Of a stretch of 64,000 bases of DNA, positions 1 through 64,000 are shown one piece after another. Location: the sequence record MZ189262.1. One strand, given 5' to 3'. The notes beneath the pieces were generated by a model that was not told where the DNA came from, did no database searches, and was given only the letters and a program-made list of their open reading frames with translations. The stretch comes from Escherichia phage W143. Numbering within the stretch: position 1 is the first letter of the stretch; each line of letters starts with the position of its first letter. Both the position numbers and the translations under genes were made by a program.

Positions 1-420
<420 letters not shown>

Positions 421-876
421 TTAAAAGAGGCTGTTCATTATTCGGTAAAGTGAAGGACCCATCACATATTGCCACTGGGTACGAGGAATAAGAGCAAAAG
501 CGTCCATCTCTGGAATCATAACGCCATCTTTATTTTCAAAATAAGACTCGCAATGGCAATTTCTAAACATCTCATGCTCTACTGGAATCGTATAATAAAA
601 TAACTGTAAGTCTTTATTACTAGAATATTTAAATACACCTAGGTCTTCTAGAAGGTCTGGATTATAATTGCTAAAACCAGTCTCTTCTAAACATTCTCTT
701 CGTGCTGCATCTAATGCGCTTAAATCAGAATTTTCTACACGGCCCTTTGGAATATCCCAGCGATGTGCCATCATTCCAGGCTTACGAGAACCAGTAACCC
801 GACCCATAAATAAATCTTTATCTTCTGTCATAAAGATAATACCAGCTGATAATGTTTTCATTTTAATTTCCTGCAT
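421..876 (-). CDS. nudE: Nudix hydrolase
   Basis: 151 aa; Nudix box GRVENSDLSALDAARRECLEETGF (GX5EX7REUXEEXGU); position immediately downstream of e as in T4. Confidence 0.85.
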   Translation of the reverse strand: MQEIKMKTLSAGIIFMTEDKDLFMGRVTGSRKPGMMAHRWDIPKGRVENSDLSALDAARRECLEETGFSNYNPDLLEDLGVFKYSSNKDLQLFYYTIPVEHEMFRNCHCESYFENKDGVMIPEMDAFALIPRTQWQYVMGPSLYRIMNSLF

Positions 877-1346
877 TCAGTGATAAAGTTATTTAAATTT
901 TGAGTATATTTCTTTTCATCAAAAATCTTTTGTTGTCTGCGTAGCCGCCATGGCATTTCAATGAACGTGTACCATATCCCAGATAATATTGCTGCTGTAA
1001 AAATATTAACAAGTATGGTTAAAAGAATCCAATCTCCTATTCTGTCCATTGGATTTTTTATAAAAAAGTAAAATACGAATGATGTCACAGGAAGACTAAT
1101 AATATACCACAAAATCATAATTTTATCTGTGAACCAATCAGCGTTCGTTAATTTAGCGCGACCATTATGAATACACACGAATTTATCATCTGTTGCGGTA
1201 GATGGCTTAACTGGTTGATATCCCATTCTAAACTCCCTAATCAGCAAATTTTTCATATCTTCGGAACAGCCATTCCAGTCAACTCTATCAACTGGAATGC
1301 CATCATCCCCATCATCTAAATCATACCAGCGAGTTTTTAAAATCAT
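858..1346 (-). CDS. small membrane protein (T4 e.2-like position)
   Basis: 162 aa ORF; two strongly hydrophobic segments (IMILWYIISLPVTSFVFYFFI, WILLTILVNIFTAAILSGIWYTFI). Confidence 0.5.
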   Translation of the reverse strand: MILKTRWYDLDDGDDGIPVDRVDWNGCSEDMKNLLIREFRMGYQPVKPSTATDDKFVCIHNGRAKLTNADWFTDKIMILWYIISLPVTSFVFYFFIKNPMDRIGDWILLTILVNIFTAAILSGIWYTFIEMPWRLRRQQKIFDEKKYTQNLNNFITECRKLK

Positions 1347-1705
1347 CTGATTTTCCTACAATCACTCACAAACTCTTTCATTGATTCATTTTCAATATAA
1401 GACATGTAGCTATTATATTCTTTTAATTGTATTTTGTAATCCTTTTTTCTTTGCCAATTTATTTTAAAATTATCATAATGAAAATATAGAATGATACAAA
1501 AGAATGAAAATAATGAAATAATTTTAGTATAGCGAAGTTCACTCCAAACTTCTATTATATTTACTGTGCCATCGATGTTTAAAATAAGACAGTCAATTAA
1601 CAATCCAAAAAGACTACCCGCAAGAGCTGCAGCCAACGCCACAGCAAAAATTAAAAATGACTCAGGAAGCGAATATTTGACTTTATTTAGTTTTGGCTTT
1701 TGCAT
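1343..1705 (-). CDS. small membrane protein (e.3-like position)
   Basis: 120 aa ORF, overlapping stop/start with neighbours; hydrophobic segments LIFAVALAAALAGSLFGLLIDCLIL and IISLFSFFCIILYF. Confidence 0.5.
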   Translation of the reverse strand: MQKPKLNKVKYSLPESFLIFAVALAAALAGSLFGLLIDCLILNIDGTVNIIEVWSELRYTKIISLFSFFCIILYFHYDNFKINWQRKKDYKIQLKEYNSYMSYIENESMKEFVSDCRKIR

Positions 1706-2100
1706 CGTGATTCCTTAACAAATTTCATAATTTCATCAAATTCATACGCAGCAAGTTTAAGCTGATATTCCTTTTTAATCTTTTTACACTGTGCTTTCCA
1801 ATCACGTACGCGTTTACGATAATGCCTTCCTTGATACCAGTATCCTACCCAATTTACAGGTACTAATAAAAATGGAACTATTAATGGAAGAATTAGCATT
1901 AATACAAGTATTTCGCCAGAATCAATATCAGTCATAACATCTAAAACACCTCCAATAATCAATAGAATTACAAATGATATGAGTATAACAGGACCTATTA
2001 ATACATCAGTAGAAATTAGCTGGCGCTTTAATTCATACTTCAAAGGTTTACTTGGAAGGTATAGTGATGGCTTTGACATATTCTCTACATTCCTTAACAA
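1687..2100 (-). CDS. small membrane protein (e.4-like position)
   Basis: 137 aa ORF with two long hydrophobic helices followed by a basic tail. Confidence 0.5.
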   Translation of the reverse strand: MLRNVENMSKPSLYLPSKPLKYELKRQLISTDVLIGPVILISFVILLIIGGVLDVMTDIDSGEILVLMLILPLIVPFLLVPVNWVGYWYQGRHYRKRVRDWKAQCKKIKKEYQLKLAAYEFDEIMKFVKESRCKSQN

Positions 2101-2656
2101 ATTTTTCTAGTAATAAATCGCTTTCAAAATTAGGATTTTTCACGAATTTATCAAAAAGATCATCAATAATAGTCAAGATATTCTTTTTACTAAGAATACG
2201 CTTATTTTCATATTTTGTTTCAGAGTCAACTATAAGAGTAAAGAAATATTTCTTTCCCTGAAATTTTACCGTAGTATCAATATAAAATAAATTTGACTTT
2301 TGTAAATTACGCTTAAACCATGCGTCACTTAAACTATAAACGCCAAGATAATCATAATCGTCGTTTAAATAACAAACTGTCCATTCAGGAGAAATGAAAT
2401 CAGTAAATTCAACATCAAAATCACATGTCAATGAATGAATTGATTCAATACTTTTAATGAGTATTCCAGGGCGTATTAAAGACTTTTTACCTCTATAAAG
2501 TCTTCCAGAAAGACTTTCATCAGTTTCATACGAAGAGCCCCAATAGTAATTACGTCCTTCTGCCATACGTTTAAGAGCATTTAGTAATTGGTCTGGAACA
2601 TCAACTTGTCTTTGGAACTCTTCAAACATTGAATTGAAATCATTTTGCATTCTCAT
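2048..2656 (-). CDS. hypothetical protein (e.5-like position)
   Basis: 202 aa ORF, co-oriented and tightly packed with neighbours; no recognisable motif. Confidence 0.5.
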   Translation of the reverse strand: MRMQNDFNSMFEEFQRQVDVPDQLLNALKRMAEGRNYYWGSSYETDESLSGRLYRGKKSLIRPGILIKSIESIHSLTCDFDVEFTDFISPEWTVCYLNDDYDYLGVYSLSDAWFKRNLQKSNLFYIDTTVKFQGKKYFFTLIVDSETKYENKRILSKKNILTIIDDLFDKFVKNPNFESDLLLEKFVKECREYVKAITIPSK

Positions 2657-2677
2657 TCCTATTTACTCCAAGTAATA

Positions 2678-2691
2678 GGGGCCGAAGCCCC
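2678..2691 (-). terminator. GGGGC-UUCG-GCCCC tetraloop hairpin on minus strand between e.6-like and e.5-like ORFs
   Basis: plus strand ggggccgaagcccc; on the transcribed strand the loop is UUCG. Confidence 0.5.
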
Positions 2692-2697
2692 TTATCA

Positions 2698-3291
2698 TTA
2701 TTTCAAAGAATTAATATATTCCTGGACATCGGCAGAGGTAGTTTCAACCCCAGAAATATTGCCATTAAAGGTTTCAACTCGAGCAAGAGTATCTTCAATA
2801 TCAACCTTAGTCAGTGCTGCAATTTCAACTACATCATCGGCAGTACTAATTCCAAGAGCATTTGCCGCACGAGTTTCACGGATATATTCCAATTTAACTG
2901 CAAGTTCTTGGCGAGCATCATCTAACTCAACTACTTTCTTGGCGATTTCAATTCGCATTTCAGCATAACCATCAGCTTTAGTAGTCAACTGCTCAGCTGT
3001 TCGACGATATAGTAAACCGAGTTTAGCGTGCATTGTTACATCTTGACCTTCGGAAAGAAGTTTACGAATTTCACGCTCTTTTGATTCGGCTTGTCGATTC
3101 TTTTCGATAACAAGTTCACGAATACGTTTTTCTTCATTAATAGATTTAACAGAAGCAGTTTTTAGGTCTTTAATTTTATCAAGCAGTTTTGCTGCTGCAG
3201 CAGTATACTGTTCTTCAACAGATAGATTTTTAGCCATAGCAGAACCAAGTTTAGTGCGAATAAACTCAACAATTTTCTTCAGTGTGTTCAT
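2698..3291 (-). CDS. coiled-coil protein (e.6-like position), possibly PspA/IM30-like
   Basis: 197 aa, highly charged with heptad-like K/E/R/A/L periodicity throughout; fold assignment is inference only. Confidence 0.5.
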
Positions 3292-3334
3292 AGTATTTCC
3301 TTAGGTTGATTAAGATTTAAAATCCGTGGGAGTA

Positions 3335-3511
3335 TTATACTCCAAAGAGTTTATAAACTATTTTAACATCTCCTTTTGCTGCTTTATAGCCTTCAGCCCA
3401 AGATACAACCGAGTTTTTATCTGAAGATTCAAAATCAGGCATTGGACTTTCATCAATGTTCACACAGTATGTTTCTTCATTTTCGTCAAACCAAATAGTT
3501 AAAATAGTCAT
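3335..3511 (-). CDS. small ORF, 58 aa (below the 60-aa ORF-track cutoff)
   Basis: ATG at 3511 to TAA at 3335 fills the otherwise empty gap 3292-3579; reads MTILTIWFDENEETYCVNIDESPMPDFESSDKNSVV... Confidence 0.3.
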   Translation of the reverse strand: MTILTIWFDENEETYCVNIDESPMPDFESSDKNSVVSWAEGYKAAKGDVKIVYKLFGV

Positions 3512-3579
3512 TTATTTCTCCGCTTCTGTGATTGTTTTGATAAATCTATAATAACACCGTCCTTGGCGTTTGTACACAT

Positions 3580-3843
3580 TTATTTCATATTATTGAAATA
3601 TTCTTCTGCAATTTCATCATTATCATGGTAAACTTTAGAAGACAGTTTAACATAACCTTCTGCTGTGAACATGTTAATCACAACTTTTACAGTATACCAC
3701 TGACCGTCTTCATTACCCATTACTGCGTAAGTTTCAAACATCGGATGGTCAGGACCGATGACTTTAATATCATTCACTGTACGACCGAAATCTTCTGAAA
3801 CGCATTTCATAAAGAAGTTGAACAGTTCGCCGTAATTATCCAT
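3580..3843 (-). CDS. hypothetical protein (e.8-like position); start placed at ATG 3843 rather than the track's TTG 3855
   Basis: ORF with GGAG 6 nt upstream of ATG 3843; preceded by early-type promoter at 3887-3915. Confidence 0.5.
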   Translation of the reverse strand: MDNYGELFNFFMKCVSEDFGRTVNDIKVIGPDHPMFETYAVMGNEDGQWYTVKVVINMFTAEGYVKLSSKVYHDNDEIAEEYFNNMK

Positions 3844-3886
3844 TTCATTCTCCAAGTTGTTTTCTGTATCAGTAGTTGATAGTTGT

Positions 3887-3915
3887 ATAGTACCATGGAA
3901 GAACAGGGATGTAAA
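3887..3915 (-). promoter_or_regulatory. T4 early-type sigma70 promoter (-35 TTTACA, 17-nt spacer, -10 TACTAT) for the e.x operon
   Basis: plus strand atagta ... tgtaaa; same cassette recurs at 6337-6366, 6716-6745, 7055-7083, 40051-40080. Confidence 0.55.
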
Positions 3916-4053
3916 CAGTTTTGTGAAAAAATTTTTAAAAAGTTTTAGGGAATTCTAGGGCAGGGAGGGGCAATTAAAATGTAGGATAATATATTATAAA
4001 GGGTAGAAACTAAATGATGCCTAGAGAGGTCTTGAAAGGCCTAGATACCAAAA

Positions 4054-4077
4054 AGCCCCAACCTTTTGGTCGGGGCT
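4054..4077 (-). terminator. intrinsic terminator after the stable-RNA/tRNA cluster
   Basis: minus strand agccccgacc-aaaa-ggttggggct followed by TTTTT. Confidence 0.6.
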
Positions 4078-4115
4078 AAGCCTTGTCGGGGTTCCACCTG
4101 CTAAGGCAAGTGTTT

Positions 4116-4275
4116 GTACGAAACGCCGGGATTCGAACCCGGTTATTAAGCAGTTGACGCTACTTAATATTTTTAAAAGGCCATATCTCGACCATATCCG
4201 AACGTTCCGTCAAAAACGCTACTCGGCTTACGGCAAAGATATTTCCTCGAATCGATAATTCGGTGCGCCGTTTCT
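4116..4275 (-). ncRNA. tRNA-associated stable RNA (T4 species 1/rnaC-like), boundaries approximate
   Basis: 3' end carries a canonical T-arm (CCGGG-TTCGAAT-CCCGG) and an acceptor-like stem (GAAACG/CGTTTC) but no complete cloverleaf between them. Confidence 0.4.
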
Positions 4276-4382
4276 GCTGTGATGTAAGAGGGCATCAACA
4301 AATCATAAAGATTTATTAACGCAATTCCTTACCCAGGGAACATCAGTCCGACGACTTACCGGTAGCGACCCGGTTTCTTGTT
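4276..4382 (-). ncRNA. second tRNA-associated stable RNA (T4 species 2/rnaD-like), boundaries approximate
   Basis: ~105 nt non-coding stretch immediately 3' of tRNA-Arg in the same transcript orientation; assignment by position only. Confidence 0.3.
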
Positions 4383-4459
4383 TGGTCGAGGCAGAAGGAT
4401 TCTAACCTTCAACCAACGGATTAGAAATCCGTTGCTCTATACAATTGAGCTATGCCCCG
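4383..4459 (-). tRNA. tRNA-Arg (anticodon UCU), CCA encoded
   Basis: cloverleaf read by hand: acceptor CGGGGCA/TGCCTCG, anticodon loop TTTCTAA, T-arm GAAGG-TTAGAAT-CCTTC. Confidence 0.8.
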
Positions 4460-4462
4460 TAA

Positions 4463-5128
4463 TTAAAATTTCATTTTTCGACCTTTAAACCATCCTTCTG
4501 GAATTGGGTCAGTTTTCTTAATACGTTTAGAAACTTTTTCATCTAATGAATGAATCCACATCATACCGAATTGGGAATTCTTTTCACCTTGTTGGTGTTT
4601 ATTTCTGGCGTGAGATTCTTTCATTTTATTAATAGTTTCAGGAGTATGATGCTTATTTAAAAATCTGCTATTATTTAAAAATTTTTCCCTGTATTCAGGA
4701 GTTGACCACAAGCGTTTAAATATATTTGAACCATGTTTACGATATTTTTCTTGAAGTAAAATATCATTTTTAAAACGTGACTTAAACGATTTAGCTCCTT
4801 TTAAACTAGCGTCTTTCTTCTGATTTAGCATCTCAGGAATATTTAAATGGTCCCATCCACCTTCACCGCCAAGTTTTAAATTATACACATCTGGTCTATT
4901 TAAAAACTCTTCTGTGACAATATTTTTCTCGGCTTCAAGCATAGATTCTTTATCATCAAAATACTCTAATATTTCTTTAGAGAAATTTTCTATACCATAC
5001 TTGTCTTGGGCTCTTTTTAATAATTTACCAGAACCCATATATCCATCATCTAAATTTTCGGTAGAATGAGCGCCTATGTAGATTTTATTATTAATTTTAT
5101 TTGTTATTTTATAAATGTAATGGAACAT
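4463..5128 (-). CDS. segB: GIY-YIG homing endonuclease inside the tRNA cluster
   Basis: 221 aa; N-terminal GIY-YIG motif (HYIYKITNKINNKIYIGAHS); sits between tRNA-Ile and tRNA-Arg as T4 segB does. Confidence 0.85.
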   Translation of the reverse strand: MFHYIYKITNKINNKIYIGAHSTENLDDGYMGSGKLLKRAQDKYGIENFSKEILEYFDDKESMLEAEKNIVTEEFLNRPDVYNLKLGGEGGWDHLNIPEMLNQKKDASLKGAKSFKSRFKNDILLQEKYRKHGSNIFKRLWSTPEYREKFLNNSRFLNKHHTPETINKMKESHARNKHQQGEKNSQFGMMWIHSLDEKVSKRIKKTDPIPEGWFKGRKMKF

Positions 5129-5169
5129 AAATATCTCCTATTTCTAAGAGTATTTATGTTCTCAAAATA

Positions 5170-5241
5170 TGGCCCTGGGTGGAATTGAACCACCATCTGG
5201 CGATTATGAGTCGCTTGCTTGAACCTTCCAGCTACAGGGCC
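5170..5241 (-). tRNA. tRNA-Ile (anticodon CAU, presumably modified to read AUA)
   Basis: cloverleaf with anticodon loop CTCATAA; Ile rather than Met inferred from T4 cluster order. Confidence 0.7.
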
Positions 5242-5242
5242 T

Positions 5243-5318
5243 TGGTGCTGATTGACGGAATCGAACCGCCGACGTCCTCATTACAAGTGAGGTGCTCTAC
5301 CTACTGAGCTAAATCAGC
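5243..5318 (-). tRNA. tRNA-Thr (anticodon UGU), CCA encoded
   Basis: acceptor GCTGATT/AATCAGC, D-arm GCTC-AGTAGGTA-GAGC, anticodon loop CTTGTAA. Confidence 0.85.
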
Positions 5319-5325
5319 GAAATTA

Positions 5326-5412
5326 CGGAGGCGATAGGATTTGAACCTATGAGTCGCCGGAGCGACTGCCGGTTTTCAAGACCGGTGCATTAAACCACTC
5401 TGCCACGCCTCC
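5326..5412 (-). tRNA. tRNA-Ser (anticodon UGA), long variable arm
   Basis: 87 nt; acceptor GGAGGCG/CGCCTCC, anticodon loop CTTGAAA, extended variable arm. Confidence 0.85.
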
Positions 5413-5414
5413 AG

Positions 5415-5488
5415 TCTCCGCGGCAGGATTTGAACCTGCGACATTCTGCTCCCAAAGCAGACGCTCTACCAAACTGAGCTACACGGAG
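5415..5488 (-). tRNA. tRNA-Pro (anticodon UGG)
   Basis: acceptor CTCCGTG/CGCGGAG, anticodon loop TTTGGGA, T-arm GCAGG-TTCAAAT-CCTGC. Confidence 0.85.
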
Positions 5489-5498
5489 TAAATTAAAT

Positions 5499-5572
<74 letters not shown>

Positions 5573-5577
5573 AAATT

Positions 5578-5664
5578 TGGTGCGAGAAGTGGGACTCGAA
5601 CCCACAAGGAAATCATTCCGCAGCATTTTAAGTGCTGTGCCTTTACCAATTTGACCATTCTCGC
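5578..5664 (-). tRNA. tRNA-Leu (anticodon UAA), long variable arm, CCA encoded
   Basis: 87 nt; acceptor GCGAGAA/TTCTCGC, anticodon loop CTTAAAA. Confidence 0.85.
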
Positions 5665-5665
5665 G

Positions 5666-5738
5666 CTGGGAATAAAGGACTCGAACCTTTGCATCTAGCA
5701 GTCAAAGTGCTATGCCTTACCAACTTGGCTAATTCCCA
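5666..5738 (-). tRNA. tRNA-Gln (anticodon UUG)
   Basis: acceptor TGGGAAT/ATTCCCA, anticodon loop CTTTGAC, T-arm AAAGG-TTCGAGT-CCTTT. Confidence 0.85.
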
Positions 5739-5835
5739 ATTATTAACAAAGGCTCTCAAACAAGAACCCTTGATGATAGAGGGTATTAATCAGTGCGATA
5801 TGAGTTAATAATAACAAATAATTCTTAAAGCATAT

Positions 5836-6123
5836 TTACCATTTATGATGATACATATTTACGATGCATTCAAGACCCAAAGGATTCTTGAAAATATCAT
5901 ATTCAAGAGGACCTTTTTCTGTTTCAATAAAGAAATCAAAGTTAACTGTGTTAAATTTACGGTCTTCCTTCACTAATTTAACTTGAGAAGATGAACGGTC
6001 AATGTAAACCTTTTCAACTTCAAAACACGTTAAAATGCCATAATCATCAATCAAGGCTTTAGTTGCTTCTTGATCATATTTATATCCATTTTCAATGGAT
6101 GATACTTTAGCATAAAGAATCAT
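5836..6123 (-). CDS. hypothetical protein in the variable internal-protein locus
   Basis: 95 aa ORF directly downstream (minus strand) of the 60-aa ORF; no capsid-targeting N-terminus. Confidence 0.45.
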   Translation of the reverse strand: MILYAKVSSIENGYKYDQEATKALIDDYGILTCFEVEKVYIDRSSSQVKLVKEDRKFNTVNFDFFIETEKGPLEYDIFKNPLGLECIVNMYHHKW

Positions 6124-6125
6124 TA

Positions 6126-6308
6126 TTAACCTTTAGAAATTTTATCCATAACGATAGCAATTAAACCAATTAAAAATGCTACTACAAGTGAAAACACATT
6201 TTCTGCTGTAGTTAATAATCCGCATATAAATCCAACAAACATTGAAAAACTAAAAGCGGAAGCAGAAATTGCAATAGCAACATTTCGAATTAATTCACAA
6301 CGTTTCAT
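6126..6308 (-). CDS. small two-helix membrane protein
   Basis: 60 aa, two hydrophobic helices; GAGGAG SD and own early promoter. Confidence 0.45.
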   Translation of the reverse strand: MKRCELIRNVAIAISASAFSFSMFVGFICGLLTTAENVFSLVVAFLIGLIAIVMDKISKG

Positions 6309-6336
6309 TTTATTCTCCTCAGTAGTTGATAGGGTA

Positions 6337-6366
6337 ATAATATCACTACCCCATCTAAAAGTAAAC
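6337..6366 (-). promoter_or_regulatory. T4 early-type promoter (-35 GTTTAC, -10 TATTAT with TG extension)
   Basis: member of the repeated promoter cassette. Confidence 0.5.
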
Positions 6367-6376
6367 GGTTTATAAA

Positions 6377-6685
6377 CTATTTTATTCCGCGTGATGCAAT
6401 TGTATTCTGTCGTTTAGCACCAGTTTGTTTAAAGTCATGATTGTCGATTTGATCGGTACGAGCAACTCCGAATGATGATTTAATCTTAGCTTTAGATCCT
6501 TTAGTTATAGAAATAAACATCTCGGAAGCCCCTTTCTTAAAGTCCAAAGCAATTACTTCAACACCGTTCTTAGCAAGTGACTTCAGAATTGCCTCCGCGT
6601 ATTCATCATCAAGACTCGCCTGAGTATTAATAACGAATGTCTTTGGTGCAGCCGCTTCATTGATAAATTCTTTAAATGTTTTCAT
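6377..6685 (-). CDS. internal (head-packaged) protein, IPII-like, with capsid targeting sequence
   Basis: 102 aa; N-terminus MKTFKEFINEAA matches the T4 internal-protein CTS pattern (MKTYQEFIAE-type) with a gp21-type I-x-E cleavage site. Confidence 0.6.
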   Translation of the reverse strand: MKTFKEFINEAAAPKTFVINTQASLDDEYAEAILKSLAKNGVEVIALDFKKGASEMFISITKGSKAKIKSSFGVARTDQIDNHDFKQTGAKRQNTIASRGIK

Positions 6686-6715
6686 TTTATTTTCCTAATT
6701 AATTTTGATGAGATA

Positions 6716-6745
6716 ATAGTACCACAACCCTATTTAAAAGTAAAC
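6716..6745 (-). promoter_or_regulatory. T4 early-type promoter (-35 GTTTAC, 17-nt spacer, -10 TACTAT)
   Basis: member of the repeated promoter cassette. Confidence 0.5.
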
Positions 6746-7018
6746 TCATTTTAAATAAATTGCATATTTTTTATAACCCGCTGACTCATGACGAAGACCC
6801 TTATCATTAGCAAAACGCTCAATGTTGTTAATTTGATTCTGGTCAAGTTCAGAGATGTCAAACACGAAAAAGTTACGTTTGTTACCAACTGTTACATAGT
6901 CAGTTAAATCAATATCATATAGGTAATTGATGTCAGCAATCAAAGTCTTGACAGCTTTGCTAATTTTTACTTTTTCGTTAAAAGCAGCTTCATTGATAAA
7001 TTCTTTAAATGTTTTCAT
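6746..7018 (-). CDS. internal-protein-like gene with capsid targeting sequence; start placed at ATG 7018
   Basis: 90 aa from ATG; N-terminus MKTFKEFINEAA identical to the neighbouring ip gene, unrelated C-terminal body; GGAG SD. Confidence 0.55.
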   Translation of the reverse strand: MKTFKEFINEAAFNEKVKISKAVKTLIADINYLYDIDLTDYVTVGNKRNFFVFDISELDQNQINNIERFANDKGLRHESAGYKKYAIYLK

Positions 7019-7054
7019 TTTATTCTCCAATCACTCATTTGTTTTGATAGGGTA

Positions 7055-7083
7055 ATAGTATCACAACTAAAACCCCGTGTAAA
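7055..7083 (-). promoter_or_regulatory. T4 early-type promoter (-35 TTTACA, 17-nt spacer, TG-extended -10 TACTAT)
   Basis: member of the repeated promoter cassette. Confidence 0.5.
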
Positions 7084-7096
7084 TAACTTTGTGAAA

Positions 7097-7793
<697 letters not shown>

Positions 7794-7794
<1 letters not shown>

Positions 7795-8507
7795 TATAGT
7801 ACCTTTAGTGTATTTTTAATTTTAGAAAAAAGTTCTTCAAGAGAACCATCGTTTGTAATTACTAAATCGCCATCACGAATTGGCAATCCAGCTTCTGTAA
7901 TATGAGTATCATTGGATTTTTGACCAGGACGAACTACATGAATTACTGTAGCACCCATCGCCCTAGCCGCATCCATTTCATGATCTTGACGAGTATCAGG
8001 AACGATATAATAATCATAACCTGAGTTAAATTTATCAAGATAATCTAAAGCAAATAATTTTACCCAATACATGCGGTCGAAGTTATTAACAATCAAATCC
8101 GTACCTAGGGCTTGCATCAGACGACGGACTGACCATTGATCTTCAATATTATTTATAACGTCAGCAATCTTGTTAAATGCTACGAAATTAACTGCGTCAT
8201 CAAAAACAAACACGCCTTTAATTGGGCTTTTACTATTAAGATAGCAAAATGCTTGTTCCATAATCGTAATTACTTCTAATTTAGTCAGATTTAAATTAGT
8301 CTCGCGATCATAGTCAATTCCTTCAAACTCTTTACGAGTTAAACAAGGATAGTCAGTGTTTGCTGCAAATACGCCCCATGCATAAGCCAATGCATCTTTA
8401 ATAGGACCAGCAAGTTGATATTTAACTGCAGAATAATTATTCATAATAAAATCTGCAGTAGTATCTTTTCCACTACGCTTTACACCACTTAAAAAGATTA
8501 GTTTCAT
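7794..8507 (-). CDS. 1: deoxynucleoside monophosphate kinase
   Basis: 237 aa; N-terminus MKLIFLSGVKRSGKDT with P-loop; recognised as T4 gp1. Confidence 0.9.
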
Positions 8508-8532
8508 ATGTTTCTCCTCAAATTTAGTTAAG

Positions 8533-8556
8533 ATTATAACACATGAAACTGAAGCA
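8533..8556 (-). promoter_or_regulatory. MotA-dependent middle promoter for gene 1 (MotA box TGCTTCA, 11-nt spacer, -10 TATAAT)
   Basis: minus strand aaTGCTTCAgtttcatgtgtTATAATctt, ending about 25 nt before the GAGGAG SD of gene 1. Confidence 0.5.
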
Positions 8557-9087
8557 TTAAACTTCTGCTATAATTTTACCATCTTTTTCTACTTGAAAAT
8601 ACGTATAAGGAATCGTTGCTGTACATACTAAAGCTGGGTCTGAATCTTCCGTGTAGCTAAATTCTACTTCAGACAGGTCAGAAACCCAAGGCTTATAAAA
8701 ATTTATTGACATCACGATTTCAGTTTTACTGTTATCTAAAATGTAAAGCGTAATGTATTCAGGACCTGTTTTTTGAGCAGTATTTTCGCCTGTAAGATAG
8801 TTACTAGTTCCTAACATCCATTCATACATTCCTATCCACGACTTAAGTTCTTCATCAACTATAAATCTCACGATGAGTGGGTCGTACTCAAATGTAACAC
8901 CTGGACGTTGTGCTCGGCCTAGTCCAAACGGCCCAGTCACGGTATCAGTAACAGGTATCCTAATTCCTGGAATAGGAACTGACTGAGCATTTAAAGTAAA
9001 AGCAGATGTAGTATTACTATGCGGTATTGATACTACAAAGTTAGTTGTATTTGCTTGGTTAAAAATTTGTTGCAGAGCTTGTGACAT
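8557..9087 (-). CDS. 3: tail completion / sheath stabiliser protein gp3; start placed at ATG 9087
   Basis: 176 aa from MSQALQQIFNQANTTNFVVSIPHS...; the track ORF begins at an upstream TTG. Confidence 0.85.
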   Translation of the reverse strand: MSQALQQIFNQANTTNFVVSIPHSNTTSAFTLNAQSVPIPGIRIPVTDTVTGPFGLGRAQRPGVTFEYDPLIVRFIVDEELKSWIGMYEWMLGTSNYLTGENTAQKTGPEYITLYILDNSKTEIVMSINFYKPWVSDLSEVEFSYTEDSDPALVCTATIPYTYFQVEKDGKIIAEV

Positions 9088-9193
9088 ATATTCCTCATAA
9101 TGCTTTATAAATGTTGGTGGTATAATGGGTCTAAGTCCCTTCCATTCAATTCCAATTAGAACAAACAATAGAAAAGAATGGAAGATAATAGAA

Positions 9194-10018
9194 TTAAATA
9201 TTTGACCAGACTTTGTTTGCAGAGAAACGTTTTCCTTTTGAAACGAACTGCTGAAGTGGCATCAACACAACGTTCGCCCAGTCTTTCGGGGCGATTTCAA
9301 CAAGGCTACCCATAATATTACCAGGTATATATGCCTTAATCATTTGGTCTGCACCCCTAAATCCTTTCACTTGACTCCAATCAATTTTTAATTTCGTTTT
9401 ATTAGTAATAGTAGGTGTATTTGAATATTGCTTTAAAAGCTCTTCTAGAAATTGCTGACGAGCTTTAGGTGGAATATAGTGCAAGTTCAATCCGTACATT
9501 AAATTATGTTTACCTAAACCGAGGTAAATTATCAAAGGAAATTTATCCCAGTAAGGAAGAGTTTCTTTGTGTTTAGCATCGTAAGCAAAAGCATATATTC
9601 GTCCCGGCTGCGGGCGAACAACTTTATGTCCTTTTACTTGCTTAATAGTTTCAGCAAACCACTTTCTGGTTTTATTATTAATTGCTGCACCTTCATTACG
9701 AATTTTATCACGCAATGTTTGCCTGAATGAATTTATCATAAGCAGTTGTCTTTCTTGCTTATTGAGTTTATTCATTGGTTTTGATTCAAGCTTTTGAATC
9801 TTTTCAGCTGTTTTAATTCCTGAAGCATATTTTGACATTGCCGAAGTAAACGTAGAATATTTAATTCCTCTTTCTTCAGCAAATTGCTTTCCTGTCATTC
9901 CTTTTGCTTTGGCCTTTTTGTATTCAAGACCTATCTGAATCCATTTCTTTTCGTTTAATGATTGCTTAACCTTTGGAACTTGGGGAGTGCTTTCATTAAT
10001 TATTTGAAAAATAGCCAT
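9194..10018 (-). CDS. 2: DNA end protector protein gp2
   Basis: 274 aa, position and length as T4 gp2. Confidence 0.85.
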
Positions 10019-10470
10019 TATGCCCCCTTAAAGCCAAGAGCTCGTAATCCATCTTCTGTTAGAATTCTAAATTTTATTCCACGCTTTTCAGCTAACGATT
10101 GCGCTGCTTTCCATTTATCAGTGTTAACAGAATATGTATAAATTTCATTCATAAATCTTTTCTTCGCTGCGGTTGTTAGATGTGCTGGTTTAACTGGTGG
10201 TTGTGTTTCTTTTTTAGGCTTTATTTCAATAAAAAATTCTTGTCCAGAAGAATCTTTCATCCAAATATCCATGAAGTATCTACGTTTTTTCCCTTCTGCA
10301 TTACAAAAATAAGGAATTACTGCTGTTTCACTACCCCATGCAATAATTTCTGGATTTTTATCTAACCATTCAAAAAAGAATTTTTCCCAATTTGATCTAT
10401 ACGTAATTTTTTTAGGGTCACCTCTATATTTTGATATATTTTTAGGAACCCATTTTCCAGAATATGCCAT
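10018..10470 (-). CDS. 4: head completion protein gp4
   Basis: 150 aa, start/stop overlap with gene 2. Confidence 0.85.
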
Positions 10471-10481
10471 TGGATTCTCCT

Positions 10482-10489
10482 TATAAATA
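10482..10489 (+). promoter_or_regulatory. late promoter TATAAATA for gene 53
   Basis: exact TATAAATA ~30 nt upstream of ATG 10518. Confidence 0.6.
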
Positions 10490-10496
10490 GATAATA

Positions 10497-10504
10497 TATT
10501 TATA
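10497..10504 (-). promoter_or_regulatory. late promoter TATAAATA (minus strand) for gene 4
   Basis: plus TATTTATA ~30 nt upstream of the gene 4 start at 10470. Confidence 0.6.
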
Positions 10505-10517
10505 AACAGGAGGGCCC

Positions 10518-11108
10518 ATGCTCTTTACATTTTTTGATCCGATTGAATATGCGGCCAAAACGGTGAATAAAAACGCGCCGACTATTCCTATGACAGATAT
10601 TTTTAGAAACTATAAAGACTATTTCAAACGTGCTCTTGCGGGATACCGCTTACGTACTTATTATATTAAAGGTTCACCACGCCCGGAAGAATTAGCAAAT
10701 GCTATATATGGAAATCCGCAGTTGTATTGGGTTTTATTGATGTGTAATGATAATTATGATCCGTATTATGGATGGATTACTTCGCAAGAAGCTGCTTATC
10801 AAGCATCTATACAAAAATACAAAAACGTAGGTGGAGACCAAATAGTATATCATGTGAATGAAAACGGTGAAAAATTTTATAATTTAGTATCATATGATGA
10901 TAATCCATATGTTTGGTATGACAAAGGCGATAAAGCTAGAAAATATCCTCAATATGAAGGAGCACTTGCTGCGGTCGATACGTATGAAGCTGCTGTTCTT
11001 GAAAATGAAAAACTTCGTCAAATAAAAATAATAGCAAAATCAGACATCAATTCATTTATGAACGACCTTATACGTATAATGGAGAAATCTTATGGAAATG
11101 ATAAGTAA
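10518..11108 (+). CDS. 53: baseplate wedge protein gp53
   Basis: 196 aa, GGAGG SD. Confidence 0.85.
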   Translation: MLFTFFDPIEYAAKTVNKNAPTIPMTDIFRNYKDYFKRALAGYRLRTYYIKGSPRPEELANAIYGNPQLYWVLLMCNDNYDPYYGWITSQEAAYQASIQKYKNVGGDQIVYHVNENGEKFYNLVSYDDNPYVWYDKGDKARKYPQYEGALAAVDTYEAAVLENEKLRQIKIIAKSDINSFMNDLIRIMEKSYGNDK

Positions 11109-12819
11109 TAACCTTAATTGGTTTGTTGGTGTTGTTGAAGATAGAATGGACCCATTAAAATTAGGTCGTGTTCGTGTTCGTGTAGTTGGTCTGCATCCAC
11201 CTCAAAGAGCCCAAGGCGATGTAATGGGTATTCCAACTGATAAATTACCATGGATGTCAGTTATTCAACCTATAACTTCTGCAGCAATGTCTGGAATTGG
11301 AGGCTCCGTTACTGGTCCGGTAGAAGGAACTAGAGTTTATGGTCATTTTTTAGACAAATGGAAAACTAACGGAATTGTCCTTGGTACGTATGGCGGAATA
11401 GTTCGCGAAAAACCTAATAGACTTGAAGGATTTTCTGACCCGACTGGACAGTATCCTAGACGTCTAGGAAATGATACTAACGTATTAAACCAAGGCGGAG
11501 AAGTAGGATATGATTCGTCTTCTAATATTATCCAAGATAGTAATTTAGACACTGCAATAAATCCAGATGATAGACCGCTATCAGAGATTCCAACTGATGA
11601 TAATCCAAATATGTCAATGGCTGAAATGCTTCGCCGTGATGAAGGATTAAGACTAAAAGTTTATTGGGACACAGAAGGATATCCGACAATTGGTATTGGT
11701 CATCTTATCATGAAGCAGCCAGTTCGTGATATGACCCAAATTAATAAAGTTTTATCAAAACAAGTTGGTCGTGAAATTACCGGAAATCCAGGTTCTATTA
11801 CAATGGAAGAAGCGGTAACTTTATTTGAACGCGATTTGGCTGATATGCAACGTGACATTAAATCACATTCTAAAGTTGGCCCAGTTTGGCAAGCAGTTAA
11901 TCGTTCTCGTCAAATGGCGTTAGAAAATATGGCATTCCAAATGGGCGTTGGTGGCGTAGCTAAATTTAACACAATGTTAACTGCTATGTTAGCCGGAGAT
12001 TGGGAAAAAGCATACAAAGCCGGTCGTGATTCATTATGGTATCAACAAACAAAAGGCCGTGCATCCCGTGTTACCATGATTATTCTTACAGGTAATTTGG
12101 AATCATACGGTATTGAAGTTAAAACACCGGCTAGGTCTTTGTCAGCAATGGCTGCTGCTGTAGCAAAGTCTTCTGATCCAGCTGACCCTCCTATTCCGAA
12201 TGATTCGAGAATTTTATTCAAAGAACCTGTTTCTTCATATAAAGGTGAATATCCGTATGTTCATACAATGGAAACTGAAAGCGGTCATATTCAGGAATTT
12301 GACGATACCCCGGGACAAGAACGATACAGATTAGTTCATCCGACTGGAACATATGAGGAAGTATCACCGTCAGGAAGAAGAACAAGAAAAACTGTTGATA
12401 ATTTGTATGATATAACAAATGCTGATGGTAATTTTTTGGTAGCTGGCGATAAAAAGACTAACGTCGGTGGATCAGAAATTTATTACAACATGGATAATCG
12501 TCTCCATCAAATAGATGGAAGCAATACAATATTTGTACGTGGCGATGAAACTAAGACAGTTGAAGGTAATGGAACTATCCTAGTAAAAGGTAATGTTACT
12601 ATTGTAGTTGAAGGTAATGCTGACATTACAGTTAAAGGGGATGCTACTACTTTAGTTGAAGGAAATCAAACTAATACAGTAAATGGAAATCTTTCTTGGA
12701 AAGTTGCTGGGACAGTTGATTGGGACGTTGGTGGTGATTGGACAGAAAAAATGGCATCTATGAGTTCTATTTCATCTGGTCAATACACAATTGATGGATC
12801 GAGGATTGACATTGGCTAA
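11092..12819 (+). CDS. 5: baseplate hub / cell-puncturing spike with lysozyme domain gp5
   Basis: 575 aa; N-terminal OB domain, central T4-lysozyme-like domain, C-terminal VxGxxxxx beta-helix repeats. Confidence 0.95.
   Translation: MEMISNNLNWFVGVVEDRMDPLKLGRVRVRVVGLHPPQRAQGDVMGIPTDKLPWMSVIQPITSAAMSGIGGSVTGPVEGTRVYGHFLDKWKTNGIVLGTYGGIVREKPNRLEGFSDPTGQYPRRLGNDTNVLNQGGEVGYDSSSNIIQDSNLDTAINPDDRPLSEIPTDDNPNMSMAEMLRRDEGLRLKVYWDTEGYPTIGIGHLIMKQPVRDMTQINKVLSKQVGREITGNPGSITMEEAVTLFERDLADMQRDIKSHSKVGPVWQAVNRSRQMALENMAFQMGVGGVAKFNTMLTAMLAGDWEKAYKAGRDSLWYQQTKGRASRVTMIILTGNLESYGIEVKTPARSLSAMAAAVAKSSDPADPPIPNDSRILFKEPVSSYKGEYPYVHTMETESGHIQEFDDTPGQERYRLVHPTGTYEEVSPSGRRTRKTVDNLYDITNADGNFLVAGDKKTNVGGSEIYYNMDNRLHQIDGSNTIFVRGDETKTVEGNGTILVKGNVTIVVEGNADITVKGDATTLVEGNQTNTVNGNLSWKVAGTVDWDVGGDWTEKMASMSSISSGQYTIDGSRIDIG
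12550..12700 (+). repeat. in-frame 24-nt periodic repeats encoding the gp5 triple beta-helix (VEGNGTIL/VKGNVTIV/VEGNADIT/VKGDATTL/VEGNQTNT)
   Basis: octapeptide periodicity visible in the gp5 translation. Confidence 0.6.
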
Positions 12820-12853
12820 TATACTTCCAATGAGCGCTGATTTAGGAGAATCC

Positions 12854-13348
12854 ATGGAAGGTTCTTCTATCGACGTCACCTTTACCGCTCAATTAGAAAC
12901 GGGTGAAACGTTAGTATCTATAAATATAACTAGTTACGAAGAAACTCCTGGGGTTTTAGTAGAAGAAAATCATTTATATGGAACGTATGAATCTGTGTTT
13001 GGATTTGGAAATGACGCATTGAAATATCGTTTAGATGATGAATTTAAAACTGCTGCTTCATGGGAAGACCTTCCAACTGATTCTAATACTCAGTTATATC
13101 TATGGAAAGCTCCTCAAAACCTCCAGAAGACATTCACTTACGAAGTAACATTAATATATGACTACCAAGAACAAAGTGAATCTGGAGGTTCTGGTAGTAA
13201 TTCTAGGTCATCTTCTGATACTACTGAACCAACGGATCCTCCTGCTCCAATAAGAAAAACTCTTGTTAAAAATTACACAAAAACTATAGTTGGAAATTGG
13301 AGTCGTTGGGCTAATAAATTGAGAAGCTACGTATATGAGAGGCAATAA
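12854..13348 (+). CDS. gp5.1-like hypothetical protein; start placed at ATG 12854
   Basis: AGGAG 5 nt upstream of ATG 12854; the track ORF from TTG 12791 overlaps the gp5 end. Confidence 0.5.
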
Positions 13349-13641
13349 TGTCAGGATTAAGTTATGATAAGTGTGTTACTGCTGGCCATGAAGCGTGGCC
13401 TCCAACAGTTGTGAATGCTACACAAAGTAAAGTATTCACTGGAGGAATTGCTGTTCTCGTAGCAGGTGATCCAATTACAGAACATACAGAAATTAAAAAG
13501 CCATATGAAACACATGGCGGAGTGACACAACCTAGAACTTCTAAGGTATATGTCACTGGAAAGAAAGCTGTTCAAATGGCTGATCCAATATCATGTGGTG
13601 ATACTGTGGCTCAGGCATCATCTAAAGTATTCATTAAATAG
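13348..13641 (+). CDS. 5.4: PAAR-repeat spike tip protein gp5.4
   Basis: 97 aa, Gly/Val-rich small protein directly after gene 5, ATGA overlap. Confidence 0.8.
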
Positions 13642-13649
13642 GATTTAAA

Positions 13650-15632
13650 ATGGCAAATACCCCTGTAAATTATCAATTAACAAGAACAGCAAATGCTATT
13701 CCCGAGATATTCGTCGGGGGTACATTTGCTGAAATAAAACAAAACCTCATTGAATGGCTTAATGGCCAAAATGAATTTTTGGATTATGATTTTGAAGGCT
13801 CAAGATTAAACGTTCTGTGTGACCTTTTAGCTTATAATACATTATACATTCAGCAGTTTGGTAATGCTGCCGTATATGAAAGCTTTATGCGTACTGCTAA
13901 CTTACGTAGTTCAGTAGTTCAAGCGGCACAAGATAATGGATATTTACCTACTTCAAAATCAGCTGCTCAAACTGAAATTATGTTAACTTGCACAGACGCA
14001 TTGAATAGAAATTACATTACTATTCCTCGTGGTACTCGCTTTTTAGCATATGCAAAAGATACTTCCGTTAATCCTTACAACTTTGTATCTACCGAAGATG
14101 TTATTGCTATTCGCGATAAAAATAACCAGTATTTTCCACGTTTAAAATTAGCCCAAGGGCGTATAGTAAGAACTGAAATCATTTATGATAAATTAACACC
14201 TATTATCATTTATGACAAAAATATAGATAGAAACCAAGTTAAACTGTACGTTGATGGAGCAGAATGGATTAACTGGACAAGAAAGTCAATGGTTCATGCT
14301 GGTTCTACATCAACAATTTACTACATGCGTGAAACTATTGATGGAAATACTGAATTTTATTTTGGTGAAGGTGAGATTTCTGTTAACGCGGCAGAAGGAG
14401 CATTGACTGCTAATTATATTGGGGGTCTTAAACCTACCCAGAACTCTACGATTGTTATTGAGTACATCAGTACTAACGGCGCAGATGCGAATGGCGCAGT
14501 CGGATTTTCATATGCAGATACATTAACAAATATAACTGTCATCAACATTAATGAAAATCCAAATGATGACCCAGATTTTGTTGGGGCAGATGGCGGCGGC
14601 GATCCAGAAGATATTGAGCGTATTCGCGAATTGGGTACTATTAAACGCGAAACCCAGCAACGCTGCGTAACTGCGACTGACTATGATACATTCGTTTCAG
14701 AGAGATTCGGTTCTATTATTCAAGCGGTTCAGACTTTCACTGATTCTACTAAACCTGGTTATGCATTTATTGCTGCTAAACCTAAATCAGGACTATATTT
14801 AACTACTGTACAACGCGAAGATATTAAAAATTATCTCAAAGATTATAATTTAGCTCCTATTACACCATCAATTATTTCTCCTAATTATCTTTTTGTTAAG
14901 ACTAATTTAAAAGTCACATATGCTTTAAATAAGCTGCAAGAATCAGAACAGTGGCTAGAAGGTCAAATAATTGATAAAATTGATCGTTATTATACCGAAG
15001 ATGTAGAAATTTTTAACTCATCTTTCGCTAAATCTAAGATGTTGACATATGTAGATGATGCAGATCATTCTATTATTGGCTCATCAGCGACAATTCAGAT
15101 GGTACGTGAAGTACAAAACTTCTATAAAACGCCTGAAGCGGGTATTAAATACAATAATCAAATAAAAGATCGTTCTATGGAATCTAATACGTTTTCATTT
15201 AATTCCGGACGAAAGGTTGTAAATCCTGATACTGGCTTAGAAGAAGATGTATTATATGACGTTCGTATAGTATCAACAGACCGAGATTCTAAAGGAATTG
15301 GTAAAGTTATTATTGGTCCATTTGCTTCGGGTGATGTTACAGAAAATGAAAACATTCAGCCATATACAGGCAATGATTTTAATAAATTAGCAAGTTCCGA
15401 TGGACGCGACAAATACTACGTTATCGGTGAAATAAATTATCCAGCTGACATGATTTATTGGAATATCGCTAAAATTAATTTAACATCCGATAAATTTGAG
15501 GTTCAGACTATTGAGCTATATTCTGATCCAATAGACGATGTTATTTTCACACGCGATGGTTCACTGATTGTATTTGAAAATGATTTACGTCCACAATACT
15601 TAACTATCGATTTGGAGCCTATATCACAATGA
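13650..15632 (+). CDS. 6: baseplate wedge protein gp6
   Basis: 660 aa, N-terminus MANTPVNYQLTRT. Confidence 0.9.
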   Translation: MANTPVNYQLTRTANAIPEIFVGGTFAEIKQNLIEWLNGQNEFLDYDFEGSRLNVLCDLLAYNTLYIQQFGNAAVYESFMRTANLRSSVVQAAQDNGYLPTSKSAAQTEIMLTCTDALNRNYITIPRGTRFLAYAKDTSVNPYNFVSTEDVIAIRDKNNQYFPRLKLAQGRIVRTEIIYDKLTPIIIYDKNIDRNQVKLYVDGAEWINWTRKSMVHAGSTSTIYYMRETIDGNTEFYFGEGEISVNAAEGALTANYIGGLKPTQNSTIVIEYISTNGADANGAVGFSYADTLTNITVININENPNDDPDFVGADGGGDPEDIERIRELGTIKRETQQRCVTATDYDTFVSERFGSIIQAVQTFTDSTKPGYAFIAAKPKSGLYLTTVQREDIKNYLKDYNLAPITPSIISPNYLFVKTNLKVTYALNKLQESEQWLEGQIIDKIDRYYTEDVEIFNSSFAKSKMLTYVDDADHSIIGSSATIQMVREVQNFYKTPEAGIKYNNQIKDRSMESNTFSFNSGRKVVNPDTGLEEDVLYDVRIVSTDRDSKGIGKVIIGPFASGDVTENENIQPYTGNDFNKLASSDGRDKYYVIGEINYPADMIYWNIAKINLTSDKFEVQTIELYSDPIDDVIFTRDGSLIVFENDLRPQYLTIDLEPISQ

Positions 15633-18600
15633 CAGTAAAAGCACCTTCAGTCACTAGTCTCAGAATTTCCAAGTTATCCGCAAATCAGGTGCAAGTACGC
15701 TGGGATGACGTTGGTGCTAATTTCTACTATTTTGTAGAAATCGCTGAGACAAAAACAAACTCGGGGGAAAATCTCCCGAGTAATCAATACAGATGGATTA
15801 ACTTAGGATATACTGCAAATAACAGCTTCTTTTTTGATAACGCTAATCCATTGACATCGTACATTATTAGAGTAGCTACAGCTGCGCAGGATTTTGAGCA
15901 GTCTGATTGGATTTATACTGAAGAGTTTGAAACTTTTGCTACAAACGCTTATACATTTCAAAACATGATTGAAATGCAATTAGCTAATAAATTCATTCAG
16001 GAAAAATTTACTCTTAATAATTCTGACTATGTCAATTTTAACAATGACACTATAATGGCTGCATTGATGAATGAATCGTTTCAATTCAGCCCATCATATG
16101 TTGATGTTTCATCAATAAGTAATTTTATTATTGGTGAAAATGAGTATCATGAAATACAAGGTTCTATTCAACAAGTATGTAAGGATATTAACCGAGTTTA
16201 TTTGATGGAATCAGAAGGGATTCTATATCTTTTTGAGCGTTATCAACCTGTAGTTAAAGTATCTAATGATAAAGGACAAACCTGGAAAGCTGTAAAGCTC
16301 TTCAATGACCGCGTAGGATATCCTTTATCTAAGACTGTATATTACCAATCTGCGAGCACAACATACGTTCTAGGATACGACAAGATTTTCTATGGCCGCA
16401 AATCTACTGATGTTAGATGGTCAGCTGATGATGTCAGATTTAGTTCGCAGGATATAACATTCGCTAAACTTGGTGATCAACTTCATTTGGGATTTGATGT
16501 TGAAATCTTTGGTACTTATGCTACATTACCTGCAAATGTGTATCGCATTGCAGAAGCTATTACTTGCACCGATGATTACATTTACGTTGTCGCCAGAGAC
16601 AAAGTTAGATACATAAAAACGAGTAATGCACCTATAGATTCTGATCCATTATCTCCAACATATTCGGAAAGACTTTTTGAACCTGATACAATGACTATAA
16701 CCGGAAATCCTAAAGCAGTATGCTATAAAATGGATTCTATCGGTGATAAAGTTTTTGCTCTTATTATTGGTGAAGTTGAAACATTAAATGCTAATCCTAG
16801 AACATCAAAAATAATTGACTCTGCTGATAAAGGAATATATATTTTAAATCATGACACGAAAACATGGAAAAGAGTTTTTGGCAACACTGAAGAAGAAAGA
16901 AGACGTATTCAACCTGGATATGCGAATATGTCAACTGACGGTAAATTAGTTTCTCTATCTTCGAGTAATTTTAAATTTTTAAGTGATAACATTGTTAATG
17001 ACCCTGAAACTGCAGCGAAATATCAGTTAATCGGTGCTGTTAAATATGAATTTCCTCGTGAATGGCTAGCTGATAAGCATTATCATATGATGGCATTTAT
17101 AGCAGATGAAAAATCTGATTGGGAAACTTTTACGCCTCAGCCGATGAAATACTATGCAGAACCATTCTTTAACTGGTCTAAAAAATCTAACACACGTTGT
17201 TGGATAAACAACTCTGACAGAGCTGTAGTAGTTTATGCTGATTTAAAATACACCAAAGTTATAGAAAATATTCCGGAAACATCACCAGATAGATTAGTTC
17301 ATGAATACTGGGATGATGGTGATTGTACGATAGTAATGCCAAATGTTAAATTCACGGGATTTAAAAAATATGCGTCTGGGATGCTTTTTTATAAATCTTC
17401 TGGTGAAATAATTTCTTACTATGATTTTAACTATCGAGTGAGAGACACGGTTGAAATAATTTGGAAGCCAACTGAAATATTTTTAAAAGCATTTTTACAA
17501 AACCAAGAGCGTGAAACTCCTTGGTCCCCGGAAGAAGAGCATGGATTGGCTGATCCTGATTTAAGACCATTGATTGGCACAATGATGCCTGATTCTTATT
17601 TGCTACAGGATTCTAATTTTGAGGCATTCTGCGAGGCATATATTCAGTATCTTTCCGATGGATATGGAACTCAGTATAATAATTTACGAAATTTAATTCG
17701 TAACCAATATCCGCGAGAAGAGCACGCGTGGGAATATTTGTGGTCAGAGATATATAAAAGAAACATTTATTTAAATGCTGATAAACGTGATGCTGTTGCA
17801 AGATTTTTTGAATCACGTAGCTATGATTTTTATTCTACTAAAGGAATTGAAGCATCATACAAATTTCTTTTTAAAGTTCTTTATAATGAAGAAGTTGAAA
17901 TTGAAATTGAATCTGGGGCTGGTACTGAATATGATATAATCGTTCAATCTGATTCTTTGACTGAAGATTTAGTAGGACAAACGATTTATACAGCTACAGG
18001 AAGATGTAATGTTACTTATATAGAAAGAAGCTATTCCAATGGCAAATTGCAATGGACCGTAACTATTCATAATCTTTTGGGAAGATTAATTGCCGGTCAA
18101 GAAGTTAAAGCAGAAAGACTCCCTAGTTTCGAAGGCGAAATTATTCGCGGGGTTAAAGGAAAGGATTTGCTTCAAAATAATATAGACTATATTAATAGAA
18201 GTAGATCATATTATGTAATGAAAATTAAATCCAATTTACCTTCTTCCCGCTGGAAATCTGACGTTATTCGTTTTGTTCATCCAGTAGGATTTGGATTTAT
18301 AGCAATTACCCTTTTAACAATGTTTATTAATGTTGGTTTAACTCTTAAACATACAGAGACTATAATTAATAAATACAAAAACTATAAATGGGATTCTGGA
18401 TTGCCTACTGAATACGCTGATAGAGTAGCTAAATTGACTCCAACCGGTGAAATTGAGCATGATTCGGTAACAGGCGAAGCAATTTATGAACCTGGCCCAA
18501 TGGCTGGTGTAGAATATCCTCTTCCTGATGACTATAATGCTGAAAATAATAATTCAATATTTCAAGGTCAATTGCCGTCTGAACGACGTAAATTAATGAG

Positions 18601-18727
18601 TCCTCTATTTGATGCATCTGGAACAACATTTGCACAATTTAGGGATTTAGTTAATAAACGTCTAAAAGATAATATAGGAAATCCAAGAGACCCTGAAAAT
18701 CCAACACAGGTTAAAATAGATGAATGA
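15629..18727 (+). CDS. 7: baseplate wedge initiator gp7
   Basis: 1032 aa, ATGA overlap with gene 6. Confidence 0.9.
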   Translation: MTVKAPSVTSLRISKLSANQVQVRWDDVGANFYYFVEIAETKTNSGENLPSNQYRWINLGYTANNSFFFDNANPLTSYIIRVATAAQDFEQSDWIYTEEFETFATNAYTFQNMIEMQLANKFIQEKFTLNNSDYVNFNNDTIMAALMNESFQFSPSYVDVSSISNFIIGENEYHEIQGSIQQVCKDINRVYLMESEGILYLFERYQPVVKVSNDKGQTWKAVKLFNDRVGYPLSKTVYYQSASTTYVLGYDKIFYGRKSTDVRWSADDVRFSSQDITFAKLGDQLHLGFDVEIFGTYATLPANVYRIAEAITCTDDYIYVVARDKVRYIKTSNAPIDSDPLSPTYSERLFEPDTMTITGNPKAVCYKMDSIGDKVFALIIGEVETLNANPRTSKIIDSADKGIYILNHDTKTWKRVFGNTEEERRRIQPGYANMSTDGKLVSLSSSNFKFLSDNIVNDPETAAKYQLIGAVKYEFPREWLADKHYHMMAFIADEKSDWETFTPQPMKYYAEPFFNWSKKSNTRCWINNSDRAVVVYADLKYTKVIENIPETSPDRLVHEYWDDGDCTIVMPNVKFTGFKKYASGMLFYKSSGEIISYYDFNYRVRDTVEIIWKPTEIFLKAFLQNQERETPWSPEEEHGLADPDLRPLIGTMMPDSYLLQDSNFEAFCEAYIQYLSDGYGTQYNNLRNLIRNQYPREEHAWEYLWSEIYKRNIYLNADKRDAVARFFESRSYDFYSTKGIEASYKFLFKVLYNEEVEIEIESGAGTEYDIIVQSDSLTEDLVGQTIYTATGRCNVTYIERSYSNGKLQWTVTIHNLLGRLIAGQEVKAERLPSFEGEIIRGVKGKDLLQNNIDYINRSRSYYVMKIKSNLPSSRWKSDVIRFVHPVGFGFIAITLLTMFINVGLTLKHTETIINKYKNYKWDSGLPTEYADRVAKLTPTGEIEHDSVTGEAIYEPGPMAGVEYPLPDDYNAENNNSIFQGQLPSERRKLMSPLFDASGTTFAQFRDLVNKRLKDNIGNPRDPENPTQVKIDE

Positions 18728-19724
18728 TTCAAGTGTTATCTATCGTGCGATAGTTACTTCAAAATTTAGAACAGAAAAAATGTTGAATTTTTATAATTCA
18801 ATTGGAAGTGGTCCGGATAAAAACACTATCTTTATTACATTTGGAAGATCAGAACCGTGGTCATCAAACGAAAATGAGGTGGGATTTGCCCCACCTTATC
18901 CCACCGATTCTGTGTTAGGTGTAACTGACATGTGGACTCATATGATGGGAACCGTGAAGGTTCTTCCATCTATGCTTGATGCAGTTATTCCTCGTCGAGA
19001 TTGGGGAGATACTAGATATCCGGATCCATACACATTTAGAATTAACGATATTGTAGTGTGTAACTCAGCTCCTTACAACGCTACCGAATCAGGCGCAGGC
19101 TGGTTAGTATATCGTTGTTTAGATGTTCCTGATACTGGAATGTGCTCAATTGAGTCTTTAACTAATAAGGATGAATGCCTTAAGCTAGGTGGAAAATGGA
19201 CTCCTTCTGTTAGGTCAATGACTCCTCCTGAAGGTCGAGGAGACGCGGAAGGAACAATCGAACCTGGAGACGGGTATGTATGGGAATATCTTTTTGAGAT
19301 TCCGCCTGATGTATCTATAAACAGATGCACGAATGAATATATCGTGGTTCCTTGGCCTGAGGAATTAAAAGAAGATCCGACTAGATGGGGGTATGAAGAT
19401 AACCTCACTTGGCAGCAAGATGATTTTGGATTAATTTACCGTGTTAAGGCAAATACTATTCGTTTTAAAGCATACTTAGATTCAGTTTATTTTCCTGAAG
19501 CTGCATTGCCAGGAAATAAAGGATTTAGACAAATATCGATAATCACGAATCCTCTTGAAGCTAAAGTTCATCCAAATGACCCAAACGTTAAAGCTGAAAA
19601 GGATTACTATGATCCGGAAGATTTAATGAGGCATTCGGGCGAAATGATTTATATGGAAAATAGGCCACCTATTATTATGGCAATGGATCAAACAGAAGAA
19701 ATCAATATTCTGTTTACATTTTAA
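18720..19724 (+). CDS. 8: baseplate wedge protein gp8
   Basis: 334 aa, N-terminus MNDSSVIYRAIVTSKF. Confidence 0.9.
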   Translation: MNDSSVIYRAIVTSKFRTEKMLNFYNSIGSGPDKNTIFITFGRSEPWSSNENEVGFAPPYPTDSVLGVTDMWTHMMGTVKVLPSMLDAVIPRRDWGDTRYPDPYTFRINDIVVCNSAPYNATESGAGWLVYRCLDVPDTGMCSIESLTNKDECLKLGGKWTPSVRSMTPPEGRGDAEGTIEPGDGYVWEYLFEIPPDVSINRCTNEYIVVPWPEELKEDPTRWGYEDNLTWQQDDFGLIYRVKANTIRFKAYLDSVYFPEAALPGNKGFRQISIITNPLEAKVHPNDPNVKAEKDYYDPEDLMRHSGEMIYMENRPPIIMAMDQTEEINILFTF

Positions 19725-19729
19725 ATTAA

Positions 19730-19752
19730 GGGAGCCCATGGGCTCCCTTTTT
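19730..19752 (+). terminator. intrinsic terminator after gene 8
   Basis: perfect palindrome gggagcccatgggctccc followed by TTTTT. Confidence 0.65.
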
Positions 19753-19755
19753 CTT

Positions 19756-19763
19756 TATAAATA
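19756..19763 (+). promoter_or_regulatory. late promoter TATAAATA for gene 9
   Basis: exact TATAAATA 25 nt upstream of ATG 19788. Confidence 0.65.
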
Positions 19764-19787
19764 CTATAAACTCATAAGGAAACCGCT

Positions 19788-20654
19788 ATGTTCATTCAAG
19801 AACCAAAGAAATTGATTGATACCGGCGAAATTGGTAACGCTTCTACTGGTGATATCTTATTCGACGGTGGTAATAAAATTAATAGTGATTTTAATGCAAT
19901 TTATAACGCGTTTGGCGATCAGCGTAAAATGGCAGTAGCAAATGGTACTGGTGCTGACGGCCAAATTATCCATGCTACTGGATATTATCAAAAGCATTCT
20001 ATCACAGAGTACGCAACTCCAGTAAAAGTTGGCACTAGACATGATATTGATACCTCTGCTGTTGGTGTTAAAGTTATCATTGAAAGAGGAGAACTCGGCG
20101 ACTGTGTTGAATTCATTAATTCTAATGGATCGATATCAGTTACTAATCCTTTAACAATTCAAGCCATTGATTCAATTAAAGGTGTTTCGGGTAATTTGGT
20201 AGTAACTAGCCCATATAGTAAAGTAACTTTGCGCTGTATTTCATCTGATAATTCTACGTCAGTTTGGAATTATTCTATTGAAAGTATGTTTGGCCAAAAG
20301 GAATCACCTGCCGAAGGTACATGGAATATTTCTACATCTGGATCAGTTGACATTCCATTATTTCATCGTACTGAATACAATATGGCTAAATTGCTAGTTA
20401 CTTGTCAATCGGTAGATGGAAGAAAAATTAAAACGGCAGAAATAAATATTCTTGTAGATACTGTTAATTCAACGGTCATTTCTTCTGAATATGCTGTCAT
20501 GCGGGTTGGGAATGAAACCGAAGAAGACGAAATCGCTAATATTGCATTTAGTATTAAAGAAAATTATGTAACGGCGACTATAAGTTCTTCAACTGTCGGT
20601 ATGAGAGCAGCAGTTAAAGTTATCGCTACGCAGAAAATCGGGGTGGCTCAATAA
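19788..20654 (+). CDS. 9: baseplate wedge / long tail fibre socket gp9
   Basis: 288 aa. Confidence 0.9.
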   Translation: MFIQEPKKLIDTGEIGNASTGDILFDGGNKINSDFNAIYNAFGDQRKMAVANGTGADGQIIHATGYYQKHSITEYATPVKVGTRHDIDTSAVGVKVIIERGELGDCVEFINSNGSISVTNPLTIQAIDSIKGVSGNLVVTSPYSKVTLRCISSDNSTSVWNYSIESMFGQKESPAEGTWNISTSGSVDIPLFHRTEYNMAKLLVTCQSVDGRKIKTAEINILVDTVNSTVISSEYAVMRVGNETEEDEIANIAFSIKENYVTATISSSTVGMRAAVKVIATQKIGVAQ

Positions 20655-22459
20655 TGAAACAAAATATTAATATCGGTAATGTTGTTGATGATGGTACCGG
20701 TGACTACCTGCGTAAAGGTGGTATAAAAATAAATGAAAACTTTGATGAACTTTATTATGAACTTGGTGATGGAGATGTTCCATATTCAGCCGGTGCCTGG
20801 AAAACTTATGATGCTTCATCTGGACAAACACTAACGGCAGAATGGGGAAAATCATATGCCATTAATACTTCGTCTGGAAGAGTAACTCTACAACTTCCTA
20901 AAGGAACTGTTAATGATTACAACAAGGTAATTAGAGCTAGAGACGTATTCGCTACATGGAACATCAATCCAGTTACTTTAGTAGCTGCTTCCGGAGATAC
21001 AATTAAAGGGTCGTCATCGTCAGTTGAAATTAATATTCAATTTAGCGATTTAGAGCTCGTTTATTGCGCTCCAGGACGTTGGGAATATGTCAAAAATAAA
21101 CAAATTGACAAAATTATTAGTTCAGATATTAGTAATGTAGCTCGCAAAGAATTTTTAGTCGAAGTTCAAGGGCAAACAGACTTTTTAGATGTTTTCAATG
21201 GAACTAGTTATAATGTCAATAACATCAGAGTAAAACATCGTGGTAACGAATTGTATTACGGTGATGTATTTAGCGAAAATAGTGACTTTGGCTCTCCGGG
21301 CGAAAATGAAGGCGAATTAGTTCCTCTCGATGGATTTAATATTAGGCTAAGACAGCCATGTAATATTGGTGACACCGTTCAAATTGAAACATTTATGGAT
21401 GGTGTATCACAATGGAGAAGTTCATATACTAGACGCCAAATAAAAGTACTAGATTCAAAACTAACATCAAAGACTTCTTTAGAAGGAAGCATTTATGTTA
21501 CTGATTTATCGGCGATGAAATCAATTCCATTTTCTGCATTTGGATTAATTCCTGGTGAACCCATTAATCCTAACTCTCTTGAGGTTCGTTTTAATGGAAT
21601 TTTACAGCAGCAGGCTGGAACAGCTGGATATCCTCTGTTTTTGTGTGAAGGCGCTAATTCAGATACGCAAGAAGGATGTATATCTCTTGGTGGCGAATGG
21701 AAAGAATCAAACACCGATTATTCTATAGAATATGAAGACGGAAAACCTATCAGTCTTTTATTTGATAGAAAATTTGAATCCGGCGACATTATCGTTATAA
21801 CATGGTTCAATAATGATTTAGGAACTCTTTTAGAAAAAGATGACATTATTGAATTAACGGATGACCGTTATGTTAGCAAAGGATCATCTACCGAAGTTAC
21901 TGGTGATGTAGCCTTAACCGATTTTGATAAAATCGGTTGGCCAAATGTTGAAAAAGTTGATTCTTATACTAGAACGTATAATTCAATATCATCTATTTTC
22001 GATAGCATTTATCCTGTTGGTTCAATTTATGAAAATGCTATAAATCCAAATAATCCGGTGACTTATATGGGATTTGGTTCATGGAAATTATTTGGTAAAG
22101 GACAAGTTTTAGTAGGATGGAATGATGATGTTACGGATCCAAACTTTGCTTTAAACAATAATGATTTAGATTCTAGCGGAAATCCTTCACATACTGCCGG
22201 TGGAACAGTTGGAACAACAACGGTGACACTTGAAAACGCAAATCTTCCTGCAACTAAAACCGACGAAAGAGTTTTAATTGAAGACGAAAACGGATCAGTT
22301 ATTATTGGAGGTTGCCAATATGACCCAGATGAAACTGGTCCTATATATACAAAATATCGTGAAGACTACGCAACAACAAACTCTTCACATACTCCTCCTG
22401 CTAATATTAGTAATATTCAACCGTCTATTACTGTATACCGTTGGATAAGGATTGCATAA
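20654..22459 (+). CDS. 10: baseplate wedge / tail pin gp10
   Basis: 601 aa. Confidence 0.9.
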
Positions 22460-23118
22460 TGAGTTTACTTAATAATAAAGCGGGAGTTATTTCCCGCTTA
22501 GCAGATTTTCTTGGTTTTAGAACTAAGAAAAATGATATTTCGGTTATGAATAATCAGCCAGTAGGCGCTGTAACAATTTCACAAATAGCAAAAGGTTTTT
22601 ATGACCCAAATGTAGAATCTGCTATCAATGATGTTAGAAATATGGCAGAGCAACAAGTTGGAGCTGTATTAGTTAATATAAGCGGCGTATCTCCTACTGG
22701 CGTGCAGCAAACAGACTATTGGTCATTTGAAGGAACTGTTACTGATACTTCAGCCAAACCGGGTGACCCAGTTATTGTTAACATGTTTGGCATTCCTGTT
22801 AAAGCTACTAACGGAATGACTTCAATCGAATTTACCAGTGCCGTTAGAACAGCTCTGCAGGAAATGGTTGCAAAATTTATTGCAATTGATTCATTTGAAG
22901 ACCATCCTACCATAGGAAATAAAATACAAGTTAAGTATTTAGATAACCAAGAACATATCTTAGAACAATACTCTGATAAAGGAATTACTTTCAAACAAGA
23001 AATAATTTCTCCTTCTAAACCTGGATACGGAACTTGGCAATTATTAGGTGCGCAAACTGTTACGCTAGATAGTCACACACAACCTACAGTATTTTATTAT
23101 TTTGAGAGAATAGCATGA
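22459..23118 (+). CDS. 11: baseplate wedge / short tail fibre attachment gp11; start placed at ATG 22459
   Basis: 219 aa from [20 protein letters not shown]; TAATG overlap with gene 10 stop. Confidence 0.9.
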
Positions 23119-24671
23119 GTAACAATACATATCAGCACGTATCAAATGAATCAAAATATGTTAAATTCGATCCAGTAGGATCGAATTTTCCTGACACTGT
23201 CACGACAGTGCAGTCTGCATTATCAAAAATAAGTAATATCGGTGTAAATGGTATTCCTGATGCAACTATGGAAGTTAAAGGAATAGCAATGATTGCGTCA
23301 GAGCAAGAGGTTTTAGATGGAACTAATAATTCTAAAATCGTTACACCAGCTACATTAGCAACAAGATTATTGTATCCAAACGCTACTGAAACTAAGTATG
23401 GTTTAACGCGCTATTCAACAAATGAAGAAACATTAGAAGGCTCAGATAATAATTCATCAATAACGCCGCAAAAACTGAAATACCATACTGACGATGTGTT
23501 CCAAAATAGATATTCGTCTGAGTCATCAAACGGGGTTATTAAAATATCATCAACACCTGCAGCTTTAGCTGGAGTTGATGATACTACGGCAATGACTCCA
23601 TTAAAAACGCAAAAACTTGCAATAAAATTAATTTCACAAATAGCTCCTTCCGAAGATACTGCATCAGAATCTGTGAGAGGTGTAGTTCAATTATCTACTG
23701 TTGCGCAAACTCGTCAAGGAACTCTCCGCGAAGGATATGCAATTTCTCCGTATACCTTTATGAATTCTATTGCAACACAAGAATATAAGGGTGTTATACG
23801 TTTAGGAACGCAATCGGAAATTAACAGTAATTTAGGAGATGTTGCAGTAACAGGTGAAACACTAAATGGTCGAGGAGCTACTGGTTCTATGCGTGGGGTG
23901 GTAAAATTAACGACGCAAGCCGGTATTGCCCCAGAGGGTGATAGCTCTGGAGCATTAGCATGGAACGCAGATGTAATTAATACTCGTGGTGGACAAACTA
24001 TTAATGGTTCTTTAAATTTAGACCATCTTACAGCAAACGGAATTTGGTCACGCGGCGGTATGTGGAAAAATGGCGATCAACCTGTTGCCACTGAAAGATA
24101 TGCGTCCGAAAGAGTTCCAGTTGGAACTATTATGATGTTTGCGGGTGATTCAGCACCTCCGGGTTGGATTATGTGCCACGGCGGAACCGTGTCAGGAGAT
24201 CAATATCCTGATTATAGAAACACAGTTGGAACAAGATTTGGTGGTGATTGGAATAACCCTGGCATTCCTGATATGCGAGGTCTTTTCGTCAGAGGAGCTG
24301 GCACGGGCGGTCATATTTTAAATCAACGAGGACAAGATGGCTATGGGAAGGATAGACTTGGTGTAGGATGCGACGGAATGCATGTTGGCGGTGTTCAGGC
24401 ACAACAAATGTCATACCATAAACACGCTGGTGCCTGGGGGGAAAATGGAAATAACAGAGGTTATGCACCGTTTGGCGCATCTAACCGCAGTGGATATTTA
24501 GGCAATGGTAAAAGCGCCGACTGGGACAACCATTTGTTCTTTACTAACGACGGATTTGAAATGGGTGGTGCTCGTGACTCGTTTGGCACGTTAAACCGTG
24601 AAGGATTAATTGGTTATGAAACTAGACCATGGAATATATCATTAAACTATATTATTAAAGTTCATTACTAA
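23115..24671 (+). CDS. 12: short tail fibre gp12
   Basis: 518 aa. Confidence 0.9.
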
Positions 24672-24680
24672 GGATTACAA

Positions 24681-26138
24681 ATGATTGAATTAAAAGAGTT
24701 ACCTTTTGTTGATAGCGTTCCTGGCGAAGGCCAGGAACGTATTTCATGGATTAAAAATGGTGAAGAAATATTAGGAGCTAGTACTAAGTATGGAAATGAT
24801 GGATCAATGAATAGACCTACAGTTTCTGTACTAAGAAATGTTGAAGTTCTTGATAAAAACATTGGAATACTCAAAACATCTTTAGAATCCGCGAATAGTG
24901 ATATTAAAACAATTCAGGGCATCTTAGATGTATCTGGTGATATTGAAGCTTTGGCCCAAATAAGTATTAATAAAAAGGATATTTCTGACCTCAAAACGCT
25001 AACCAGTGAACATACAGAAATATTAAATGGAACTAATAGTACAGTTGACAGCATTCTTGCTGATATTGGTCCATTTAACTCCGAGGCCAACTCTGTATAC
25101 AGAACGATCAGAAATGATTTACTATGGATAAAGCGTGAACTTGGACAATACACGGGTCAAGATATTAATGGTCTTCCTGTTGTAGGAAATCCTAGCACAG
25201 GAATGAAGCATCGCATTATTAATAATACTGATGTCATTACTTCACAGGGAATACGTTTAAGCGAATTAGAAACAAAATTTATTGAATCTGACGTAGGTTC
25301 TTTGACTATTGAAGTTGGTAATCTTCGCGAAGAACTTGGACCTAAACCACCATCATTTTCACAAACCGTTTACAGTCGCTTAAATGAAATTGACACTAAA
25401 CAGACAACAGTTGAGTCTGACATTAGTGCTATTAAGACCTCAATAGGATATCCAGGAAATACTTCGATTATCGCGAATGTTAATACAAACACTGATAATA
25501 TTGCATCTATTAATTTAGAGCTAAATCAAAGTGGAGGTATTAAACAGCGTTTAACCGTTATTGAAACTTCCATTGGTTCAGATGATATTCCTTCGAGTAT
25601 TAAAGGCCAAATCAAAGATAACACAACTTCAATCGAAGCTCTAAATGGAATCGTCGGTGAAAACACTTCATCCGGTTTAAGAGCGAATGTTTCGTGGTTA
25701 AACCAAATTGTTGGAACTGATTCTAGCGGTGGACAACCTTCTCCTCCTGGGTCTCTTTTAAACCGAGTTTCTATAATTGAAACTTCTGTTTCAAGCTTGA
25801 ACAACGATGTTCAGAACCTACAAGTAGAGATTGGTAATAACAGCACAGGAATTAAAGGGCAAGTTGTAGCGTTAAATACTTTAGTAAATGGAACTAATCC
25901 AAACGGTTCAACTGTCGAAGAACGTGGATTAACCAATTCAATAAAAGCTAACGAAACCAACATTGCATCAGTTACACAAGAAGTGAATACAGCCAAAGGT
26001 AGTATATCTTCTCTGCAAGGTGATGTTCAAGCTCTACAAGAAGCAGGTTATATTCCTGAAGCTCCAAAAGATGGACAAGCTTACGTTCGTAAAGACGGCG
26101 AATGGGTACTACTTTCTACCTTTTTATCACCAGCATAA
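24681..26138 (+). CDS. wac: fibritin (whisker antigen control)
   Basis: 485 aa coiled-coil protein ending in the foldon [30 protein letters not shown]. Confidence 0.9.
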
Positions 26139-26141
26139 CAT

Positions 26142-26157
26142 GGGGCCGCAAGGCCCC
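26142..26157 (+). terminator. GNRA-tetraloop hairpin (ggggcc-gcaa-ggcccc) after wac
   Basis: perfect 6-bp GC stem directly after the wac stop. Confidence 0.45.
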
Positions 26158-26170
26158 AAAGGATTTTTAA

Positions 26171-27872
<1,702 letters not shown>

Positions 27873-27913
27873 TAAATATTATAAACTAATTAAAGCCCAG
27901 ATTAGGAGAAATC

Positions 27914-31054
<3,141 letters not shown>

Positions 31055-31082
31055 TATTAAAGCATATTAAAGAGGATTAAAA

Positions 31083-33062
31083 ATGACTTTATTATCTCCG
31101 GGCATTGAGCTCAAAGAAACTACGGTTCAAAGCACCGTGGTTAATAACTCTACTGGTACAGCAGCTTTGGCCGGTAAATTCCAGTGGGGTCCTGCTTTTC
31201 AGATCAAACAGGTTACAAATGAAGTAGATTTAGTTAATACTTTCGGTCAACCTACAGCTGAAACTGCTGACTATTTTATGTCTGCAATGAATTTCTTACA
31301 ATATGGAAATGATTTGCGAGTTGTGCGTGCTGTCGATAGAGATACCGCTAAAAACTCATCTCCGATTGCTGGTAATATTGAATACACTATTTCTACCCCA
31401 GGTAGTAACTACGCGGTTGGAGATAAAATCACAGTTAAGTATGTTTCAGAAGACATTGAAACGGAAGGTAAAATTACCGAAGTAGATGCTGATGGAAAAA
31501 TTAAGAAAATTAATATTCCTACTGCAAAAATTATCGCTAAAGCGAAAGAAGTCGGTGAATATCCAGCATTAGGTTCTAACTGGACCGCGGAAATTTCTTC
31601 GTCTTCATCTGGTTTAGCTGCAGTAATAACTCTTGGAAAAATTATTACTGATTCTGGTATTTTATTAGCTGAAATTGAAAATGCCGAAGCTGCTATGACA
31701 GCGGTTGAATTTCAAACAAATCTCGAAAAATATGGAATTCCAGGAGTAGTAGCTCTTTATCCAGGCGAGTTGGGCGATAAAATCGAAATCGAAATCGTAT
31801 CTAAAGCTGACTACGCAAAAGGAGCTTCTGCATTACTCCCAATTTATCCAGGTGGCGGAACACGCGCATCTACTGCTAAGGCAGTGTTTGGATATGGACC
31901 ACAAACTGATTCACAATATGCTATTATAGTTCGCCGTAATGATGCTATTGTTCAAAGTATTGTTCTTTCAACAAAGCGTGGTGAAAAAGACATTTATGAC
32001 AGTAACATCTATATTGATGACTTTTTCGCAAAAGGCGGTTCAGAATATATTTTCGCAACTGCACAAAACTGGCCAGAAGGCTTCTCCGGAATTTTGACTC
32101 TGTCTGGTGGATTATCATCAAATGCTGAAGTAACAGCAGGAGATTTGATGGAAGCTTGGGACTTCTTTGCTGACCGTGAATCTGTTGACGTTCAGTTGTT
32201 TATTGCGGGTTCTTGTGCCGGTGAATCTTTAGAAACAGCATCTACTGTCCAAAAACACGTCGTTTCAATTGGGGATGCTCGTCAAGATTGCTTAGTATTA
32301 TGCTCACCACCACGTGAAACTGTAGTTGGAATTCCTGTAACTCGTGCTGTTGATAACTTAGTCAATTGGAGAACTGCAGCAGGTTCATACACCGATAATA
32401 ACTTTAATATCAGTTCAACCTACGCAGCAATTGATGGTAACTACAAGTATCAGTATGACAAATATAATGATGTGAATCGTTGGGTTCCATTAGCAGCTGA
32501 TATTGCCGGTTTATGTGCAAGAACCGATAACGTTTCTCAGACTTGGATGTCTCCAGCTGGTTATAATCGCGGCCAGATTCTTAACGTTATTAAACTTGCT
32601 ATTGAAACTCGCCAAGCTCAGCGCGACCGTTTATACCAAGAAGCTATCAACCCAGTAACTGGTACAGGTGGTGATGGTTACGTATTATATGGTGATAAAA
32701 CAGCTACTTCTGTTCCTTCTCCATTTGATCGTATTAACGTTCGTCGTCTGTTTAATATGTTGAAAACGAATATCGGACGTAGTTCAAAATATCGTTTGTT
32801 CGAATTAAACAACGCGTTTACTCGTTCATCATTCCGCACAGAAACTGCCCAATACTTACAGGGAATTAAAGCTCTCGGTGGAATTTATGAATATCGTGTA
32901 GTTTGCGATACAACAAATAACACTCCGTCAGTAATTGATAGAAATGAGTTTGTTGCAACATTCTACATTCAACCGGCGCGCAGTATAAATTATATTACTT
33001 TGAATTTCGTCGCAACTGCTACTGGTGCAGATTTCGATGAGTTAACTGGTCTTGCAGGTTAA
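31083..33062 (+). CDS. 18: tail sheath protein gp18
   Basis: 659 aa. Confidence 0.95.
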   Translation: MTLLSPGIELKETTVQSTVVNNSTGTAALAGKFQWGPAFQIKQVTNEVDLVNTFGQPTAETADYFMSAMNFLQYGNDLRVVRAVDRDTAKNSSPIAGNIEYTISTPGSNYAVGDKITVKYVSEDIETEGKITEVDADGKIKKINIPTAKIIAKAKEVGEYPALGSNWTAEISSSSSGLAAVITLGKIITDSGILLAEIENAEAAMTAVEFQTNLEKYGIPGVVALYPGELGDKIEIEIVSKADYAKGASALLPIYPGGGTRASTAKAVFGYGPQTDSQYAIIVRRNDAIVQSIVLSTKRGEKDIYDSNIYIDDFFAKGGSEYIFATAQNWPEGFSGILTLSGGLSSNAEVTAGDLMEAWDFFADRESVDVQLFIAGSCAGESLETASTVQKHVVSIGDARQDCLVLCSPPRETVVGIPVTRAVDNLVNWRTAAGSYTDNNFNISSTYAAIDGNYKYQYDKYNDVNRWVPLAADIAGLCARTDNVSQTWMSPAGYNRGQILNVIKLAIETRQAQRDRLYQEAINPVTGTGGDGYVLYGDKTATSVPSPFDRINVRRLFNMLKTNIGRSSKYRLFELNNAFTRSSFRTETAQYLQGIKALGGIYEYRVVCDTTNNTPSVIDRNEFVATFYIQPARSINYITLNFVATATGADFDELTGLAG

Positions 33063-33068
33063 TTGATA

Positions 33069-33084
33069 AGGGGCTTCGGCCCCT
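33069..33084 (+). terminator. UUCG-tetraloop hairpin (aggggc-ttcg-gcccct) after gene 18
   Basis: perfect GC stem with UUCG loop 7 nt after the gene 18 stop; no U-tract, so possibly an RNA stability element. Confidence 0.45.
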
Positions 33085-33100
33085 GTTCTCGAGGAATCAA

Positions 33101-33718
33101 GTGATTATTTCTAAATTCATTAAAGTAAAAATTGTACCATCAAATTTTAAACATTATCAGTCAAAGGGATATAAATTAACACCTCTTGGAGCGGTTAAAC
33201 ACGGATTTAAGTATTATGAAATTGATGTTAAAGTTGAAGACATTAAAGGTAGTACTGCGTATGTAAAATGTCGTTGCGATAAATGTGGAATTGAATATAA
33301 TCAACGCATTGGAAGAAACACTGATATTTGTTGTGATTGCCGTCATAAAGATAAAATGCATAATAATTCATATGGTTCAGCGAATAAAGGAAAAACCGTA
33401 GAATGTATGCATGGCGTAAATCATCCAAGATGGAACCCAAATAAATCTGAAATGCGTGAATATATTTCATCGGTATATAGAGAAACTCGTAAGCATAAGA
33501 AAATTTGGTCAAAATGGCCAAATGCTGATAAGATAGGAGTGTGTGGTACAGAAGGTGCTTACCAACTTGATCATAAGGTATCTATCAAATACGGTTTTGA
33601 TAATTTAATTCCTGCTAAAATAATTGGCGGTATTAATAATTTAGAAATAATCACTTGGGAATCTAACCGAGAAAAGTCAAAAAGAAATAGCGTAGATCTT
33701 TGGGATTTACTAGAATGA
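33101..33718 (+). CDS. HNH-family homing endonuclease-like protein inserted between genes 18 and 19 (GTG start)
   Basis: 205 aa; Cys cluster (CRCDKCG...CCDCRH) and C-terminal HNH-like motif (QLDHKVSIKYGF...NNLEIITWESNREK); GAGGA SD 5 nt before GTG. Confidence 0.5.
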   Translation: MIISKFIKVKIVPSNFKHYQSKGYKLTPLGAVKHGFKYYEIDVKVEDIKGSTAYVKCRCDKCGIEYNQRIGRNTDICCDCRHKDKMHNNSYGSANKGKTVECMHGVNHPRWNPNKSEMREYISSVYRETRKHKKIWSKWPNADKIGVCGTEGAYQLDHKVSIKYGFDNLIPAKIIGGINNLEIITWESNREKSKRNSVDLWDLLE

Positions 33719-33725
33719 TTCTAAA

Positions 33726-33743
33726 GGCCTGTTTCGGCAGGCC
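33726..33743 (+). terminator. hairpin ggcctg-tttcgg-caggcc downstream of the HNH gene
   Basis: 6-bp stem abutting the first gene 19 late promoter. Confidence 0.4.
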
Positions 33744-33744
33744 A

Positions 33745-33752
33745 TATAAATA
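33745..33752 (+). promoter_or_regulatory. late promoter TATAAATA (distal) for gene 19
   Basis: exact TATAAATA. Confidence 0.55.
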
Positions 33753-33803
33753 CACTATATCCTTAATTCTTTAATTCTATATGCCCTAGGTTAAACATAG
33801 GGA

Positions 33804-33811
33804 TATAAATA
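33804..33811 (+). promoter_or_regulatory. late promoter TATAAATA (proximal) for gene 19
   Basis: exact TATAAATA 15 nt upstream of ATG 33826. Confidence 0.6.
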
Positions 33812-33825
33812 CTACAGAGGCTAAT

Positions 33826-34317
33826 ATGTTTGTAGATGATGTAACACGAGCGTTTGAATCTGGTGATTTTGCTCGACCTAACTTATTCCAAGTAGAAATT
33901 TCTTATCTTGGACAAAATTTTACGTTTCAATGTAAAGCCACTGCTTTACCAGCTGGTATTGTAGAAAAAATTCCAGTCGGATTTATGAACCGTAAAATTA
34001 ACGTAGCAGGCGATCGTACATTCGATGACTGGACTATTACAGTAATGAATGATGAGGCGCATGATGCACGTCAGAAGTTTGTTGATTGGCAAAGCATTGC
34101 TGCTGGGCAAGGAAACGAAATTACTGGTGGAAAACCAGCAGAGTATAAAAAGAGTGCTATTGTACGCCAATATGCTCGTGACGCTAAAACTGTAACAAAA
34201 GAAGTCGAAATTAAAGGCCTGTGGCCTACTAACGTGGGTGAACTTCAGTTAGATTGGGATTCAAACAATGAAATCCAAACCTTTGAAGTAACTCTCGCTC
34301 TCGATTATTGGGAATAA
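33826..34317 (+). CDS. 19: tail tube protein gp19
   Basis: 163 aa. Confidence 0.9.
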   Translation: MFVDDVTRAFESGDFARPNLFQVEISYLGQNFTFQCKATALPAGIVEKIPVGFMNRKINVAGDRTFDDWTITVMNDEAHDARQKFVDWQSIAAGQGNEITGGKPAEYKKSAIVRQYARDAKTVTKEVEIKGLWPTNVGELQLDWDSNNEIQTFEVTLALDYWE

Positions 34318-34324
34318 AATGAAT

Positions 34325-34338
34325 GGGGAGAAATCCCC
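34325..34338 (+). terminator. GNRA-tetraloop hairpin (gggga-gaaa-tcccc) after gene 19
   Basis: perfect 5-bp stem with GAAA loop. Confidence 0.4.
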
Positions 34339-34349
34339 ATCCTGCTTAA

Positions 34350-35974
<1,625 letters not shown>

Positions 35975-35975
<1 letters not shown>

Positions 35976-36217
35976 TGGAAGGTTTAATTGAAGCTATTAA
36001 ATCAAACGACCTCGTAGCCGCTCGTAAATTATTTGCTGAAGCCATGGCTGCAAGAACGATTGATTTAATTAAAGAAGAAAAAATCGCTATCGCTCGTAAT
36101 TTCTTAATCGAAGGTGAAGAACCTGAAGACGAGGATGATGACGAAGATGGTGATGATAAAGACGACAAAAAAGACAAAGACTCTGACGAAGATGACGAAG
36201 ACGAGGATGATGAATAA
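35975..36217 (+). CDS. 67: prohead core protein gp67
   Basis: 80 aa with poly-acidic C-terminus ([30 protein letters not shown]). Confidence 0.85.
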
Positions 36218-36642
36218 TGCTTCTGATCCCTGAAACTCATGAATTAGTTCTCGAGAATGTCGAAGCACTTATTCCTGAAGCACAGGGTCGCTTTGACGAA
36301 TTGTCTTCTGCTTTAAATAAAGACGATATAAATACAATTGTCGAGAATATGCTTGATGATGAAACTGATTTAGCAGTTGCATTAGCTTCTATTAATGAAA
36401 ATATGCCGTTAAATGAATTCATTGTTAAGCATGTTTCAGCTCGTGGTGAAATTACACGTACTAAAGACCGCAAAACACGCGAACGTAATGCATTTCAAAC
36501 CACTGGGCTGTCTAAAGCAAAACGTAGACAAATTGCTCGCAAAGCTACCAAAACGAAGATTGCCAATCCAGCAGGTCAATCTCGTGCTCAGCGTAAGCGT
36601 AAAAAAGCTCTTAAACGCCGTAAAGCATTAGGATTAAGCTAA
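36217..36642 (+). CDS. 68: prohead core protein gp68
   Basis: 141 aa with basic C-terminus. Confidence 0.85.
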
Positions 36643-37280
36643 TGAATGAACCCCAATTACTAATTGAAACTTGGGGTCAACCTGGCGAAATTATTGATGG
36701 TGTGCCAATGCTCGAATCCCACGATGGAAAAGACTTAGGTTTAAAACCGGGTTTATACATCGAAGGAATATTCATGCAAGCAGAAGTCGTCAATAGAAAT
36801 AAACGTCTTTATCCAAAACGCATATTAGAAAAAGCGGTAAAAGACTATATTAATGAGCAAGTTTTAACTAAACAAGCTCTCGGAGAATTAAATCATCCTC
36901 CACGCGCTAATGTTGACCCGATGCAAGCCGCTATCATTATAGAAGATATGTGGTGGAAAGGAAATGACGTATACGGACGAGCTCGTGTTATTGAAGGTGA
37001 CCACGGTCCTGGAGATAAATTAGCAGCTAATATTCGTGCCGGATGGATTCCAGGAGTTTCTTCTCGTGGATTAGGTTCATTGACTGACACAAATAAAGGT
37101 TATCGTATCGTAAACGAAGGATTCAAATTAACTGTAGGTGTTGATGCAGTATGGGGTCCAAGTGCTCCAGATGCATGGGTAACTCCTAAGGAAATTACCG
37201 AATCACAGACGGCGGAAGCCGATACAAGTGCCGATGACGCCTATATGGCTCTCGCAGAGGCCATGAAAAAAGCGTTATAA
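36642..37280 (+). CDS. 21: prohead core scaffold and maturation protease gp21
   Basis: 212 aa. Confidence 0.9.
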   Translation: MNEPQLLIETWGQPGEIIDGVPMLESHDGKDLGLKPGLYIEGIFMQAEVVNRNKRLYPKRILEKAVKDYINEQVLTKQALGELNHPPRANVDPMQAAIIIEDMWWKGNDVYGRARVIEGDHGPGDKLAANIRAGWIPGVSSRGLGSLTDTNKGYRIVNEGFKLTVGVDAVWGPSAPDAWVTPKEITESQTAEADTSADDAYMALAEAMKKAL

Positions 37281-37283
37281 ATA
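37276..37283 (+). promoter_or_regulatory. late promoter TATAAATA for gene 22, overlapping the gene 21 stop
   Basis: exact TATAAATA ~28 nt upstream of ATG 37311. Confidence 0.6.
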
Positions 37284-37310
37284 TTATTATCTAAACAACA
37301 GGACTACAAA

Positions 37311-38120
37311 ATGCTTAAAGAACAACTGATTGCTGAAGCGCAAAAAATTGATGCTTCCGTTGCTCTTGATAGTATTTTCGAATCAGTTAATATTTCTCCG
37401 GAAGCAAAAGAAACTTTCGGCACTGTATTCGAAGCTACCGTCAAGCAGCACGCCGTTAAATTAGCTGAATCTCATATCGCTAAAATTGCTGAAAAAGCAG
37501 AAGAAGAAGTAGAAAAAAATAAAGAAGAAGCCGAAGAAAAAGCTGAGAAGAAAATCGCTGAGCAAGCTTCTAAATTCATCGACCATCTTGCGAAAGAATG
37601 GCTCGCTGAAAATAAATTAGCAGTTGATAAAGGCATCAAAGCCGAACTGTTTGAATCCATGCTTGGTGGATTAAAAGAGCTCTTTGTTGAACACAACGTT
37701 GTTGTTCCAGAAGAATCAGTTGATGTTGTGGCTGAAATGGAAGAAGAGCTGCAAGAACATAAAGAAGAATCAGCTCGTCTGTTTGAAGAACTCAATATGC
37801 GCGACGCATATATCAATTATGTGCAGCGTGAAGTGGCATTGAGCGAAAGTACTAAAGATCTGACTGAGTCTCAAAAAGAAAAAGTCTCTGCTCTGGTCGA
37901 AGGTATGGATTATTCAGATGAATTCTCAAATAAATTGAGTGCCATCGTAGAAATGGTGAAGAAGTCTAATAAAGATGAAAGCACTATTACTGAGGGTATA
38001 AATACTCCTGATACTGAAGCAGCCGGACTGAATTTCGTCACTGAAGCTGTAGAAGATAAAACTGCACCTGGTGCAGAAGATATTGTAAGTGTATATGCGA
38101 AAGTCGCATCTCGTTTCTAA
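37311..38120 (+). CDS. 22: major prohead scaffolding core protein gp22
   Basis: 269 aa acidic coiled-coil protein. Confidence 0.9.
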   Translation: MLKEQLIAEAQKIDASVALDSIFESVNISPEAKETFGTVFEATVKQHAVKLAESHIAKIAEKAEEEVEKNKEEAEEKAEKKIAEQASKFIDHLAKEWLAENKLAVDKGIKAELFESMLGGLKELFVEHNVVVPEESVDVVAEMEEELQEHKEESARLFEELNMRDAYINYVQREVALSESTKDLTESQKEKVSALVEGMDYSDEFSNKLSAIVEMVKKSNKDESTITEGINTPDTEAAGLNFVTEAVEDKTAPGAEDIVSVYAKVASRF

Positions 38121-38138
38121 TTTTAAAGGTTAACACAA

Positions 38139-39704
38139 ATGACTATCAAAACTAAAGCTGAACTTTTGAACAAATGGAAGCCATTACTGGAAGGTGAAGG
38201 TTTACCGGAAATTGCTAATAGCAAACAAGCGATTATCGCTAAAATCTTTGAAAACCAGGAAAAAGATTTCCAGACAGCTCCAGAGTACAAAGACGAAAAA
38301 ATCGCTCAGGCGTTCGGTTCTTTCTTAACAGAAGCTGAAATCGGTGGTGACCACGGTTACAATGCTACTAACATCGCTGCAGGTCAGACTTCTGGCGCAG
38401 TAACTCAGATTGGCCCAGCTGTTATGGGTATGGTACGTCGTGCTATTCCTAACCTGATTGCTTTCGATATTTGCGGTGTTCAGCCGATGAATAGCCCGAC
38501 CGGTCAGGTATTCGCACTGCGCGCAGTATATGGTAAAGACCCAATCGCTTCCGGCGCTAAAGAAGCATTCCACCCAATGTATGGTCCAGATGCAATGTTC
38601 TCTGGTCAGGGTGCTGCTAAGAAATTCGCTGCTTTGAAAGCAAGTGATACTCTTGAAGTTGGAACTATTTACACCCACTTCTTCCAGGACACTGGTACTG
38701 TGTATCTGCAAGCTACAGAAGCTAAACAAATTGATTCCGCTGCATCTGACGCAGACAAATTAGATGCTGAAATTAAGAAACAAATGGAAGCTGGTGTACT
38801 GGTAGAAATCGCTGAAGGTATGGCTACTTCTATCGCTGAACTTCAGGAAAGTTTCAACGGTTCTACCGATAACCCATGGAATGAAATGGGCTTCCGTATC
38901 GATAAACAAGTTATCGAAGCTAAATCTCGCCAGCTGAAAGCTGCTTACTCTATCGAATTAGCACAAGACCTCCGCGCTGTTCACGGTATGGATGCTGATG
39001 CTGAACTGTCTGGTATTCTGGCTACCGAAATCATGCTGGAAATTAACCGTGAAGTTGTTGATTGGATTAACTACTCAGCTCAGGTTGGTAAATCTGGTAT
39101 GACCCTGACTCCGGGTTCTAAAGCTGGTGTATTTGACTTCCAGGATCCGATTGATATTCGTGGTGCTCGCTGGGCGGGTGAATCCTTTAAAGCTCTGCTG
39201 TTCCAGATTGACAAAGAAGCAGTTGAAATTGCTCGTCAGACCGGTCGTGGTGAAGGTAACTTCATTATCGCTTCCCGTAACGTAGTTAACGTTCTGGCTT
39301 CAGTTGATACTGGCATTTCTTATGCTGCACAGGGTCTGGCTACCGGCTTTAACACTGATACTACCAAGTCAGTATTTGCTGGTGTTCTGGGTGGTAAATA
39401 CCGTGTATATATCGACCAGTATGCTAAACAGGATTATTTCACCGTAGGTTATAAAGGTCCGAACGAAATGGATGCAGGTATTTACTATGCTCCATATGTA
39501 GCTCTGACTCCGCTGCGTGGTTCCGATCCGAAGAACTTCCAACCAGTAATGGGATTCAAAACTCGTTACGGTATCGGTATCAACCCATTTGCAGAATCCG
39601 CTGCTCAGGCTCCGGCTTCTCGCATCCAGAGCGGTATGCCTTCTATTCTGAATAGCCTTGGTAAAAACGCTTACTTCCGCCGTGTATATGTTAAAGGTAT
39701 CTAA
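38139..39704 (+). CDS. 23: major capsid protein gp23
   Basis: 521 aa; highly biased codon usage typical of the most abundant virion protein. Confidence 0.95.
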   Translation: MTIKTKAELLNKWKPLLEGEGLPEIANSKQAIIAKIFENQEKDFQTAPEYKDEKIAQAFGSFLTEAEIGGDHGYNATNIAAGQTSGAVTQIGPAVMGMVRRAIPNLIAFDICGVQPMNSPTGQVFALRAVYGKDPIASGAKEAFHPMYGPDAMFSGQGAAKKFAALKASDTLEVGTIYTHFFQDTGTVYLQATEAKQIDSAASDADKLDAEIKKQMEAGVLVEIAEGMATSIAELQESFNGSTDNPWNEMGFRIDKQVIEAKSRQLKAAYSIELAQDLRAVHGMDADAELSGILATEIMLEINREVVDWINYSAQVGKSGMTLTPGSKAGVFDFQDPIDIRGARWAGESFKALLFQIDKEAVEIARQTGRGEGNFIIASRNVVNVLASVDTGISYAAQGLATGFNTDTTKSVFAGVLGGKYRVYIDQYAKQDYFTVGYKGPNEMDAGIYYAPYVALTPLRGSDPKNFQPVMGFKTRYGIGINPFAESAAQAPASRIQSGMPSILNSLGKNAYFRRVYVKGI

Positions 39705-39720
39705 GATATAACCTTATTAT

Positions 39721-39738
39721 GGGAGACTTCGGTCTCCC
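39721..39738. terminator. UUCG-tetraloop hairpin (gggagac-ttcg-gtctccc) between convergent gene 23 and the antisense ORF
   Basis: perfect 7-bp stem; can serve both strands. Confidence 0.55.
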
Positions 39739-39753
39739 ATTCTTGTTTCTATA

Positions 39754-40020
39754 CTACGCAATCTTAACTCGACGGTTGATGATGTCACGGAAGTCAATAC
39801 GATTTTCTTGGATTTTCAGCCAGTTACCAGATTTGTCTTTGGTATGGGTAGAATATTCACCGTTCCACCAGAAGTCAGTAGCATAATCCATGGTTTCATA
39901 TTTCTTAACTAGGGCATTCACTGCATTACCGTTAGGATTGGAACCATATTTTTCTACCAGGGCTTTGATGTCTTTATCAAGAGCGGACAGAGTAGTACGA
40001 ATAAAGTTTAACTTGTTCAT
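39754..40020 (-). CDS. hypothetical early protein antisense to the capsid genes; start placed at ATG 40020
   Basis: 88 aa from MNKLNFIRTTLSALDKD...; GGAG SD before the second ATG; own early promoter. Confidence 0.5.
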   Translation of the reverse strand: MNKLNFIRTTLSALDKDIKALVEKYGSNPNGNAVNALVKKYETMDYATDFWWNGEYSTHTKDKSGNWLKIQENRIDFRDIINRRVKIA

Positions 40021-40050
40021 TTTTAATCTCCTCATGTTTTTGATAGGTCT

Positions 40051-40080
40051 ATAGTAACATGTGATAACCTTGCTGTAAAC
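40051..40080 (-). promoter_or_regulatory. T4 early-type promoter (-35 GTTTAC, 17-nt spacer, -10 TACTAT) driving the antisense ORF
   Basis: minus strand GTTTACagcaaggttatcacatgtTACTATagacctatcaa; same cassette as in the ip locus. Confidence 0.55.
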
Positions 40081-40086
40081 AACTTT

Positions 40087-40094
40087 TATAAATA
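40087..40094 (+). promoter_or_regulatory. late promoter TATAAATA for gene 24
   Basis: exact TATAAATA ~28 nt upstream of ATG 40123. Confidence 0.6.
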
Positions 40095-40122
40095 AACATA
40101 TACTCTCAACAAGGAAAGCGCA

Positions 40123-41406
40123 ATGGCTAAAATCAACGAACTTCTGCGCGAATCAACCACAACGAATAGCAACTCAATCGGTCGCCCAAATCTCGTTGCT
40201 TTGACTCGCGCTACCACTAAATTAATATATTCTGACATTGTAGCAACGCAAAGAACTAATCAACCTGTTGCTGCTTTTTATGGTATCAAATACCTTAACC
40301 CAGATAATGAATTTACATTTAAAACTGGTGCTACTTACGCTGGCGAAGCTGGATATGTAGACCGAGAACAAATCACAGAATTAACAGAAGAGTCTAAATT
40401 AACTCTCAATAAAGGCGATTTATTCAAATATAATAATATCGTTTATAAAGTATTAGAAGATACACCATTTGCTACCATTGAAGAAAGCGATTTAGAACTA
40501 GCTCTTCAGATTGCAATTGTTCTTTTAAAGGTTCGTCTATTTTCTGATGCAGCGTCAACGAGCAAATTTGAAAGCTCTGATAGCGAAATTGCTGATGCTA
40601 GATTCCAGATTAATAAATGGCAAACCGCAGTTAAATCTCGTAAACTTAAAACAGGTCTCACGGTTGAATTAGCACAAGATTTAGAAGCAAATGGATTCGA
40701 TGCTCCTAATTTCTTGGAAGATTTGCTTGCAACTGAAATGGCGGATGAAATCAATAAAGATATTCTACAGTCTTTGATTACAGTGTCAAAACGCTATAAA
40801 GTTACAGGAATTACTGATACCGGATTCATTGATTTGAGTTATGCATCTGCACCTGAAGCCGGTCGTTCATTATACCGAATGGTATGTGAAATGGTTTCGC
40901 ATATCCAAAAAGAATCAACTTATACAGCAACGTTCTGTGTTGCTTCAGCTCGTGCCGCTGCGATTCTTGCTGCATCAGGTTGGTTAAAACATAAACCAGA
41001 AGATGATAAATATCTTTCACAAAATGCCTATGGGTTCTTAGCTAATGGTTTACCGCTTTATTGTGATACTAACAGCCCATTAGATTATGTAATCGTTGGC
41101 GTGGTAGAAAATATTGGCGAAAAAGAAATTGTCGGATCAATTTTCTATGCTCCGTATACAGAAGGTCTTGACTTAGATGACCCTGAACATGTAGGTGCAT
41201 TTAAAGTTGTAGTTGATCCAGAAAGTTTGCAGCCATCTATCGGTTTATTGGTTAGATATGCTTTATCTGCAAATCCTTACACTGTAGCAAAAGACGAAAA
41301 AGAAGCAAGAATAATTGATGGTGGAGACATGGATAAAATGGCGGGTCGTTCAGATTTGTCTGTTTTATTAGGTGTTAAGCTACCAAAAATTATCGTTGAT
41401 GAATAA
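40123..41406 (+). CDS. 24: head vertex protein gp24
   Basis: 427 aa; paralogue of gp23. Confidence 0.9.
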   Translation: MAKINELLRESTTTNSNSIGRPNLVALTRATTKLIYSDIVATQRTNQPVAAFYGIKYLNPDNEFTFKTGATYAGEAGYVDREQITELTEESKLTLNKGDLFKYNNIVYKVLEDTPFATIEESDLELALQIAIVLLKVRLFSDAASTSKFESSDSEIADARFQINKWQTAVKSRKLKTGLTVELAQDLEANGFDAPNFLEDLLATEMADEINKDILQSLITVSKRYKVTGITDTGFIDLSYASAPEAGRSLYRMVCEMVSHIQKESTYTATFCVASARAAAILAASGWLKHKPEDDKYLSQNAYGFLANGLPLYCDTNSPLDYVIVGVVENIGEKEIVGSIFYAPYTEGLDLDDPEHVGAFKVVVDPESLQPSIGLLVRYALSANPYTVAKDEKEARIIDGGDMDKMAGRSDLSVLLGVKLPKIIVDE

Positions 41407-41412
41407 AACAAA

Positions 41413-41433
41413 GGGACCTTTTGGTCCCTTTTT
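41413..41433. terminator. bidirectional intrinsic terminator between gene 24 and rnlB
   Basis: aaagggacc-tttt-ggtccctttttatt: A-tract, 6-bp stem, T-tract. Confidence 0.7.
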
Positions 41434-41435
41434 AT

Positions 41436-42440
41436 TTAACTTACCAATTCAATCCAAGCCGGACGAAGTACATCTTGTACCATTTTAACTAATTCCTTTT
41501 TAATCAAAGAAGGATTATCCGCTTGAGTTAAAGTAATACCTTCACGAGAAGTTTCTTCCAAAATATCTTGAACAGTTAGTCCCATCACCTTTCCAAAATC
41601 CTTCGGACTAATTTCGCCAATTTTAGAAATAACGTTATTTACTCGGTTCAGTGTAACGTAGCAAGCTAAAATTCCCAGCAATTTATTATCAGCTTCTGAC
41701 AGCTCAACTTTAGCTTTAATAGGCTTATCAGACTTTTTCTTTTCACTAAATTTAGAGCTCTTGCATTTAATAGCTACACGATTGCCATTAGGCATCCAAG
41801 AAGGATAACAAGGTTTCAATACATATCCTTCAGCAGTAAATACTTCGCCTTTTGCTTCAGCATTCCAGACGCATTTATTTGCATCAACTAATCCAGCATG
41901 GTCTACTGTAAAATTATAATCCTGGACGACAGAATCTAAATCATTTGGCAATTTAATAAGTTCTTCAAATTTACCACGACCCAAAAGTGGAGCCATTTTA
42001 AATTTAAATGTATTACAGAATGATTCCATCATATAATCATCGACATAAGTCACATCACCACTTTCGGTAGTAACAATAATGTCAAATACATAAAAATCTT
42101 TATCGCCATAATCGACATTCTTCTGAATGCCAGGTCCAGCGAATTCGCCGAAGACTTGATAAGATACAACTGCTGAAGTTTCCATAATATCTTGTACTGC
42201 TTTAATGGAATCAGCGTAATTCTTTAGAATAATTTCATACCCAAAGAAATCTTCAGCAGGAAGAATTGGTCCAGTACGTTTAGCACAAGTCGCTTTATCG
42301 CGTTCAATAATCAGTGAGAAATTTGTACCATGAATCTTTTCACGAGCTACCCATTCGCCGCCAGTCAATCCTAAACTATAAAGTTTTTCAATGAATTTAG
42401 AATTATAATGATTTTCAAGACTGCTATACTTTTTAAACAT
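41436..42440 (-). CDS. rnlB: RNA ligase 2
   Basis: 334 aa; nucleotidyltransferase motif I KIHGTN near N-terminus. Confidence 0.9.
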
Positions 42441-42449
42441 AATTAATCC

Positions 42450-42728
42450 TCAAAATGTAATTTCTAACCAATCACCATCACGCTGATCACTATTGACTTT
42501 AAAACTAAATCCTTCTTTTCTCAGCCAATCACCAATTTCTTCAGTAATCAATTTATCGCGAGCAGTGCAATAATAACTAAAATATGTTTTACCTTGTTCA
42601 GCTGCTTTATTAGCAAGTTCCGAAAAATCTTTAATAAAACACTCTAGTTTAAACTGTTTACTTTTAAGTGCTTTTTCGCGTAATTGATTAGCAAAAGATT
42701 CATTTTCATAAAGATCATACTGTTCCAT
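42450..42728 (-). CDS. hypothetical protein (24.2-like position)
   Basis: 92 aa ORF. Confidence 0.5.
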   Translation of the reverse strand: MEQYDLYENESFANQLREKALKSKQFKLECFIKDFSELANKAAEQGKTYFSYYCTARDKLITEEIGDWLRKEGFSFKVNSDQRDGDWLEITF

Positions 42729-42930
42729 TTTTCACCTTCTTATTAATATGTCTTTTTCTATAGACAACTTTTTCTCGAGTCTCAAATTTATTCTTAGCAG
42801 TCATAGCTCGAGCCCATAATACAGCCACTTCTTTCGCCTGTAAGTTCAATTCACGAGCAATTTCAATGAATGACTTTCCAGACTCATGGAGTGTAAACAC
42901 CACAACCTCAGTTCTCATAATCAATCTCAT
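42715..42930 (-). CDS. hypothetical small basic protein (24.3-like position)
   Basis: 71 aa ORF. Confidence 0.5.
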   Translation of the reverse strand: MRLIMRTEVVVFTLHESGKSFIEIARELNLQAKEVAVLWARAMTAKNKFETREKVVYRKRHINKKVKNGTV

Positions 42931-42999
42931 GTTATCGAGTTAGTGCCATTATATACATCGTTTTCTGATTGTGTTTTGTGTGCTTTCAAAATGAAGAAA

Positions 43000-43013
43000 G
43001 GGGCCGAAGCCCC
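43000..43013 (-). terminator. GGGGC-UUCG-GCCCC hairpin (minus strand) after hoc
   Basis: plus strand ggggccgaagcccc 5 nt from the hoc stop. Confidence 0.5.
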
Positions 43014-43018
43014 TTAGA

Positions 43019-44149
43019 TTATGGATAGGTATAGATGATACCAGTTTCTAAAGCAGTTTTATGAATGATGTATCCATTACGCGATTCTTGAACATCAACT
43101 TCTGGATAGTCTTTCATCATCTTCTGAAGAGTGTAACGATGCAAGTAGTACTTACTATCTGGGTCGTCAGTTTTCCAATCTTTACCTTCTTCAGTCATTT
43201 TTTGGATTTCATCCATAACCCACCAACCGCACCAGATATAAGCTGAAGTACGATGTGGAAGAGGATGAACATAAGGTAGTTCACCTTCTGGTTCCGGAGC
43301 AGCTTTATCAGTTACCTGAACTTGACCTGTTGTTTTAACTGTTTTGCTATCATAATCAGCGGCGGTAACAGTTGCAGTAACTTCAATGGTTTGACTTCCA
43401 ATAGATGATGTATCAACGGTGTATACATTAGTTGACCCTTCTACAGGAGAAGAATCTTTCTTCCATGAATACGTAATTTGTGCTTCTTCCGGAGCATCCG
43501 TAACGTTAGCAGTAAATGTAGCCGAAGCATCTTGCTGAACATTAATAGAAGGAGGAGTCAATGTAACCTGCGGGTTCATTGTCTTCTTATTAACTGTCAA
43601 TGATACTTCATTGGAAGTAACTTCCTTTGCATCATAATCTGTCGCTGTTACTTGGGCTACGCATTTAATTCTTTTTACTCCACTTGTAGTTGGAGTATAG
43701 CTAAATGTAGAGTTAGTTTCTCCGCCAACCTGTGAATCATCTACATACCACTGATACGTAGCAGACGCTCCAGCTGGTTGAGAAGCTAAGGCAACAGTAA
43801 ATTGAACCGGGGTTCCAATTACTCCAGCTGAAGGACTATCGGGAGTTACAGCTAAGGTAGTCGTTTGTGTCTTATTTTGAACTGTGATAGTTGTTGTCGC
43901 TTCAGCCGTTTCCGGGCCTCCTTCAGAAAGTGTATTTGTTGCAACTACCTTAATAGTCTTTTGACCAGCAGGTCCTTTTAATACATAATCAAAAGTTGCT
44001 GCTGATCCTTCTTGGGGAGCATTATCTACGCTCCAAGCATAGGTAATAGTTCCACCTCCAGTTTCACCACTGGGTGTAGCAGTAAACTGCTTGGTTTCAT
44101 CAATAACCCCTGTTGGTGTTTTAGGAGTTATATCAACTGTAAAAGCCAT
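43019..44149 (-). CDS. hoc: head outer capsid protein Hoc
   Basis: 376 aa; tandem Ig-like domains followed by a capsid-binding C-terminus. Confidence 0.85.
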   Translation of the reverse strand: MAFTVDITPKTPTGVIDETKQFTATPSGETGGGTITYAWSVDNAPQEGSAATFDYVLKGPAGQKTIKVVATNTLSEGGPETAEATTTITVQNKTQTTTLAVTPDSPSAGVIGTPVQFTVALASQPAGASATYQWYVDDSQVGGETNSTFSYTPTTSGVKRIKCVAQVTATDYDAKEVTSNEVSLTVNKKTMNPQVTLTPPSINVQQDASATFTANVTDAPEEAQITYSWKKDSSPVEGSTNVYTVDTSSIGSQTIEVTATVTAADYDSKTVKTTGQVQVTDKAAPEPEGELPYVHPLPHRTSAYIWCGWWVMDEIQKMTEEGKDWKTDDPDSKYYLHRYTLQKMMKDYPEVDVQESRNGYIIHKTALETGIIYTYP

Positions 44150-44158
44150 AAGTTATCC

Positions 44159-44839
44159 TTATTTTAATGTTACGAAAGAAGAATTGCGTGTTTCACGAAT
44201 TAGAACTGATCCGTCGCGATTAATGTAATAAATTAAGCTAAATAAAGTTTGGTGTGCCGACGCATGTTCAAAACTAGTTGGGTGAGATTTCCAATCCGGA
44301 GTTTCAGCAATCCACTGATAAATCCACCAAGGAACAGTACAGAATCCTGGATTTTTTCCAATCAGCTGAAGATTCGGACTAAAGTTTTCCGGAAGAGTAA
44401 ATACAGACGGCTTTTCAGATTCAATAATCTCAGCTACAGCCTGTTCGAATTTTTCTTCAACAAAAGGAGTATCTTCAATCAAAACATCGGTATTTTCAGG
44501 AATTTTATCCGTTTCGACTACTTCAATTTTAATATCAGATTTAACCGGAGAATCAATCAGAAGTGCTGCTTCTGGATTGACTTCTTCATCGTCATATTTT
44601 AATCCCTCTGCAGCATCAGCAGCATTGATTAAGTCTTTAATAGATAACCCATCAGTCTCTGGCATAGGTTCACTAGCGAGCTTCTGGAGGGCTTCTTCAA
44701 TATCAACAACGATATTATCAAAAGATTTATTCTTTTTGACCTTTATACCAAACTGTTCAGCATATTCAGCTAATTTAGCTTTAGCTTCTTTATTATCATC
44801 AAGAGCCTTCAGCTCTGCAATATAATCTTTATCTATCAT
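44159..44839 (-). CDS. inh: inhibitor of prohead protease
   Basis: 226 aa acidic protein adjacent to hoc. Confidence 0.8.
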   Translation of the reverse strand: MIDKDYIAELKALDDNKEAKAKLAEYAEQFGIKVKKNKSFDNIVVDIEEALQKLASEPMPETDGLSIKDLINAADAAEGLKYDDEEVNPEAALLIDSPVKSDIKIEVVETDKIPENTDVLIEDTPFVEEKFEQAVAEIIESEKPSVFTLPENFSPNLQLIGKNPGFCTVPWWIYQWIAETPDWKSHPTSFEHASAHQTLFSLIYYINRDGSVLIRETRNSSFVTLK

Positions 44840-44852
44840 AATATTTCCTCAG

Positions 44853-44860
44853 TATAAATA
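44853..44860 (+). promoter_or_regulatory. late promoter TATAAATA for uvsW
   Basis: exact TATAAATA ~30 nt upstream of ATG 44890. Confidence 0.55.
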
Positions 44861-44889
44861 TAGATATATTTATTACATGGTATTTAGAC

Positions 44890-46401
44890 ATGACTGACAT
44901 TAAAGTACATTTTTATGATTTTAGTCACGTGAGAATTGATTGTGAAGAAAGTACATTTCATGAACTCCGTGATTTCTTTAGCTTTGAAGCTGATGGGTAT
45001 CGTTTTAATCCGAAGTACAAATATGGCCACTGGGATGGACGAATCCGTCTTTTAGATTATAATCGCCTTCTTCCGTTTGGTTTAGTCGGGCAAATTAAAA
45101 AGTTCTGCGATAACTTTGGCTATAAAGCTTGGATTGACCCGCAAATTAACGAAAAAGAAGAATTATCAAGAAAAGATTTTGATGAATGGCTTTCTAAGTT
45201 AGAAATCTATTCAGGAAATAAAAGAATTGAACCGCACTGGTATCAAAAAGATGCAGTGTTCGAAGGATTAGTTAATCGTCGTAGAATTCTTAATCTTCCA
45301 ACATCCGCAGGTAAATCTTTAATTCAAGCTTTGCTTGCACGTTATTATTTGGAAAATTATGAAGGTAAAATTCTTATCATTGTTCCAACAACTGCTTTAA
45401 CAACTCAGATGGCTGATGACTTTGTTGATTATCGTTTATTCAGTCATGCAATGATAAAGAAAATTGGCGGCGGAGCATCAAAAGATGATAAATATAAAAA
45501 TGATGCACCGGTAATTGTTGGTACATGGCAAACTGTAGTAAAACAACCAAAAGAATGGTTCTCACAGTTTGGAATGATGATGAATGATGAATGCCATCTT
45601 GCTACAGGAAAAAGTATTTCATCTATCATATCAGGTTTAAATAACTGCATGTTTAAATTTGGTCTATCGGGTTCATTACGTGATGGCAAAGCTAATATCA
45701 TGCAGTATGTTGGAATGTTTGGTGAAATATTTAAGCCGGTAACGACTTCTAAATTAATGGAAGATGGACAAGTAACTGAGTTAAAAATTAATAGTATTTT
45801 TCTTCGCTATCCCGATGAGTTCACTACTAAATTAAAGGGAAAAACTTACCAAGAAGAAATAAAAATTATTACTGGGCTCAGTAAAAGAAATAAATGGATC
45901 GCTAAATTAGCTATTAAACTTGCGCAAAAAGATGAAAACGCTTTTGTCATGTTTAAGCATGTATCACATGGTAAAGCTATTTTCGATTTAATTAAAAATG
46001 AATACGATAAAGTTTATTACGTATCAGGGGAAGTTGATACCGAAACACGCAACGTAATGAAAACCCTAGCTGAAAACGGTAAAGGAATAATTATAGTAGC
46101 TAGTTATGGTGTATTTTCTACCGGTATTTCAGTTAAAAATCTGCATCACGTTGTTTTAGCGCACGGTGTTAAATCTAAAATTATTGTATTGCAAACAATA
46201 GGTCGCGTATTACGTAAGCATGGTTCTAAAACAATCGCAACGGTCTGGGACCTCATAGATGACGCGGGCGTAGTTTCTAAATCAAAAACATCTTCTAAAA
46301 AATACTCGCATTTAAACTATCTTTTAAAACATGGACTTGATCGTATTCAGCGTTATGCTGATGAGAAGTTTAATTATGTGATGAAAGAGGTTAAACTTTG
46401 A
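44890..46401 (+). CDS. uvsW: UvsW SF2 DNA/RNA helicase
   Basis: 503 aa; helicase motifs (PTSAGKS Walker A, DECH box). Confidence 0.9.
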   Translation: MTDIKVHFYDFSHVRIDCEESTFHELRDFFSFEADGYRFNPKYKYGHWDGRIRLLDYNRLLPFGLVGQIKKFCDNFGYKAWIDPQINEKEELSRKDFDEWLSKLEIYSGNKRIEPHWYQKDAVFEGLVNRRRILNLPTSAGKSLIQALLARYYLENYEGKILIIVPTTALTTQMADDFVDYRLFSHAMIKKIGGGASKDDKYKNDAPVIVGTWQTVVKQPKEWFSQFGMMMNDECHLATGKSISSIISGLNNCMFKFGLSGSLRDGKANIMQYVGMFGEIFKPVTTSKLMEDGQVTELKINSIFLRYPDEFTTKLKGKTYQEEIKIITGLSKRNKWIAKLAIKLAQKDENAFVMFKHVSHGKAIFDLIKNEYDKVYYVSGEVDTETRNVMKTLAENGKGIIIVASYGVFSTGISVKNLHHVVLAHGVKSKIIVLQTIGRVLRKHGSKTIATVWDLIDDAGVVSKSKTSSKKYSHLNYLLKHGLDRIQRYADEKFNYVMKEVKL

Positions 46402-47090
46402 ATTATAAATTAATATACGATAATTTAATTAATAGAGCCCAGAATCGGGCTCGCCTTAATGGATACACTGAAACTCATCATATAATTCCTAGATGTATGG
46501 GCGGTACAGATGATAAGTGTAATTTGGTAGAACTAACAGCTGAAGAGCATTTTATAGCTCATAAACTTTTAGCTAAAATTCATCCAAACCATTACGGTAT
46601 AATTAAAGCCGTTATATGTATGGGAATGAATTCAAATACTCATGAAAGACACGTTAATAAATCTTACGCCTGGGAACGTCGTAAAATGGCAAAACTTCAA
46701 TCAGGTGAAGGTAATCCATTTTACGGAAAACACCATACGGAAGAACATAAACAATATATGTCAAAACTCATGAAAAATCGTCCAATTACGTGGGGAAGTA
46801 AAATTAGTAAAACTAAAAGAATGAACCCAACAAAATGGACTGAAGAAGCTAAAAGATTGCATTCTATCAATCAATCAGGTAAAAATAATGGCATGTATGG
46901 AAGGAAACATTCCGCTAAATCTATTCAGAAAATTAAAGATAACATGCCAGATAATTCAGGAGCTAATAACCCAGCTGCTAAACCTATAGAAGTAAATGGT
47001 GTTAAGTATAAATGCATGAAAGATGCTTCTAAAGCTACTGGATTATCAATGTACAAACTAAGAATACTTAGAAAAACAGTTAATTTATAA
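46398..47090 (+). CDS. HNH homing endonuclease with NUMOD3 DNA-binding repeats (TTG start)
   Basis: 230 aa; I-HmuI-like HNH catalytic motif (ETHHIIPRCMGGTDDKCNLVELTAEEHFIAH) plus two NUMOD3-like motifs (GKHHTEEHKQYMS, GRKHSAKSIQKIKD); TTG start overlaps the uvsW stop with an AAGAGG SD. Confidence 0.75.
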   Translation: MNYKLIYDNLINRAQNRARLNGYTETHHIIPRCMGGTDDKCNLVELTAEEHFIAHKLLAKIHPNHYGIIKAVICMGMNSNTHERHVNKSYAWERRKMAKLQSGEGNPFYGKHHTEEHKQYMSKLMKNRPITWGSKISKTKRMNPTKWTEEAKRLHSINQSGKNNGMYGRKHSAKSIQKIKDNMPDNSGANNPAAKPIEVNGVKYKCMKDASKATGLSMYKLRILRKTVNL

Positions 47091-47102
47091 GGGCTTCGGC
47101 CC
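47091..47102 (+). terminator. UUCG-tetraloop hairpin (gggc-ttcg-gccc) between the HNH gene and uvsW.1
   Basis: starts 1 nt after the HNH stop and ends 3 nt before the uvsW.1 SD. Confidence 0.4.
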
Positions 47103-47115
47103 TTTGGAGAAAAAG

Positions 47116-47346
47116 ATGTTACTAGAATTTAAACAATTTCTTTATGAAGCTTCTATTGATGAATTTATGGGTAAAATTGCCTCTTGCCAAACATTAGAAG
47201 GTCTAGAAGAACTTGAAGCTTATTATAAGAAAAGAGTTAAAGAAACTGAATTAAAAGATACTGATGACATCTCAGTTAGAGATGCTTTGGCAGGAAAAAG
47301 AGCTGAATTAGAAGATTCAGACGATGAAGTAGAAGAAAGCTTTTAA
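47116..47346 (+). CDS. uvsW.1: UvsW.1-like small acidic helical protein; start placed at ATG 47116
   Basis: 76 aa from MLLEFKQFLYEASIDEF...; GGAG SD. Confidence 0.6.
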   Translation: MLLEFKQFLYEASIDEFMGKIASCQTLEGLEELEAYYKKRVKETELKDTDDISVRDALAGKRAELEDSDDEVEESF

Positions 47347-47401
47347 ATTAAAAAAGGCCCAACCAAAAAGGAAGGGCCAAAACTATAGACTAAAGGTCAC
47401 A

Positions 47402-47569
47402 CTATAGCAAAAGTTGTGTTTCATTTAATTGTTCTTCCGAACTTTCTGAAACTGGTAGTTCTTTAATGTAATTATAGCAAGGCCCAGGATGTACAGGACC
47501 TTTGTCTGTTTCAACAACCAATGCAGAATCGATTGGAGTTTTACAGACAACACAAATCTTATCTGACAT
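47402..47569 (-). CDS. small Cys-containing ORF, 55 aa (uvsY.-2-like position; below ORF-track cutoff)
   Basis: ATG 47569 with GAGGAG SD; reads MSDKICVVCKTPIDSALVVETDKGPVHPGPCYNY... Confidence 0.4.
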   Translation of the reverse strand: MSDKICVVCKTPIDSALVVETDKGPVHPGPCYNYIKELPVSESSEEQLNETQLLL

Positions 47570-47597
47570 GATTGTCTCCTCTAAATTATATATCTAT

Positions 47598-47822
47598 TTA
47601 TATAACTCTCATATGCATATCAATGCCCATATCTTTAGAATAAAAATATTCATCAAGATATCCGGCAAATTTTCCTTTAATATAAAGGACATCTTCACCG
47701 CATGGATGGTCGGCCAGGATACGAATATCCTGACGCTTGAGATTATACTTTTTCATTAAGAATTGAATTTCCGTTTCGAATTCTTCTTCATAATTAAAAG
47801 CATCATCAATGCTATATTTCAT
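47598..47822 (-). CDS. hypothetical protein (uvsY.-1-like position)
   Basis: 74 aa; ATGA overlap with uvsY stop. Confidence 0.5.
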   Translation of the reverse strand: MKYSIDDAFNYEEEFETEIQFLMKKYNLKRQDIRILADHPCGEDVLYIKGKFAGYLDEYFYSKDMGIDMHMRVI

Positions 47823-48235
47823 TATTTTCCAGCCTCAAATGCTCGCATGTCTTGAATATGCTTAATAGCAAATCCGCGTGATTTAATAGCATCAAGAGCT
47901 CCGCTACAGAAATCTAATAAAATTCCCCAGTATTGCAATGAAGTATCGACTTTTAAAACGTCCTTATCAGCTGATAGAACTGTCTTCATTTCTGATTTCT
48001 CATAACGGTCCATACTAAATTCATCACCATCTCCTCGTCCCGAGTAGTAGTCTAATTTAGCTTTAAGAGCAACTTTTTTCTGCGCTTCAATTCTAAGCAT
48101 TTCCTTTTTAATACTTGAATGCTTATTAAGCCATTTACTATATAACATCACATTATTAGCTGCTTCATACTGTAATTTAGTCGAATCTATAAACACATCT
48201 TTCTTCAATTCTTCTTGAAGATCTTCTAATTTCAT
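47822..48235 (-). CDS. uvsY: recombination mediator protein UvsY
   Basis: 137 aa, MKLEDLQEELKKDVFIDSTKLQYEAANNVMLYSKW... Confidence 0.9.
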   Translation of the reverse strand: MKLEDLQEELKKDVFIDSTKLQYEAANNVMLYSKWLNKHSSIKKEMLRIEAQKKVALKAKLDYYSGRGDGDEFSMDRYEKSEMKTVLSADKDVLKVDTSLQYWGILLDFCSGALDAIKSRGFAIKHIQDMRAFEAGK

Positions 48236-48275
48236 ATTGTTCTCTATTCAATTGTTATTGGATGGACTTAGATTC

Positions 48276-48301
48276 ATTATACCACGTTTATACGTGAAGC
48301 A
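48276..48301 (-). promoter_or_regulatory. MotA-dependent middle promoter for uvsY (MotA box TGCTTCA, 13-nt spacer, -10 TATAAT)
   Basis: minus strand aTGCTTCAcgtataaacgtggTATAATg directly after the gene 25 stop. Confidence 0.55.
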
Positions 48302-48700
48302 TTATACTCTATTACTGGAAGCCAATTGCAGTTTTATCTGCTCAATATCATCAGGGTTATCGATGACCGAAAAGCGTATTTCTACTATCAGAGTATAATC
48401 ATCATAAACTGGTATTACATTAACTGCTAATTTATCAATACGTGGCTCGTAGTTTCTTACTGCGCTTTCAATGTTACGCTCAACAGTATCAGCAGTAAGA
48501 GGAGTCATATTCTCAAAAAGCTGATCAGATAAATCACATCCAAATTCCGGGTCAAATGGTCTCGACCCTTTTCTGGTTGTAATAATTCCCAAAAGGCTAT
48601 TTTTAATTGACCTTAATCCAAGGGATCTAGAAACATCTTTGTCCCAATCCATTTTCATTTCTGGGTCAATGTCAGAATAAAGCTTATTAATATTTGCCAT
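48302..48700 (-). CDS. 25: baseplate wedge / sheath initiator gp25
   Basis: 132 aa. Confidence 0.9.
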   Translation of the reverse strand: MANINKLYSDIDPEMKMDWDKDVSRSLGLRSIKNSLLGIITTRKGSRPFDPEFGCDLSDQLFENMTPLTADTVERNIESAVRNYEPRIDKLAVNVIPVYDDYTLIVEIRFSVIDNPDDIEQIKLQLASSNRV

Positions 48701-49326
48701 TACAACAGCTCAAAGAATTCTTTGAGTCCTCTTATTACATGAGCGTGAGTTTTTCCACACTCTGGACATTTAATTGGAACAGCCAAATAAACAGTAGGCT
48801 TTAAAAGCATATCTTTTATAGCTACAATATCTGACTCTGTGATGATAGAATATAAATCTTCCAACTCTTTTTCATTCAAGTCTTCAATTGGAATGCTTTC
48901 ACCGTTAGCATGAATTGTTTCTATACATGATACTATCATGTGGGCTATGTTTTTATCATCAAAAATTTTAGGGTAATGGAACTTAATTTTAATGTCGCCC
49001 AGTGTATACCAGAGGTCTTCTGGTGCATCTATTTGTGTATGTAATAGATTTATATGGGTTGGTATTTCAGTTCCACAGGTGCACTTCCAGGAGTTTTCGT
49101 GATTAACTTCTCCAAGAGAATGCGCCCATAAATGAATCAGCAGTAGTTCTGATTCTTGGCGGTTTAAATCTTTTGCATTTGTGCAGTCTTTGATTAGCTT
49201 TTTAACGATCTCTTCTACTGAACCGTTCTTTTTAGCAGTAATAAGTTCTAGATATTCTTTAAGAGTAAATGCGCGACAGTTGATTATTTTAGAACCAACT
49301 CTCACGTCAAATTTGTATTCATACAT
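48700..49326 (-). CDS. 26: baseplate hub protein gp26
   Basis: 208 aa. Confidence 0.85.
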
Positions 49327-49347
49327 ATTTAGCTCCTTTATTTATCA

Positions 49348-49359
49348 TATTTATAAATA
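49348..49359. promoter_or_regulatory. divergent overlapping late promoters (palindrome TATTTATAAATA) for gene 26 (-) and gene 51 (+)
   Basis: TATAAATA readable on both strands, sharing the central four bases. Confidence 0.6.
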
Positions 49360-49376
49360 GAATAAAAGGAGCATCT

Positions 49377-50126
49377 ATGGCAAACATTATTCGTTGTAAA
49401 TTACCAGATGGTGTTCATCGTTTTAAACCATTTACGGTAGAAGATTATCGAGATTTTTTGTTAGTTCGAAACGATATAGAACATCGGTCACCACAAGAAC
49501 AAAAAGAAATAATTGCTGATTTAATTGCTGATTATTTTGGAGACTATCCGAAGACTTGGCAACCATTTATATTTTTGCAGGTATTTGTAGGGTCAATAGG
49601 TAAAACTAAAGTACCGGTCACATTTGTATGTCCAAAATGTAAAAAGGAAAAGACAGTTCCATTTGAAATATATCAAAAAGAATTAAAGGAACCTGTTTTT
49701 GATGTAGCTAATGTTAAAATTAAATTAAAGTTTCCTTCTGAGTTTTATGAAAATAAAGCAAAGATGATTACTGAAAATATTCATTCTGTTCAAGTAGATG
49801 AAACATGGTATGATTGGAAGGAAATTAGTGAATCAAGCCAAATAGAGCTTGTTGATGCAATCGAGATAGAAACATTAGAAAAAATTCTTGATGCAATGAA
49901 TCCTATTAATTTAACACTACACATGTCCTGCTGTGATAAGTATGTAAAAAAATACACTGATATAGTAGATGTGTTTAAGCTATTAGTTAACCCAGATGAG
50001 ATATTTACTTTTTATCAAATTAATCACACACTCGTAAAAAGTAATTATAGTTTAAATTCAATAATGAAAATGATTCCTGCCGAGCGCGGATTCGTATTAA
50101 AACTGATTGAGAAGGATAAACAATAA
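49377..50126 (+). CDS. 51: baseplate hub assembly catalyst gp51
   Basis: 249 aa. Confidence 0.85.
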
Positions 50127-51301
50127 TGAGTATGTTGCAACGCCCAGGATATCCAAATCTCAGCGTTAAATTATTTGATAGCTACGACGCTTGGAGTAAT
50201 AATAGATTTGTTGAATTAGCTGCTACTATTACCACATTAACTATGCGGGATTCTCTTTATGGCCGAAATGAAGGAATGCTGCAGTTTTATGATTCTAAAA
50301 ACATTCATACAAAAATGGATGGAAATGAAATAATTCAGATTTCTGTAGCTAATGCAAACGATATTAATAATGTTAAAACAAGAATTTATGGATGTAAGCA
50401 TTTTTCCGTGTCAGTAGATTCAAAGGGTGATAACATCATTGCTATTGAATTGGGAACTATTCATTCTATAGAAAATCTTAAATTTGGCAGACCGTTTTTC
50501 CCTGATGCAGGTGAATCTATAAAGGAAATGCTTGGCGTCATTTATCAAGATCGCACGTTATTAACTCCAGCAATAAATGCTATAAATGCTTATGTTCCTG
50601 ATATTCCATGGACTAGCACATTTGAAAACTATTTGTCGTATGTTAGAGAAGTTGCTCTAGCTGTAGGAAGTGACAAATTTGTATTTGTGTGGCAAGACAT
50701 CATGGGAGTTAACATGATGGACTATGATATGATGATAAATCAAGAACCCTATCCAATGATTGTCGGTGAGCCATCTTTAATAGGTCAATTCATCCAAGAA
50801 TTAAAATATCCATTAGCGTATGATTTCGTTTGGTTGACTAAATCGAATCCTCACAAACGTGACCCAATGAAAAACGCTACTATCTATGCGCATTCATTTT
50901 TAGATTCTTCATTGCCAATGATTACTACAGGAAAGGGCGAAAACTCTATTGTAGTGTCAAGGTCAGGTGCTTATTCTGAGATGACTTATAGGAATGGATA
51001 TGAAGAAGCTATTCGTCTTCAAACTATGGCACAATACGATGGCTATGCTAAATGTTCTACTGTCGGTAATTTTAACTTGACACCTGGCGTTAAAATTATT
51101 TTTAATGATAGTAAAAACCAATTTAAAACAGAATTTTACGTTGATGAAGTTATCCACGAATTATCCAATAATAATTCAGTAACTCATCTATATATGTTCA
51201 CTAATGCAACGAAACTGGAAACAATAGACCCAGTTAAGGTTAAAAATGAATTTAAATCTGATACTACCACTGAAGAAAGTAGTTCTTCCAATAAGCAATA
51301 A
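50126..51301 (+). CDS. 27: baseplate hub protein gp27
   Basis: 391 aa. Confidence 0.9.
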
Positions 51302-51779
51302 AGAAGTTTCTATTCCTAAAATGGGTCTTAAACATTATAACATTTTAAAAGATGTTAAAGGACCCGATGAAAATTTAAAACTTTTGATCGATTCTATTTG
51401 TCCAAATTTATCACCGGCAGAAGTTGATTTCGTTTCTATTCATTTATTGGAATTTAATGGAAAGATTAAATCTCGTAAAGAAATAGATGGTTATACTTAT
51501 GACATTAATGATGTTTATGTATGCCAAAGATTGGAATTTCAATACCAAGGAAATACATTTTATTTTAGACCTCCTGGAAAATTTGAACAATTTTTAACGG
51601 TGAGCGATATGTTATCCAAGTGCTTGCTTAAGGTCAATGATGAAGTTAAAGAAATTAATTTTCTTGAGATGCCAGCATTCGTTTTAAAATGGGCAAATGA
51701 TATTTTTACAACTTTAGCAATTCCTGGCCCTAATGGTCCAATAACCGGAATTGGCAATATTATTGGATTATTTGAATGA
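51246..51779 (+). CDS. 28: baseplate hub distal subunit gp28
   Basis: 177 aa; 56-nt overlap with the gene 27 end. Confidence 0.8.
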
Positions 51780-53548
51780 AAAAGCCACAAGAAATGCAAA
51801 CGATGCGTAGAAAAGTTATTTCAGATAATAAACCAACACAGGAAGCGGCTAAATCCGCTTCTAACACTTTATCTGGACTTAACGATATATCTACGAAATT
51901 GGATGATGCTCAAGCTGCTTCTGAATTAATTGCTCAAACTGTCGAAGAAAAATCGAATGAAATAATTGGAGCAATTGACAGTGTAGAAAGCGCAGTGAGT
52001 GATACTACTGCTGGTTCTGAGTTAATTGCTGAAACTGTCGAAATTGGCAATAATATTAATAAAGAAATCGGTGAATCACTCGGGAGCAAATTAGATAAAT
52101 TAACAAGTTTACTAGAGCAAAAAATTCAGACAGCTGGAATTCAACAGACTGGAACTAGTTTAGCCACAGTTGAAAGCGCTATTCCTGTTAAAGTTGTTGA
52201 GGATGATACAGCTGAATCTGTGGGTCCTTTATTACCGGCTCCTGAAGCAGTTAATAATGATCCTGATGCTGATTTTTTCCCTACCCCTCAGCCAGTTGAA
52301 CCCAAACAAGAATCACCAGAAGAAAAACAGAAAAAAGACGCATTTAACTTAAAATTATCTCAAGCTTTAGATAAATTAACGAAGACTGTTGATTTTGGAT
52401 TTAAGAAATCCATTTCAATTACTGATAAAATATCAAGCATGCTATTTAAGTATACCGTCAGTGCTGCTATTGAAGCTGCTAAAATGACTGCAATGATATT
52501 GGCTGTTGTTGTTGGAATAGACCTGTTAATGGTTCATTTCAAATATTGGTCAGATAAATTTTCGCAGGCTTGGGATTTGTTCAGTACAGACTTTACTAAA
52601 TTCTCTAGCGAAACCGGAACATGGGGTCCTTTATTACAGAGCATCTTTAGTTCTATTGATGAAATTAAAAAATTCTGGGAAGAGGGAGATTGGGGCGGTT
52701 TGACGGTAGCTATTGTAGAAGGGCTTGGAAAGGTTCTTTATAATTTAGGAGAACTTATTCAATTAGGTATGGCTAAATTATCTGCGGCAATTCTTCGAGT
52801 CATTCCTGGTATGAAGGATACTGCTGATGAAGTAGAAGGAAGAGCACTAGAAAATTTCCAAAATTCTACTGGAGCATCTCTCAATAAAGAAGACCAGGAA
52901 AAAGTTGCAAATTATCAAGATAAACGAATGAACGGAGACCTTGGTCCGATAGCAAAAGGATTAGATAAAATTGCTAATTGGAAAACTCGTGCATCTAACT
53001 GGATTCGTGGCGTTGATAATAAAGAAGCACTAACTACCGACGAAGAACGTGCAGCGGAAGAAGAAAAATTAAAGCAACTTTCACCTGAAGAAAGAAAAAA
53101 TGCTTTAATGAAGGCTAATGAAGCCCGCGCCGCAATGATTCGCTTTGAAAAATATGCTGATTCAGCTGATATGAGTAAAGACTCAACGGTTAAATCAGTT
53201 GAAGCTGCCTATGAAGACCTTAAAAAACGGATGGATGACCCGGATTTAAATAATTCACCGGCAGTTAAAAAAGAACTTGCTGCTAGATTTTCTAAAATTG
53301 ATGCTACTTATCAAGAGCTCAAGAAAAATCAGCCTAATGCCAAACCTGAAACTTCTGCTAAATCGCCAGAAGCAAAACAAGTCCAGGTAATAGAAAAGAA
53401 CAAAGCACAGCAAGCTCCTGTTCAACAAGCATCTCCTTCGATCAATAATACTAATAATGTTGTTAAGAAAAATACTGTCGTTCATAATATGACACCCGTA
53501 ACGAGCACGACTGCTCCTGGTGTATTTGACGCGACAGGAGTTAATTAA
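51776..53548 (+). CDS. 29: baseplate hub / tail length determinator (tape measure) gp29
   Basis: 590 aa. Confidence 0.85.
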   Translation: MKKPQEMQTMRRKVISDNKPTQEAAKSASNTLSGLNDISTKLDDAQAASELIAQTVEEKSNEIIGAIDSVESAVSDTTAGSELIAETVEIGNNINKEIGESLGSKLDKLTSLLEQKIQTAGIQQTGTSLATVESAIPVKVVEDDTAESVGPLLPAPEAVNNDPDADFFPTPQPVEPKQESPEEKQKKDAFNLKLSQALDKLTKTVDFGFKKSISITDKISSMLFKYTVSAAIEAAKMTAMILAVVVGIDLLMVHFKYWSDKFSQAWDLFSTDFTKFSSETGTWGPLLQSIFSSIDEIKKFWEEGDWGGLTVAIVEGLGKVLYNLGELIQLGMAKLSAAILRVIPGMKDTADEVEGRALENFQNSTGASLNKEDQEKVANYQDKRMNGDLGPIAKGLDKIANWKTRASNWIRGVDNKEALTTDEERAAEEEKLKQLSPEERKNALMKANEARAAMIRFEKYADSADMSKDSTVKSVEAAYEDLKKRMDDPDLNNSPAVKKELAARFSKIDATYQELKKNQPNAKPETSAKSPEAKQVQVIEKNKAQQAPVQQASPSINNTNNVVKKNTVVHNMTPVTSTTAPGVFDATGVN

Positions 53549-53556
53549 GGAATAAT

Positions 53557-54651
53557 ATGGTAATTGTTAAAGAAATAACTGCTGATTTAATTAAAAAGTC
53601 CGGTGAGAAAATTTCAGCCGGACAGAGTACTAAATCAGAAGTAGCAACTAAAACATACACTGCCCAGTTTCCAACTGGGCGTGCTAGTGGTAATGACACT
53701 ACAGGGGACTTCCAGGTAACAGATCTATATAAGAATGGATTATTATTTACTGCATACAATATGTCATCTAGGGATTCTGGAAGTCTTAGATCGATGAGAT
53801 CTAACTACTCTTCTTCATCTTCGAGTATTTTACGTACAGCCAGAAACACTATCAGTAATACAGTATCAAAACTGTCAAATGGATTAATATCAGATAATAA
53901 TTCAGGAACAATAAGTAAAGCACCTGTTGCAAATATTCTTTTACCAAGATCTAAATCAGATGTTGATACATCATCACATAGATTTAATGATGTTCAAGAA
54001 AGTCTTATCAGCAGAGGCGGAGGTACTGCTACTGGTGTGCTAAGTAATATTGCTTCAACTGCAGTATTTGGGGCACTGGAAAGTATAACACAAGGTATAA
54101 TGGCTGATAATAATGAACAGATTTATACGACAGCCAGAAGTATGTATGGTGGTGCTGAGAATAGAACTAAAGTGTTTACATGGGATTTGACTCCACGTTC
54201 CACAGAAGATTTAATGGCTATTATTAATATCTATCAATATTTTAACTATTTTTCTTATGGTGAAACTGGCAAATCTCAATATGCTGCTGAAATAAAGGGG
54301 TATTTAGATGATTGGTATCGTTCTACGTTAATTGAACCTTTATCTCCGGAAGACGCAGCTAAAAATAAAACACTATTTGAGAAAATGACATCGAGTTTAA
54401 CTAACGTTCTAGTAGTTTCAAACCCGACAATTTGGATGGTGAAAAACTTTGGTGCAACATCTAAGTTTGATGGAAAAACGGAAATATTTGGCCCATGCCA
54501 AATACAAAGCATCAGATTTGATAAAACGCCTAATGGTAACTTTAACGGATTAGCTATTGCTCCAAACCTCCCTAGTACATTTACTCTTGAGATTACTATG
54601 AGAGAAATTATCACGTTAAATCGTGCTTCTTTATATGCGGGGACTTTTTAA
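53557..54651 (+). CDS. 48: baseplate tail tube cap gp48
   Basis: 364 aa. Confidence 0.85.
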   Translation: MVIVKEITADLIKKSGEKISAGQSTKSEVATKTYTAQFPTGRASGNDTTGDFQVTDLYKNGLLFTAYNMSSRDSGSLRSMRSNYSSSSSSILRTARNTISNTVSKLSNGLISDNNSGTISKAPVANILLPRSKSDVDTSSHRFNDVQESLISRGGGTATGVLSNIASTAVFGALESITQGIMADNNEQIYTTARSMYGGAENRTKVFTWDLTPRSTEDLMAIINIYQYFNYFSYGETGKSQYAAEIKGYLDDWYRSTLIEPLSPEDAAKNKTLFEKMTSSLTNVLVVSNPTIWMVKNFGATSKFDGKTEIFGPCQIQSIRFDKTPNGNFNGLAIAPNLPSTFTLEITMREIITLNRASLYAGTF

Positions 54652-55616
54652 TGTATTCTTTAGAGGAATTTAATAATCAAGCAATAAACGCAGATTTCCA
54701 ACGTAATAATATGTTTAGCTGCGTTTTTGCGACAACTCCATCAACTAAAAGCTCTTCGTTGATAAGTTCAATTAGCAACTTTTCTTATAATAACTTGGGT
54801 CTAAATTCAGATTGGTTAGGATTGACTCAAGGCGATATTAATCAGGGAATTACCACGCTAATTACTGCTGGCACACAAAAACTGATAAGAAAATCAGGGG
54901 TTAGTAAATATCTTATTGGTGCCATGAGTCAACGTACAGTTCAAAGTTTATTGGGCTCATTTACAGTTGGTACATATTTAATTGACTTCTTTAACATGGC
55001 ATATAACTCATCTGGATTGATGATATATTCTGTAAAAATGCCAGAGAATAGATTATCCTATGAAACTGACTGGAACTATAATTCTCCTAATATTCGTATA
55101 ACTGGGAGAGAATTAGACCCTTTGGTTATTTCATTTAGAATGGATTCAGAAGCATGTAATTATCGTGCAATGCAAGACTGGGTTAACGCTGTTCAAGACC
55201 CAGTAACTGGATTGCGTGCTTTGCCACAAGATGTCGAGGCAGACATTCAGGTTAATCTTCACGCTCGTAATGGATTACCTCATACTGCGGTGATGTTCAC
55301 TGGATGCATTCCAGTGTCAGTGAGCGCTCCTGAGTTATCATATGATGGAGATAACCAAATAACTACATTTGATGTTACTTTTGCGTATAGAGTCATGCAG
55401 GCTGGGTCGGTTGATAGACAAGCTGCGCTTGAATGGCTTGAATCTGCTGCCATAAACGGTATTCAAAGCGTTCTCGGAAATAGTGGAGGTGTTACTGGAT
55501 TATCTAATTCGCTTTCACGACTTAGTAGATTAGGAGGAACTGCGGGAAGCATTTCAAACATTAATACCATGACAGGAATTGTCAATTCGCAAAGTAAAAT
55601 ATTAGGAGCAATATAA
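54651..55616 (+). CDS. 54: baseplate tail tube initiator gp54
   Basis: 321 aa. Confidence 0.85.
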   Translation: MYSLEEFNNQAINADFQRNNMFSCVFATTPSTKSSSLISSISNFSYNNLGLNSDWLGLTQGDINQGITTLITAGTQKLIRKSGVSKYLIGAMSQRTVQSLLGSFTVGTYLIDFFNMAYNSSGLMIYSVKMPENRLSYETDWNYNSPNIRITGRELDPLVISFRMDSEACNYRAMQDWVNAVQDPVTGLRALPQDVEADIQVNLHARNGLPHTAVMFTGCIPVSVSAPELSYDGDNQITTFDVTFAYRVMQAGSVDRQAALEWLESAAINGIQSVLGNSGGVTGLSNSLSRLSRLGGTAGSISNINTMTGIVNSQSKILGAI

Positions 55617-55620
55617 CAAT

Positions 55621-55638
55621 GGGGACCTTTCGGTCCCC
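55621..55638. terminator. bidirectional hairpin (ggggacc-tttc-ggtcccc) between convergent gene 54 and the alt-region genes
   Basis: perfect 7-bp stem flanked by T-tract on the plus side. Confidence 0.6.
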
Positions 55639-55644
55639 ATATTT

Positions 55645-55935
55645 TTATTTACGGAACGAAATAAAAGCAGCAACTGAAGCAACTAAACTGTCTTCAATAT
55701 AAACTTCAATTTTTACTGGAGCTTCTGACTCAAATTTACCTGTTACTACACCTTGGAAAATACTTTCAGTCTGCTCTGGCTTTGAAAAATTTTCAGAAGG
55801 AAAAATTCCGAACTTTTTATCTGTTCCAAAAATTTTGATAAATTCATCATAAACTGCTTCATTAAAAGCATTATCAGCAGGAATAACGCCTTCAACTACA
55901 AGTTCTTGACCTAAAAAGCGTAAAGAAGATTTCAT
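55645..55935 (-). CDS. hypothetical protein downstream of the Alt paralogues
   Basis: 96 aa ORF. Confidence 0.45.
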   Translation of the reverse strand: MKSSLRFLGQELVVEGVIPADNAFNEAVYDEFIKIFGTDKKFGIFPSENFSKPEQTESIFQGVVTGKFESEAPVKIEVYIEDSLVASVAAFISFRK

Positions 55936-55995
55936 TTTGTGTTCCTCATGTTATGTCAGTAAGACTACTATAACACAACACGAGGGACTTGTAAA

Positions 55996-58053
55996 CTACA
56001 TTTTGAACTTTTTAGACATTCCGTTGATGTTAACCAAAGAAGCCAAGATTTGAGAAACTTCGTTTTCCTCTTCTTTTGATTCTTCTACAAGGAATTGATT
56101 AAACCCAGTCATTGGACGAACTTCACCAGTTTCCATTAGATGGTCGCCATCATATACCGATTCTTCTAATTGTTCAGAAGGAGGAACGATTGTGCCTTCG
56201 ATTAGATACTTGTTATAAGCAGTTTCTTTCATCATGTACGTACTCACTTTATTAATCTTCAGCAAAATTCCACGTGGTAAAATAACTTCAGCTTCTGATG
56301 GAAATCCTGATAAATGACCTGGAACGATAACTTTGATTCGCTCAGCTCCTTTAATTACCATACCCACGCTAGTTTCAGCATCTTCATTCGCATAAGCAGA
56401 GTGACTGCCCATATGCATTAAATCTTCTGCATCAACTGAACCTTCTCCTTCACCAGAAAATACTGCGCCGGAATCATCTAGAGCCATATAGTTTTTACCA
56501 TACTCACCGAAGATATTTGGTTTAAGCGATGTGGATACGAAGTTCTTGAAGTAGAACATTTTATTTTCAATATTATGACGTAAAGTTTTAAAGGTAACTT
56601 CTTGCCCACGGTAAAGTGTAGTTCCTGGAGGAAGAACTGATCCTTTGGCAAAGGCAGAATCCATTGTCTCGATGTGTTTAATAGCTCGTTCCATATATTC
56701 TTCACGAGTAGAATCTGGTTTACCCAAAAGGAACGAGTTCATTTCAACATATGAATCTGCACAATAATCTTCAATTACATCGGACTCAGCCTGAGTTAAT
56801 CCTTTTGGGGGTACTTCAGTACTTGCATATTCATACGCTTGAGAAGCAGACTCATTAATCAATTTATAAATGCCATTCATGACAAATTGAATAATAGCTA
56901 CCTTTTCATCTGGCGTGGCTTTAGAACCTTTAACTAAATCATTGACAATTTTCTTAATAACATCAAAGCTATTAGAAATATTAATGTCAGCAAGATCGCT
57001 TAAAATTTTATCGGTTTTATAATCAAAGAATTCTTTATTCTTTAAATATTCTTGAGAACCTTGATATGTTATATCGTTCTGCAATCTGATAGACGGATCA
57101 CGTAAACGTGCATGGGCCAATGCAATATGATTTCGGAAGCTTTCTAGTTCATAATCGTTAGATTTAAAACGAGAAGCACTTCTCATACCACCGATAGCTC
57201 CTTTGCTGAAGTTTGAACCAATCTGAATAACGCCAGAGTTCATTGGTCCTTCTGCTTTATATACCGGAACTTTAGATTCAAACTCTTGATATTTCTTAGC
57301 AGCGAAGCTATCGCCCTGAAGTGAAGCATCGACAGTAGAGTATTGAGCTTGTGCTGCTAATCGACGACTAATTTTAGTTTTCTGAATAACAGCTTGATCC
57401 GTACGCTTATCATTTTCTAAAGCAATAGAAGCAGCAACAGCAACAGCTTTAGGAACAGCATTACCTGTTTTAACGTCTACATAAACATCACCAACCTTTG
57501 ATTCAACTTTTGTGAATAACTCAGTTGAAATAGGAGGTACACCTGGAATGTCTTCTAAATTGGCATTTTTACGGTAAACCATAATATATGCGTACTTTTT
57601 ATCGTAATCCCAGATTTCCTTTAAAAGAACATATCGACCTGCTCCTTTAGTACGTACTAAACGGTCAGCGATAACTTGCATTTGACGAGCTGCACCGTTT
57701 GTTTTACTCTTTAGTACGCGGAATAAGCATGCATCAATTTTATACTGTTTCATTGTCTGAAGAGCGGTATCAAAAACCGCATTAATGACACCAATTGGAT
57801 TTCCACCTAAGTTTTTAAGTTTAACTAATGATAGTTTCTCGTTGACACCTATCATTACGATATGCATCATTTTATCGCCTGGCTTAACGTTTTTGTTTGT
57901 ATCACCGCCAGAGGTGTATGTACAAAATCTAAATCCAGGAAGCACGCTTTCTTCACCGGCTTGAATAGCAAAAATTTGAGGTATTTTATGCTTAGGATTT
58001 AAGTTAACAACCGGCGCCGAAGCGCCGTCAAATAATTCTGTAATAAGTTCCAT
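55996..58053 (-). CDS. Alt-like ADP-ribosyltransferase, paralogue 1
   Basis: 685 aa; N-terminus MELITELFD...; C-terminal ART signature R (LYRGQ), S-T-S (FVSTSL), E-x-E (EAEVILPRG). Confidence 0.8.
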   Translation of the reverse strand: MELITELFDGASAPVVNLNPKHKIPQIFAIQAGEESVLPGFRFCTYTSGGDTNKNVKPGDKMMHIVMIGVNEKLSLVKLKNLGGNPIGVINAVFDTALQTMKQYKIDACLFRVLKSKTNGAARQMQVIADRLVRTKGAGRYVLLKEIWDYDKKYAYIMVYRKNANLEDIPGVPPISTELFTKVESKVGDVYVDVKTGNAVPKAVAVAASIALENDKRTDQAVIQKTKISRRLAAQAQYSTVDASLQGDSFAAKKYQEFESKVPVYKAEGPMNSGVIQIGSNFSKGAIGGMRSASRFKSNDYELESFRNHIALAHARLRDPSIRLQNDITYQGSQEYLKNKEFFDYKTDKILSDLADINISNSFDVIKKIVNDLVKGSKATPDEKVAIIQFVMNGIYKLINESASQAYEYASTEVPPKGLTQAESDVIEDYCADSYVEMNSFLLGKPDSTREEYMERAIKHIETMDSAFAKGSVLPPGTTLYRGQEVTFKTLRHNIENKMFYFKNFVSTSLKPNIFGEYGKNYMALDDSGAVFSGEGEGSVDAEDLMHMGSHSAYANEDAETSVGMVIKGAERIKVIVPGHLSGFPSEAEVILPRGILLKINKVSTYMMKETAYNKYLIEGTIVPPSEQLEESVYDGDHLMETGEVRPMTGFNQFLVEESKEEENEVSQILASLVNINGMSKKFKM

Positions 58054-58056
58054 GAT

Positions 58057-60114
58057 TTATCCTTGAACGAACTTGTAAGGCATGTTTGTAATATCTATGC
58101 AAGACGCAATAATTCCGAGAGATGATTCTGCTTTCTGTTTAACATTTGATGAAACAAATGATGCAAAGTCAACTCTGTCTTCTATTTCAATATCATCTGT
58201 CATTGCAACCAATTCACCAGTTTCCATTAGACGATCACCGTCATAAATTACCGATTCGGTGAGTTCTTCCGTAGTCATAACTTCAGCTTGAATAAGCTTG
58301 TTGTTAGTTTTAACTGTTCCATCATTGTAAGATGCATCGGTTATTTTATTAATTTTGACCATTAGTCCACGTGGCAAAATGACTTCCATTTCATTTGAAG
58401 GCGCTAAACTTCCACCGGGTAAAACAACATTGACTTTATCAGCTCCAGTAATAACCCATCCAATTCCAACTAAATTATCGCTAGAATTAACAAGCCCTTC
58501 ATCATTTTTATCGATAGAAATGCTTAGACGCTTTTCATCTGGTAAAACACCCACAGCTGAATCAGTCATCCAAGTACCAAAAATGTTTGGATATAATGAT
58601 GTTGATACAAAATTTCTAAAATAAAAAACTCGATTTTTTACCAATGCTTCATATATTGAAGGTAACATTCGCTGTGAACGATATAAAGTAATACCTTTTG
58701 GCAATCGATCACCATTTTTAAAGGCTGAATCTAAATTATCGATGGCTTGTTCTATTTCGGGTGCTGTCAAAATACTTGTACGCTCATCTGGATTATATAA
58801 TCCCAAAAGAGCATTATTCATGTCTACATATCCTGAACCCACATATTCACGAATTCCGCGTTTTTGAGCCGGTGTGTATTTAGATGAATCTTTATTTTCG
58901 ACTATAGAATGCAATGACCATCCAACGGTAAGAGCATATCCACGTAATTCTCTTCGAATAATCTTTGTTTTTATTGCATTCCAAGAATTTTGCACTAACT
59001 CATTTGCAGCATCTTGATTTAAATGCGAATGCTTGTTAATATTTCTTTCTAACCAAGCACTTTTATATTTTTCTAAAGTATCATCGACTATAGAAGCAAT
59101 AGTTTCTAAAGTTTTTATTGAAGTAATAGATTCTTTTCGTAATCTTTCTAAAGCTTTATTTTTTATTTCTGCATTAACATCAGATTCTTTATCTTCAGGA
59201 ATTATAGAAGCTTCTCTGAATGCCATTCCAGCTGTAACACTATTAAGAGCATTTTCTAATGCAAATCCTGAAGTAGAAATAACGGTTAATTCGTTAGCAT
59301 CAGAAATTAAAGGCGCGTCGGCGGGTTTATTTAATTCTGCTGCTGAAGCCTCAAATTTTTGAAACATTGGTGTTTCAAATCTAGAAGATTCCAATGACTG
59401 ACTTTGTGCAATTGCTCTACGTGAAATTTTAACTTTAACTATTACAGCCTGGTCAGAACGTTTATCGTTTTCTTGCGCAATAGATGCTGCAATTGCCTCA
59501 TTTTTAGTTACTTGAACCCCAGTATCTTTATTGATATAAACATCGCCGACTTTCGATTCAACTTTAGTAAAGAGCTCGGTACTAATTTCCGGAACTCCTG
59601 GAATGTCTTCTAGTGATACATTTTTGCGATGTATAAGAATATATGCATACTTTTTATCATAATCCCAGAGTTCCTTAAGAAGGACGTATCTGCCGCCTGA
59701 ACGACTACGGATAAGTCTATCAGCAATAACTTGAATTTGACGAGCTTGACCAGCAGTTTTAGACTTAAGAATACGAAGCATGCAGGCATCAATTTTATAC
59801 TGACGCATCGTCTGCATTGCAACAGTAAAAACTGAATTGATATAATTAATTGGGCTTGGACCGAGACCTTTCAATTTAGCAATTGAACCTTTAGCAGTTA
59901 ATGTAAAAGGAACAATATGCATCATTTTATCGCCCATTTTTAAATCGCGATTAGTATCACCTCCAGATGTATAGGTACATAAACGAAAGCCTGGTTGTTC
60001 AATTGCGTCATCAACATGAACTGAAAAAATTTGTGGTATTTTCTTCTTTGGATTTAAGTTTGTAATCGGAAGAGTAGTATCTTCGTCAAATAATTCTGTA
60101 ATAAGTTCCATCAT
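58057..60114 (-). CDS. alt: Alt ADP-ribosyltransferase (head-packaged), paralogue 2
   Basis: 685 aa; N-terminus MMELITELFDEDTTLPITNL...; ART signature R (LYRSQ), STS (FVSTSL), E-x-E (EMEVILPRG). Confidence 0.8.
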   Translation of the reverse strand: MMELITELFDEDTTLPITNLNPKKKIPQIFSVHVDDAIEQPGFRLCTYTSGGDTNRDLKMGDKMMHIVPFTLTAKGSIAKLKGLGPSPINYINSVFTVAMQTMRQYKIDACMLRILKSKTAGQARQIQVIADRLIRSRSGGRYVLLKELWDYDKKYAYILIHRKNVSLEDIPGVPEISTELFTKVESKVGDVYINKDTGVQVTKNEAIAASIAQENDKRSDQAVIVKVKISRRAIAQSQSLESSRFETPMFQKFEASAAELNKPADAPLISDANELTVISTSGFALENALNSVTAGMAFREASIIPEDKESDVNAEIKNKALERLRKESITSIKTLETIASIVDDTLEKYKSAWLERNINKHSHLNQDAANELVQNSWNAIKTKIIRRELRGYALTVGWSLHSIVENKDSSKYTPAQKRGIREYVGSGYVDMNNALLGLYNPDERTSILTAPEIEQAIDNLDSAFKNGDRLPKGITLYRSQRMLPSIYEALVKNRVFYFRNFVSTSLYPNIFGTWMTDSAVGVLPDEKRLSISIDKNDEGLVNSSDNLVGIGWVITGADKVNVVLPGGSLAPSNEMEVILPRGLMVKINKITDASYNDGTVKTNNKLIQAEVMTTEELTESVIYDGDRLMETGELVAMTDDIEIEDRVDFASFVSSNVKQKAESSLGIIASCIDITNMPYKFVQG

Positions 60115-60134
60115 ATCCTCTCTAGTGTTTATTC

Positions 60135-60142
60135 TATTTATA
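60135..60142 (-). promoter_or_regulatory. late promoter TATAAATA (minus strand) for the alt genes
   Basis: plus TATTTATA ~20 nt upstream of the alt start at 60114. Confidence 0.55.
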
Positions 60143-60150
60143 AAATTAAA

Positions 60151-60162
60151 GGCCCGAAGGCC
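60151..60162 (-). terminator. GGCC-UUCG-GGCC hairpin with downstream T-tract on minus strand
   Basis: plus ggcccgaaggcc; on the minus strand followed by TTTAATTTT. Confidence 0.45.
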
Positions 60163-60163
60163 T

Positions 60164-60352
60164 TTAATAATCTATTGGTAAGAGAGTACGGTATATTTCA
60201 AACTTTGGACCTTTTTCATAGGCATCAAATGTTTCTGTGAATTTATTATAAGCATATGCATCTATAAATTCAATCATAATTTGTGATACAGAAGTAGAAA
60301 CATCTCCACCTTCTTTTTGAGCAACGACAATTGTTTCTAAGTAAGCTTTCAT
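60164..60352 (-). CDS. hypothetical small protein downstream of ligase
   Basis: 62 aa ORF overlapping the ligase stop. Confidence 0.4.
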   Translation of the reverse strand: MKAYLETIVVAQKEGGDVSTSVSQIMIEFIDAYAYNKFTETFDAYEKGPKFEIYRTLLPIDY

Positions 60353-61812
60353 AGACCAGTTACCTCATGAAAATCACCAAATACATCCTCGAATGTATTA
60401 GCTTTAGTTTTATCTTCACGTAAACGAATCGCAATCGGAAGAAATAATTTAACGTAATCAGTGCGGCCATCAGATTTTAACCAACCGTTGCATTCGCACT
60501 CTAGAATTTTTCCAATATAATAATTTTGGTTTTCCATAATGCGAGTACGGTCAAGTTCATGTGATTTTACACCGGCTTTATCTTTTAAGCCTGAACCAGC
60601 ATTTACTTTAATTTTTCCACACTCTGATTCAAGAATAAATCCACCTGCTTTAGTAGGGTCTTTACGGTGAGGATAAATTCCTACAATTTTTAAATCAACA
60701 TCAATTACTTCTTTAAATTTATAGAGATTTTTTGAACGAGCATTTTCCCATAATCCATCGATATTTTTGAGAATAATACCTTCAAGACCTTGGTCAATAT
60801 ACTTTTTATAAATTACCTTAGCTTCATCTAGGTTATTTACTAGCTGGTTTTCAATTAAAATTACTTTATCATATCCTGATGTCATTTGTTCTAGTTTAGA
60901 AAAACGTACATCATATTTTAAACGAAACGCCGGAAGACCGTATATTTCTACCAACGGGACATAATCCCAGACCTGAAACTTCATACATTGAGCTTCTTTT
61001 TCAGAAATGGTTCCTTTTAAAGATTTATTGGCGATTCCATTAGAAGTAGTACGAGATTCCGCTACTTCGGCGAATTCTTTAGCTTTACTAATTTCAGGAT
61101 AAGCATCAAAAAGAAAATCTAGGCCTTCTGGTTCCTTTTTAACTTGCTCATGGTATACCAATTCGCCATCAATTAACACGCCTTCTGGATGAATCTGGCG
61201 GGCTTCAGCAGTCATTTTGATTAACTCTTCCTTAAGAAGATCTAATCCTAGATATTCATTACCAGCTCGTGATAAAAGACGAACATCATCTAATTCATCA
61301 CCTCGGACTTCAGCAAAACACCGAGCTCCATCTGCTTTTAACTGTGCAAAAGCTGGAAACTTGATATTCTTACTAATGCCTTTTTCATCATAAGAACTTG
61401 CCAGCATTTGAGGTTGTTCAGGAATTAAACCTGGCCAAACTTTGTTTGCAATAGATACTGAAGCACCGCATTCAAGGTCTCGCATCATAACTCGACGTAA
61501 AACTTCAACATCATCCTTTTTACCATCAGTGATATATCCAGTTAATTCCTCAATTGCTGCATTTCCAGTCAATTTCCGAGTAGCTAACGTAAATTCAATA
61601 AAGTCAAGCATATCGGTAATGGTCAGCATTCCAAAACTCTGGGTAGCAATACCAGGCTTAGGCCATTTCTTGATATAATACTGTAACCCACGAGAATAAG
61701 TCAGACGATATACTCGTTTAAGCAATTCATTACCTTTATTCTTTTCAAGAATTGCTTGCTTCTGCTTAGTTGATCCAATAGATGCTATTTCATTCAGAAT
61801 TTTAAGAATCAT
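60349..61812 (-). CDS. 30: ATP-dependent DNA ligase
   Basis: 487 aa; adenylation motif KADGARCF. Confidence 0.9.
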   Translation of the reverse strand: MILKILNEIASIGSTKQKQAILEKNKGNELLKRVYRLTYSRGLQYYIKKWPKPGIATQSFGMLTITDMLDFIEFTLATRKLTGNAAIEELTGYITDGKKDDVEVLRRVMMRDLECGASVSIANKVWPGLIPEQPQMLASSYDEKGISKNIKFPAFAQLKADGARCFAEVRGDELDDVRLLSRAGNEYLGLDLLKEELIKMTAEARQIHPEGVLIDGELVYHEQVKKEPEGLDFLFDAYPEISKAKEFAEVAESRTTSNGIANKSLKGTISEKEAQCMKFQVWDYVPLVEIYGLPAFRLKYDVRFSKLEQMTSGYDKVILIENQLVNNLDEAKVIYKKYIDQGLEGIILKNIDGLWENARSKNLYKFKEVIDVDLKIVGIYPHRKDPTKAGGFILESECGKIKVNAGSGLKDKAGVKSHELDRTRIMENQNYYIGKILECECNGWLKSDGRTDYVKLFLPIAIRLREDKTKANTFEDVFGDFHEVTGL

Positions 61813-62078
61813 TGTTCATCCTTCAGAGTTTGATTTACATTTCTATTATAAATCAATTCATCATTAAGCTCAGGCAAAGACTTATGATATGTAGTTCTAA
61901 CTTTATTTCCTTGCATCCAGTGCTTGACGTAAATGAAACCTTGCTCTACACATTTTTTAAAAATTCGTTCATCCTTTTGAGCACGGAACTCTGGATTACA
62001 TCTAAAAAATTGATTTACGTGACCGTAATCACGTGTAGTATTACCTTCATTTTCATAAATAGTATGAACAACAAACAT
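61809..62078 (-). CDS. hypothetical protein (30.1-like position)
   Basis: 89 aa ORF, ATGA overlap with ligase. Confidence 0.45.
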   Translation of the reverse strand: MFVVHTIYENEGNTTRDYGHVNQFFRCNPEFRAQKDERIFKKCVEQGFIYVKHWMQGNKVRTTYHKSLPELNDELIYNRNVNQTLKDEQ

Positions 62079-62917
62079 TAGAATGCTCCTTGAAAAATAT
62101 TATCACCACTAGTAGGTCTATTATACAAATACTCTATGCCACCAGGTTTAATATAGTTCCATGTCTGAAACGGATGTGTCTGATATGGATGATATAGATG
62201 ATTATAAGGATTTAATCCAGGCGTTCTCCAGGTAGTGTTCCAAGGAAAAGAATCGTTTTTAACCATCTTCTCAATTAAATCTTTTATAGCTTTTTCACTA
62301 TCAAAACTTTCTTTATTTTCCTTTAGTGAAAAAAGCTTATTTTCTACATCATTCCATGTATAAACTCGCTGCGCAGTTTTTGGAATATTGTCACGCTCTC
62401 CTCGAGCCATCCAATAAACTGGAACATTTAATATTTCACTCGCATGATCGCAGTGATGGGCGAGATCGTCAATATAACAAATTACGTTATATTTCTCTTT
62501 TGCCTTTTTGAACAGCTCTTCTTTTGAAGAATCATGACCACACATCATTACTTCTGAGAAGGCACCAGGAAAAAGAGCATTCAAATTAAATTGACGATTC
62601 AACAGAGCGTCAATAGAATCACCCAATGCTGTAACAGCTACAAAATTATAATCTTCTTTTAATTTGTTAATTACACACAGGGCATCTTTATATGGAGACA
62701 AGTAACGAATAAAATCTGATCGATTGTATTTTTCAATTAACTTGACACCAAGTTCTTCATCACAATTAAAGAGTTTACCTGGAGAAATAAATTTCTCATC
62801 TTGGATCATTTTTAAAATATGTTCTAACGGAAGATTATATTTCTGAGCAAAATAAGGAAGACCTGATTGCCAGCTTAAACATACTCCATCAATATCAGTT
62901 AAAATAGTAGGCTTCAT
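62078..62917 (-). CDS. HAD-superfamily hydrolase-like protein (30.2-like position)
   Basis: 279 aa; N-terminal DxDGV motif I (ILTDIDGV), later VAVTA and K...YIDD motifs. Confidence 0.55.
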   Translation of the reverse strand: MKPTILTDIDGVCLSWQSGLPYFAQKYNLPLEHILKMIQDEKFISPGKLFNCDEELGVKLIEKYNRSDFIRYLSPYKDALCVINKLKEDYNFVAVTALGDSIDALLNRQFNLNALFPGAFSEVMMCGHDSSKEELFKKAKEKYNVICYIDDLAHHCDHASEILNVPVYWMARGERDNIPKTAQRVYTWNDVENKLFSLKENKESFDSEKAIKDLIEKMVKNDSFPWNTTWRTPGLNPYNHLYHPYQTHPFQTWNYIKPGGIEYLYNRPTSGDNIFQGAF

Positions 62918-63378
62918 AGAGAGTCTCTTAATAGGTTTAACACATCAATAAATTCAGCTTCGGTTAGTATTGTATCATCTTTTGTTAGACCACTAGCCAT
63001 GCTGTGCTTCAAAACTTTTCCTTTCGAGGCTTGTAATGCATCGCGAAAGCCCTTGTTTTGGAACGCTGCTTCAAAATATGCATTTGTGTATAATTCTTTC
63101 CACGCTGGAGAGTATCTTGAAAATGGAACTCCAATCCAGAACAACGTGCCACGGTCCTGAGCTCTAGCGTAAGACCTTCCAGCTTGTTGGGCGGCAAGCC
63201 CGGATAACCCAAATATACGTCTTTGCTGTTCAACATTTTTCACCTTACATCCTTGGAGGAATCCTTCGAGACCTCCAAATTGGATACCATCCATAACAAA
63301 AGGCCATTGGGCGAAATTACTTAATGCACATGATGGCCATCTAAAATTGCTTCTTATCTCTAGCTCAGACATTTTCAA
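62914..63378 (-). CDS. NADAR (YbiA-like) domain protein (30.3-like position)
   Basis: 154 aa; LSNFAQWPFVMDGIQFGGLEGFLQGCK and AFQNKGFRDALQASKGKVLKHS resemble the NADAR/YbiA core as I recall it. Confidence 0.55.
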   Translation of the reverse strand: MKMSELEIRSNFRWPSCALSNFAQWPFVMDGIQFGGLEGFLQGCKVKNVEQQRRIFGLSGLAAQQAGRSYARAQDRGTLFWIGVPFSRYSPAWKELYTNAYFEAAFQNKGFRDALQASKGKVLKHSMASGLTKDDTILTEAEFIDVLNLLRDSL

Positions 63379-63571
63379 TACTTATAATTTCAACATCAGC
63401 CCAATGACCATAGCAAGGAAGACGAAATTCAACTGGCCAGTTAGGGTCCTTTTCTAATATAATAGACTGAACTTGTGGCTCTTCATATTCATCGGTATAC
63501 GGACCTTTATACGTTACTTTATATGTGACCTTAATGTACTGAATTCCAAAAATCTTATTAATTATATTCAT
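63365..63571 (-). CDS. hypothetical small protein
   Basis: 68 aa ORF in tightly packed early operon. Confidence 0.4.
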   Translation of the reverse strand: MNIINKIFGIQYIKVTYKVTYKGPYTDEYEEPQVQSIILEKDPNWPVEFRLPCYGHWADVEIISIENV

Positions 63572-63765
63572 ACTAATTCCTTTAATCCGTAAATAGGAGA
63601 TAATTCATCACCCATACGAAGGTCTTCATTTCCATCTACCCAGGAAACAATATAAGCCTCTTTTATTTGAATACCACTCCATTTAAATGGAGGTAGAACC
63701 TTAGAAATTAATCCAGGTATACCGACTCCCTTTAATTCAACAGTTTGACCCAAAAAGAATTTCAT
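63568..63765 (-). CDS. hypothetical small protein
   Basis: 65 aa ORF, ATGA overlap with neighbour. Confidence 0.4.
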   Translation of the reverse strand: MKFFLGQTVELKGVGIPGLISKVLPPFKWSGIQIKEAYIVSWVDGNEDLRMGDELSPIYGLKELV

Positions 63766-63968
63766 TAGAACCTCATCTGAAAACCATGCGATTTAACATT
63801 ACCGCCGTCAATATCAGAAATGTTAATTTCACGCGCAATTGAAGGGTCAATGTCAATTTCACGATTGAGTTTAGCGATAGCTAGAGTATCACGCCCATTT
63901 ACAGTACGGAACTCTAAAGGGCAGACTGCATTAACATAGTTTTTAATCGATTCACTAGTAGGCTGCAA
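63765..63968 (-). CDS. hypothetical small protein
   Basis: 67 aa ORF, start/stop overlap with neighbour. Confidence 0.4.
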   Translation of the reverse strand: MQPTSESIKNYVNAVCPLEFRTVNGRDTLAIAKLNREIDIDPSIAREINISDIDGGNVKSHGFQMRF

Positions 63969-64000
63969 ATGAGCAGGAAGGTCTTTAGGCGCCTTTGAGA

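Follow-up and report, generated by a model that had tools for sequence, protein, structure and literature searches.

Two internal head protein genes between acb1 and trna.4

The window analysed here, a stretch of DNA 64 kb in length, comes from a Tequatrovirus, that is to say a T4-like coliphage, and at 6377-7018 it carries a two-cassette internal-protein locus of the ipI type, in the order 57B/acb1 - ip9 - ip7 - trna.4 (Table 1). In this region every gene lies on the minus strand, including the two ORFs with identical leaders, 6377-6685 and 6746-7018, that a previous reading made from the sequence alone had singled out. That sequence-only reading had treated their products as uncharacterised novelties; instead, on sequence comparison, the two small leader-bearing genes encode known internal head proteins of T4-like phages, Ip9 and Ip7, and we hold this assignment to be close to certain. 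The 102-amino-acid protein is 99% identical to the annotated Ip7 of phage RB32 and matches phrog_2667 ('internal head protein') over its full length (E 2e-41); the 90-amino-acid protein is 96% identical to the annotated Ip9 of RB32 and 93% identical to UniProt Q38376 ("Ip9, phage RB15"), and matches phrog_7673 ('internal head protein') over its full length (E 1e-54). Both are thus orthologues of named internal proteins. Pfam and NCBIfam returned no significant family for Ip7, Ip9 or the trna.2 and trna.4 products. The mechanically called ORF of ip9 extends to a TTG at 7030, and since this codon falls inside the GGAG ribosome-binding site, located 8 nt upstream of the ATG at 7018, the sensible extent of the gene is 6746-7018.

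According to database annotations and citing papers, the names Ip7 and Ip9, used for proteins of the T-even phages RB15, K3, RB32 and T2, are said to go back to Repoila et al. in 1994 (EMBO J 13:4181). Our full-text literature search for 'Ip7' or 'Ip9' combined with phage terms returned no paper, and we found none in the literature reporting either protein in a virion or as an injected protein. The existence of these proteins, their leader, their locus and its hypervariability have been documented since 1994, and the locus is not a new kind of system.

Table 1. Coordinates of the internal-protein locus, its flanks and the head-assembly genes discussed in the text.
Feature	Position	Strand	Description and basis
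trna.2 homologue	5836..6123	-	95 aa, no capsid-targeting sequence (CTS); 97% identical to T4 trna.2
trna.4 homologue	6126..6308	-	60-aa hydrophobic protein, no CTS; 100% identical to T4 trna.4; phrog_1692
trna.4 upstream module	6309..6376	-	third repeat copy; 12-bp hairpin, -16.1 kcal/mol
ip7, internal head protein Ip7	6377..6685	-	102-aa precursor; ORF, identity to RB32, PHROG
CTS of Ip7	6656..6685	-	codons 1-10, MKTFKEFINE
ip7 upstream module	6686..6745	-	same repeat family: GTTTAC...TACTAT...GGAAAATAAA
ip9, internal head protein Ip9	6746..7018	-	90-aa precursor; ORF, identity to RB32 and RB15, PHROG
CTS of Ip9	6989..7018	-	codons 1-10, MKTFKEFINE; predicted gp21 cleavage after Glu10
ip9 upstream module	7019..7096	-	early-promoter-like TTTACA-17-TACTAT, hairpin over spacer/-10, GGAGAATAAA before ATG
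57B = Acb1, anti-CBASS cyclic-nucleotide phosphodiesterase	7097..7552	-	Pfam PF23474, E 2.6e-60
Gene 21, prohead core serine protease	36642..37280	+	Pfam Peptidase_S77, E 1.5e-111
Gene 22, scaffolding core protein	37311..38120	+	Pfam T4_CASP, E 9e-90

The position of the two genes had been equated with that of T4 ipII and ipIII; it is instead the ipI slot, which in T4 lies between trna.4 and 57B; the denV-e interval that holds ipII and ipIII is about 8 kb distant. The two ORFs devoid of a leader at 5836-6308, which had been counted as part of the variable locus, are indeed present but are the homologues of T4 trna.2 and trna.4, conserved flank genes outside the variable cassette; T4 trna.3, which separates them in T4, is absent from the window. 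On the opposite side, the locus is bounded by the likewise conserved 57B/Acb1 gene. T4 57B, which adjoins ipI, has been identified as Acb1 (PMC9117128). Over the 1358 nt from the tRNA cluster to the next gene, identity to Escherichia phage 132, IME340, SF2-1 and LYE-01 is 98.2-98.4%, and this interval has partial matches in 891 phage records, nearly all of them from T4-like phages of enterobacteria.

A shared capsid-targeting leader and its processing machinery

Ip7 and Ip9 have the same first 12 residues, MKTFKEFINEAA (12/12 identical), and nothing else in common: the BLASTP alignment of the two proteins covers these N-terminal residues only, and hhalign of their family profiles aligns the leader alone. 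The claim of identical leaders on unrelated bodies therefore stands. The resemblance of the two bodies, both of which look ferredoxin-like, had raised the possibility of remote homology, which we rejected on the same hhalign result. At the DNA level, the repeat comprises the ribosome-binding site and the leader (44/46 nt, 6650-6695 versus 6983-7028). The identity of the leaders is not due to chance, because leaders of this type are found on 54 ORFs across 36 related loci (see below) and because a six-frame scan of the 64-kb window found just these two ORFs with it.

The leader was also correctly recognised as a capsid-targeting sequence of the T4 type with an I-x-E motif. Both proteins conform to the pattern MKT(Y/F)(Q/K)EF(I/L)xE, with an aromatic residue at positions 4 and 7. 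In experiments on T4 IPIII, leader residues 4 and 7 were found to act in capsid targeting and residues 8 and 10 in processing, and gp21 cuts after the Glu of L/I-x-E (PMC9026906); F4, F7, I8 and E10 are present in both leaders, in agreement with these mapped determinants and with the cleavage rule. In both proteins I8-N9-E10 is followed by Ala, and cleavage is predicted at this point (MKTFKEFINE/A), compared with MKTFKEFTSTTTPVSTITE/A in T4 IPI, MKTYQEFIAE/A in T4 IPII and IPIII, and MKTFKEFATKTTITE/S in RB32 Ip5. Removal of the leader would generate the N-termini AAAPKTFVINTQ... in Ip7 and AAFNEK... in Ip9, and leave predicted mature proteins of 92 amino acids for Ip7 (pI 9.65, 12 Lys) and 80 amino acids for Ip9 (pI 8.2). 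Ip9 holds one further I-x-E motif (I-S-E, residues 56-58), which gp21 could cut if it were exposed.

The machinery on which such proteins depend is encoded by the same phage. Genes 21 and 22 are present in the window, together with those of the portal protein gp20, gp67 and the capsid protein gp23. The gp22 core is the structure that recruits proteins with a CTS (PMC9026906), and gp21 is the enzyme expected to remove both leaders.

Repeated upstream modules and proposed cassette shuffling

The upstream modules of trna.4, ip7 and ip9, recognised by a promoter scan, the repeat families D1 and D2, alignment and folding, are three copies of one repeat. Each combines an early-promoter-like GTTTAC-17-TACTAT with GGA(G/A)AATAAAATG and with a hairpin over the spacer/-10 region, which is distinct in two of them. 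Alignment shows this module upstream of T4 ipI and RB32 ip5 as well. The ip5 cassette of RB32 is flanked on both sides by the direct repeat TAATTTCACAAAGTTGTTTACAT, of which the window, without ip5, retains a single copy. The DNA of ip9 in the window is identical to that of ip7 from codon 1 to codon 11; RB32 ip9, whose leader reads MKTYQEFISE in place of the MKTFKEFINE of the window, differs at codons 3, 4, 5, 8 and 9, at all of which the window ip9 matches ip7. This pattern would fit patch conversion between the two leaders. More generally, the repeats in the window agree with the cassette shuffling published for this locus and for the PeSL elements (PMC4122927).

No late-promoter consensus TATAAATA is found directly upstream of ip7 or ip9, the nearest copies on the coding strand being inside gene 1 (8150-8157) and inside trna.2 (6077-6084). 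Because no such motif adjoins the two genes, their expression during prohead assembly would presumably occur by read-through or by continued use of the early-type promoters.

Variability of the locus among T4-like phages

The content of the slot between trna.4 and 57B varies among close relatives: ipI in T4, ip5-ip7 in T2, ip5-ip9-ip7 in RB32, ip5-bas37_0260 in Bas37 and ip9-ip7 in the window. This variability was reportedly described as early as 1994 by Repoila et al. In order to place the two genes in a wider context, we took a census of 36 loci encoding 57B relatives in viral contigs, scanning 2.2 kb downstream of 57B. These loci contain 54 leader-bearing ORFs, the mature parts of which fall into 17 clusters without any BLASTP similarity between clusters. 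Across the 54 ORFs the leader stays MK[TS][FY]xEF[ILM]xE, and each body family is strongly conserved within itself; the commonest is the Bas37_0260 family (13/54). The hypervariability of the locus, as the sequence-only reading had asserted, is real.

Predicted folds and distant relatives of the mature proteins

Profile searches of PDB sequences with Ip7 and Ip9 gave nothing below E 0.8, and at the level of sequence neither body offers a functional clue. The AlphaFold2 models are of moderate quality, and the folds that they predict are generic small alpha/beta sandwiches. Ip9 is modelled as an alpha-beta-beta-alpha-beta-beta sandwich (pLDDT 75.6); Ip7 (overall pLDDT 63.5) has a predicted beta-alpha-beta-beta core at residues 14-60 (about 82) and a Lys/Arg-rich tail (residues 78-102) that is modelled with low confidence and is strongly conserved. 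The best fold matches of Ip7 are RRM-type RNA-binding domains and ACT domains. For Ip9, Foldseek returned a viral protein of 535 amino acids (30% identity, E 3e-6), consistent with the setting of an internal domain in a large protein described below.

An exhaustive profile search with the Ip9 family retrieved 14 proteins at E <=0.001 among 1.84 billion representatives, which share ..IDL..YV..KRNF..D..L..N..NIER.AN..G.R.EP.G.KK.AI. Some of these relatives have a CTS, and nrdB, rIIA, rIIB and td lie close to them in their distant T4-like contexts. Others are proteins of 75-86 amino acids without a CTS; one of them (P0042) is found in phage-like aquatic metagenome contigs crowded with small ORFs, and neither it nor a second such protein (P0040) has a close match among isolated phages. 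Yet another relative makes up an internal domain, residues 663-733, in an 861-amino-acid hypothetical protein (phrog_3867) of the Ackermannviridae, encoded amid early and replication genes; the hypothetical proteins of Ackermannviridae that carry such an internal domain range from 860 to 1100 amino acids. This distribution suggests, as a lead and not a finding, that T-even phages fused a portable Ip9 module to their leader. We put forward tentatively, and with the odds against it, that the body of Ip9 represents a portable effector domain older than the T-even internal-protein system and more widely distributed. If it were true, T-even phages would have captured a free-standing anti-host module by fusing their leader to it, and Ip9 would act on something that widely differing phages all meet in their hosts, not on an enzyme specific for glucosyl-hmC DNA.

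Proposed function and alternative explanations

The overall best explanation, with a probability of about 0.6, is that of an ipI-type two-cassette locus encoding injected nuclease blockers. According to this scheme, ip9 and ip7 would each be expressed from their own promoter-like/hairpin/ribosome-binding-site module as a precursor in which the first 10 residues act as the capsid-targeting sequence; this leader would attach the precursor to the scaffolding core that gp22 forms in the prohead, and gp21 would then cleave behind Glu10. The mature proteins, numbering probably tens to hundreds per head, would stay with the DNA and would enter the cell with the genome, ahead of any phage gene expression, where each would most likely bind and block one host nuclease attacking glucosyl-hmC DNA, namely a type IV restriction enzyme subtype. 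Recombination in the repeated promoter, ribosome-binding-site and leader DNA would swap, add or delete whole cassettes. The identity with Ip9 and Ip7, the leader motif, the position of the locus, the presence of gp21 and gp22 and the cassette repeats are observed directly; packaging, cleavage, injection and an anti-restriction function are what we infer for both proteins.

Since the bodies of Ip7 and Ip9 give no clue in their sequence, the functional case rests on analogy. Diverse anti-restriction effectors are the textbook view of internal proteins (PMC3012670). Ip1, Ip2 and Ip3 are inhibitors of three different GmrSD type IV enzymes and do not protect against one another's targets (PMC12373910), and Bas37_0260, encoded in the same slot, inhibits McrBC (bioRxiv 10.1101/2025.11.20.689424); all four characterised internal proteins therefore hit type IV restriction enzymes (PMC12373910; bioRxiv 10.1101/2025.11.20.689424), which makes the target of Ip7 and Ip9 a well-posed and testable question. 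We also count in support of an anti-defence role the neighbour of ip9, the anti-CBASS gene acb1, and the 17 unrelated bodies behind a conserved leader, which we read as the signature of an arms race. Mature Ip7 and Ip9 show no relationship to IPI*, IPII, IPIII, Ip5 or Bas37_0260; neither sequence nor fold links them to a proven inhibitor (IPI*, IPII, IPIII or Bas37_0260). The sequence-only reading had allowed that they might turn out to be ordinary IPII/IPIII orthologues, and their unrelated bodies speak otherwise. Its suggestion of anti-defence effectors injected together with the DNA remains plausible and is the standard hypothesis, but a published screen of Ip4-10 on the active members of a 15-group GmrSD panel yielded no reproducible interaction (PMC12373910), and an apparent interaction of ip7 with CLS_011 did not reproduce (PMC12373910 Supplementary Fig. 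9). By analogy with the characterised proteins, we give about even odds to Ip7 and Ip9 being inhibitors of further subtypes of type IV restriction enzymes or of comparable first-line nucleases.

The result of this published GmrSD panel for ip4-10 is also what lends weight to the strongest alternative, namely that Ip7 and Ip9 are injected but act against something other than type IV restriction, candidates being a different first-line defence and a target in host take-over, for instance a step of RNA or nucleic-acid binding. The resemblance of Ip7 to RRM-type RNA-binding and ACT domains, together with its conserved Lys/Arg-rich tail, points the same way, as do the leaderless Ip9-like bodies in contigs unlike T4 and those embedded in large Ackermannviridae proteins; because of these last two occurrences, the target of Ip9 may not be tied to glucosyl-hmC DNA. 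We consider this alternative rather unlikely.

Less probable still is a mainly structural role, in which basic proteins would neutralise the charge of the DNA and aid its packaging or ejection without a specific host target. The T4 internal proteins are basic, are present at about 300 copies per head and bind to DNA in low salt, with contacts between their lysines and the DNA phosphates (PMC3012670, PMC9026906); the high pI and 12 lysines of mature Ip7 would suit such a role. Mature Ip9, however, is only mildly basic, and Bas37_0260, a proven inhibitor, has an acidic pI of 6.5. Moreover, 17 unrelated folded bodies, each strongly conserved within its family, would be superfluous for generic counter-ions, and the number and kinds of internal proteins vary between phages. 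Finally, a scrambled trna.4/Ip7/Ip9 remnant in the OLB35 record, marked UNVERIFIED by GenBank, might suggest that one or both genes of the window are decaying or non-packaged leftovers of cassette shuffling, but this is highly improbable given that both are full length, with leader, ribosome-binding site and promoter-like module intact, and retain 96-99% identity to orthologues kept in many phages.

Internal proteins are the earliest-acting counter-defence of a T4-like phage, arriving with the DNA, and the set carried by a given phage helps to fix its host range, which bears on the choice of phages for therapy.

Comparison with known systems

The RB32 locus has the same order ip9-ip7 beside trna.4 but differs from the window by an extra ip5 cassette between 57B and ip9 and by the presence of trna.3. 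T2, in contrast, carries ip5 and ip7 without ip9. The repeated modules are reminiscent of the PeSL promoter/stem-loop cassettes (Arbiol et al. 2010; PMC4122927), in which a repeated early-promoter-like sequence and a hairpin likewise flank small accessory genes, and which have been proposed as mediators of modular shuffling, the internal-protein locus being cited as an early example (PMC4122927); of the three window copies, only two fold into a clear hairpin. T4 IPI/IPI*, the inhibitor of the GmrSD enzyme of E. coli CT596, is encoded in the same slot (trna.4, ip, 57B) as the window genes, and shares with Ip7 and Ip9 the MKTFKEF start of its leader, a similar size and an upstream module of its own from the same repeat family. 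T4 IPII and IPIII, inhibitors of GmrSD-ECOR21/BrxU and GmrSD-ECOR17 (PMC12373910), have a 10-residue leader of like pattern and basic mature proteins, but they are encoded at the other locus, between denV and e, and their bodies are unrelated. Bas37_0260 of phage KarlGJung (MZ501089) is a different protein of 77 amino acids, which rules it out as a form of Ip7 or Ip9; its gene lies at the same locus beside trna.4 and its leader is of the same kind, whereas its acidic 67-amino-acid body is unrelated to those of Ip7 and Ip9.

Organization of the ip locus

Based on its match to the Pfam Acb1 (anti-CBASS) family, the product of 57B, which is still annotated as an RNA ligase in its RefSeq relatives, forms together with the internal head protein genes ip9 and ip7 a small putative anti-defence cluster. 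Immediately upstream of ip7 and ip9, only early-type promoter-like modules are found (window 6309-7096, minus strand); the nearest upstream late-promoter consensus on the coding strand, TATAAATA, lies within gene 1 (window 8150-8157, minus strand), ~1.1 kb away. No terminator-like site was predicted in window 5700-7700. The C-terminal tail of Ip7 is predicted to be disordered (pLDDT <50), yet it is almost invariant throughout the family, including in members with just 68% overall identity, which suggests that it is a candidate binding segment.

Features of the ip locus, its flank and related loci
Feature	Location	Strand	Description
57B	window 7097-7552	-	Pfam Acb1 (anti-CBASS), 2.6e-60
Ip7 C-terminal tail	residues 78-102; window 6380-6454	-	HDFKQTGAKRQNTIASRGIK
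segB-like GIY-YIG homing endonuclease, 221 aa	window 4463-5128	-	Inside tRNA cluster 4383-5738
tRNA	window 5170-5241		Met (CAU) per ARAGORN
Ip9-family protein, 77 aa	L045:549-782; L046:1551-1784; L047:549-782		No capsid-targeting leader; aquatic metagenome contigs
Large hypothetical protein with Ip9-like domain	L042:5392-8682		phrog_3867; Escherichia phage vB_EcoM-ZQ1, Ackermannviridae
Gene annotated 'ip7 protein'	L049:1390-1734		Escherichia phage OLB35, MH992122; record marked UNVERIFIED

Comparison with other phages

The Ip9 body is not bound to the T-even leader, since Ip9-family proteins devoid of it are encoded on the aquatic contigs L045, L046 and L047, which are phage-like and carry small ORFs and an N6/N4 DNA methyltransferase. 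An Ip9-like domain is also embedded in a much longer relative, the 861-residue hypothetical protein P0038 of phrog_3867 (residues 663-733; E 1.7e-10 to the internal head protein family phrog_7673, 3e-6 with the Ip9 profile). This large protein is present in 314 phage records, for the most part Ackermannviridae, with at least 80% coverage in only 36 of them; a 535-aa BFVD protein gives a comparable Foldseek match. The OLB35 gene is a scrambled, leaderless mosaic, in which a trna.4-like start is followed by the middle of Ip7 (residues ~29-72) and the C-terminus of Ip9 (59-90); this is either a recombination remnant at the ip locus or an assembly artefact.

The homing endonuclease separates tRNA-Arg from the seven-tRNA block in the window, as it does in T4 and RB32, and the tRNA called as Met is, according to the RB32 annotation, the counterpart of T4 tRNA-Ile, which has a modified CAU anticodon. 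In T4, RB32 and Bas37, trna.3 (~136 aa) sits between trna.2 and trna.4, whereas it is missing from this junction in the window (6124-6126) and also from T2. Thus, the 'conserved' flank varies too, by the presence or absence of whole genes.

Follow-up and report, generated by a model that had tools for sequence, protein, structure and literature searches.

Which gene lies antisense between the major capsid gene 23 and the vertex gene 24 of Escherichia phage W143, where did it come from, and what might its product do? The stretch of DNA analyzed here, referred to as the window, comprises 64,000 nucleotides of sequence record MZ189262.1. Gene 23 (major capsid protein, 521 aa; 38139-39704, plus strand) forms the left flank of the locus and gene 24 (capsid vertex protein, 427 aa; 40123-41406, plus strand) the right flank. 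Both are of T4 type and were identified from the annotation of phage vB_EcoM-G28 (G28), the gene 23 product having 96% amino acid identity to T4 gp23. The intergenic gap between them, at 39705-40122, is 418 bp long. A sequence-only reading of the locus had proposed that an orphan gene of 88 codons occupies the minus strand of this gap in the place where T4 carries the GIY-YIG endonuclease gene segD, with an early promoter and a Shine-Dalgarno sequence of its own and with the gene 23 terminator and the gene 24 late promoter on either side. The ORF and all four of these elements are present where they were claimed, and the T4 record shows gene 23, segD on the minus strand, and gene 24 in this order. 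The word orphan did not survive comparison with other phages.

The ORF occupies 39754-40020 on the minus strand including its stop codon, from an ATG at 40020 to a TAG at 39756-39754, and its product reads MNKLNF(IRTT)...RRVKIA. A longer version of 93 aa could begin at an in-frame ATG at 40035. Since that ATG overlaps the Shine-Dalgarno sequence, the start at 40020 and a length of 88 aa are likelier, and the 88-aa form is the one annotated in related genomes. The Shine-Dalgarno sequence GAGGAG (40033-40028, minus strand) lies 7 nt 5' of the ATG and is kept in the JS98, JK45 and JS09 alleles. A consensus promoter scan detected an early-type sigma-70 promoter at 40079-40051 on the minus strand, composed of a -35 hexamer TTTACA (40079-40074), a 17-nt spacer, and a -10 hexamer TACTAT (40056-40051) preceded by a TG extension, with the AT-rich stretch TTTATTTATAAAAG upstream of it at about 40080-40100. 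The arrangement GTTTACA-17-TACTAT with TG has the features of the GTTTAC-type early promoters of T4, namely (G)TTTAC(A), a 17-nt spacer, a -10 element TAnnnT and AT-rich upstream sequence.

The late promoter of gene 24, TATAAATA, was located in the sequence at 40087-40094 on the plus strand, 28 nt before the gene 24 ATG. The late and early promoters stand back-to-back, and the former overlaps the AT-rich stretch upstream of the latter. At the other end of the gap, the intrinsic terminator of gene 23 (39719-39750, plus strand), recovered by a terminator scan and also annotated in G28, is a JS98-type hairpin with a UUCG loop and a T-rich tail; the hairpin ATGGGAGAC-TTCG-GTCTCCCAT itself covers 39719-39740 and is followed by the T-rich run. 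Folded on the minus strand, the same hairpin lies 3' of the ORF, where the 9-bp stem is kept and is followed by AUAAUAAGG, without a U-run. As a terminator of the ORF it thus appears weak, and some antisense read-through into gene 23 is plausible as a side effect. A search of the gap against Rfam returned only a sub-threshold match to PhrS on the terminator hairpin (best E 0.17, with a score that falls well short of the gathering threshold).

Comparison of alleles indicates that the reading frame is maintained for its protein. By the Nei-Gojobori method, dN/dS was 0.06 against the JS98 allele (dS 0.16), 0.10-0.12 against the alleles of JK45 and LF82-5 (dS 0.41-0.51), and 0.14 against that of VR26, in a set of alleles spanning dS 0.16-2.1. 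Values of 0.06-0.14 show clear purifying selection on the 88-aa protein. The upstream region is conserved as well. Seven upstream regions were aligned, including that of T4 segD and those of alleles whose proteins are only 33-36% identical, and the -35 hexamer together with the adjoining TTATTTATAAA block was invariant in all of them. A -10-like hexamer (TACTAT, TATTAT or CATAAT) is found at the matching position, the TG extension is present in most alleles, and the Shine-Dalgarno sequence is kept while the spacer is free to vary; a functional promoter would be expected to leave such a pattern. Moreover, the block TTATTTATAAAAG is nearly invariant across all occupied slots. On this comparative evidence, the ORF is a real protein-coding gene and more than a chance reading frame. 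Judged from the type of its promoter, it is likely expressed early in infection, and early promoters are typical of novel ORFs in T4-like genomes (PMC1524935).

The gene is already known as an annotated hypothetical protein and a member of PHROG 6003. The product matches the profile of this family over its full length (E 6.1e-49, residues 1-88 against profile positions 1-88 of 90) and has 97.7% amino acid identity to orf173 (EpJS98_gp173) of phage JS98, which makes it an orthologue of that gene in the RB69ORF188c family. At the DNA level, 651 bp of the locus are 99.8% identical to G28, GEP001, EP01, KIT06 and others, and the KIT06 copy of the protein is 98.9% identical. In G28 the gene is annotated as G28_00177, 'similar to hypothetical protein EpJS98_gp173'. 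The remark of the sequence-only reading that the product resembles nothing familiar stands as regards function, but not as regards family. Its description as rich in Asn, Gly and Trp holds for Asn (10 of 88 residues) and Trp (three residues), but not for Gly (only 4 of 88).

Homologues were found by tblastn in 237 of 50,697 phage records, and the same 237 were recovered with the most distant cultured member as the query. They belong to the genera Dhakavirus, Gaprivervirus and Mosigvirus and to a small group of Tequatrovirus. Thirty-five records, including Dhakavirus (JS98, Bp7) and the G28 group, fall in the band of 95-99% identity; 50 records, including JS10 and phages with a Mosigvirus backbone such as LF82-x and F2, in that of 90-95%; 32 records, including Gaprivervirus (VR26), in that of 60-80%; and 119 records, including RB69-type Mosigvirus at about 36%, below 60%. 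The one remaining record is the Vequintavirinae phage ABPH49. The antisense position between genes 23 and 24 was found in every T4-like record or contig inspected (LF82-5, VR26, JS09, O157tp3 and JS98), and it also holds for metagenomic members at 57% and 28% identity. Three members were found outside the T4-like phages, that of ABPH49 among them; one non-T4-like member lies among a row of small ORFs on contig P0020, taken as rV5-like, and another adjoins siphovirus-type tail genes. When 1.84 billion representative proteins were searched exhaustively with a HMMER profile, only five full-length clusters matched. The long repeat proteins P0025 and P0026 from that search were rejected as artefacts whose scores sum many weak repeats, and P0023 as a 160-aa chimeric metagenome fragment. 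The family, as far as these searches delimit it, is small and restricted to phages.

The sequence-only reading had also called for a comparison of the 23-24 gap across T-even genomes. We surveyed the slot with a joined query of 800 nt of gene 23 and 800 nt of gene 24, so that the span of each hit gives the size of the gap, and found that it has four states: it can be empty, hold segD alone (as in T4) or the ORF alone, or hold both genes as an ORF-segD operon. In a sample taken at even spacing, 26 of the 28 Tequatrovirus-type rows have an empty slot, a gap of 83 bp with the terminator and the late promoter only; the exceptions are RB59 with segD and the G28 group with the ORF. Among about 502 records with at least 95% identity over the joined query, 53 carry T4-type segD and nine carry the ORF, which leaves about 87% empty. 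The Mosigvirus-type rows of the same sample carry either the ORF alone in its RB69-type allele (seven of nine) or the ORF in an operon with a SegD orthologue (two of nine). The segD-only state of T4 is thus a minority state. Since the slot is usually empty, the ORF is dispensable for the T4-type core. The view that a different gene sits in the slot of segD has to be recast: the slot is polymorphic, and its usual state in Tequatrovirus is empty, not segD.

In the operons of JK45 and LF82-5, segD is placed exactly between the stop codon of the ORF and the terminator, with its ATG 5 nt past that stop, and the two genes are arranged alike in IME08, a Dhakavirus phage. The SegD orthologue of the operons is 58% identical to T4 SegD, and the endonuclease of JK45 matches TIGR01453. 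Edgell et al. (2010) considered the antisense position of T4 segD odd, and a segD-specific promoter could not be found (PMC2988022). The block upstream of T4 segD is homologous to that of the ORF, being TTTACA-17-TATTAT with the TG extension and back-to-back with TATAAATA, and the alignment suggests that a promoter for T4 segD does exist. Judging from the alignment, it is plausible that the segD-only state of T4 arose from the ORF-segD operon by a deletion that removed the ORF between its own start region and that of segD, both of which read TAAAA(T)ATG or nearly so.

These comparisons refute two explanations. According to the first, the ORF would be a lineage-specific orphan, unrelated to anything, that has replaced segD in this phage. 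T4 does carry segD at the position and the ORF has no functional annotation, but the 237 homologue records, the PHROG 6003 assignment, the G28 annotation, the position conserved down to 28% identity and the empty rather than segD-bearing slot of most Tequatroviruses leave this reading hardly any probability. Still less probable is that the ORF is what remains of a decayed seg (GIY-YIG) homing endonuclease gene, an outcome that the sequence-only reading had itself named as fatal to its proposal. The slot, the orientation and the promoter block are indeed those of T4 segD. However, BLASTP against T4 SegD gave an E value of 0.22, the protein has no GIY-YIG match in Pfam, purifying selection on it is strong, and in JK45, LF82-x, PNJ-9 and IME08 an intact ORF lies beside an intact SegD orthologue.

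The relationship to JS98 raises the question of how a Dhakavirus-type gene came to stand between T4-type capsid genes. Blocks of 100 nt over 39739-40139 are 94-98% identical to JS98 and 59-72% identical to T4, while the flanking gene 23 and gene 24 blocks are 85-100% identical to T4, except for a variable patch of gene 23 at 38639, and 53-94% identical to JS98. Informative sites are of Tequatrovirus type up to 39683 and from 40110 onward, and of JS98 type at 39706-40105. The switch points therefore fall at 39683-39706, in the conserved last codons of gene 23, and at 40105-40110, in the conserved ribosome-binding region of gene 24. By block identities and informative sites, a Dhakavirus (JS98)-type intergenic cassette at 39705-40105 is set in a T4-type backbone, and the transferred unit comprises both promoters, early and late, along with the ORF and the terminator hairpin. 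LF82-5 has gene 23 and gene 24 of Mosigvirus type with a Dhakavirus-type intergenic cassette, there with segD, and by the same kind of comparison it displays the pattern independently. The sequences thus indicate that the cassette has moved between genera as a precise intergenic unit, with the flanking capsid genes remaining lineage-specific.

The product itself is a protein of 10.3 kDa with a pI of 9.4 and is hydrophilic (GRAVY -0.75); of 19 family members examined, 18 have a pI of 9.2-10.1. With the alignment of these 19 sequences as input, AlphaFold2 gave a model with a pLDDT of 93.8 and a pTM of 0.79, composed of a helix at residues 3-25, a second helix at 31-48, a beta hairpin at 52-61 and 67-71, and a third helix at 77-87. 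All residues invariant in the 19-sequence alignment are present, namely K3, F6, N30-G31-N32 at the turn into helix 2, and Q71; the outlier P0024 has H-G-N in place of N-G-N. The Trp pair is restricted to JS98-type alleles and is not conserved in the family.

Domain and structure searches gave nothing significant. The only Pfam hit of the window protein was DUF5380 at E 0.079, and the 19 members together gave scattered sub-threshold matches to DUF4859, Ca_bind_SSO6904 and EcoRI that vary from member to member and do not reach the curated cut-offs. NCBIfam gave no match for the family, and the anti-phage defence HMMs of PADLOC gave none for three family members. A profile search of the PDB hit only de novo designed helices at E values of at least 0.09, and Foldseek with the model of pLDDT 94 found nothing below E 1.5 in the PDB and only the ABPH49-type family member in BFVD. 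No match in sequence or fold was found to solved structures of counter-defence or host take-over proteins. HU/IHF and RelE/ParE were considered in view of the size, charge and helix-helix-strand order of the product, and neither Pfam nor the fold searches supported them. The fold is predicted with confidence and is without a match in the structure and family libraries searched.

We propose that the ORF is probably an intact and dispensable early accessory gene, carried on a JS98-like cassette of about 400 bp that takes up the entire gap, and that its product would bind a macromolecule of the host or of a competitor. The cassette was almost certainly acquired by recombination from a JS98-like (Dhakavirus) phage, with the conserved 3' end of gene 23 and the ribosome-binding region of gene 24 serving as junctions. 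Within the first minutes after infection, the sigma-70 RNA polymerase of the host, still unmodified, would start at TTTACA-17-TACTAT, and transcription would run leftward, antisense to the capsid genes. Translation from GAGGAG-N7-AUG would produce a basic, compact protein of 88 aa with the order helix-helix-beta-hairpin-helix and with the conserved N-G-N motif in the loop between helices 1 and 2. With no recognisable catalytic motifs, the protein may act stoichiometrically on its partner, in host take-over or in counter-defence. Identity and evolutionary origin are the near-certain parts of this explanation. The binder or anti-host role is more tentative and may well prove wrong, as it is an argument from class that draws on the size, charge and dispensability of the protein, its spread to unrelated virulent phages of enterobacteria, and the example of T-even accessory genes. 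A basic charge fits nucleic-acid binding equally well. A role in capsid assembly is unlikely because the same allele occurs beside three lineages of capsid genes and the relatives in other phages are not beside capsid genes.

Several other explanations accept the gene as real and differ in what it is for. One is that the ORF product is the first of a new structural class of early effectors, which might for instance inhibit a host defence or a competitor phage, and that its cassette would have spread as cargo of SegD-type endonucleases; we regard this as possible at best. If true, it would explain why the same Dhakavirus allele is found between capsid genes of Tequatrovirus type and of Mosigvirus type. 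A rather unlikely variant ties the gene to the homing endonuclease more directly. The ORF would be a resident gene with a SegD-type insertion in its 3' flank, co-conversion in the course of repair initiated by SegD would carry its Dhakavirus allele from genus to genus, and the protein might modulate the endonuclease or protect against it. The operons of JK45 and LF82-5, with segD between the ORF stop and the terminator, fit this, as does the position of T4 segD under the same promoter block. Mosigviruses that bear segD also carry the Dhakavirus-type ORF (about 90% identity) and not the resident RB69-type (about 36%), while their genes 23 and 24 stay of Mosigvirus type. In the literature, nucleases are documented at the boundaries of genetic exchange (PMC10448857), as is the mobilisation of neighbouring anti-defence loci by SegB (PMC13096335). 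Against it, segD is absent from most phages that carry the ORF (237 records with the ORF versus about 60 with a SegD of the 56-64% type), and the window and JS98 are among those without it. T4 SegD is also said not to home its own gene. Moreover, hitch-hiking would account for the spread of the ORF but not for the purifying selection on its protein.

Marginally less probable again is that the product is a small nucleic-acid-binding protein, such as an early regulator acting on host or phage DNA or RNA. The basic pI kept in the family and the compact helical domain with a beta hairpin in the model are in keeping with such a function. However, Pfam gave no match to HU/IHF, winged-helix, ribbon-helix-helix, RelE/ParE or other families of this kind, and the invariant residues are mainly Asn, Gly and Gln rather than Arg or Lys. 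It is improbable that the main product of the locus is RNA, an 'anti-late' transcript that would pass through the weak hairpin into antisense gene 23 and thereby slow or adjust the expression of the capsid genes. In its favour, T4 is a classic case of early antisense ('anti-late') RNAs, the minus-strand hairpin has no U-run, and the promoter block is kept even where segD stands downstream in place of the ORF. The low dN/dS and the conserved Shine-Dalgarno sequence and ATG, however, argue that the protein is what selection acts on. In addition, most Tequatroviruses manage without a promoter here, family members in other phages are not beside capsid genes, and Rfam gave no significant match. The dispensable early accessory gene remains our preferred explanation, and because the minus-strand terminator is weak its transcript may also act as an antisense RNA to gene 23.

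Among known genes, JS98 orf173 and G28_00177, both hypothetical proteins of PHROG 6003, agree with the ORF in length, slot, promoter and terminator. The cassette differs from that of JS98 in lying between T4-type instead of Dhakavirus-type capsid genes, and otherwise there is no difference of substance. The RB69ORF188c-type genes of Mosigvirus, such as JS09_0270, lie in the same slot and orientation behind the same promoter block, are of the same size (89 aa) and share N-G-N, K3, F6 and Q71, but their products have only 33-36% amino acid identity to the ORF product and lack the WW pair. The products annotated in RB69 itself, and in a few further phages, are all truncated (41-64 aa). T4 segD, a free-standing GIY-YIG homing endonuclease gene, has the slot, the antisense orientation and a homologous upstream block in common with the ORF, while its product is an unrelated nuclease of 223 aa.

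The closest parallel in kind is the set of small early accessory genes of T-even phages (Nolan et al. 2006; HIDEN-SEQ-type screens), with which the ORF shares an early promoter of its own, dispensability, patchy presence, horizontal exchange and the lack of known domains. The PHROG 6003 family differs from them in having no assigned phenotype or target. None of the HIDEN-SEQ phages T4, Bas37 and Bas54 has the gene, as judged from the text of the paper or by tblastn. The protein sequence was not found in the supplements of one accessory-gene screen, the main text of two screen papers does not mention the family, and literature searches on RB69ORF188c and on gene 23, gene 24 and segD of JS98 returned no paper on it.

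As a gene, the ORF belongs to the routine 'dark matter' of T-even phages and would not surprise a specialist on T4. What the present analysis adds is the four-state slot, the precise exchange of the cassette, the purifying selection on the protein, and a confidently predicted fold without a match in the libraries searched. The ORF is a reasonable and cheap candidate for deletion and expression screens on host range and counter-defence, and the 23-24 slot offers a natural system in which to ask if SegD-type endonucleases take adjacent genes along from one phage to another.

In JK45 (L010 1058-1987), LF82-5 (L002 3001-3930) and IME08, the small ORF, the 88-aa gene lying antisense in the gap between the major capsid gene 23 and the vertex gene 24, forms an operon with an orthologue of the GIY-YIG homing endonuclease gene segD. 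The product of this orthologue shares 58% identity with T4 SegD, and in all three phages the gene is inserted exactly between the stop codon of the small ORF and the gene 23 terminator. In LF82-5 the entire intergenic cassette is of the Dhakavirus type, and the flanking genes 23 and 24 are of the Mosigvirus type. In T4 itself (L007, NC_000866), a promoter-like block, TTTACA-17-TATTAT with a TG extension, is present on the minus strand 5' of segD (7234-7300). Alignment of the upstream regions shows that this block is homologous to the small-ORF promoter of other phages and is positioned back-to-back with the gene 24 late promoter. No segD-specific promoter was identifiable according to Edgell et al. 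2010 (PMC2988022).

Two tandem copies of gene 24 are found in Dhakavirus and Gaprivervirus, as well as in metagenomic contigs related to them (VR26, L003 330-2894; JS98, L008 335-2899; and the further loci L013, L015 and L016); the window, T4 and Mosigvirus possess one. The rnlB gene (RNA ligase 2), which adjoins gene 24, is annotated in two CDS pieces in JS09 (L004 586-1585), a split that could reflect a frameshift or a sequencing error. Within gene 23, block comparison with T4 revealed a divergent patch of roughly 100 nt (window 38620-38760, gp23 residues about 164-205) with 63% identity, against 91-100% in the remainder of the gene. The same patch is likewise 60-68% identical to JS98, VR26, JS09 and LF82-5, and in the protein alignment its substitutions are clustered (KFAALKASDTLEVGT...ATEAKQIDSAASDAD). 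This pattern suggests a small part of the capsid protein that is either mosaic or evolving fast.

Beyond the T4-like phages, the sole cultured source of a small-ORF homologue is Acinetobacter phage ABPH49 (L005 3001-3267, GTG start), where the neighbours are small ORFs without annotation. Acinetobacter is an unusual host label for a phage placed in Vequintavirinae. Three further database matches were not accepted as family members. The 160-aa product of a 701-nt ENA contig (P0023) matches residues 32-63 of the small ORF almost perfectly over 32 residues, but this segment is fused to an unrelated N-terminal part, and the product is probably an assembly chimera. The long repeat proteins P0025 and P0026 reach E values of 1e-11 to 1e-12 solely by the summing of weak repeat matches.

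In a few phages, the annotated small-ORF product is present only in truncated form, with 41 aa in RB69 (BFVD Q7Y4W1), 51 aa in phage mogra (P0021) and 64 aa in 310Ecol104PP (P0007), whose homologue was recovered by tblastn in two pieces. These truncated products suggest that the gene is occasionally frameshifted or decayed, which agrees with its being dispensable.

Follow-up and report, generated by a model that had tools for sequence, protein, structure and literature searches.

A probable MobE-type homing endonuclease gene lodged in the 3' end of uvsW in T4-like phages

The best described counterpart of the gene analysed here is mobE of phage T4, which encodes a free-standing HNH homing endonuclease and is located between nrdA and nrdB (Wilson & Edgell 2009, PMC2790892). 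The mobE gene is promoterless, a hairpin lies 27 nt downstream of its AUG, and its target region is polymorphic in carriers; MobE nicks T2 nrdB at nucleotides 122-126, inside the region in which carriers and non-carriers differ (PMC2790892). Another T4 endonuclease, SegE, belongs to the GIY-YIG type, is encoded between inh and uvsW and targets uvsW (listed in PMC2988022).

We analysed a stretch of 64,000 nucleotides from Escherichia phage W143 (MZ189262.1; "the window" below) that contains an HNH endonuclease gene at the end of uvsW (Table 1). Its closest characterised relative and best named homologue is MobE (RB59 mobE, 42% identity, 73% coverage, E=3e-26), the HNH region being N-terminal in both proteins. 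As with mobE, the gene appears to lack a promoter of its own and to rely on the transcript of the upstream gene, contains a GC-rich hairpin a few dozen nucleotides into the ORF, and adjoins a stretch of a conserved gene that is polymorphic between carriers and non-carriers. It differs from mobE in its site and presumably its target (the 3' end of uvsW here, the 5' end of nrdB for MobE), in the two NUMOD3 repeats and the I-TevI-like C-terminal end of its product, and in the missing poly(U) tract of its hairpin. Furthermore, its start codon overlaps the stop codon of the host gene, and captured host codons close its ORF. We consider it probable that the gene encodes a MobE-type HNH free-standing homing endonuclease which has spread among T4-like phages, be it recently or earlier, with the uvsW 3' end as its homing site. 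The original prediction of a free-standing homing endonuclease gene in a conserved operon is supported, the gene being sporadic among close relatives.

Table 1. Features of the uvsW-uvsW.1 locus (positions are those of the window)
Feature	Position	Strand	Basis and details
T4-type late-promoter consensus TATAAATA	44853..44860	+	pattern search; ~30 nt 5' of the uvsW ATG
uvsW helicase gene, 503 aa	44890..46401	+	ORF list; Pfam UvsW_N 3.9e-43, ResIII, DEAD, Helicase_C
uvsW 3' stretch linked to the insert	46263..46386	+	alignment, 6 insert-carrying and 9 insert-free phages
Inserted cassette, 689 bp (3n+2)	46387..47075	+	comparison with insert-free phages
Substitute uvsW tail GAG GTT AAA CTT TGA (EVKL-stop replacing TVNL-stop)	46387..46401	+	cassette-supplied
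Endonuclease ORF, 230 aa, TTG start overlapping uvsW TGA	46398..47090	+	ORF list, Pfam, PHROG, alignment, model
Internal GC-rich hairpin GAGCCC-AGAAUC-GGGCUC	46435..46452	+	dG -10.6 kcal/mol; 37 nt after the start codon
HNH catalytic region, residues 23-55, YTETHHIIPRCMGGTDDKCNLVELTAEEHFIAH	46464..46562	+	alignment, model
First NUMOD3 repeat, residues 94-122	46677..46763	+	Pfam PF07460
Predicted C-terminal DNA-binding region, residues 157-216	46866..47045	+	I-TevI DNA-binding domain match
Original uvsW tail ACA GTT AAT TTA TAA (last 4 codons and stop of the endonuclease ORF)	47076..47090	+	
Ancestral UUCG hairpin AAGGGC-UUCG-GCCCUU of the uvsW/uvsW.1 spacer	47089..47104	+	dG -9.3 kcal/mol
uvsW.1, 76 aa (SD GGAG 47106-47109, ATG 47116)	47116..47346	+	Pfam UvsW-1, 1.5e-30

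The 230-aa ORF had been predicted to contain an HNH motif and two NUMOD3 repeats, and the ORF list, Pfam and an alignment of 28 sequences agree with this. In the alignment H28, N42, H51 and H55 are invariant and H27 is nearly so, and in an AlphaFold2 model residues 25-28 and 43-46 form beta strands and residues 48-61 a helix (pLDDT ~94); the residue pattern of the HNH superfamily, with a general-base His on the first strand, an Asn on the second and a metal-binding His on the helix after it, is thus present (H27/H28, N42, H51/H55 on a beta-beta-alpha unit). The Pfam HNH model (PF01844) gives 16.7 bits, under its gathering cut-off of 21.4 (E=0.008), and the region matches weakly the HNH domains of group II intron maturase and Cas8f. 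NUMOD3 (PF07460) is found in two stretches (E=1.3e-13; 51 bits versus a cut-off of 20.4). The second of them, together with a helix-turn-helix, probably lies in residues 157-216, as suggested by a G-x-N-N/Y-G-x-x-H motif at 160-170. These residues resemble the DNA-binding domain of I-TevI (PDB 1i3j; sequence E=0.006, Foldseek probability 1.00, TM 0.58 on the target), the shared arrangement being a NUMOD3-type element followed by a helix-turn-helix; the Pfam I-TevI_DNA-bd match (PF20987) is weak and, taken alone, below threshold (E 0.03; 14.7 versus a cut-off of 27). I-TevI itself is a GIY-YIG enzyme and intron-encoded, whereas the protein described here is of HNH type and free-standing. It also matches PHROG 655 ("homing endonuclease", 4e-61), and its gene has no paralogue anywhere else within the 64-kb window. 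The catalytic motif had been described as I-HmuI-like. Both proteins are phage homing endonucleases of the HNH superfamily and share an extended layout of two domains, but there is no sequence match to I-HmuI at E<=1, nor is it among the 50 Foldseek matches listed, and the likeness is to MobE instead. I-HmuI, from phage SPO1, is intron-encoded and has a variant, HNH_3-type motif.

The limits of the cassette were taken from a comparison with the insert-free phages T4, T2, RB9, OES_C-1, IME339, KIT06, PP01, RB51 and SCS4. These read ...ATG AAA ACA GTT AAT TTA TAA GGGCTTCGGCCC, and therefore the insert lies within uvsW, after codon 499, and not wedged between uvsW and uvsW.1 as had been assumed. 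The uninterrupted junction point is the one between TACGTAATGAAA and the ACAG that follows it. As AAA is common to both ends of the cassette, its placement is ambiguous by 3 nt (46384-47072 to 46387-47075), and the alignment of the junction defines the insertion point within this range. The last four codons and the stop codon of uvsW come from the insert, so that the uvsW genes of carrier phages should be annotated as ending on cassette-supplied codons. The alignment shows directly that the cassette opens with a diverged version of the uvsW tail (EVKL-stop), by which uvsW is kept intact. This substitute tail holds the TTG start codon and, with the base before it, the Shine-Dalgarno sequence of the endonuclease gene; the GAGGTnnnnnnTTGA element is also present in PSD2002, Bp7 and L013. 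At its other end the cassette runs into the original uvsW tail and stop codon, so the native signals before uvsW.1 are untouched. All insert-free phages examined have this original tail unchanged and directly joined to ...ATGAAA.

Capture of the uvsW tail recurs in other genera. In the insert-free Dhakavirus phages QL01 and JS98, uvsW closes on ATGAAACAGGTGGATTTATGA, the very sequence found at the 3' end of the endonuclease ORF of PSD2002, and in L033 the two copies of the tail are almost identical. The UUCG hairpin had been noticed after the stop codon of the endonuclease gene, abutting the Shine-Dalgarno sequence of uvsW.1. It is indeed there, followed by the GGAG and the ATG of uvsW.1, but it is ancestral, being identical in the insert-free T4, T2 and RB9. 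In all nine insert-free phages examined it occupies the same place, and in seven of them it is identical; in KIT06 one stem base is different, and the SCS4 record has N there. The extent originally given to the gene (46398-47115) is correct at its start, but the ORF stops at 47090, and an end at 47115 adds the intergenic hairpin and the Shine-Dalgarno sequence. The junction is tidy and previously undescribed, and the element itself is of an ordinary kind. The locus shows how an element can enter at the end of a coding sequence without damage to either neighbour; current understanding is not overturned.

On the + strand, the T4 late-promoter consensus TATAAATA has a single match between 44853 and 47346, i.e. 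upstream of uvsW and nowhere within the endonuclease gene (pattern search). This site is likely to promote a uvsW-endonuclease-uvsW.1 transcript. A sigma-70 promoter scan gave 11 sites versus 12.5 expected from shuffles, which is not above chance, and no convincing MotA-type middle promoter for uvsW.1 was seen by eye in the 3' part of the endonuclease gene. The internal hairpin is present at ORF nucleotides 33-60 in all 12 orthologues, with a different sequence in each; seven of the eight stem pairs covary, and in 11 of the 12 the hairpin is stabler than all 60 synonymous recodings. By analogy, it is likely to be the counterpart of the 5' internal terminator hairpin of mobE. No U tract follows it in any orthologue lineage, so that transcription termination of the mobE kind need not occur there. 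Being conserved, this hairpin offers a handle on how such genes stay lowly expressed.

Judging from these features, the gene most likely encodes a late-expressed, translationally coupled free-standing homing endonuclease. It would probably be read from the late transcript of uvsW and translated at a low level from a weak start codon, coupled to the termination of uvsW, and the hairpin ~35 nt into the ORF may further modulate expression, as does the equivalent hairpin in mobE. In a mixed infection, the C-terminal module (NUMOD3 and helix-turn-helix) would bind the uninterrupted uvsW 3' end of the rival, the N-terminal HNH domain would nick or cut near the bound site, and recombinational repair would copy the cassette together with the adjoining ~70-120 nt of uvsW. 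Two features are proposed to make carriers immune: the site is split by the insert, and the flank linked to it carries synonymous recoding.

A more specific version of this scheme is that the element is a self-contained translational-coupling cassette, which tracks the uvsW/uvsW.1 junction in at least four T4-like groups, is expressed at a low level and uses the recoded ~70 nt both as immunity and as target. We put it forward tentatively, as something short of an even bet. The last codons of uvsW, which in Dhakavirus and Jiaodavirus phages double as the ribosome-binding region of uvsW.1, would have been duplicated; the upstream copy of the tail would end uvsW and launch the endonuclease through the NTGA overlap, and the downstream copy would end the endonuclease and launch uvsW.1 as before. 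The covarying hairpin and the often-kept weak TTG would hold expression down. The immunity determinant, and the mark of the target site, would be the last ~70 nt of uvsW, whose recoding breaks a TACGTA-containing sequence that is conserved in every non-carrier.

The homing reading draws on the DNA left of the insert. The stretch 46263-46386 is 77-78% identical to insert-free phages, compared to 93-100% across most other parts of uvsW; the 5' ~200 nt of the gene are also divergent, tracking segE. Across the phage collection, the insert and the divergent last ~120 nt of uvsW are completely linked. There are 28 fixed differences between carriers and non-carriers, all confined to 46273-46380, and the nine nearest the insert (46314-46380) are all in synonymous third positions. 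No fixed difference was found in the 700 nt downstream when six carriers were aligned with nine insert-free phages. Divergence on the left only is also seen in Dhakavirus and Jiaodavirus pairs, i.e. in three genera. At the boundary itself, seven of seven insert-free phages from the three genera have TAC GTA ATG AAA, and all carriers have TAT followed by another codon (GTG, GTC, GTT, GCG or ACT). The stretch 46263-46386 is thus a candidate cleavage and immunity region, and the candidate target is sharply delimited. The linked flank could also be a passive hitch-hiker from the donor lineage and not an immunity determinant. A search for the donor genus showed the carrier flank to be no closer to uvsW of Dhakavirus or Jiaodavirus than T4 is (74-81% identity, last 72 nt).

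An active endonuclease might also cut at a distance, ~80-120 nt upstream of the insert (block 46273-46308) or farther, the DNA in between being co-converted. This would be a refinement compatible with the main reading, and we consider it possible, if rather doubtful. It would fit the restriction of the linked differences to the left side of the insert in three genera, and the differences are indeed densest at 46273-46308 (17 mismatches versus T4 in the 30-nt bin 46267-46296), where amino-acid changes occur as well; the position of the MobE nick within a polymorphic region is a parallel. On the other hand, OES_C-1 is insert-free yet bears the carrier-type block, which is therefore separable from the insert, whereas the nine differences at 46314-46380 are never separated from it and are completely linked to it in the phage collection. 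Besides, non-carriers from three genera all retain the junction-proximal AAATTTAAYTACGTAATGAAA, and every carrier has it changed. OES_C-1 is thus a natural recombinant that separates the two candidate regions.

The insert is present in ~48 of 498 Tequatrovirus-type records; ~90% of related phages have an insert-free junction, so it does not hold that all relatives carry the gene. T6 is among the carriers, and the records of T6, PST, ACG-C40 and others already label the gene a homing endonuclease. Twelve orthologue lineages, among them Tequatrovirus, Dhakavirus, Jiaodavirus and a Morganella phage, occupy the same site in uvsW; an IMG/VR pattern scan for the left junction gave two loci only. A literature search found no paper on this protein and no published cleavage assay. 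T6 as a carrier and T2 and T4 as non-carriers, all classical laboratory phages, provide a natural test system.

The copies in the 48 carriers are 97-99.6% identical, which would also be expected from one recent sweep or from vertical descent within a clade. Such common descent would suit a defunct or domesticated remnant that has lost homing and is inherited vertically in one Tequatrovirus clade, or has another role (competition, exclusion), its flank reflecting clade history. The BF15 copy is indeed frameshifted by a 4-bp deletion, and T4 itself holds defunct endonucleases, e.g. I-TevIII (PMC2790892). We nevertheless judge a remnant unlikely. In the other listed carrier records the ORF aligns at full length as one tblastn piece, and its product has invariant catalytic residues. 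Once the ~120-nt stretch is set aside, carriers do not resemble each other more than they resemble non-carriers, and the locus is therefore mosaic and not clonal; the presence of segE varies between carriers, and the same element is found at the same site in several genera.

The start codon of the endonuclease gene had been placed at TTG 46398 for want of an ATG before the catalytic motif, and the reading frame bears this out. In this frame TAA occurs at 46392-46394, and the earliest ATG is codon 34 (the M of CMGG, 46497-46499), downstream of the HH of the motif, so that TTG 46398-46400 is the sole canonical start. It overlaps the uvsW stop codon (46399-46401) as TTGA, and GAGG (46386-46389) lies 8 nt upstream, within the uvsW coding sequence, again as predicted. 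Initiation at this codon is inferred from reading-frame logic and from the orthologue alignment, as all 12 lineages have the NTGA start/stop overlap (TTG in six, ATG in five, GTG in one) and begin at the equivalent codon with a conserved N-terminal MNY..IY..L. Initiation at the internal ATG, which would omit the first catalytic histidines, or production of a fusion with UvsW by frameshifting is very improbable. TTG is rare as a start codon, and the UniRef "homing endonuclease" of Escherichia phage UFV-AREG1 has 146 aa and spans just 62% of the query; both points could speak for another start, but neither the 12 lineages nor the properly spaced GAGG agrees with one. The UniRef entry shows instead that truncated calls are in circulation, and the ORF is best annotated from TTG 46398. 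A frameshift fusion is rejected, since the -1 frame is open only from 46395 and GGUUAAACUUUGA puts no slippery heptamer in the uvsW frame.

That the protein is a group I intron endonuclease, as annotated in G2540-3, G8 and G28, can be practically dismissed: no Rfam family, and with it no surrounding group I intron RNA, matches at 44800-47500, even at E<=1, the insert is almost wholly ORF with no space for an intron core, and insert-free phages have uvsW and uvsW.1 as two distinct ORFs (PMC1524935). The endonuclease gene is a separate ORF outside any intron or intein, with its own start and stop codons, and the labels "group I intron endonuclease" and "mobD" found in some records are wrong. The separateness of uvsW and uvsW.1 had been presented as something that this phage reveals; the statement is true but not new, having been known since 2004-2007 (PMC1524935, PMC6486255).

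Two further RNA structures were considered near the start codon. An 11-bp AU-rich stem (46365-46375/46389-46399) over the spacer between the Shine-Dalgarno sequence and TTG was rejected (z=-1.36); judged by eye from the junction sequences, neither Bp7 nor PSD2002 shares it. A stem pairing 46398-46406, which includes the start codon, with 46420-46428 is, among the four sequences covered, predicted in the window and in the TTG-starting orthologues PSD2002 and Bp7 and not for L013; it is indistinguishable from coding constraint because both of its arms encode conserved residues.

Bp7 (Dhakavirus) possesses a domain-swapped relative at the same site. Its gp019 (260 aa, annotated as H-N-H endonuclease) shares the GAGGT...TTTGA 5' element, the TTG start, the internal hairpin and a homologous N-terminal HNH region. 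However, the alignment is limited to the N-terminal ~140 aa (32% identity), the C-terminal half is unrelated and without NUMOD3, and the ORF does not end on a captured uvsW tail. SegE, whose gene is absent from the 64-kb window, comes from a protein family with no relation to this one, and segE lies at the opposite end of uvsW. Taken together with it, the gene described here is the second selfish endonuclease attached to uvsW, and the divergence of the uvsW 5' ~200 nt in segE phages (74-85% identity) mirrors that of the insert-linked 3' end. T6, PST and ACG-C40 carry both segE and the uvsW-tail endonuclease.

The window comes from a T4-like coliphage (Tequatrovirus). Identity over the region is 99% with Shigella phages SH-1 and SH-2 and with Escherichia phage KFS-EC3; with T6 it is 97%. 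The original prediction of a 230-aa ORF with a TTG start overlapping the uvsW stop was correct. The two codons overlap as TTGA, and GAGG lies 8 nt 5' of the TTG. TAA stands in the frame of the ORF at 46392-46394 and its earliest ATG is codon 34, past both histidines of the catalytic motif, which leaves TTG 46398 as the sole canonical start.

Genes at the uvsW 3' end (window positions)
Feature	Position	Strand	Product
uvsW	44890-46401	+	503 aa
endonuclease ORF	46398-47090	+	230 aa
uvsW.1	47116-47346	+	76 aa

A stem can form within 46398-46428: UUGAAUUAU, made up of the TTG and the two codons after it, can base-pair with AUAAUUUAA at 46420-46428. In this stem, the initial U of the UUG is matched with an A, which is impossible for an AUG start. 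A comparison with PSD2002 and Bp7 (both TTG-starting) and with locus L013 predicts the stem in the first two and not in L013. It cannot be separated from coding constraint.

In nine insert-free phages (T4 assembly OZ209023, T2, RB9, OES_C-1, IME339, KIT06, PP01, RB51, SCS4), the junction reads ...GTA ATG AAA ACA GTT AAT TTA TAA GGGCTTCGGCCCTTTGGAGAAAAAGATG. The window has ...AGA AAA ACA GTT AAT TTA TAA GGGCTTCGGCCC... at the end of the endonuclease ORF and ...GTG ATG AAA GAG GTT AAA CTT TGA at that of uvsW. The insert (46387-47075, 689 bp) therefore lies within uvsW, after codon 499, and brings a substitute tail, EVKL-stop for TVNL-stop, in which GAG GTT makes the Shine-Dalgarno (SD) sequence and CTT TGA makes the TTG. 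Because 689 = 3n+2, the endonuclease ORF continues into the old uvsW tail, reads it in the frame that uvsW used and ends at its original stop. Thus, the alignment with insert-free T-even phages proposed originally resolves the insertion point to within 3 nt; the insert is real, but its point is inside uvsW and not between uvsW and uvsW.1. Likewise, the predicted UUCG hairpin is present (47089-47104, dG -9.3 kcal/mol), but this hairpin and the uvsW.1 SD are found at the corresponding position in each of the nine insert-free phages (identical in seven) and are, by this comparison, ancestral. uvsW and uvsW.1 are indeed distinct ORFs, which is not novel but was established earlier (PMC1524935; PMC6486255). 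The T4 reference NC_000866.4 keeps an old sequence error (locus L002, 4180-4200; TTTAATAAGCTTCGGCCC vs TTTATAAGGGCTTCGGCCC in other T4 assemblies), and therefore the two are still annotated there as one 587-aa gene. In IME339 (MH051915; locus L005, 1727-2017), uvsW.1 contains a 60-bp tandem duplication; its product has 96 aa, and the duplicated unit of 20 aa is CQTLEGLEELEAYYKKRVK plus one residue.

The encoded protein matches PHROG 655 'homing endonuclease' (4e-61). Pfam finds two stretches of NUMOD3 (E=1.3e-13); its HNH match is sub-threshold, and that to the I-TevI DNA-binding family is weak. The HNH residues are conserved as predicted: in an alignment of 28 homologues reaching down to 34% identity, H28, N42, H51 and H55 are invariant, as are P31 and G36, and E25, H27 and C33 are nearly so. 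In an AlphaFold2 model (mean pLDDT 84; ~94 for residues 1-70), the conserved residues fall on two strands and a helix. In the PDB sequence search, the only match with E<0.01 is that of residues 157-216 to the I-TevI DNA-binding domain, and for the HNH region the search gives weak similarity to the nuclease domains found in a group II intron maturase and in Cas8f-HNH. The description 'I-HmuI-like' is not supported, as I-HmuI is absent from these matches. Among named genes of phage genomes, the closest is mobE (42% identity over 73%), the free-standing HNH endonuclease gene between nrdA and nrdB of T4. The protein is a MobE-type HNH domain fused to an I-TevI-type DNA-binding end. The copy in BF15 (MW822007; locus L017, 1999-2586) has a 4-bp deletion (ATCA, window equivalent 46866-46869) that shifts the frame after residue 156, with loss of the I-TevI-like end; it is either decaying or a sequencing error.

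Insert-free junctions exist among related phages: the insert is found in 48 of ~498 records matching the junction (both numbers include RefSeq/GenBank duplicates), carriers including T6, PST, ACG-C40, HY03 and UFV-AREG1. In an alignment of six carriers and nine non-carriers from uvsW to 700 nt past uvsW.1, all fixed differences between the two groups lie within 46273-46380, and none is found downstream of the insert. Carriers and non-carriers are 77-78% identical over ~46263-46386 and 93-100% over most of the remaining uvsW. OES_C-1 (PQ553088, insert-free) has the carrier-type block at 46273-46308 and non-carrier sequence from 46314 on, and is, judged from this mosaic, a natural recombinant separating two candidate target regions. 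Even against OES_C-1, nine synonymous third-position differences stay fixed (46314, 46332, 46335, 46353, 46356, 46359, 46368, 46377, 46380). Searches with chimeric queries found the carrier-type proximal flank in no insert-free phage and the T4-type flank in no carrier. The left-only divergence is repeated in PSD2002 vs QL01 and in Roth16 vs Roth01. At the boundary, non-carriers of three genera (7/7) have TAC GTA ATG AAA, and every carrier has TAT followed by a differing codon. In Tequatrovirus and Dhakavirus non-carriers (insert-free junctions of L004-L008, L023 and L024; window equivalent 46372-46381), this boundary sequence forms a perfect 10-bp palindrome, ATTACGTAAT, just 5' of the insertion point; the palindrome is broken in all carriers (ATTATGTGAT in the window). 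The pattern at the uvsW 3' flank thus matches the one published for mobE and nrdB, its target (PMC2790892). This one-sided flank points to a candidate target, although immunity and hitch-hiking cannot be told apart from the pattern alone.

Orthologues with 55-70% identity are present in Jiaodavirus-type Klebsiella phages such as Roth16, Dhakavirus phages such as PSD2002, Morganella phage Rgz1, a further isolate genome (MT446411, locus L033) and six contigs from metagenomes (Logan). Each of the 12 lineages examined has the gene between uvsW and uvsW.1, with a start that overlaps the uvsW stop as NTGA. Six lineages use TTG as the start codon, five ATG and one GTG; ATG is attainable by a synonymous uvsW change, and TTG is therefore not forced. 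Capture of the uvsW tail also recurs: the sequence with which uvsW ends in the insert-free Dhakavirus phages QL01 and JS98, ATGAAACAGGTGGATTTATGA, exactly matches the 3' end of the endonuclease ORF in PSD2002, and the two tail copies in MT446411 are near-identical (...ATTAAACAGGTGGAAATTTGA and ...ATTAAACAGGTGGAAATATAA). Where Dhakavirus and Jiaodavirus phages lack the insert, the ATG of uvsW.1 itself overlaps the uvsW TGA and the uvsW tail contains an SD-like sequence; given this overlap, the start region of the endonuclease resembles a second copy of the junction that couples uvsW.1 to uvsW. The Bp7 endonuclease (NC_019500; locus L027, 724-1506; 260 aa, HNH) occupies the same site and shares the GAGGT...TTTGA start element and a homologous N-terminal HNH domain with the window gene, whereas its C-terminal half is unrelated, which suggests a domain swap at a single homing site.

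On the + strand of 44853-47346, the T4 late-promoter consensus TATAAATA occurs once, ahead of uvsW (44853-44860). The endonuclease gene is probably promoterless and late, resembling mobE in its reliance on upstream transcription. A GC-rich hairpin lies within the ORF (46435-46452), 37 nt past the start. Such a hairpin is present at nt 33-60 in all 12 orthologues (the window and loci L003, L009, L011, L013, L027 and L030-L035), with a different sequence in each and with variable protein there. In 11 of the 12, none of 60 synonymous recodings of the peptide equals its stability. In the seven orthologues whose stem is 8 bp long, all but one of the pairs vary yet stay canonical. An RNA family search of the region gave no match. 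In T4 mobE, a stem-loop 27 nt past the AUG is a weak intrinsic terminator (PMC2790892), and by analogy the internal hairpin is probably its counterpart. No lineage has a U tract 3' of the stem, and the mechanism may therefore differ from that of the mobE hairpin.

The element is real and of an ordinary kind, an uncharacterised addition to the Mob-type free-standing homing endonucleases. The gene is already known from the annotation of several genomes, as 'homing endonuclease' in most records and as 'mobD', 'MobE' or 'group I intron endonuclease' in some; the UniRef entry for the UFV-AREG1 gene (146 aa) covers only 62% of the protein. A literature search found no paper describing the element, and the T4 endonuclease review table lists none at the uvsW/uvsW.1 site, because T4 is without it. 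What is added here is the exact junction anatomy, the cross-genus conservation, the one-sided linked flank and the conserved internal hairpin.

At the other end of uvsW, segE (a GIY-YIG endonuclease gene between inh and uvsW in T4, T6, PST and ACG-C40) is absent from the window (44840-44889). Over the first ~200 nt of uvsW (44890-45090), identity between the window and six phages with the segE-position ORF (T4, RB9, T6, PST, C40, KMB39) is 74-86%, and it is likewise low with SNUABM01, where the unnamed ORF is labelled 'putative homing endonuclease'. Most phages without such an ORF are 95-100% identical to the window there; SCS4, which has an unnamed ORF at this position, shows 93-97%, and OES_C-1 goes down to 87% in the second 100 nt.

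Follow-up and report, generated by a model that had tools for sequence, protein, structure and literature searches.

The 64,000-nt stretch of Escherichia phage W143 analysed here (sequence record MZ189262.1; hereafter the window) belongs to a Tequatrovirus, a T-even phage, and carries two adjacent minus-strand ADP-ribosyltransferase (ART) genes, alt and alt2, that are 3 nt apart. An earlier note made from the sequence had read them as a tandem pair of Alt paralogues, and this reading is borne out by BLASTP, which aligns the two products over their full length with 41% identity (E 8e-158). The synteny ligase - alt.1 - alt - alt2 - alt.-3 - gp54, anchored by alt.1, is also found in T4, T2, AR1, ZN18 and RB27. 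The genes at the locus are:

60164..60352, minus strand: alt.1, the upstream neighbour, 62 aa (Pfam PF24647, E 7.5e-29)
58057..60114, minus strand: ORF of alt, the T4 Alt orthologue, with the likely start at 60111
55996..58053, minus strand: alt2, the intact paralogue of 685 aa, beginning 3 nt past the alt stop
55645..55935, minus strand: alt.-3, the downstream neighbour, 96 aa (DUF5498; Pfam PF17602, E 1e-64), identical in protein sequence to T4 Alt.-3

The expression signals around the pair are:

after alt.1 and ahead of the late promoter core, minus strand: GC-rich hairpin AAAGGCC-TTCG-GGCCTTT
60135..60142, minus strand: T4-type late promoter core TATAAATA, with the alt start some 23 nt downstream
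55995..55967, minus strand: sigma-70-like promoter TTTACA-17-TATAGT, just past the alt2 stop
55619-55640: bidirectional terminator by alt.-3, from the promoter/terminator scan

Between 49.4 kb and 64 kb, the exact sequence TATAAATA occurs only once, upstream of alt, and the scan of this interval yielded no exact late-promoter match belonging to alt2 itself. Given the 3-nt gap, and since the promoter/terminator scan predicted no terminator between the two genes, alt and alt2 are probably co-transcribed. The alt2 start is preceded at a distance of 6 nt by the Shine-Dalgarno motif AAGGA. The alt ORF, the product of which is 95.9% identical to T4 Alt, opens with ATG-ATG; the annotated start of T4 Alt is the second ATG, and a GAGG Shine-Dalgarno motif is located 5 nt from the second ATG but 2 nt from the first one. 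The T4 annotation and the better spacing of the second ATG indicate that the Alt protein most likely comprises 684 aa, starting with MELITE (60111). Thus, the identical length of 685 aa that had been noted for the two genes holds for the ORFs but not for the proteins, and is a coincidence of ORF calling.

Both proteins match PHROG 802 ('Alt-like RNA polymerase ADP-ribosyltransferase') end to end (E 5e-263 for Alt and 3e-255 for Alt2), and both match Pfam PF03496 (ADPrib_exo_Tox) above its gathering cutoff of 23.4 bits (Alt, E 2e-34, 119 bits; Alt2, E 3e-20, 72.7 bits). Full-length homology of Alt2 to T4 Alt is evident as well (41% identity, E 1e-157). Close homologues of Alt2 carry precomputed PF26846 and PF03496 assignments, and the cluster P0001, with 772 members, is 98% identical to Alt2. 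The parts of alt2 are:

57340..58053, minus strand: N-terminal domain, aa 1-238 (precomputed Pfam PF26846, Tevenvirinae_ADPRT)
56809..57339, minus strand: central all-helical region, aa 239-415, the strongly diverged middle
56161..56808, minus strand: ART catalytic domain, aa 416-631, ending at a putative gp21 site
55996..56160, minus strand: putative C-terminal propeptide, aa 632-685, acidic (pI 4.6), and stop codon

At 50% identity, the 1.84 billion representatives contain only 69 clusters of this N-terminal domain family. PF03496 is present in 57 of its 60 scanned members, and the domain occurs essentially only in Alt-type proteins. The AF2 models, which are of moderate confidence and were built on a 13-sequence alignment, show an alpha/beta N-terminal domain in Alt2 (block-mean pLDDT of about 68-88 beyond the first 10 residues), a middle region that is all-helical in both proteins with closely matching helix positions, and a disordered tail past the C-terminal site of Alt2 (aa 630-685, pLDDT < 50). 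The best explanation of these observations is that Alt and Alt2 share four parts, namely the N-terminal domain, a fast-diverging helical middle, a C3/VIP2/Vis-type catalytic domain and an acidic tail.

The complete R / S-T-S / E-x-E signature, claimed in the earlier note for both copies, was verified codon by codon, with no substitution in either triad:

58678-58680, minus strand: alt R478
58597-58605, minus strand: alt S503/S505 (S503-T504-S505)
58384-58392, minus strand: alt E574/E576 (E-x-E, here E-M-E)
56608-56610, minus strand: alt2 R482
56527-56535, minus strand: alt2 S507/S509 (S507-T508-S509)
56287-56295, minus strand: alt2 E587/E589 (E-x-E, here E-A-E)

The arginine, both serines and both glutamates are invariant in all 13 aligned family members and at least 90% conserved across 60 representatives with a mean identity of 25%; the R and E-x-E motifs of Alt also align with their counterparts in CdtA. 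In the predicted model, the C-terminal domain adopts the ART fold, and its best structural match is the arginine-specific Vis. Enzymes of the R-S-E clade that modify arginine have E-x-E, and those that modify asparagine have Q-x-E. Judged by these residues, Alt and Alt2 both belong to the R-S-E exotoxin-type ARTs and have the E-x-E motif associated with an arginine acceptor.

The pairwise alignment that had been proposed as a check, in which both triads are intact, reveals a highly uneven divergence of the two paralogues, with 68% identity over the N-terminal 238 aa, 13% in the middle, 35% over the whole ART domain (aa 416-625, insert included) and 44% in the C-terminal tail. The strong divergence of the middle that had been described is thus confirmed, but it extends over ~177 residues (aa 239-415) rather than ~300. 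Within the ART domain, an insert of about 45-55 residues (aa 516-562) cannot be aligned between the two proteins, and the loop preceding E-x-E reads LSGFPSEAE in Alt2 versus SLAPSNEME in Alt. The Alts of JS10 and KM16, which belong to other phage groups, join Alt2 in the ART tree. A simple recent duplication was considered and rejected, because the middle and ART domains of Alt2 are closer to the JS10/KM16 Alts than to the neighbouring Alt. Some metagenomic contigs contain a single hybrid gene with the N-terminus of alt and the body of alt2. Natural chimeras in which N-domain segments are swapped between alt and alt2 remain intact, which suggests that these segments are equivalent. Taken as a whole, alt and alt2 are best explained as an old pair of paralogous ART genes that is retained in the window phage.

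In T4, gp21 cuts Alt at ITE-6 and LTE-619, thereby removing a 63-residue C-terminal segment and yielding a 68.2-kDa protein (PMC5694885). The L-I-T-E that had been pointed out in both N-termini as a plausible gp21 site coincides with the first of these mapped sites (PMC5694885) and is present in both copies as I-T-E6↓L; the second site corresponds to L-T-E619↓S in Alt and L-E-E631↓S in Alt2:

60094-60096, minus strand: alt E6, aligned with the gp21 site
58255-58257, minus strand: alt E619, aligned with the gp21 site
58036-58038, minus strand: alt2 E6, in the I-T-E6↓L7 motif of the N-terminal domain
56161-56163, minus strand: alt2 E631 of the putative C-terminal gp21 site L-E-E631↓S632, aligned with LTE-619 of T4

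None of the 13 aligned family members deviates at E6 or at E619/E631, and these glutamates show at least 90% conservation across the 60 representatives. S632 of Alt2 is conserved in at least 90% of the sequences, and the C-terminal segment of Alt2 is homologous to the 63-residue piece removed from T4 Alt. Each protein contains 7-8 [LI]-x-E motifs, the two proposed sites being singled out by positional conservation only. The predicted mature sizes are 68.3 kDa for Alt and 69.2 kDa for Alt2. A literature search on Alt2 turned up neither virion proteomics nor mapped cleavage sites nor enzymology, and no paper on its function.

The earlier note could not say whether T4 has the same arrangement. 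T4 lacks an intact pair: besides alt, it has two small fragments, alt.-1 and alt.-2, which correspond to Alt2 aa 1-56 (94.6% identity) and aa 62-116 (98.2% identity), respectively. The T4 locus differs from the intact gene by a 1-bp frameshift and an internal deletion of ~1.69 kb, and blastn of T4 against the window is collinear on either side of the deletion, with the junction in a CT(T/C)TTTAG microhomology. The segment concerned is:

56016..57705, no strand assigned: alt2 segment deleted in T4, 1690 bp, from the T4-versus-window blastn

The tail 'KCSLQVPRVVL*' of T4 Alt.-2 is an out-of-frame reading of the final alt2 codons and the 3' flank. The T4 annotation regards alt.-1 and alt.-2 as 'an old duplication of the first part of gene alt'; the comparison with the window shows instead that the greater part of a full-length gene has been lost from T4, and thus that the T4 state arose by deletion. 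In the window, alt2 is an uninterrupted 685-aa ORF that keeps the 1690 bp absent from T4 and displays no decay of the T4 type.

The segment missing in T4 is found in 401 phage records, including T2, at a coverage of at least 80% and with 94-98% nucleotide identity, and the T4 deletion junction is found in 90 records (T4 and 89 others). The intact pair is the majority state in Tequatrovirus and is kept by about 80% of the close relatives of T4. The gene is intact with 685 aa in all five genomes compared (window, T2, AR1, ZN18 and RB27), and the dN/dS of alt2 among five phages is 0.044-0.051 at a dS of 0.10-0.26, on a par with the lowest values that alt shows within a single type (0.048-0.094). 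alt2 is under purifying selection and is a working gene. The tandem pair is sound and already known. The best full-region match is at 97%, a second Alt is annotated in T2, RB27, AR1, BASEL phages and several hundred other Tequatrovirus records, under GenBank names such as "Alt-like ADP-ribosyltransferase (x2)", "alt.-2" and "Alt2", and Alt duplications were in print in 2006 and 2014 (PMC1524935; PMC4177764). The possibility of a new or unusual arrangement was accordingly rejected. Some database entries are split or truncated (P0005, P0008 and P0010), and phage sb4 is annotated with four ART CDS.

Several known systems are pertinent. The closest is T4 Alt (gpAlt), a head-packaged, injected mono-ADP-ribosyltransferase, of which the window alt is the orthologue; Alt2 has the same N-terminal domain, helical middle, R-S-E ART domain and both gp21-site glutamates, but differs in the overall sequence, the insert and the loop before E-x-E. 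T4 alt.-1/alt.-2 represent the locus and sequence of alt2, broken in T4 and intact in the window, and the annotated Alt2 of other Tequatrovirus is the very gene found in the window, sharing its position and, in the four loci read, its length of 685 aa, without material difference. Tandem or multiple Alt-like genes by the baseplate/ligase region have been described for 44RR, RB49, JS98, Bp7, Ac42 and ZZ1 (PMC1524935; PMC4177764), which, however, belong to other genera and have other copy numbers, the ZZ1 gene being split. Searching with the N-terminal domain produced 1816 matches spread over 1201 phage records, with two of them in many of the genomes. The C3, VIP2, iota, CDTa and Vis toxins share PF03496 but lack the Alt N-terminal domain, and are secreted or translocated as binary toxins rather than delivered from a phage head. 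ModA and ModB of T4 are likewise phage R-S-E ARTs, acting on host transcription and translation proteins, but they are small early proteins that are made after infection and are not packaged; neither was matched in searches seeded with the N-terminal domain of Alt2. The delivery proposed for Alt2 follows the same logic as that of the T4 internal proteins IPI-IPIII, that is, prohead core, gp21 cut after [LI]-x-E and ejection with the DNA (PMC5694885), although these are unrelated small proteins with an N-terminal targeting propeptide of 10-20 residues, unlike Alt-type proteins, which have a 6-residue N-propeptide and a C-terminal propeptide (PMC5694885).

The reading that we favour, and consider probable, is that Alt2, like Alt, is an arginine-specific ART that is packaged in the head and injected, and that its range of targets differs from that of Alt. 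The single late promoter ahead of alt would drive late transcription of both genes, and both proteins would enter the prohead via shared N-terminal and/or propeptide features. There, gp21 would trim both after E6 and after L-x-E↓S (E619 in Alt, E631 in Alt2), resulting in mature enzymes of about 68 and 69 kDa, which would be injected together with the DNA. Inside the host, each would mono-ADP-ribosylate its own set of proteins. [quoted passage not shown] We infer the co-transcription, packaging, processing, injection, enzymatic activity and distinct targets of the pair, the last from sequence divergence; the fast divergence of alt and alt2 could instead reflect escape from host recognition rather than different targets.

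Could Alt2 simply be redundant with Alt, reaching the host by the same route and modifying the same targets, RNA polymerase alpha Arg265 and others, so that it only raises the dose of injected ART or provides a backup? The shared N-terminal domain, catalytic motifs and cleavage-site residues fit this idea, as do the precedent of Alt and ModA, which both act on alpha Arg265 in T4 (PMC2988021), and the fact that T4 thrives without alt2, and the hybrids without the effector part of alt, as overlapping functions predict. We nevertheless regard redundancy as unlikely, given ART domains and middles that are only 35% and 13% identical, differing inserts and pre-E-x-E loops, and strong purifying selection on both genes within type, which is unusual for a pure backup so diverged. 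Moreover, in a host with Mokosh type I, growth was restored by T4 Alt but not by the Bas37 Alt variant (10.1101/2025.11.20.689424), so that Alt variants are not interchangeable. Tolerance of transposon insertions differs as well: in Bas37, 'Alt2' (bas37_0032), taken as the orthologue of the window alt2 by length and position rather than by alignment, was classed as 'Intermediate' (116/164 TA sites hit, mean count 44.5 per site), whereas 'Alt' (bas37_0033) was 'Non-essential' (164/179 sites hit, mean count 203.6 per site) (10.1101/2025.11.20.689424). It should be noted that the low tolerance of Bas37 alt2 could also stem from toxicity of truncated products and not from loss of its function.

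The lowered insertion tolerance, observed on plain K-12, would equally suit an ART that is active but does not travel in the virion, acting instead late in infection within the producing cell, on host or phage proteins or in anti-defence, with its conserved termini serving some other purpose. ModA and ModB illustrate that phage ARTs can work from within the cell, and direct evidence for Alt2 in virions was not found in the literature. Such a role appears quite improbable for a protein with an N-terminal domain 68% identical to that of the packaged Alt and essentially confined to Alt-type proteins, with both gp21-site glutamates conserved family-wide; in addition, alt2 lies behind the alt late promoter without an exact late-promoter match of its own, and the natural chimeras remain intact despite N-domain swapping. 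The deleted, frameshifted version in T4 and 89 other records, together with the truncated or split entries and the four ART CDS of phage sb4, might suggest that alt2 is a decaying, non-functional duplicate heading for the T4 state. This is strongly disfavoured by a dN/dS of about 0.045-0.05 and appears extremely improbable: the ORF is intact in every genome compared, every catalytic residue is preserved, 401 records retain the segment, and the identical junction in all 90 T4-type records points to one event, not to recurrent decay.

The existence of a T4 clade without alt2, and of hybrids with a single gene, implies that neither effector is indispensable. Most Tequatrovirus retain both genes, and the favoured reading of Alt2 as a second injected ART would mean that these phages may deliver two arginine-specific enzymes with their DNA, each directed at its own set of host proteins.

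The downstream of the two tandem ADP-ribosyltransferase (ART) genes, alt2, is an intact paralogue of alt. Both lie in the baseplate/ligase part of the T-even genome, and the closest matches to the window in the phage collection are Tequatroviruses with 95-97% nucleotide identity, none of them identical. The genes of this part are arranged as follows.

Genes in the baseplate/ligase part of the window
51776-53548, plus strand: gp29
53557-54651, plus strand: gp48
54651-55616, plus strand: gp54
55645-55935, minus strand: alt.-3, 96 aa, DUF5498
55996-58053, minus strand: alt2, 685-aa ORF
58057-60114, minus strand: alt, second 685-aa ORF
60164-60352, minus strand: alt.1, 62 aa, Pfam PF24647 'Phage blade protein' (E 7.5e-29), PHROG 1976 (unknown function)
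60349-61812, minus strand: DNA ligase gp30
62914-63378, minus strand: gp30.3 homologue, Pfam PF08010 (E 2e-69)

As the T4 30.3/adfN product is described as an enzyme that reverses DNA ADP-ribosylation by DarT and is grouped with NADAR proteins (10.1101/2025.11.20.689424), alt, alt2 and 30.3 constitute three ADP-ribose-related genes within about 7.5 kb. The alt.-3 protein is identical in sequence to T4 Alt.-3, mutants of which with a C-terminal extension escape the CmdTAC defence (PMC11618068), and its homologue in phage Bas37 (bas37_0031) showed conditional depletion on E. coli CFT073 (log2FC -2.70, adjusted p 0.02; 10.1101/2025.11.20.689424). A sigma-70-like promoter (55995..55967) immediately follows the alt2 stop, and a GC-rich hairpin whose loop is of the UUCG type (AAAGGCC TTCG GGCCTTT; 60143-60163, minus strand) is located between the alt.1 stop and the late promoter of alt; it was missed by the terminator scan, probably since its T-run is short.

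The earlier note had described the pair as a tandem duplication of Alt, and this is correct: the two proteins align over their full length with 41% identity (E 8e-158), both score above threshold for Pfam PF03496, and both match PHROG 802 ('Alt-like RNA polymerase ADP-ribosyltransferase') over its whole length, while no NCBIfam family was found for either. The intact R / S-T-S / E-x-E signature claimed for both copies was verified codon by codon, with no substitution in the triad (R478, S503-T-S505 and E574-x-E576 in alt; R482, S507-T-S509 and E587-x-E589 in alt2); all of these residues are unchanged across an alignment of 13 family members, and their conservation is 90% or higher in 60 representatives whose mean column identity is 25%. 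A phmmer comparison aligns the upstream protein with the C. difficile toxin CdtA such that their R and E-x-E motifs coincide; sequence searches of PDB chains gave only weak CdtA matches for Alt and no match at E <= 0.01 for Alt2. The identical length of 685 aa turned out to be an artefact, since the upstream ORF opens with ATG-ATG and its protein, encoded by 58057-60111, probably has 684 aa, T4 Alt being annotated from the second ATG, which also has the better spacing from a GAGG Shine-Dalgarno motif. The extra in-frame ATG makes the equality meaningless, and as a real feature it was rejected, the gene at the alt position having 682, 684 or 697 aa across phages. The middle is indeed strongly diverged, but over about 177 residues (aa 239-415, 13% identity) rather than the approximately 300 first proposed. 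Identity is 68% in the N-terminal 238 residues, 35% in the ART domain (aa 416-625, insert included) and 44% in the tail, and the ART domain also holds a 45-55-residue insert that cannot be aligned between the two proteins.

Alt is orthologous to T4 Alt (95.9% amino acid identity), and whether T4 has the same tandem arrangement had been left open. It does not: T4 keeps only a deleted remnant of the second gene. In place of an intact gene, the short ORFs alt.-1 and alt.-2 lie between alt and alt.-3 in T4, whose record describes the two as 'an old duplication of the first part of gene alt'. However, T4 alt.-1 is 94.6% identical to residues 1-56 of alt2, and alt.-2 is 98.2% identical to residues 62-116, whereas their identity to alt itself is only about 60%. 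DNA alignment of T4 with the window indicates that alt.-1 is split from alt.-2 by a 1-bp deletion and that T4 is devoid of window positions ~56016-57705 (1.69 kb), with the deletion junction within a CT(T/C)TTTAG microhomology (about 4105-4113 in L001, the T4 locus). The C-terminus of T4 Alt.-2, KCSLQVPRVVL, is an out-of-frame read of the last alt2 codons and the 3' flank. Therefore, a once full-length paralogue survives in T4 as a wreck, and the model phage lacks an ancestral, probably injected enzyme that its relatives have retained. The identical junction occurs in 90 phage records, including RB55, RB59, ACG-C40, HY03 and SG1, many of them independently named phages from varied hosts, so that a laboratory artefact was rejected and a single natural, lineage-defining event is indicated.

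T4 represents the minority state, with about 90 records carrying its deletion versus about 400 keeping the segment (401 records with 94-98% identity and at least 80% coverage), and a 685-aa gene is present at the same position in all four loci read (T2, AR1, ZN18 and RB27). The alt-alt2 arrangement is the majority, ordinary state in the genus and, having been annotated already, is not a discovery: existing annotations include two 'Alt-like RNA polymerase ADP-ribosyltransferase' genes per genome, 'alt.-2' in RB27, and 'ADP-ribosyltransferase Alt2' in the BASEL phage AdolfPortmann (bas44_0032). Alt.-1 and alt.-2 were listed together with full-length alt duplicates in 44RR and RB49 (Nolan et al. 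2006; PMC1524935), and alt duplications were listed for JS98, Bp7, Ac42 and ZZ1 (Jin et al. 2014; PMC4177764). What is added here is the identification of the T4 state as a deleted remnant of alt2. A tblastn search with the N-terminal domain found 1816 places in 1201 phage records, with two copies per genome in Tequatroviruses, Merlin, dhaeg and SP18, three in PspYZU05, and a single copy in most other listed records. Literature searches, which extended to Tequatrovirus and T2 virion proteomics, turned up neither functional nor proteomic work on the second copy; a proteomics paper on Klebsiella phages reported a single ART in virions, and those phages have one Alt copy each by the same tblastn search.

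For T4 Alt, the prohead protease gp21 has been shown to cleave at ITE-6 and LTE-619, taking 6 residues off the N-terminus and 63 off the C-terminus to yield a 68.2-kDa mature protein (Ali et al. 2017; PMC5694885). The L-I-T-E that had been pointed out at both N-termini falls on the first of these sites, with I-T-E6|L in both proteins; at the second, alt has L-T-E619|S and alt2 has L-E-E631|S. Neither glutamate varies among the 13 aligned members, and each shows at least 90% conservation across the 60 representatives. The predicted mature masses are 68.3 kDa (alt) and 69.2 kDa (alt2), and in both proteins the stretch past the C-terminal site is acidic, with disorder predicted by the models. A T4 late-promoter core, TATAAATA (60135-60142, minus strand), lies just upstream of alt and is the sole exact match in this part of the window. 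The alt2 start follows the alt stop by 3 nt, behind an AAGGA Shine-Dalgarno motif, and the scan found no terminator-like site between the two genes. The late promoter, the 3-nt gap and the conserved site residues make co-transcription, packaging, gp21 cleavage and injection of Alt2 a well-motivated proposal from sequence.

It is essentially excluded that alt2 is a decaying gene or a pseudogene. The gene is uninterrupted in the window, T2, AR1, ZN18 and RB27, and among these five phages its dN/dS is 0.044-0.051 at dS 0.10-0.26, as low as the lowest alt values within one allele type (0.048-0.094). An AlphaFold2 model built from the 13-sequence alignment (mean pLDDT 75.4, pTM 0.69) is alpha/beta in the N-domain and all-helical in the middle, followed by an ART domain and by a tail of low confidence past residue 630. 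The Bas37 transposon data obtained by HIDEN-SEQ (10.1101/2025.11.20.689424) likewise favour a functional second copy. In them, 'Alt2' (bas37_0032, 2058 nt), which we infer from length and position rather than alignment to be the orthologue of alt2, lies directly downstream of 'Alt' (bas37_0033, 2097 nt); it was hit at 116 of 164 TA sites (mean count per site on K-12 44.5; Intermediate) versus 164 of 179 for Alt (203.6; Non-essential), which hints that insertions in alt2 are less tolerated than insertions in alt.

Two further alternatives, that Alt2 is a redundant dose copy or that it is an intracellular, non-packaged ART, rank below the best-supported model, in which the products of both genes would be late-made, packaged in the head, trimmed by gp21 and injected as arginine ARTs. 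The differing middle domains, ART inserts and pre-E-x-E loops would give Alt and Alt2 different substrate ranges. On a Mokosh type I host, growth was restored by T4 Alt but not by Bas37 Alt (10.1101/2025.11.20.689424), which independently supports the view that divergence within the family matters. Two points caution against over-reading: either effector can be lost in nature, and the cleavage motifs are short. We regard it as possible, at slightly less than an even chance, that Alt2 is a second virion-delivered arginine ART with its own targets or an anti-defence role, encoded at a modular locus with at least three exchangeable cassettes. Overall, the observation made in the earlier note was correct and its interpretation reasonable.

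The cassette, that is, the middle and the ART domain, is placed between the N-domain and the putative C-propeptide. An exhaustive search of 1.84 billion representative proteins with aa 1-237 of alt2 revealed a small N-domain family (69 clusters at 50% identity), in which the domain is always at the N-terminus. PF03496 was present in 57 of the 60 members scanned and other Pfam families in none, so that the N-domain was rejected as a general delivery module for many effector types. Tequatroviruses differ among themselves at the alt position: the alt gene of the window is covered to at least 80% in 174 of 499 matching records, and to 55-60%, in one case 28%, in the listed remainder. T4-type alleles encode 682-684 aa, T2-type alleles 697 aa (T2, ZN18 and RB27; 5242-7335 in the compared loci L002, L004 and L005). 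The N-terminal ~245 and C-terminal ~60 residues of the two are near-identical, whereas the middle and ART cassette differs (33% and 65% identity). The T4-type alt, T2-type alt and alt2 cassettes, on a common packaging N-domain and C-propeptide, would be the three exchangeable cassettes of the same tentative joint reading, which takes the alt locus as a modular effector site with cassettes shuffled or deleted by recombination.

In neighbour-joining trees, the alt2 ART domain, like its middle, falls with JS10- and KM16-type Alts, apart from a clade made up of the T4-type and T2-type alt cassettes, and the N-domains cluster by genome. A recent in-place duplication followed by divergence is therefore unsupported as stated and fits less well than an old paralogy; the sequences suggest that the N-domain may have been constrained or homogenised within each genome by the phage's own head. 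When the secondary-structure strings of the two AlphaFold2 models were compared, the helices of the middle region matched closely despite 13% identity, suggesting that one ancestral helical middle diverged, rather than being replaced by unrelated sequence. In some contigs from metagenomes, one hybrid gene takes up the whole space between alt.1 and alt.-3 (4001-6061 in both L007, ENA ERZ27282683 k99_7153, and L008, Logan SRR19633722; hybrid proteins P0003, P0004, P0006 and P0007). The hybrids are 100% alt-type from the N-terminus onwards, with the switch to alt2-type sequence at about aa 45, 105, 180 or 222. This pattern resembles the outcome of unequal crossovers that occurred independently between the tandem N-domains and removed the effector part of alt, although assembly chimeras are possible.

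To our knowledge, almost everything known about injected phage ARTs is derived from T4, and the T4-based picture comprises three ARTs, Alt, ModA and ModB. Should Alt2 be packaged and act on targets of its own, this trio would understate the usual repertoire of T-even phages, T4 having lost a gene that its relatives keep. The intact pair is present in T2 and BASEL phages, so that the question is directly testable. Under the same condition, infection by most T-even phages would bring two distinct enzymes into the cell within the first seconds, and studies of host takeover or anti-defence confined to T4 would miss one of them.

Follow-up and report, generated by a model that had tools for sequence, protein, structure and literature searches.

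A phage W143 ortholog of T4 gene 30.3 (adfN) is an intact phage-clade NADAR predicted to counter DarTG1

The genome of Escherichia phage W143 (MZ189262.1) holds, upstream of the DNA ligase gene, a short minus-strand ORF that raises the question whether this phage encodes an enzyme able to undo a DNA modification imposed by its host. The whole stretch of DNA analysed, hereafter the window, is 64 kb long. A sequence-only reading had given the ORF as 62914-63378, coding for 154 aa, had attributed it to the NADAR/YbiA fold on the basis of a short motif, and had suggested that the product reverses DNA ADP-ribosylation by DarT-type toxins or acts in nucleotide metabolism, next to a HAD-like hydrolase with which it might form a small nucleotide-processing module. 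Here we explore the locus in order to identify the gene, the residues likely required for its function and the substrate that its product is likely to act upon. The gene is very probably adfN, the ortholog of T4 gene 30.3, encoding a minimal single-domain NADAR of the phage clade that removes the guanine-ADPr made by DarT1 and thereby counters DarTG1.

The minus-strand ORF ending at 62914 is uninterrupted. Its longest reading starts with a TTG at 63378 and yields the 154 residues given earlier; the T4 ortholog is annotated as a gene of 459 nt and 152 aa that begins with MSELEIRS, at an ATG two codons downstream of that TTG. Since the ATG at 63372 matches the T4 start and gives an 8-nt overlap with 30.4 that is identical to that of T4, 62914-63372 are the better coordinates. 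The ORF proposed earlier is real, its length is probably 152 rather than 154 aa, and the ATG is the likely start codon. In ATG numbering, the motif on which the first reading was built is indeed present at residues 18-43, as S18-N19-F20-A21-Q22-W23-P24 ... D28-G29 ... E36-x-F38-x-Q40-x-x-K43. The ATGA overlap with 30.2 may allow translational coupling. A promoter and terminator scan around the locus gave sites no more numerous than in shuffled sequence. All features are collected in Table 1.

Table 1. Features of the adfN locus, with positions counted from the first letter of the window
Feature	Position	Strand	Description or basis
adfN (T4 gene 30.3 ortholog)	62914..63372	-	152-aa phage-clade NADAR, predicted guanine-ADP-ribose DNA glycohydrolase
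adfN stop codon	62914-62916	-	
adfN stop / 30.2 start ATGA overlap	62914..62917	-	read from sequence; T4 arrangement identical
C-terminal helix, residues 138-152, EAEFIDVLNLLRDSL	62917..62961	-	AF2 model helix 140-153 (154-aa numbering)
His123 codon (CAC), clade-defining in phage NADARs	63004..63006	-	invariant in family alignments A1, A3
Lys43 codon (AAG), catalytic/ADP-ribose-binding	63244..63246	-	aligned to YbiA Lys; at least 90% conserved
Glu36 codon (GAA), catalytic	63265..63267	-	aligned to Glu of YbiA 'SEHYFQAQK'; invariant in family alignments A1, A3
30.3', out-of-frame ORF nested in frame +1 of adfN, 75 aa, DUF2883 (coding status doubtful)	63009..63236	-	PF11097 at 5e-43; T4 annotation
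Gene 30.2, predicted HAD-superfamily, 5'(3')-deoxyribonucleotidase-like hydrolase core (residues 1-225) and disordered aromatic-rich tail	62078..62917	-	fold search and alignment
gp30.2 tail (FPWNTTWRTPGLNPYNHLYHPYQTHPFQTWNY...), residues ~225-279	62078-62245	-	~50-55 residues; aromatic/Pro/Asn-rich, pLDDT <50, predicted disordered
DNA ligase (gene 30)	60349-61812	-	downstream of adfN
alt (capsid-packaged ADP-ribosyltransferase Alt)	58057-60114	-	~3 kb from adfN

Orthology with the T4 gene is clear. The product is identical to T4 gp30.3 at 149 of 152 positions without gaps, and is 100% identical to the copy of Shigella phage Shfl2. The 4-kb stretch around adfN is ~98% identical to many T4-like coliphages, and the minus-strand order 30.4, 30.3, 30.2, 30.1, 30 (ligase), alt.1, alt matches that of T4; the window is that of a T4-like coliphage, Tequatrovirus. 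The position upstream of DNA ligase noticed earlier is correct, the ligase lying downstream of adfN on the same strand. T4 AdfN (gp30.3; NP_049816; Johannesman et al., Nat Commun 2025, PMC11825919) and the window copy, 98% identical and of equal length, have in common the ATG start, the flanking genes, the ATGA overlap with 30.2, the C-terminal helix and the residues E36, K43 and H123. They differ by three conservative substitutions, L80I, I104F and I125M, the last of which lies two residues from His123, at a position where RB69 and distant homologs also have Met. Most GenBank records annotate adfN homologs as 'hypothetical protein'.

Of the 459 nt of adfN 24 differ from T4, and only these three codons change, which indicates strong purifying selection in the adfN frame. 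Because of this selection, of a PF08010 (Phage_30_3) match in a Pfam search that spans the full model (1-138) and scores 232.4 bits where 36 is the cut-off, and of homologs in 1,510 phage records identified by tblastn, the ORF is no chance frame. The frame of the nested ORF 30.3' is open for 76 codons in T4, the window, Gaprivervirus RZ and Dhakavirus CLBP2, with 7-9 stops in the rest of the frame; in neither phiKp_12 nor KVP40 does it stay open. Window and T4 differ within it almost exclusively by non-synonymous substitutions, which makes its coding status doubtful although the frame stays open in four Tevenvirinae genera. It is a conserved open frame without visible constraint at the protein level, and we leave it as a doubtful overlapping gene.

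The fold was explored by profile and structure comparison. A search against the Pfam NADAR model, proposed earlier as the check on the assignment, did not give the expected result: PF08719 (NADAR/DUF1768) has no match to the product even at E <= 1, and neither NCBIfam nor PADLOC provides one. PF08719 lacks a match because Pfam assigns phage-clade proteins, this one included, to a family of their own, PF08010. We therefore reject the absence of direct PF08719, NCBIfam and PADLOC matches as disproof, since the structural and profile-profile evidence is NADAR-specific. The AF2 model (pLDDT 81.9, pTM 0.81) shows the YbiA fold, in which small beta-sheets flank a core made up of about five helices. 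Comparison of the broader family alignment with E. coli YbiA by hhalign gave 91% probability and an E-value of 1e-6 over 97 columns. PF08719 was matched weakly, with E-values of 1.6e-4 to 2e-3 that stay below threshold, by four of 11 divergent relatives and three of 10 long relatives, and YbiA reciprocally matches PF08010 at E 0.004. When the family profile was searched against the PDB, YbiA was the top match at a non-significant E of 0.061; single-sequence phmmer against the PDB gave one chance match only. The NADAR assignment is borne out by the hhalign comparison, by the weak PF08719 matches of the relatives and by published experiments on the T4 ortholog (PMC11825919, PMC11125620), and three independent lines support it despite the missing direct PF08719 match.

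Relatives were collected by a word-indexed homolog search, which identified 22 close relatives, and by an exhaustive profile search, which identified 1,455 representatives; the best 150 of the latter were inspected, the weak tail lying beyond these. Among the matches listed, the PF08010 domain is also found in long multi-domain proteins (P0123, P0124, P0183, P0196, P0197, P0223, P0230), combined with BspA-type leucine-rich repeats, prolipoprotein diacylglyceryl transferase (Lgt), an FtsW/RodA-like membrane domain or an alpha/beta hydrolase, and in tandem copies. According to the published description the PF08010-type clade is found primarily in T4-like phages.

The catalytic residues of NADARs, a Glu and a Lys, reside in a helix with the pattern E-x3-Q-x2-K (E43/K50 in PnNADAR, E88/K95 in E. 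coli C7). E36 and K43 of the window protein align to YbiA E48 and K55 in both HMM and hhalign alignments. The catalytic Glu, whose retention in a proper alignment the first reading had made decisive, is thus present, and K43 is retained too. Every homolog compared, down to 31% identity, has E36 and H123, and at least 90% have K43, with Arg at this position in KARL-1; the set includes members of Pootjesviridae, a Ralstonia phage labelled Ackermannviridae and one phage of Dolichocephalovirinae. Both E36A and K43A mutants of T4 AdfN are impaired (PMC11825919). His123 is in strand 122-126 of the AF2 model (154-aa numbering), and a gapless extension of the hhalign alignment places it opposite YbiA E125. 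A His that replaces the Glu of the YbiA family or the Asp of the DarG1 (BC4488) type defines the phage NADAR clade (PMC11125620, PMC11543638). Outside Straboviridae, Rhizobium phage P9VFCI, where the protein is mis-annotated as 'homing endonuclease', Ralstonia phage RSP15 and Brevundimonas phage Gurke each encode a gp30.3 homolog of the His type that retains E36, K43 and H123, in unrelated neighbourhoods next to helicases or tRNA arrays.

What such a protein does is known from work on T4. De Souza and Aravind (2012), as cited in PMC11543638 and PMC11825919, recognised a clade of NADARs in the phage gp30.3 proteins. Hydrolysis by NADARs of the ADP-ribose that DarT1 links to guanine was shown by Schuller et al. 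2023 (PMC11543638). Purified T4 gp30.3 was then shown to remove G-ADPr, not T-ADPr, in vitro, and to fail to rescue DarT1 toxicity in uninfected cells (Toxins 2024, PMC11125620); the methods of that paper list a construct of 'residues 1-208', which exceeds the 152 residues encoded by the T4 gene (L001:6308-6766). Cytidine-ADPr (C-ADPr) is not removed by the T4 enzyme either (2026, PMC12945103). Johannesman and collaborators mapped the DarTG1 resistance of T2 and T4 to gene 30.3, renamed it adfN, and showed that it is necessary and sufficient during T-even infection, its deletion rendering T4 DarTG1-sensitive (PMC11825919). Resistance in infection was demonstrated there for the T4 and T2 alleles only. 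T4 AdfN does not bind DarT1, and the purified protein removes ADP-ribose from DarT1-modified DNA. It barely rescues non-T-even phages and works fully only in T-even infection, for which it possibly needs another T-even protein (PMC11825919). The failure in uninfected cells, together with the poor rescue of non-T-even phages, points to an extra requirement in vivo.

The proposal that the gene reverses DarT-type DNA ADP-ribosylation agrees with these experiments (PMC11825919, PMC11125620). Orthology, fold, catalytic residues and C-terminal helix were observed here in the window copy itself; the enzymatic activity and anti-DarTG1 function come from the literature on the T4 protein, and we infer by analogy that the window copy would do likewise. 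In a host with DarTG1, infection would lead the DarT1 toxin to ADP-ribosylate guanine in the phage DNA, which would block replication. AdfN would bind the ADP-ribosyl-guanine in this DNA, and Glu36, Lys43 and the clade-specific His123 would catalyse hydrolysis of the N-glycosidic guanine-ADP-ribose bond. Removal of the lesion would leave unmodified DNA and restore phage replication. AdfN would in this way be a phage-borne orphan antitoxin, type IV-like, that does not bind the toxin.

Comparison with described NADARs places the window protein more precisely. E. coli YbiA (2b3w; PF08719), a riboflavin-intermediate N-glycosidase encoded in the LexA-regulated dinG operon (PMC11125620), shares ~20% identity with the window protein and has Glu125 where the latter has His123, and PF08719, the Pfam family of YbiA, gives no match above threshold to the window protein. 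NADAR antitoxins of the DarG1 or BC4488 type (E. coli C7, Geobacter lovleyi 8bat; PMC11543638) have a catalytic Asp in the last strand instead of the His, as well as an N-terminal helix/sheet extension, whereas the phage protein is the bare core. The window gene is, moreover, not encoded beside a DarT, and T4 AdfN cannot replace DarG1 in uninfected cells. AdfN-Bas32 and AdfN-Bas60, from Markadamsvirinae and Vequintavirinae, are likewise phage-encoded orphan NADARs that counter DarTG1 by G-ADPr removal, but were co-opted independently from other NADAR branches and work in uninfected cells and unrelated phages, whereas the T4 type needs the context of T-even infection (PMC11825919).

The neighbouring gene 30.2, 96% identical to that of T4 at the protein level, has the HAD fold that was suspected. 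It has no match to any Pfam model, and its structural model (pLDDT 82) is confident for residues 1-225. Foldseek gave 101 PDB matches at E <= 1e-3, with 3bwv, 2jao and 2i7d among the top at E ~5e-8; the best 50 of the 101 are almost all HAD-type hydrolases, deoxyribonucleotidases first. A profile search likewise put mouse cytosolic 5'(3')-deoxyribonucleotidase first. The family alignment shows no variation at D8, D10, K132, D150 and D151 and a conservation of at least 90% at T96, so that the predicted Rossmannoid fold carries HAD motifs I (DxD), II (S/T), III (K) and IV (DD). The disordered tail has a 1-residue indel with respect to T4, varies among homologs and is covered in about half of the homologous phage records. 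Within Straboviridae (T4, KARL-1, phiKp_12, phiAS5) the 30.3-30.2 pairing is kept with zero to two small ORFs in between. Acinetobacter phage KARL-1 and Aeromonas phage phiAS5 also keep the neighbourhood of alt, ligase, 30.2 and 30.3, with alt on the opposite strand in KARL-1. KVP40 and the three phages outside Straboviridae, Rhizobium P9VFCI, Ralstonia RSP15 and Brevundimonas Gurke, have a 30.3 homolog, but no homolog of 30.2 lies within 4 kb of it. Given these four divergent homologs, we reject 30.2 and 30.3 as an obligate pair; the earlier 'module' is a gene order conserved within Straboviridae rather than a demonstrated function.

Whether the window ORF is functional, and on which substrate, has to be weighed against the fate of adfN elsewhere and against other ADP-ribose chemistry. 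Broken adfN alleles are found in many T4-like phages (P0007, P0013-P0016, P0022; L012:12268-12681). Some of them switch frame between 30.3 and the internal 30.3'; in others a deletion fuses 30.7 or 30.8 to the C-terminal half of 30.3, by which E36 and K43 are lost. A C-terminal truncation of 15 residues impairs T4 AdfN, and the RB69 allele, which lacks the C-terminal helix, is defective (PMC11825919). We confirmed by protein and DNA alignment that RB69 has one extra T after CTAAC, resulting in a TGA and the loss of EAEFIDVLNLLRDSL. Recurrent breakage of this kind suggests recurrent loss of the adfN counter-defence in T4-like phages, and with the RB69 frameshift, the 30.7::30.3 and 30.8::30.3 fusions and the 30.3/30.3' frame switches being common in databases, the window ORF could itself be a decayed or non-functional allele. 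It has neither the frame switch, nor a fusion, nor the RB69-type insertion, and it reads through to ...RDSL exactly like T4. In view of the full-length intact frame, the presence of E36, K43, H123 and the C-terminal helix, the identity to the Shfl2 copy and the strong purifying selection, we reject decay, the probability of which is close to nil.

An intact NADAR might act on another substrate. A role of the bacterial and plant YbiA type, in which the product would be a metabolic N-glycosidase that clears reactive intermediates of the riboflavin pathway and forms a nucleotide-processing module with the HAD nucleotidase gp30.2, is extremely improbable: the Glu of the YbiA family is replaced by His, the T4 protein acts on DNA G-ADPr with a deletion phenotype specific to DarTG1, the KVP40, P9VFCI, RSP15 and Gurke homologs have no 30.2 counterpart within 4 kb, and the literature proposes no metabolic substrate for phage NADARs. 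The suggested role in nucleotide metabolism found no support. ADP-ribosylated RNA, or the adducts of the phage ADP-ribosyltransferases Alt, ModA and ModB, could also be the main substrate, with the anti-DarT1 activity as a side effect. The alt gene lies close by here and likewise in KARL-1 and phiAS5, removal of G-ADPr from RNA too is reported for every family of NADARs (as stated in PMC12945103, citing PMC11833690), and the need of T4-type AdfN for the context of T-even infection could be read in the same sense. ModA and ModB are, unlike the nearby Alt, encoded elsewhere. The DarTG1 sensitivity of the adfN deletion mutant is the only phenotype demonstrated in vivo, and no evidence points to T4 enzymes as a source of guanine-ADPr. 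The targets of Alt and Mod enzymes are arginines of proteins, which are not known as NADAR substrates. We consider this second alternative highly unlikely as well, and retain DarT1-made guanine-ADPr in phage DNA as the probable target.

The extra requirement of T4-type AdfN in vivo invites the speculation that gp30.2, whose start codon overlaps the adfN stop, is the T-even-specific factor involved. It could, for instance, act on a product or on an intermediate that carries a phosphate, or its disordered aromatic tail could bring AdfN to phage DNA under replication. RB69 keeps an intact 30.2 and is rescued by ectopic AdfN-T4 (PMC11825919); this fits the idea, as do the gene order in Straboviridae and the NADARs of other phages that need no extra factor. 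These observations are circumstantial, many T-even-specific genes could serve equally, and 30.2 is missing from the vicinity of several 30.3 homologs, which leaves the idea improbable.

For the T4 ortholog the gene family, fold, chemistry and role against DarTG1 are already published, from the prediction of 2012 and the mechanism of 2023 to the in vitro work of 2024 and the in vivo work of 2025, so that the finding is not new. It confirms that a short motif, read without tools, correctly led to a real anti-defence enzyme, and the practical value lies in replacing the 'hypothetical protein' annotations. An intact adfN predicts that this phage resists hosts that carry DarTG1, and sensitivity is predicted where the allele is broken, as it is in RB69 and in several database entries; the integrity of adfN is in this respect relevant to the choice of therapeutic phages.
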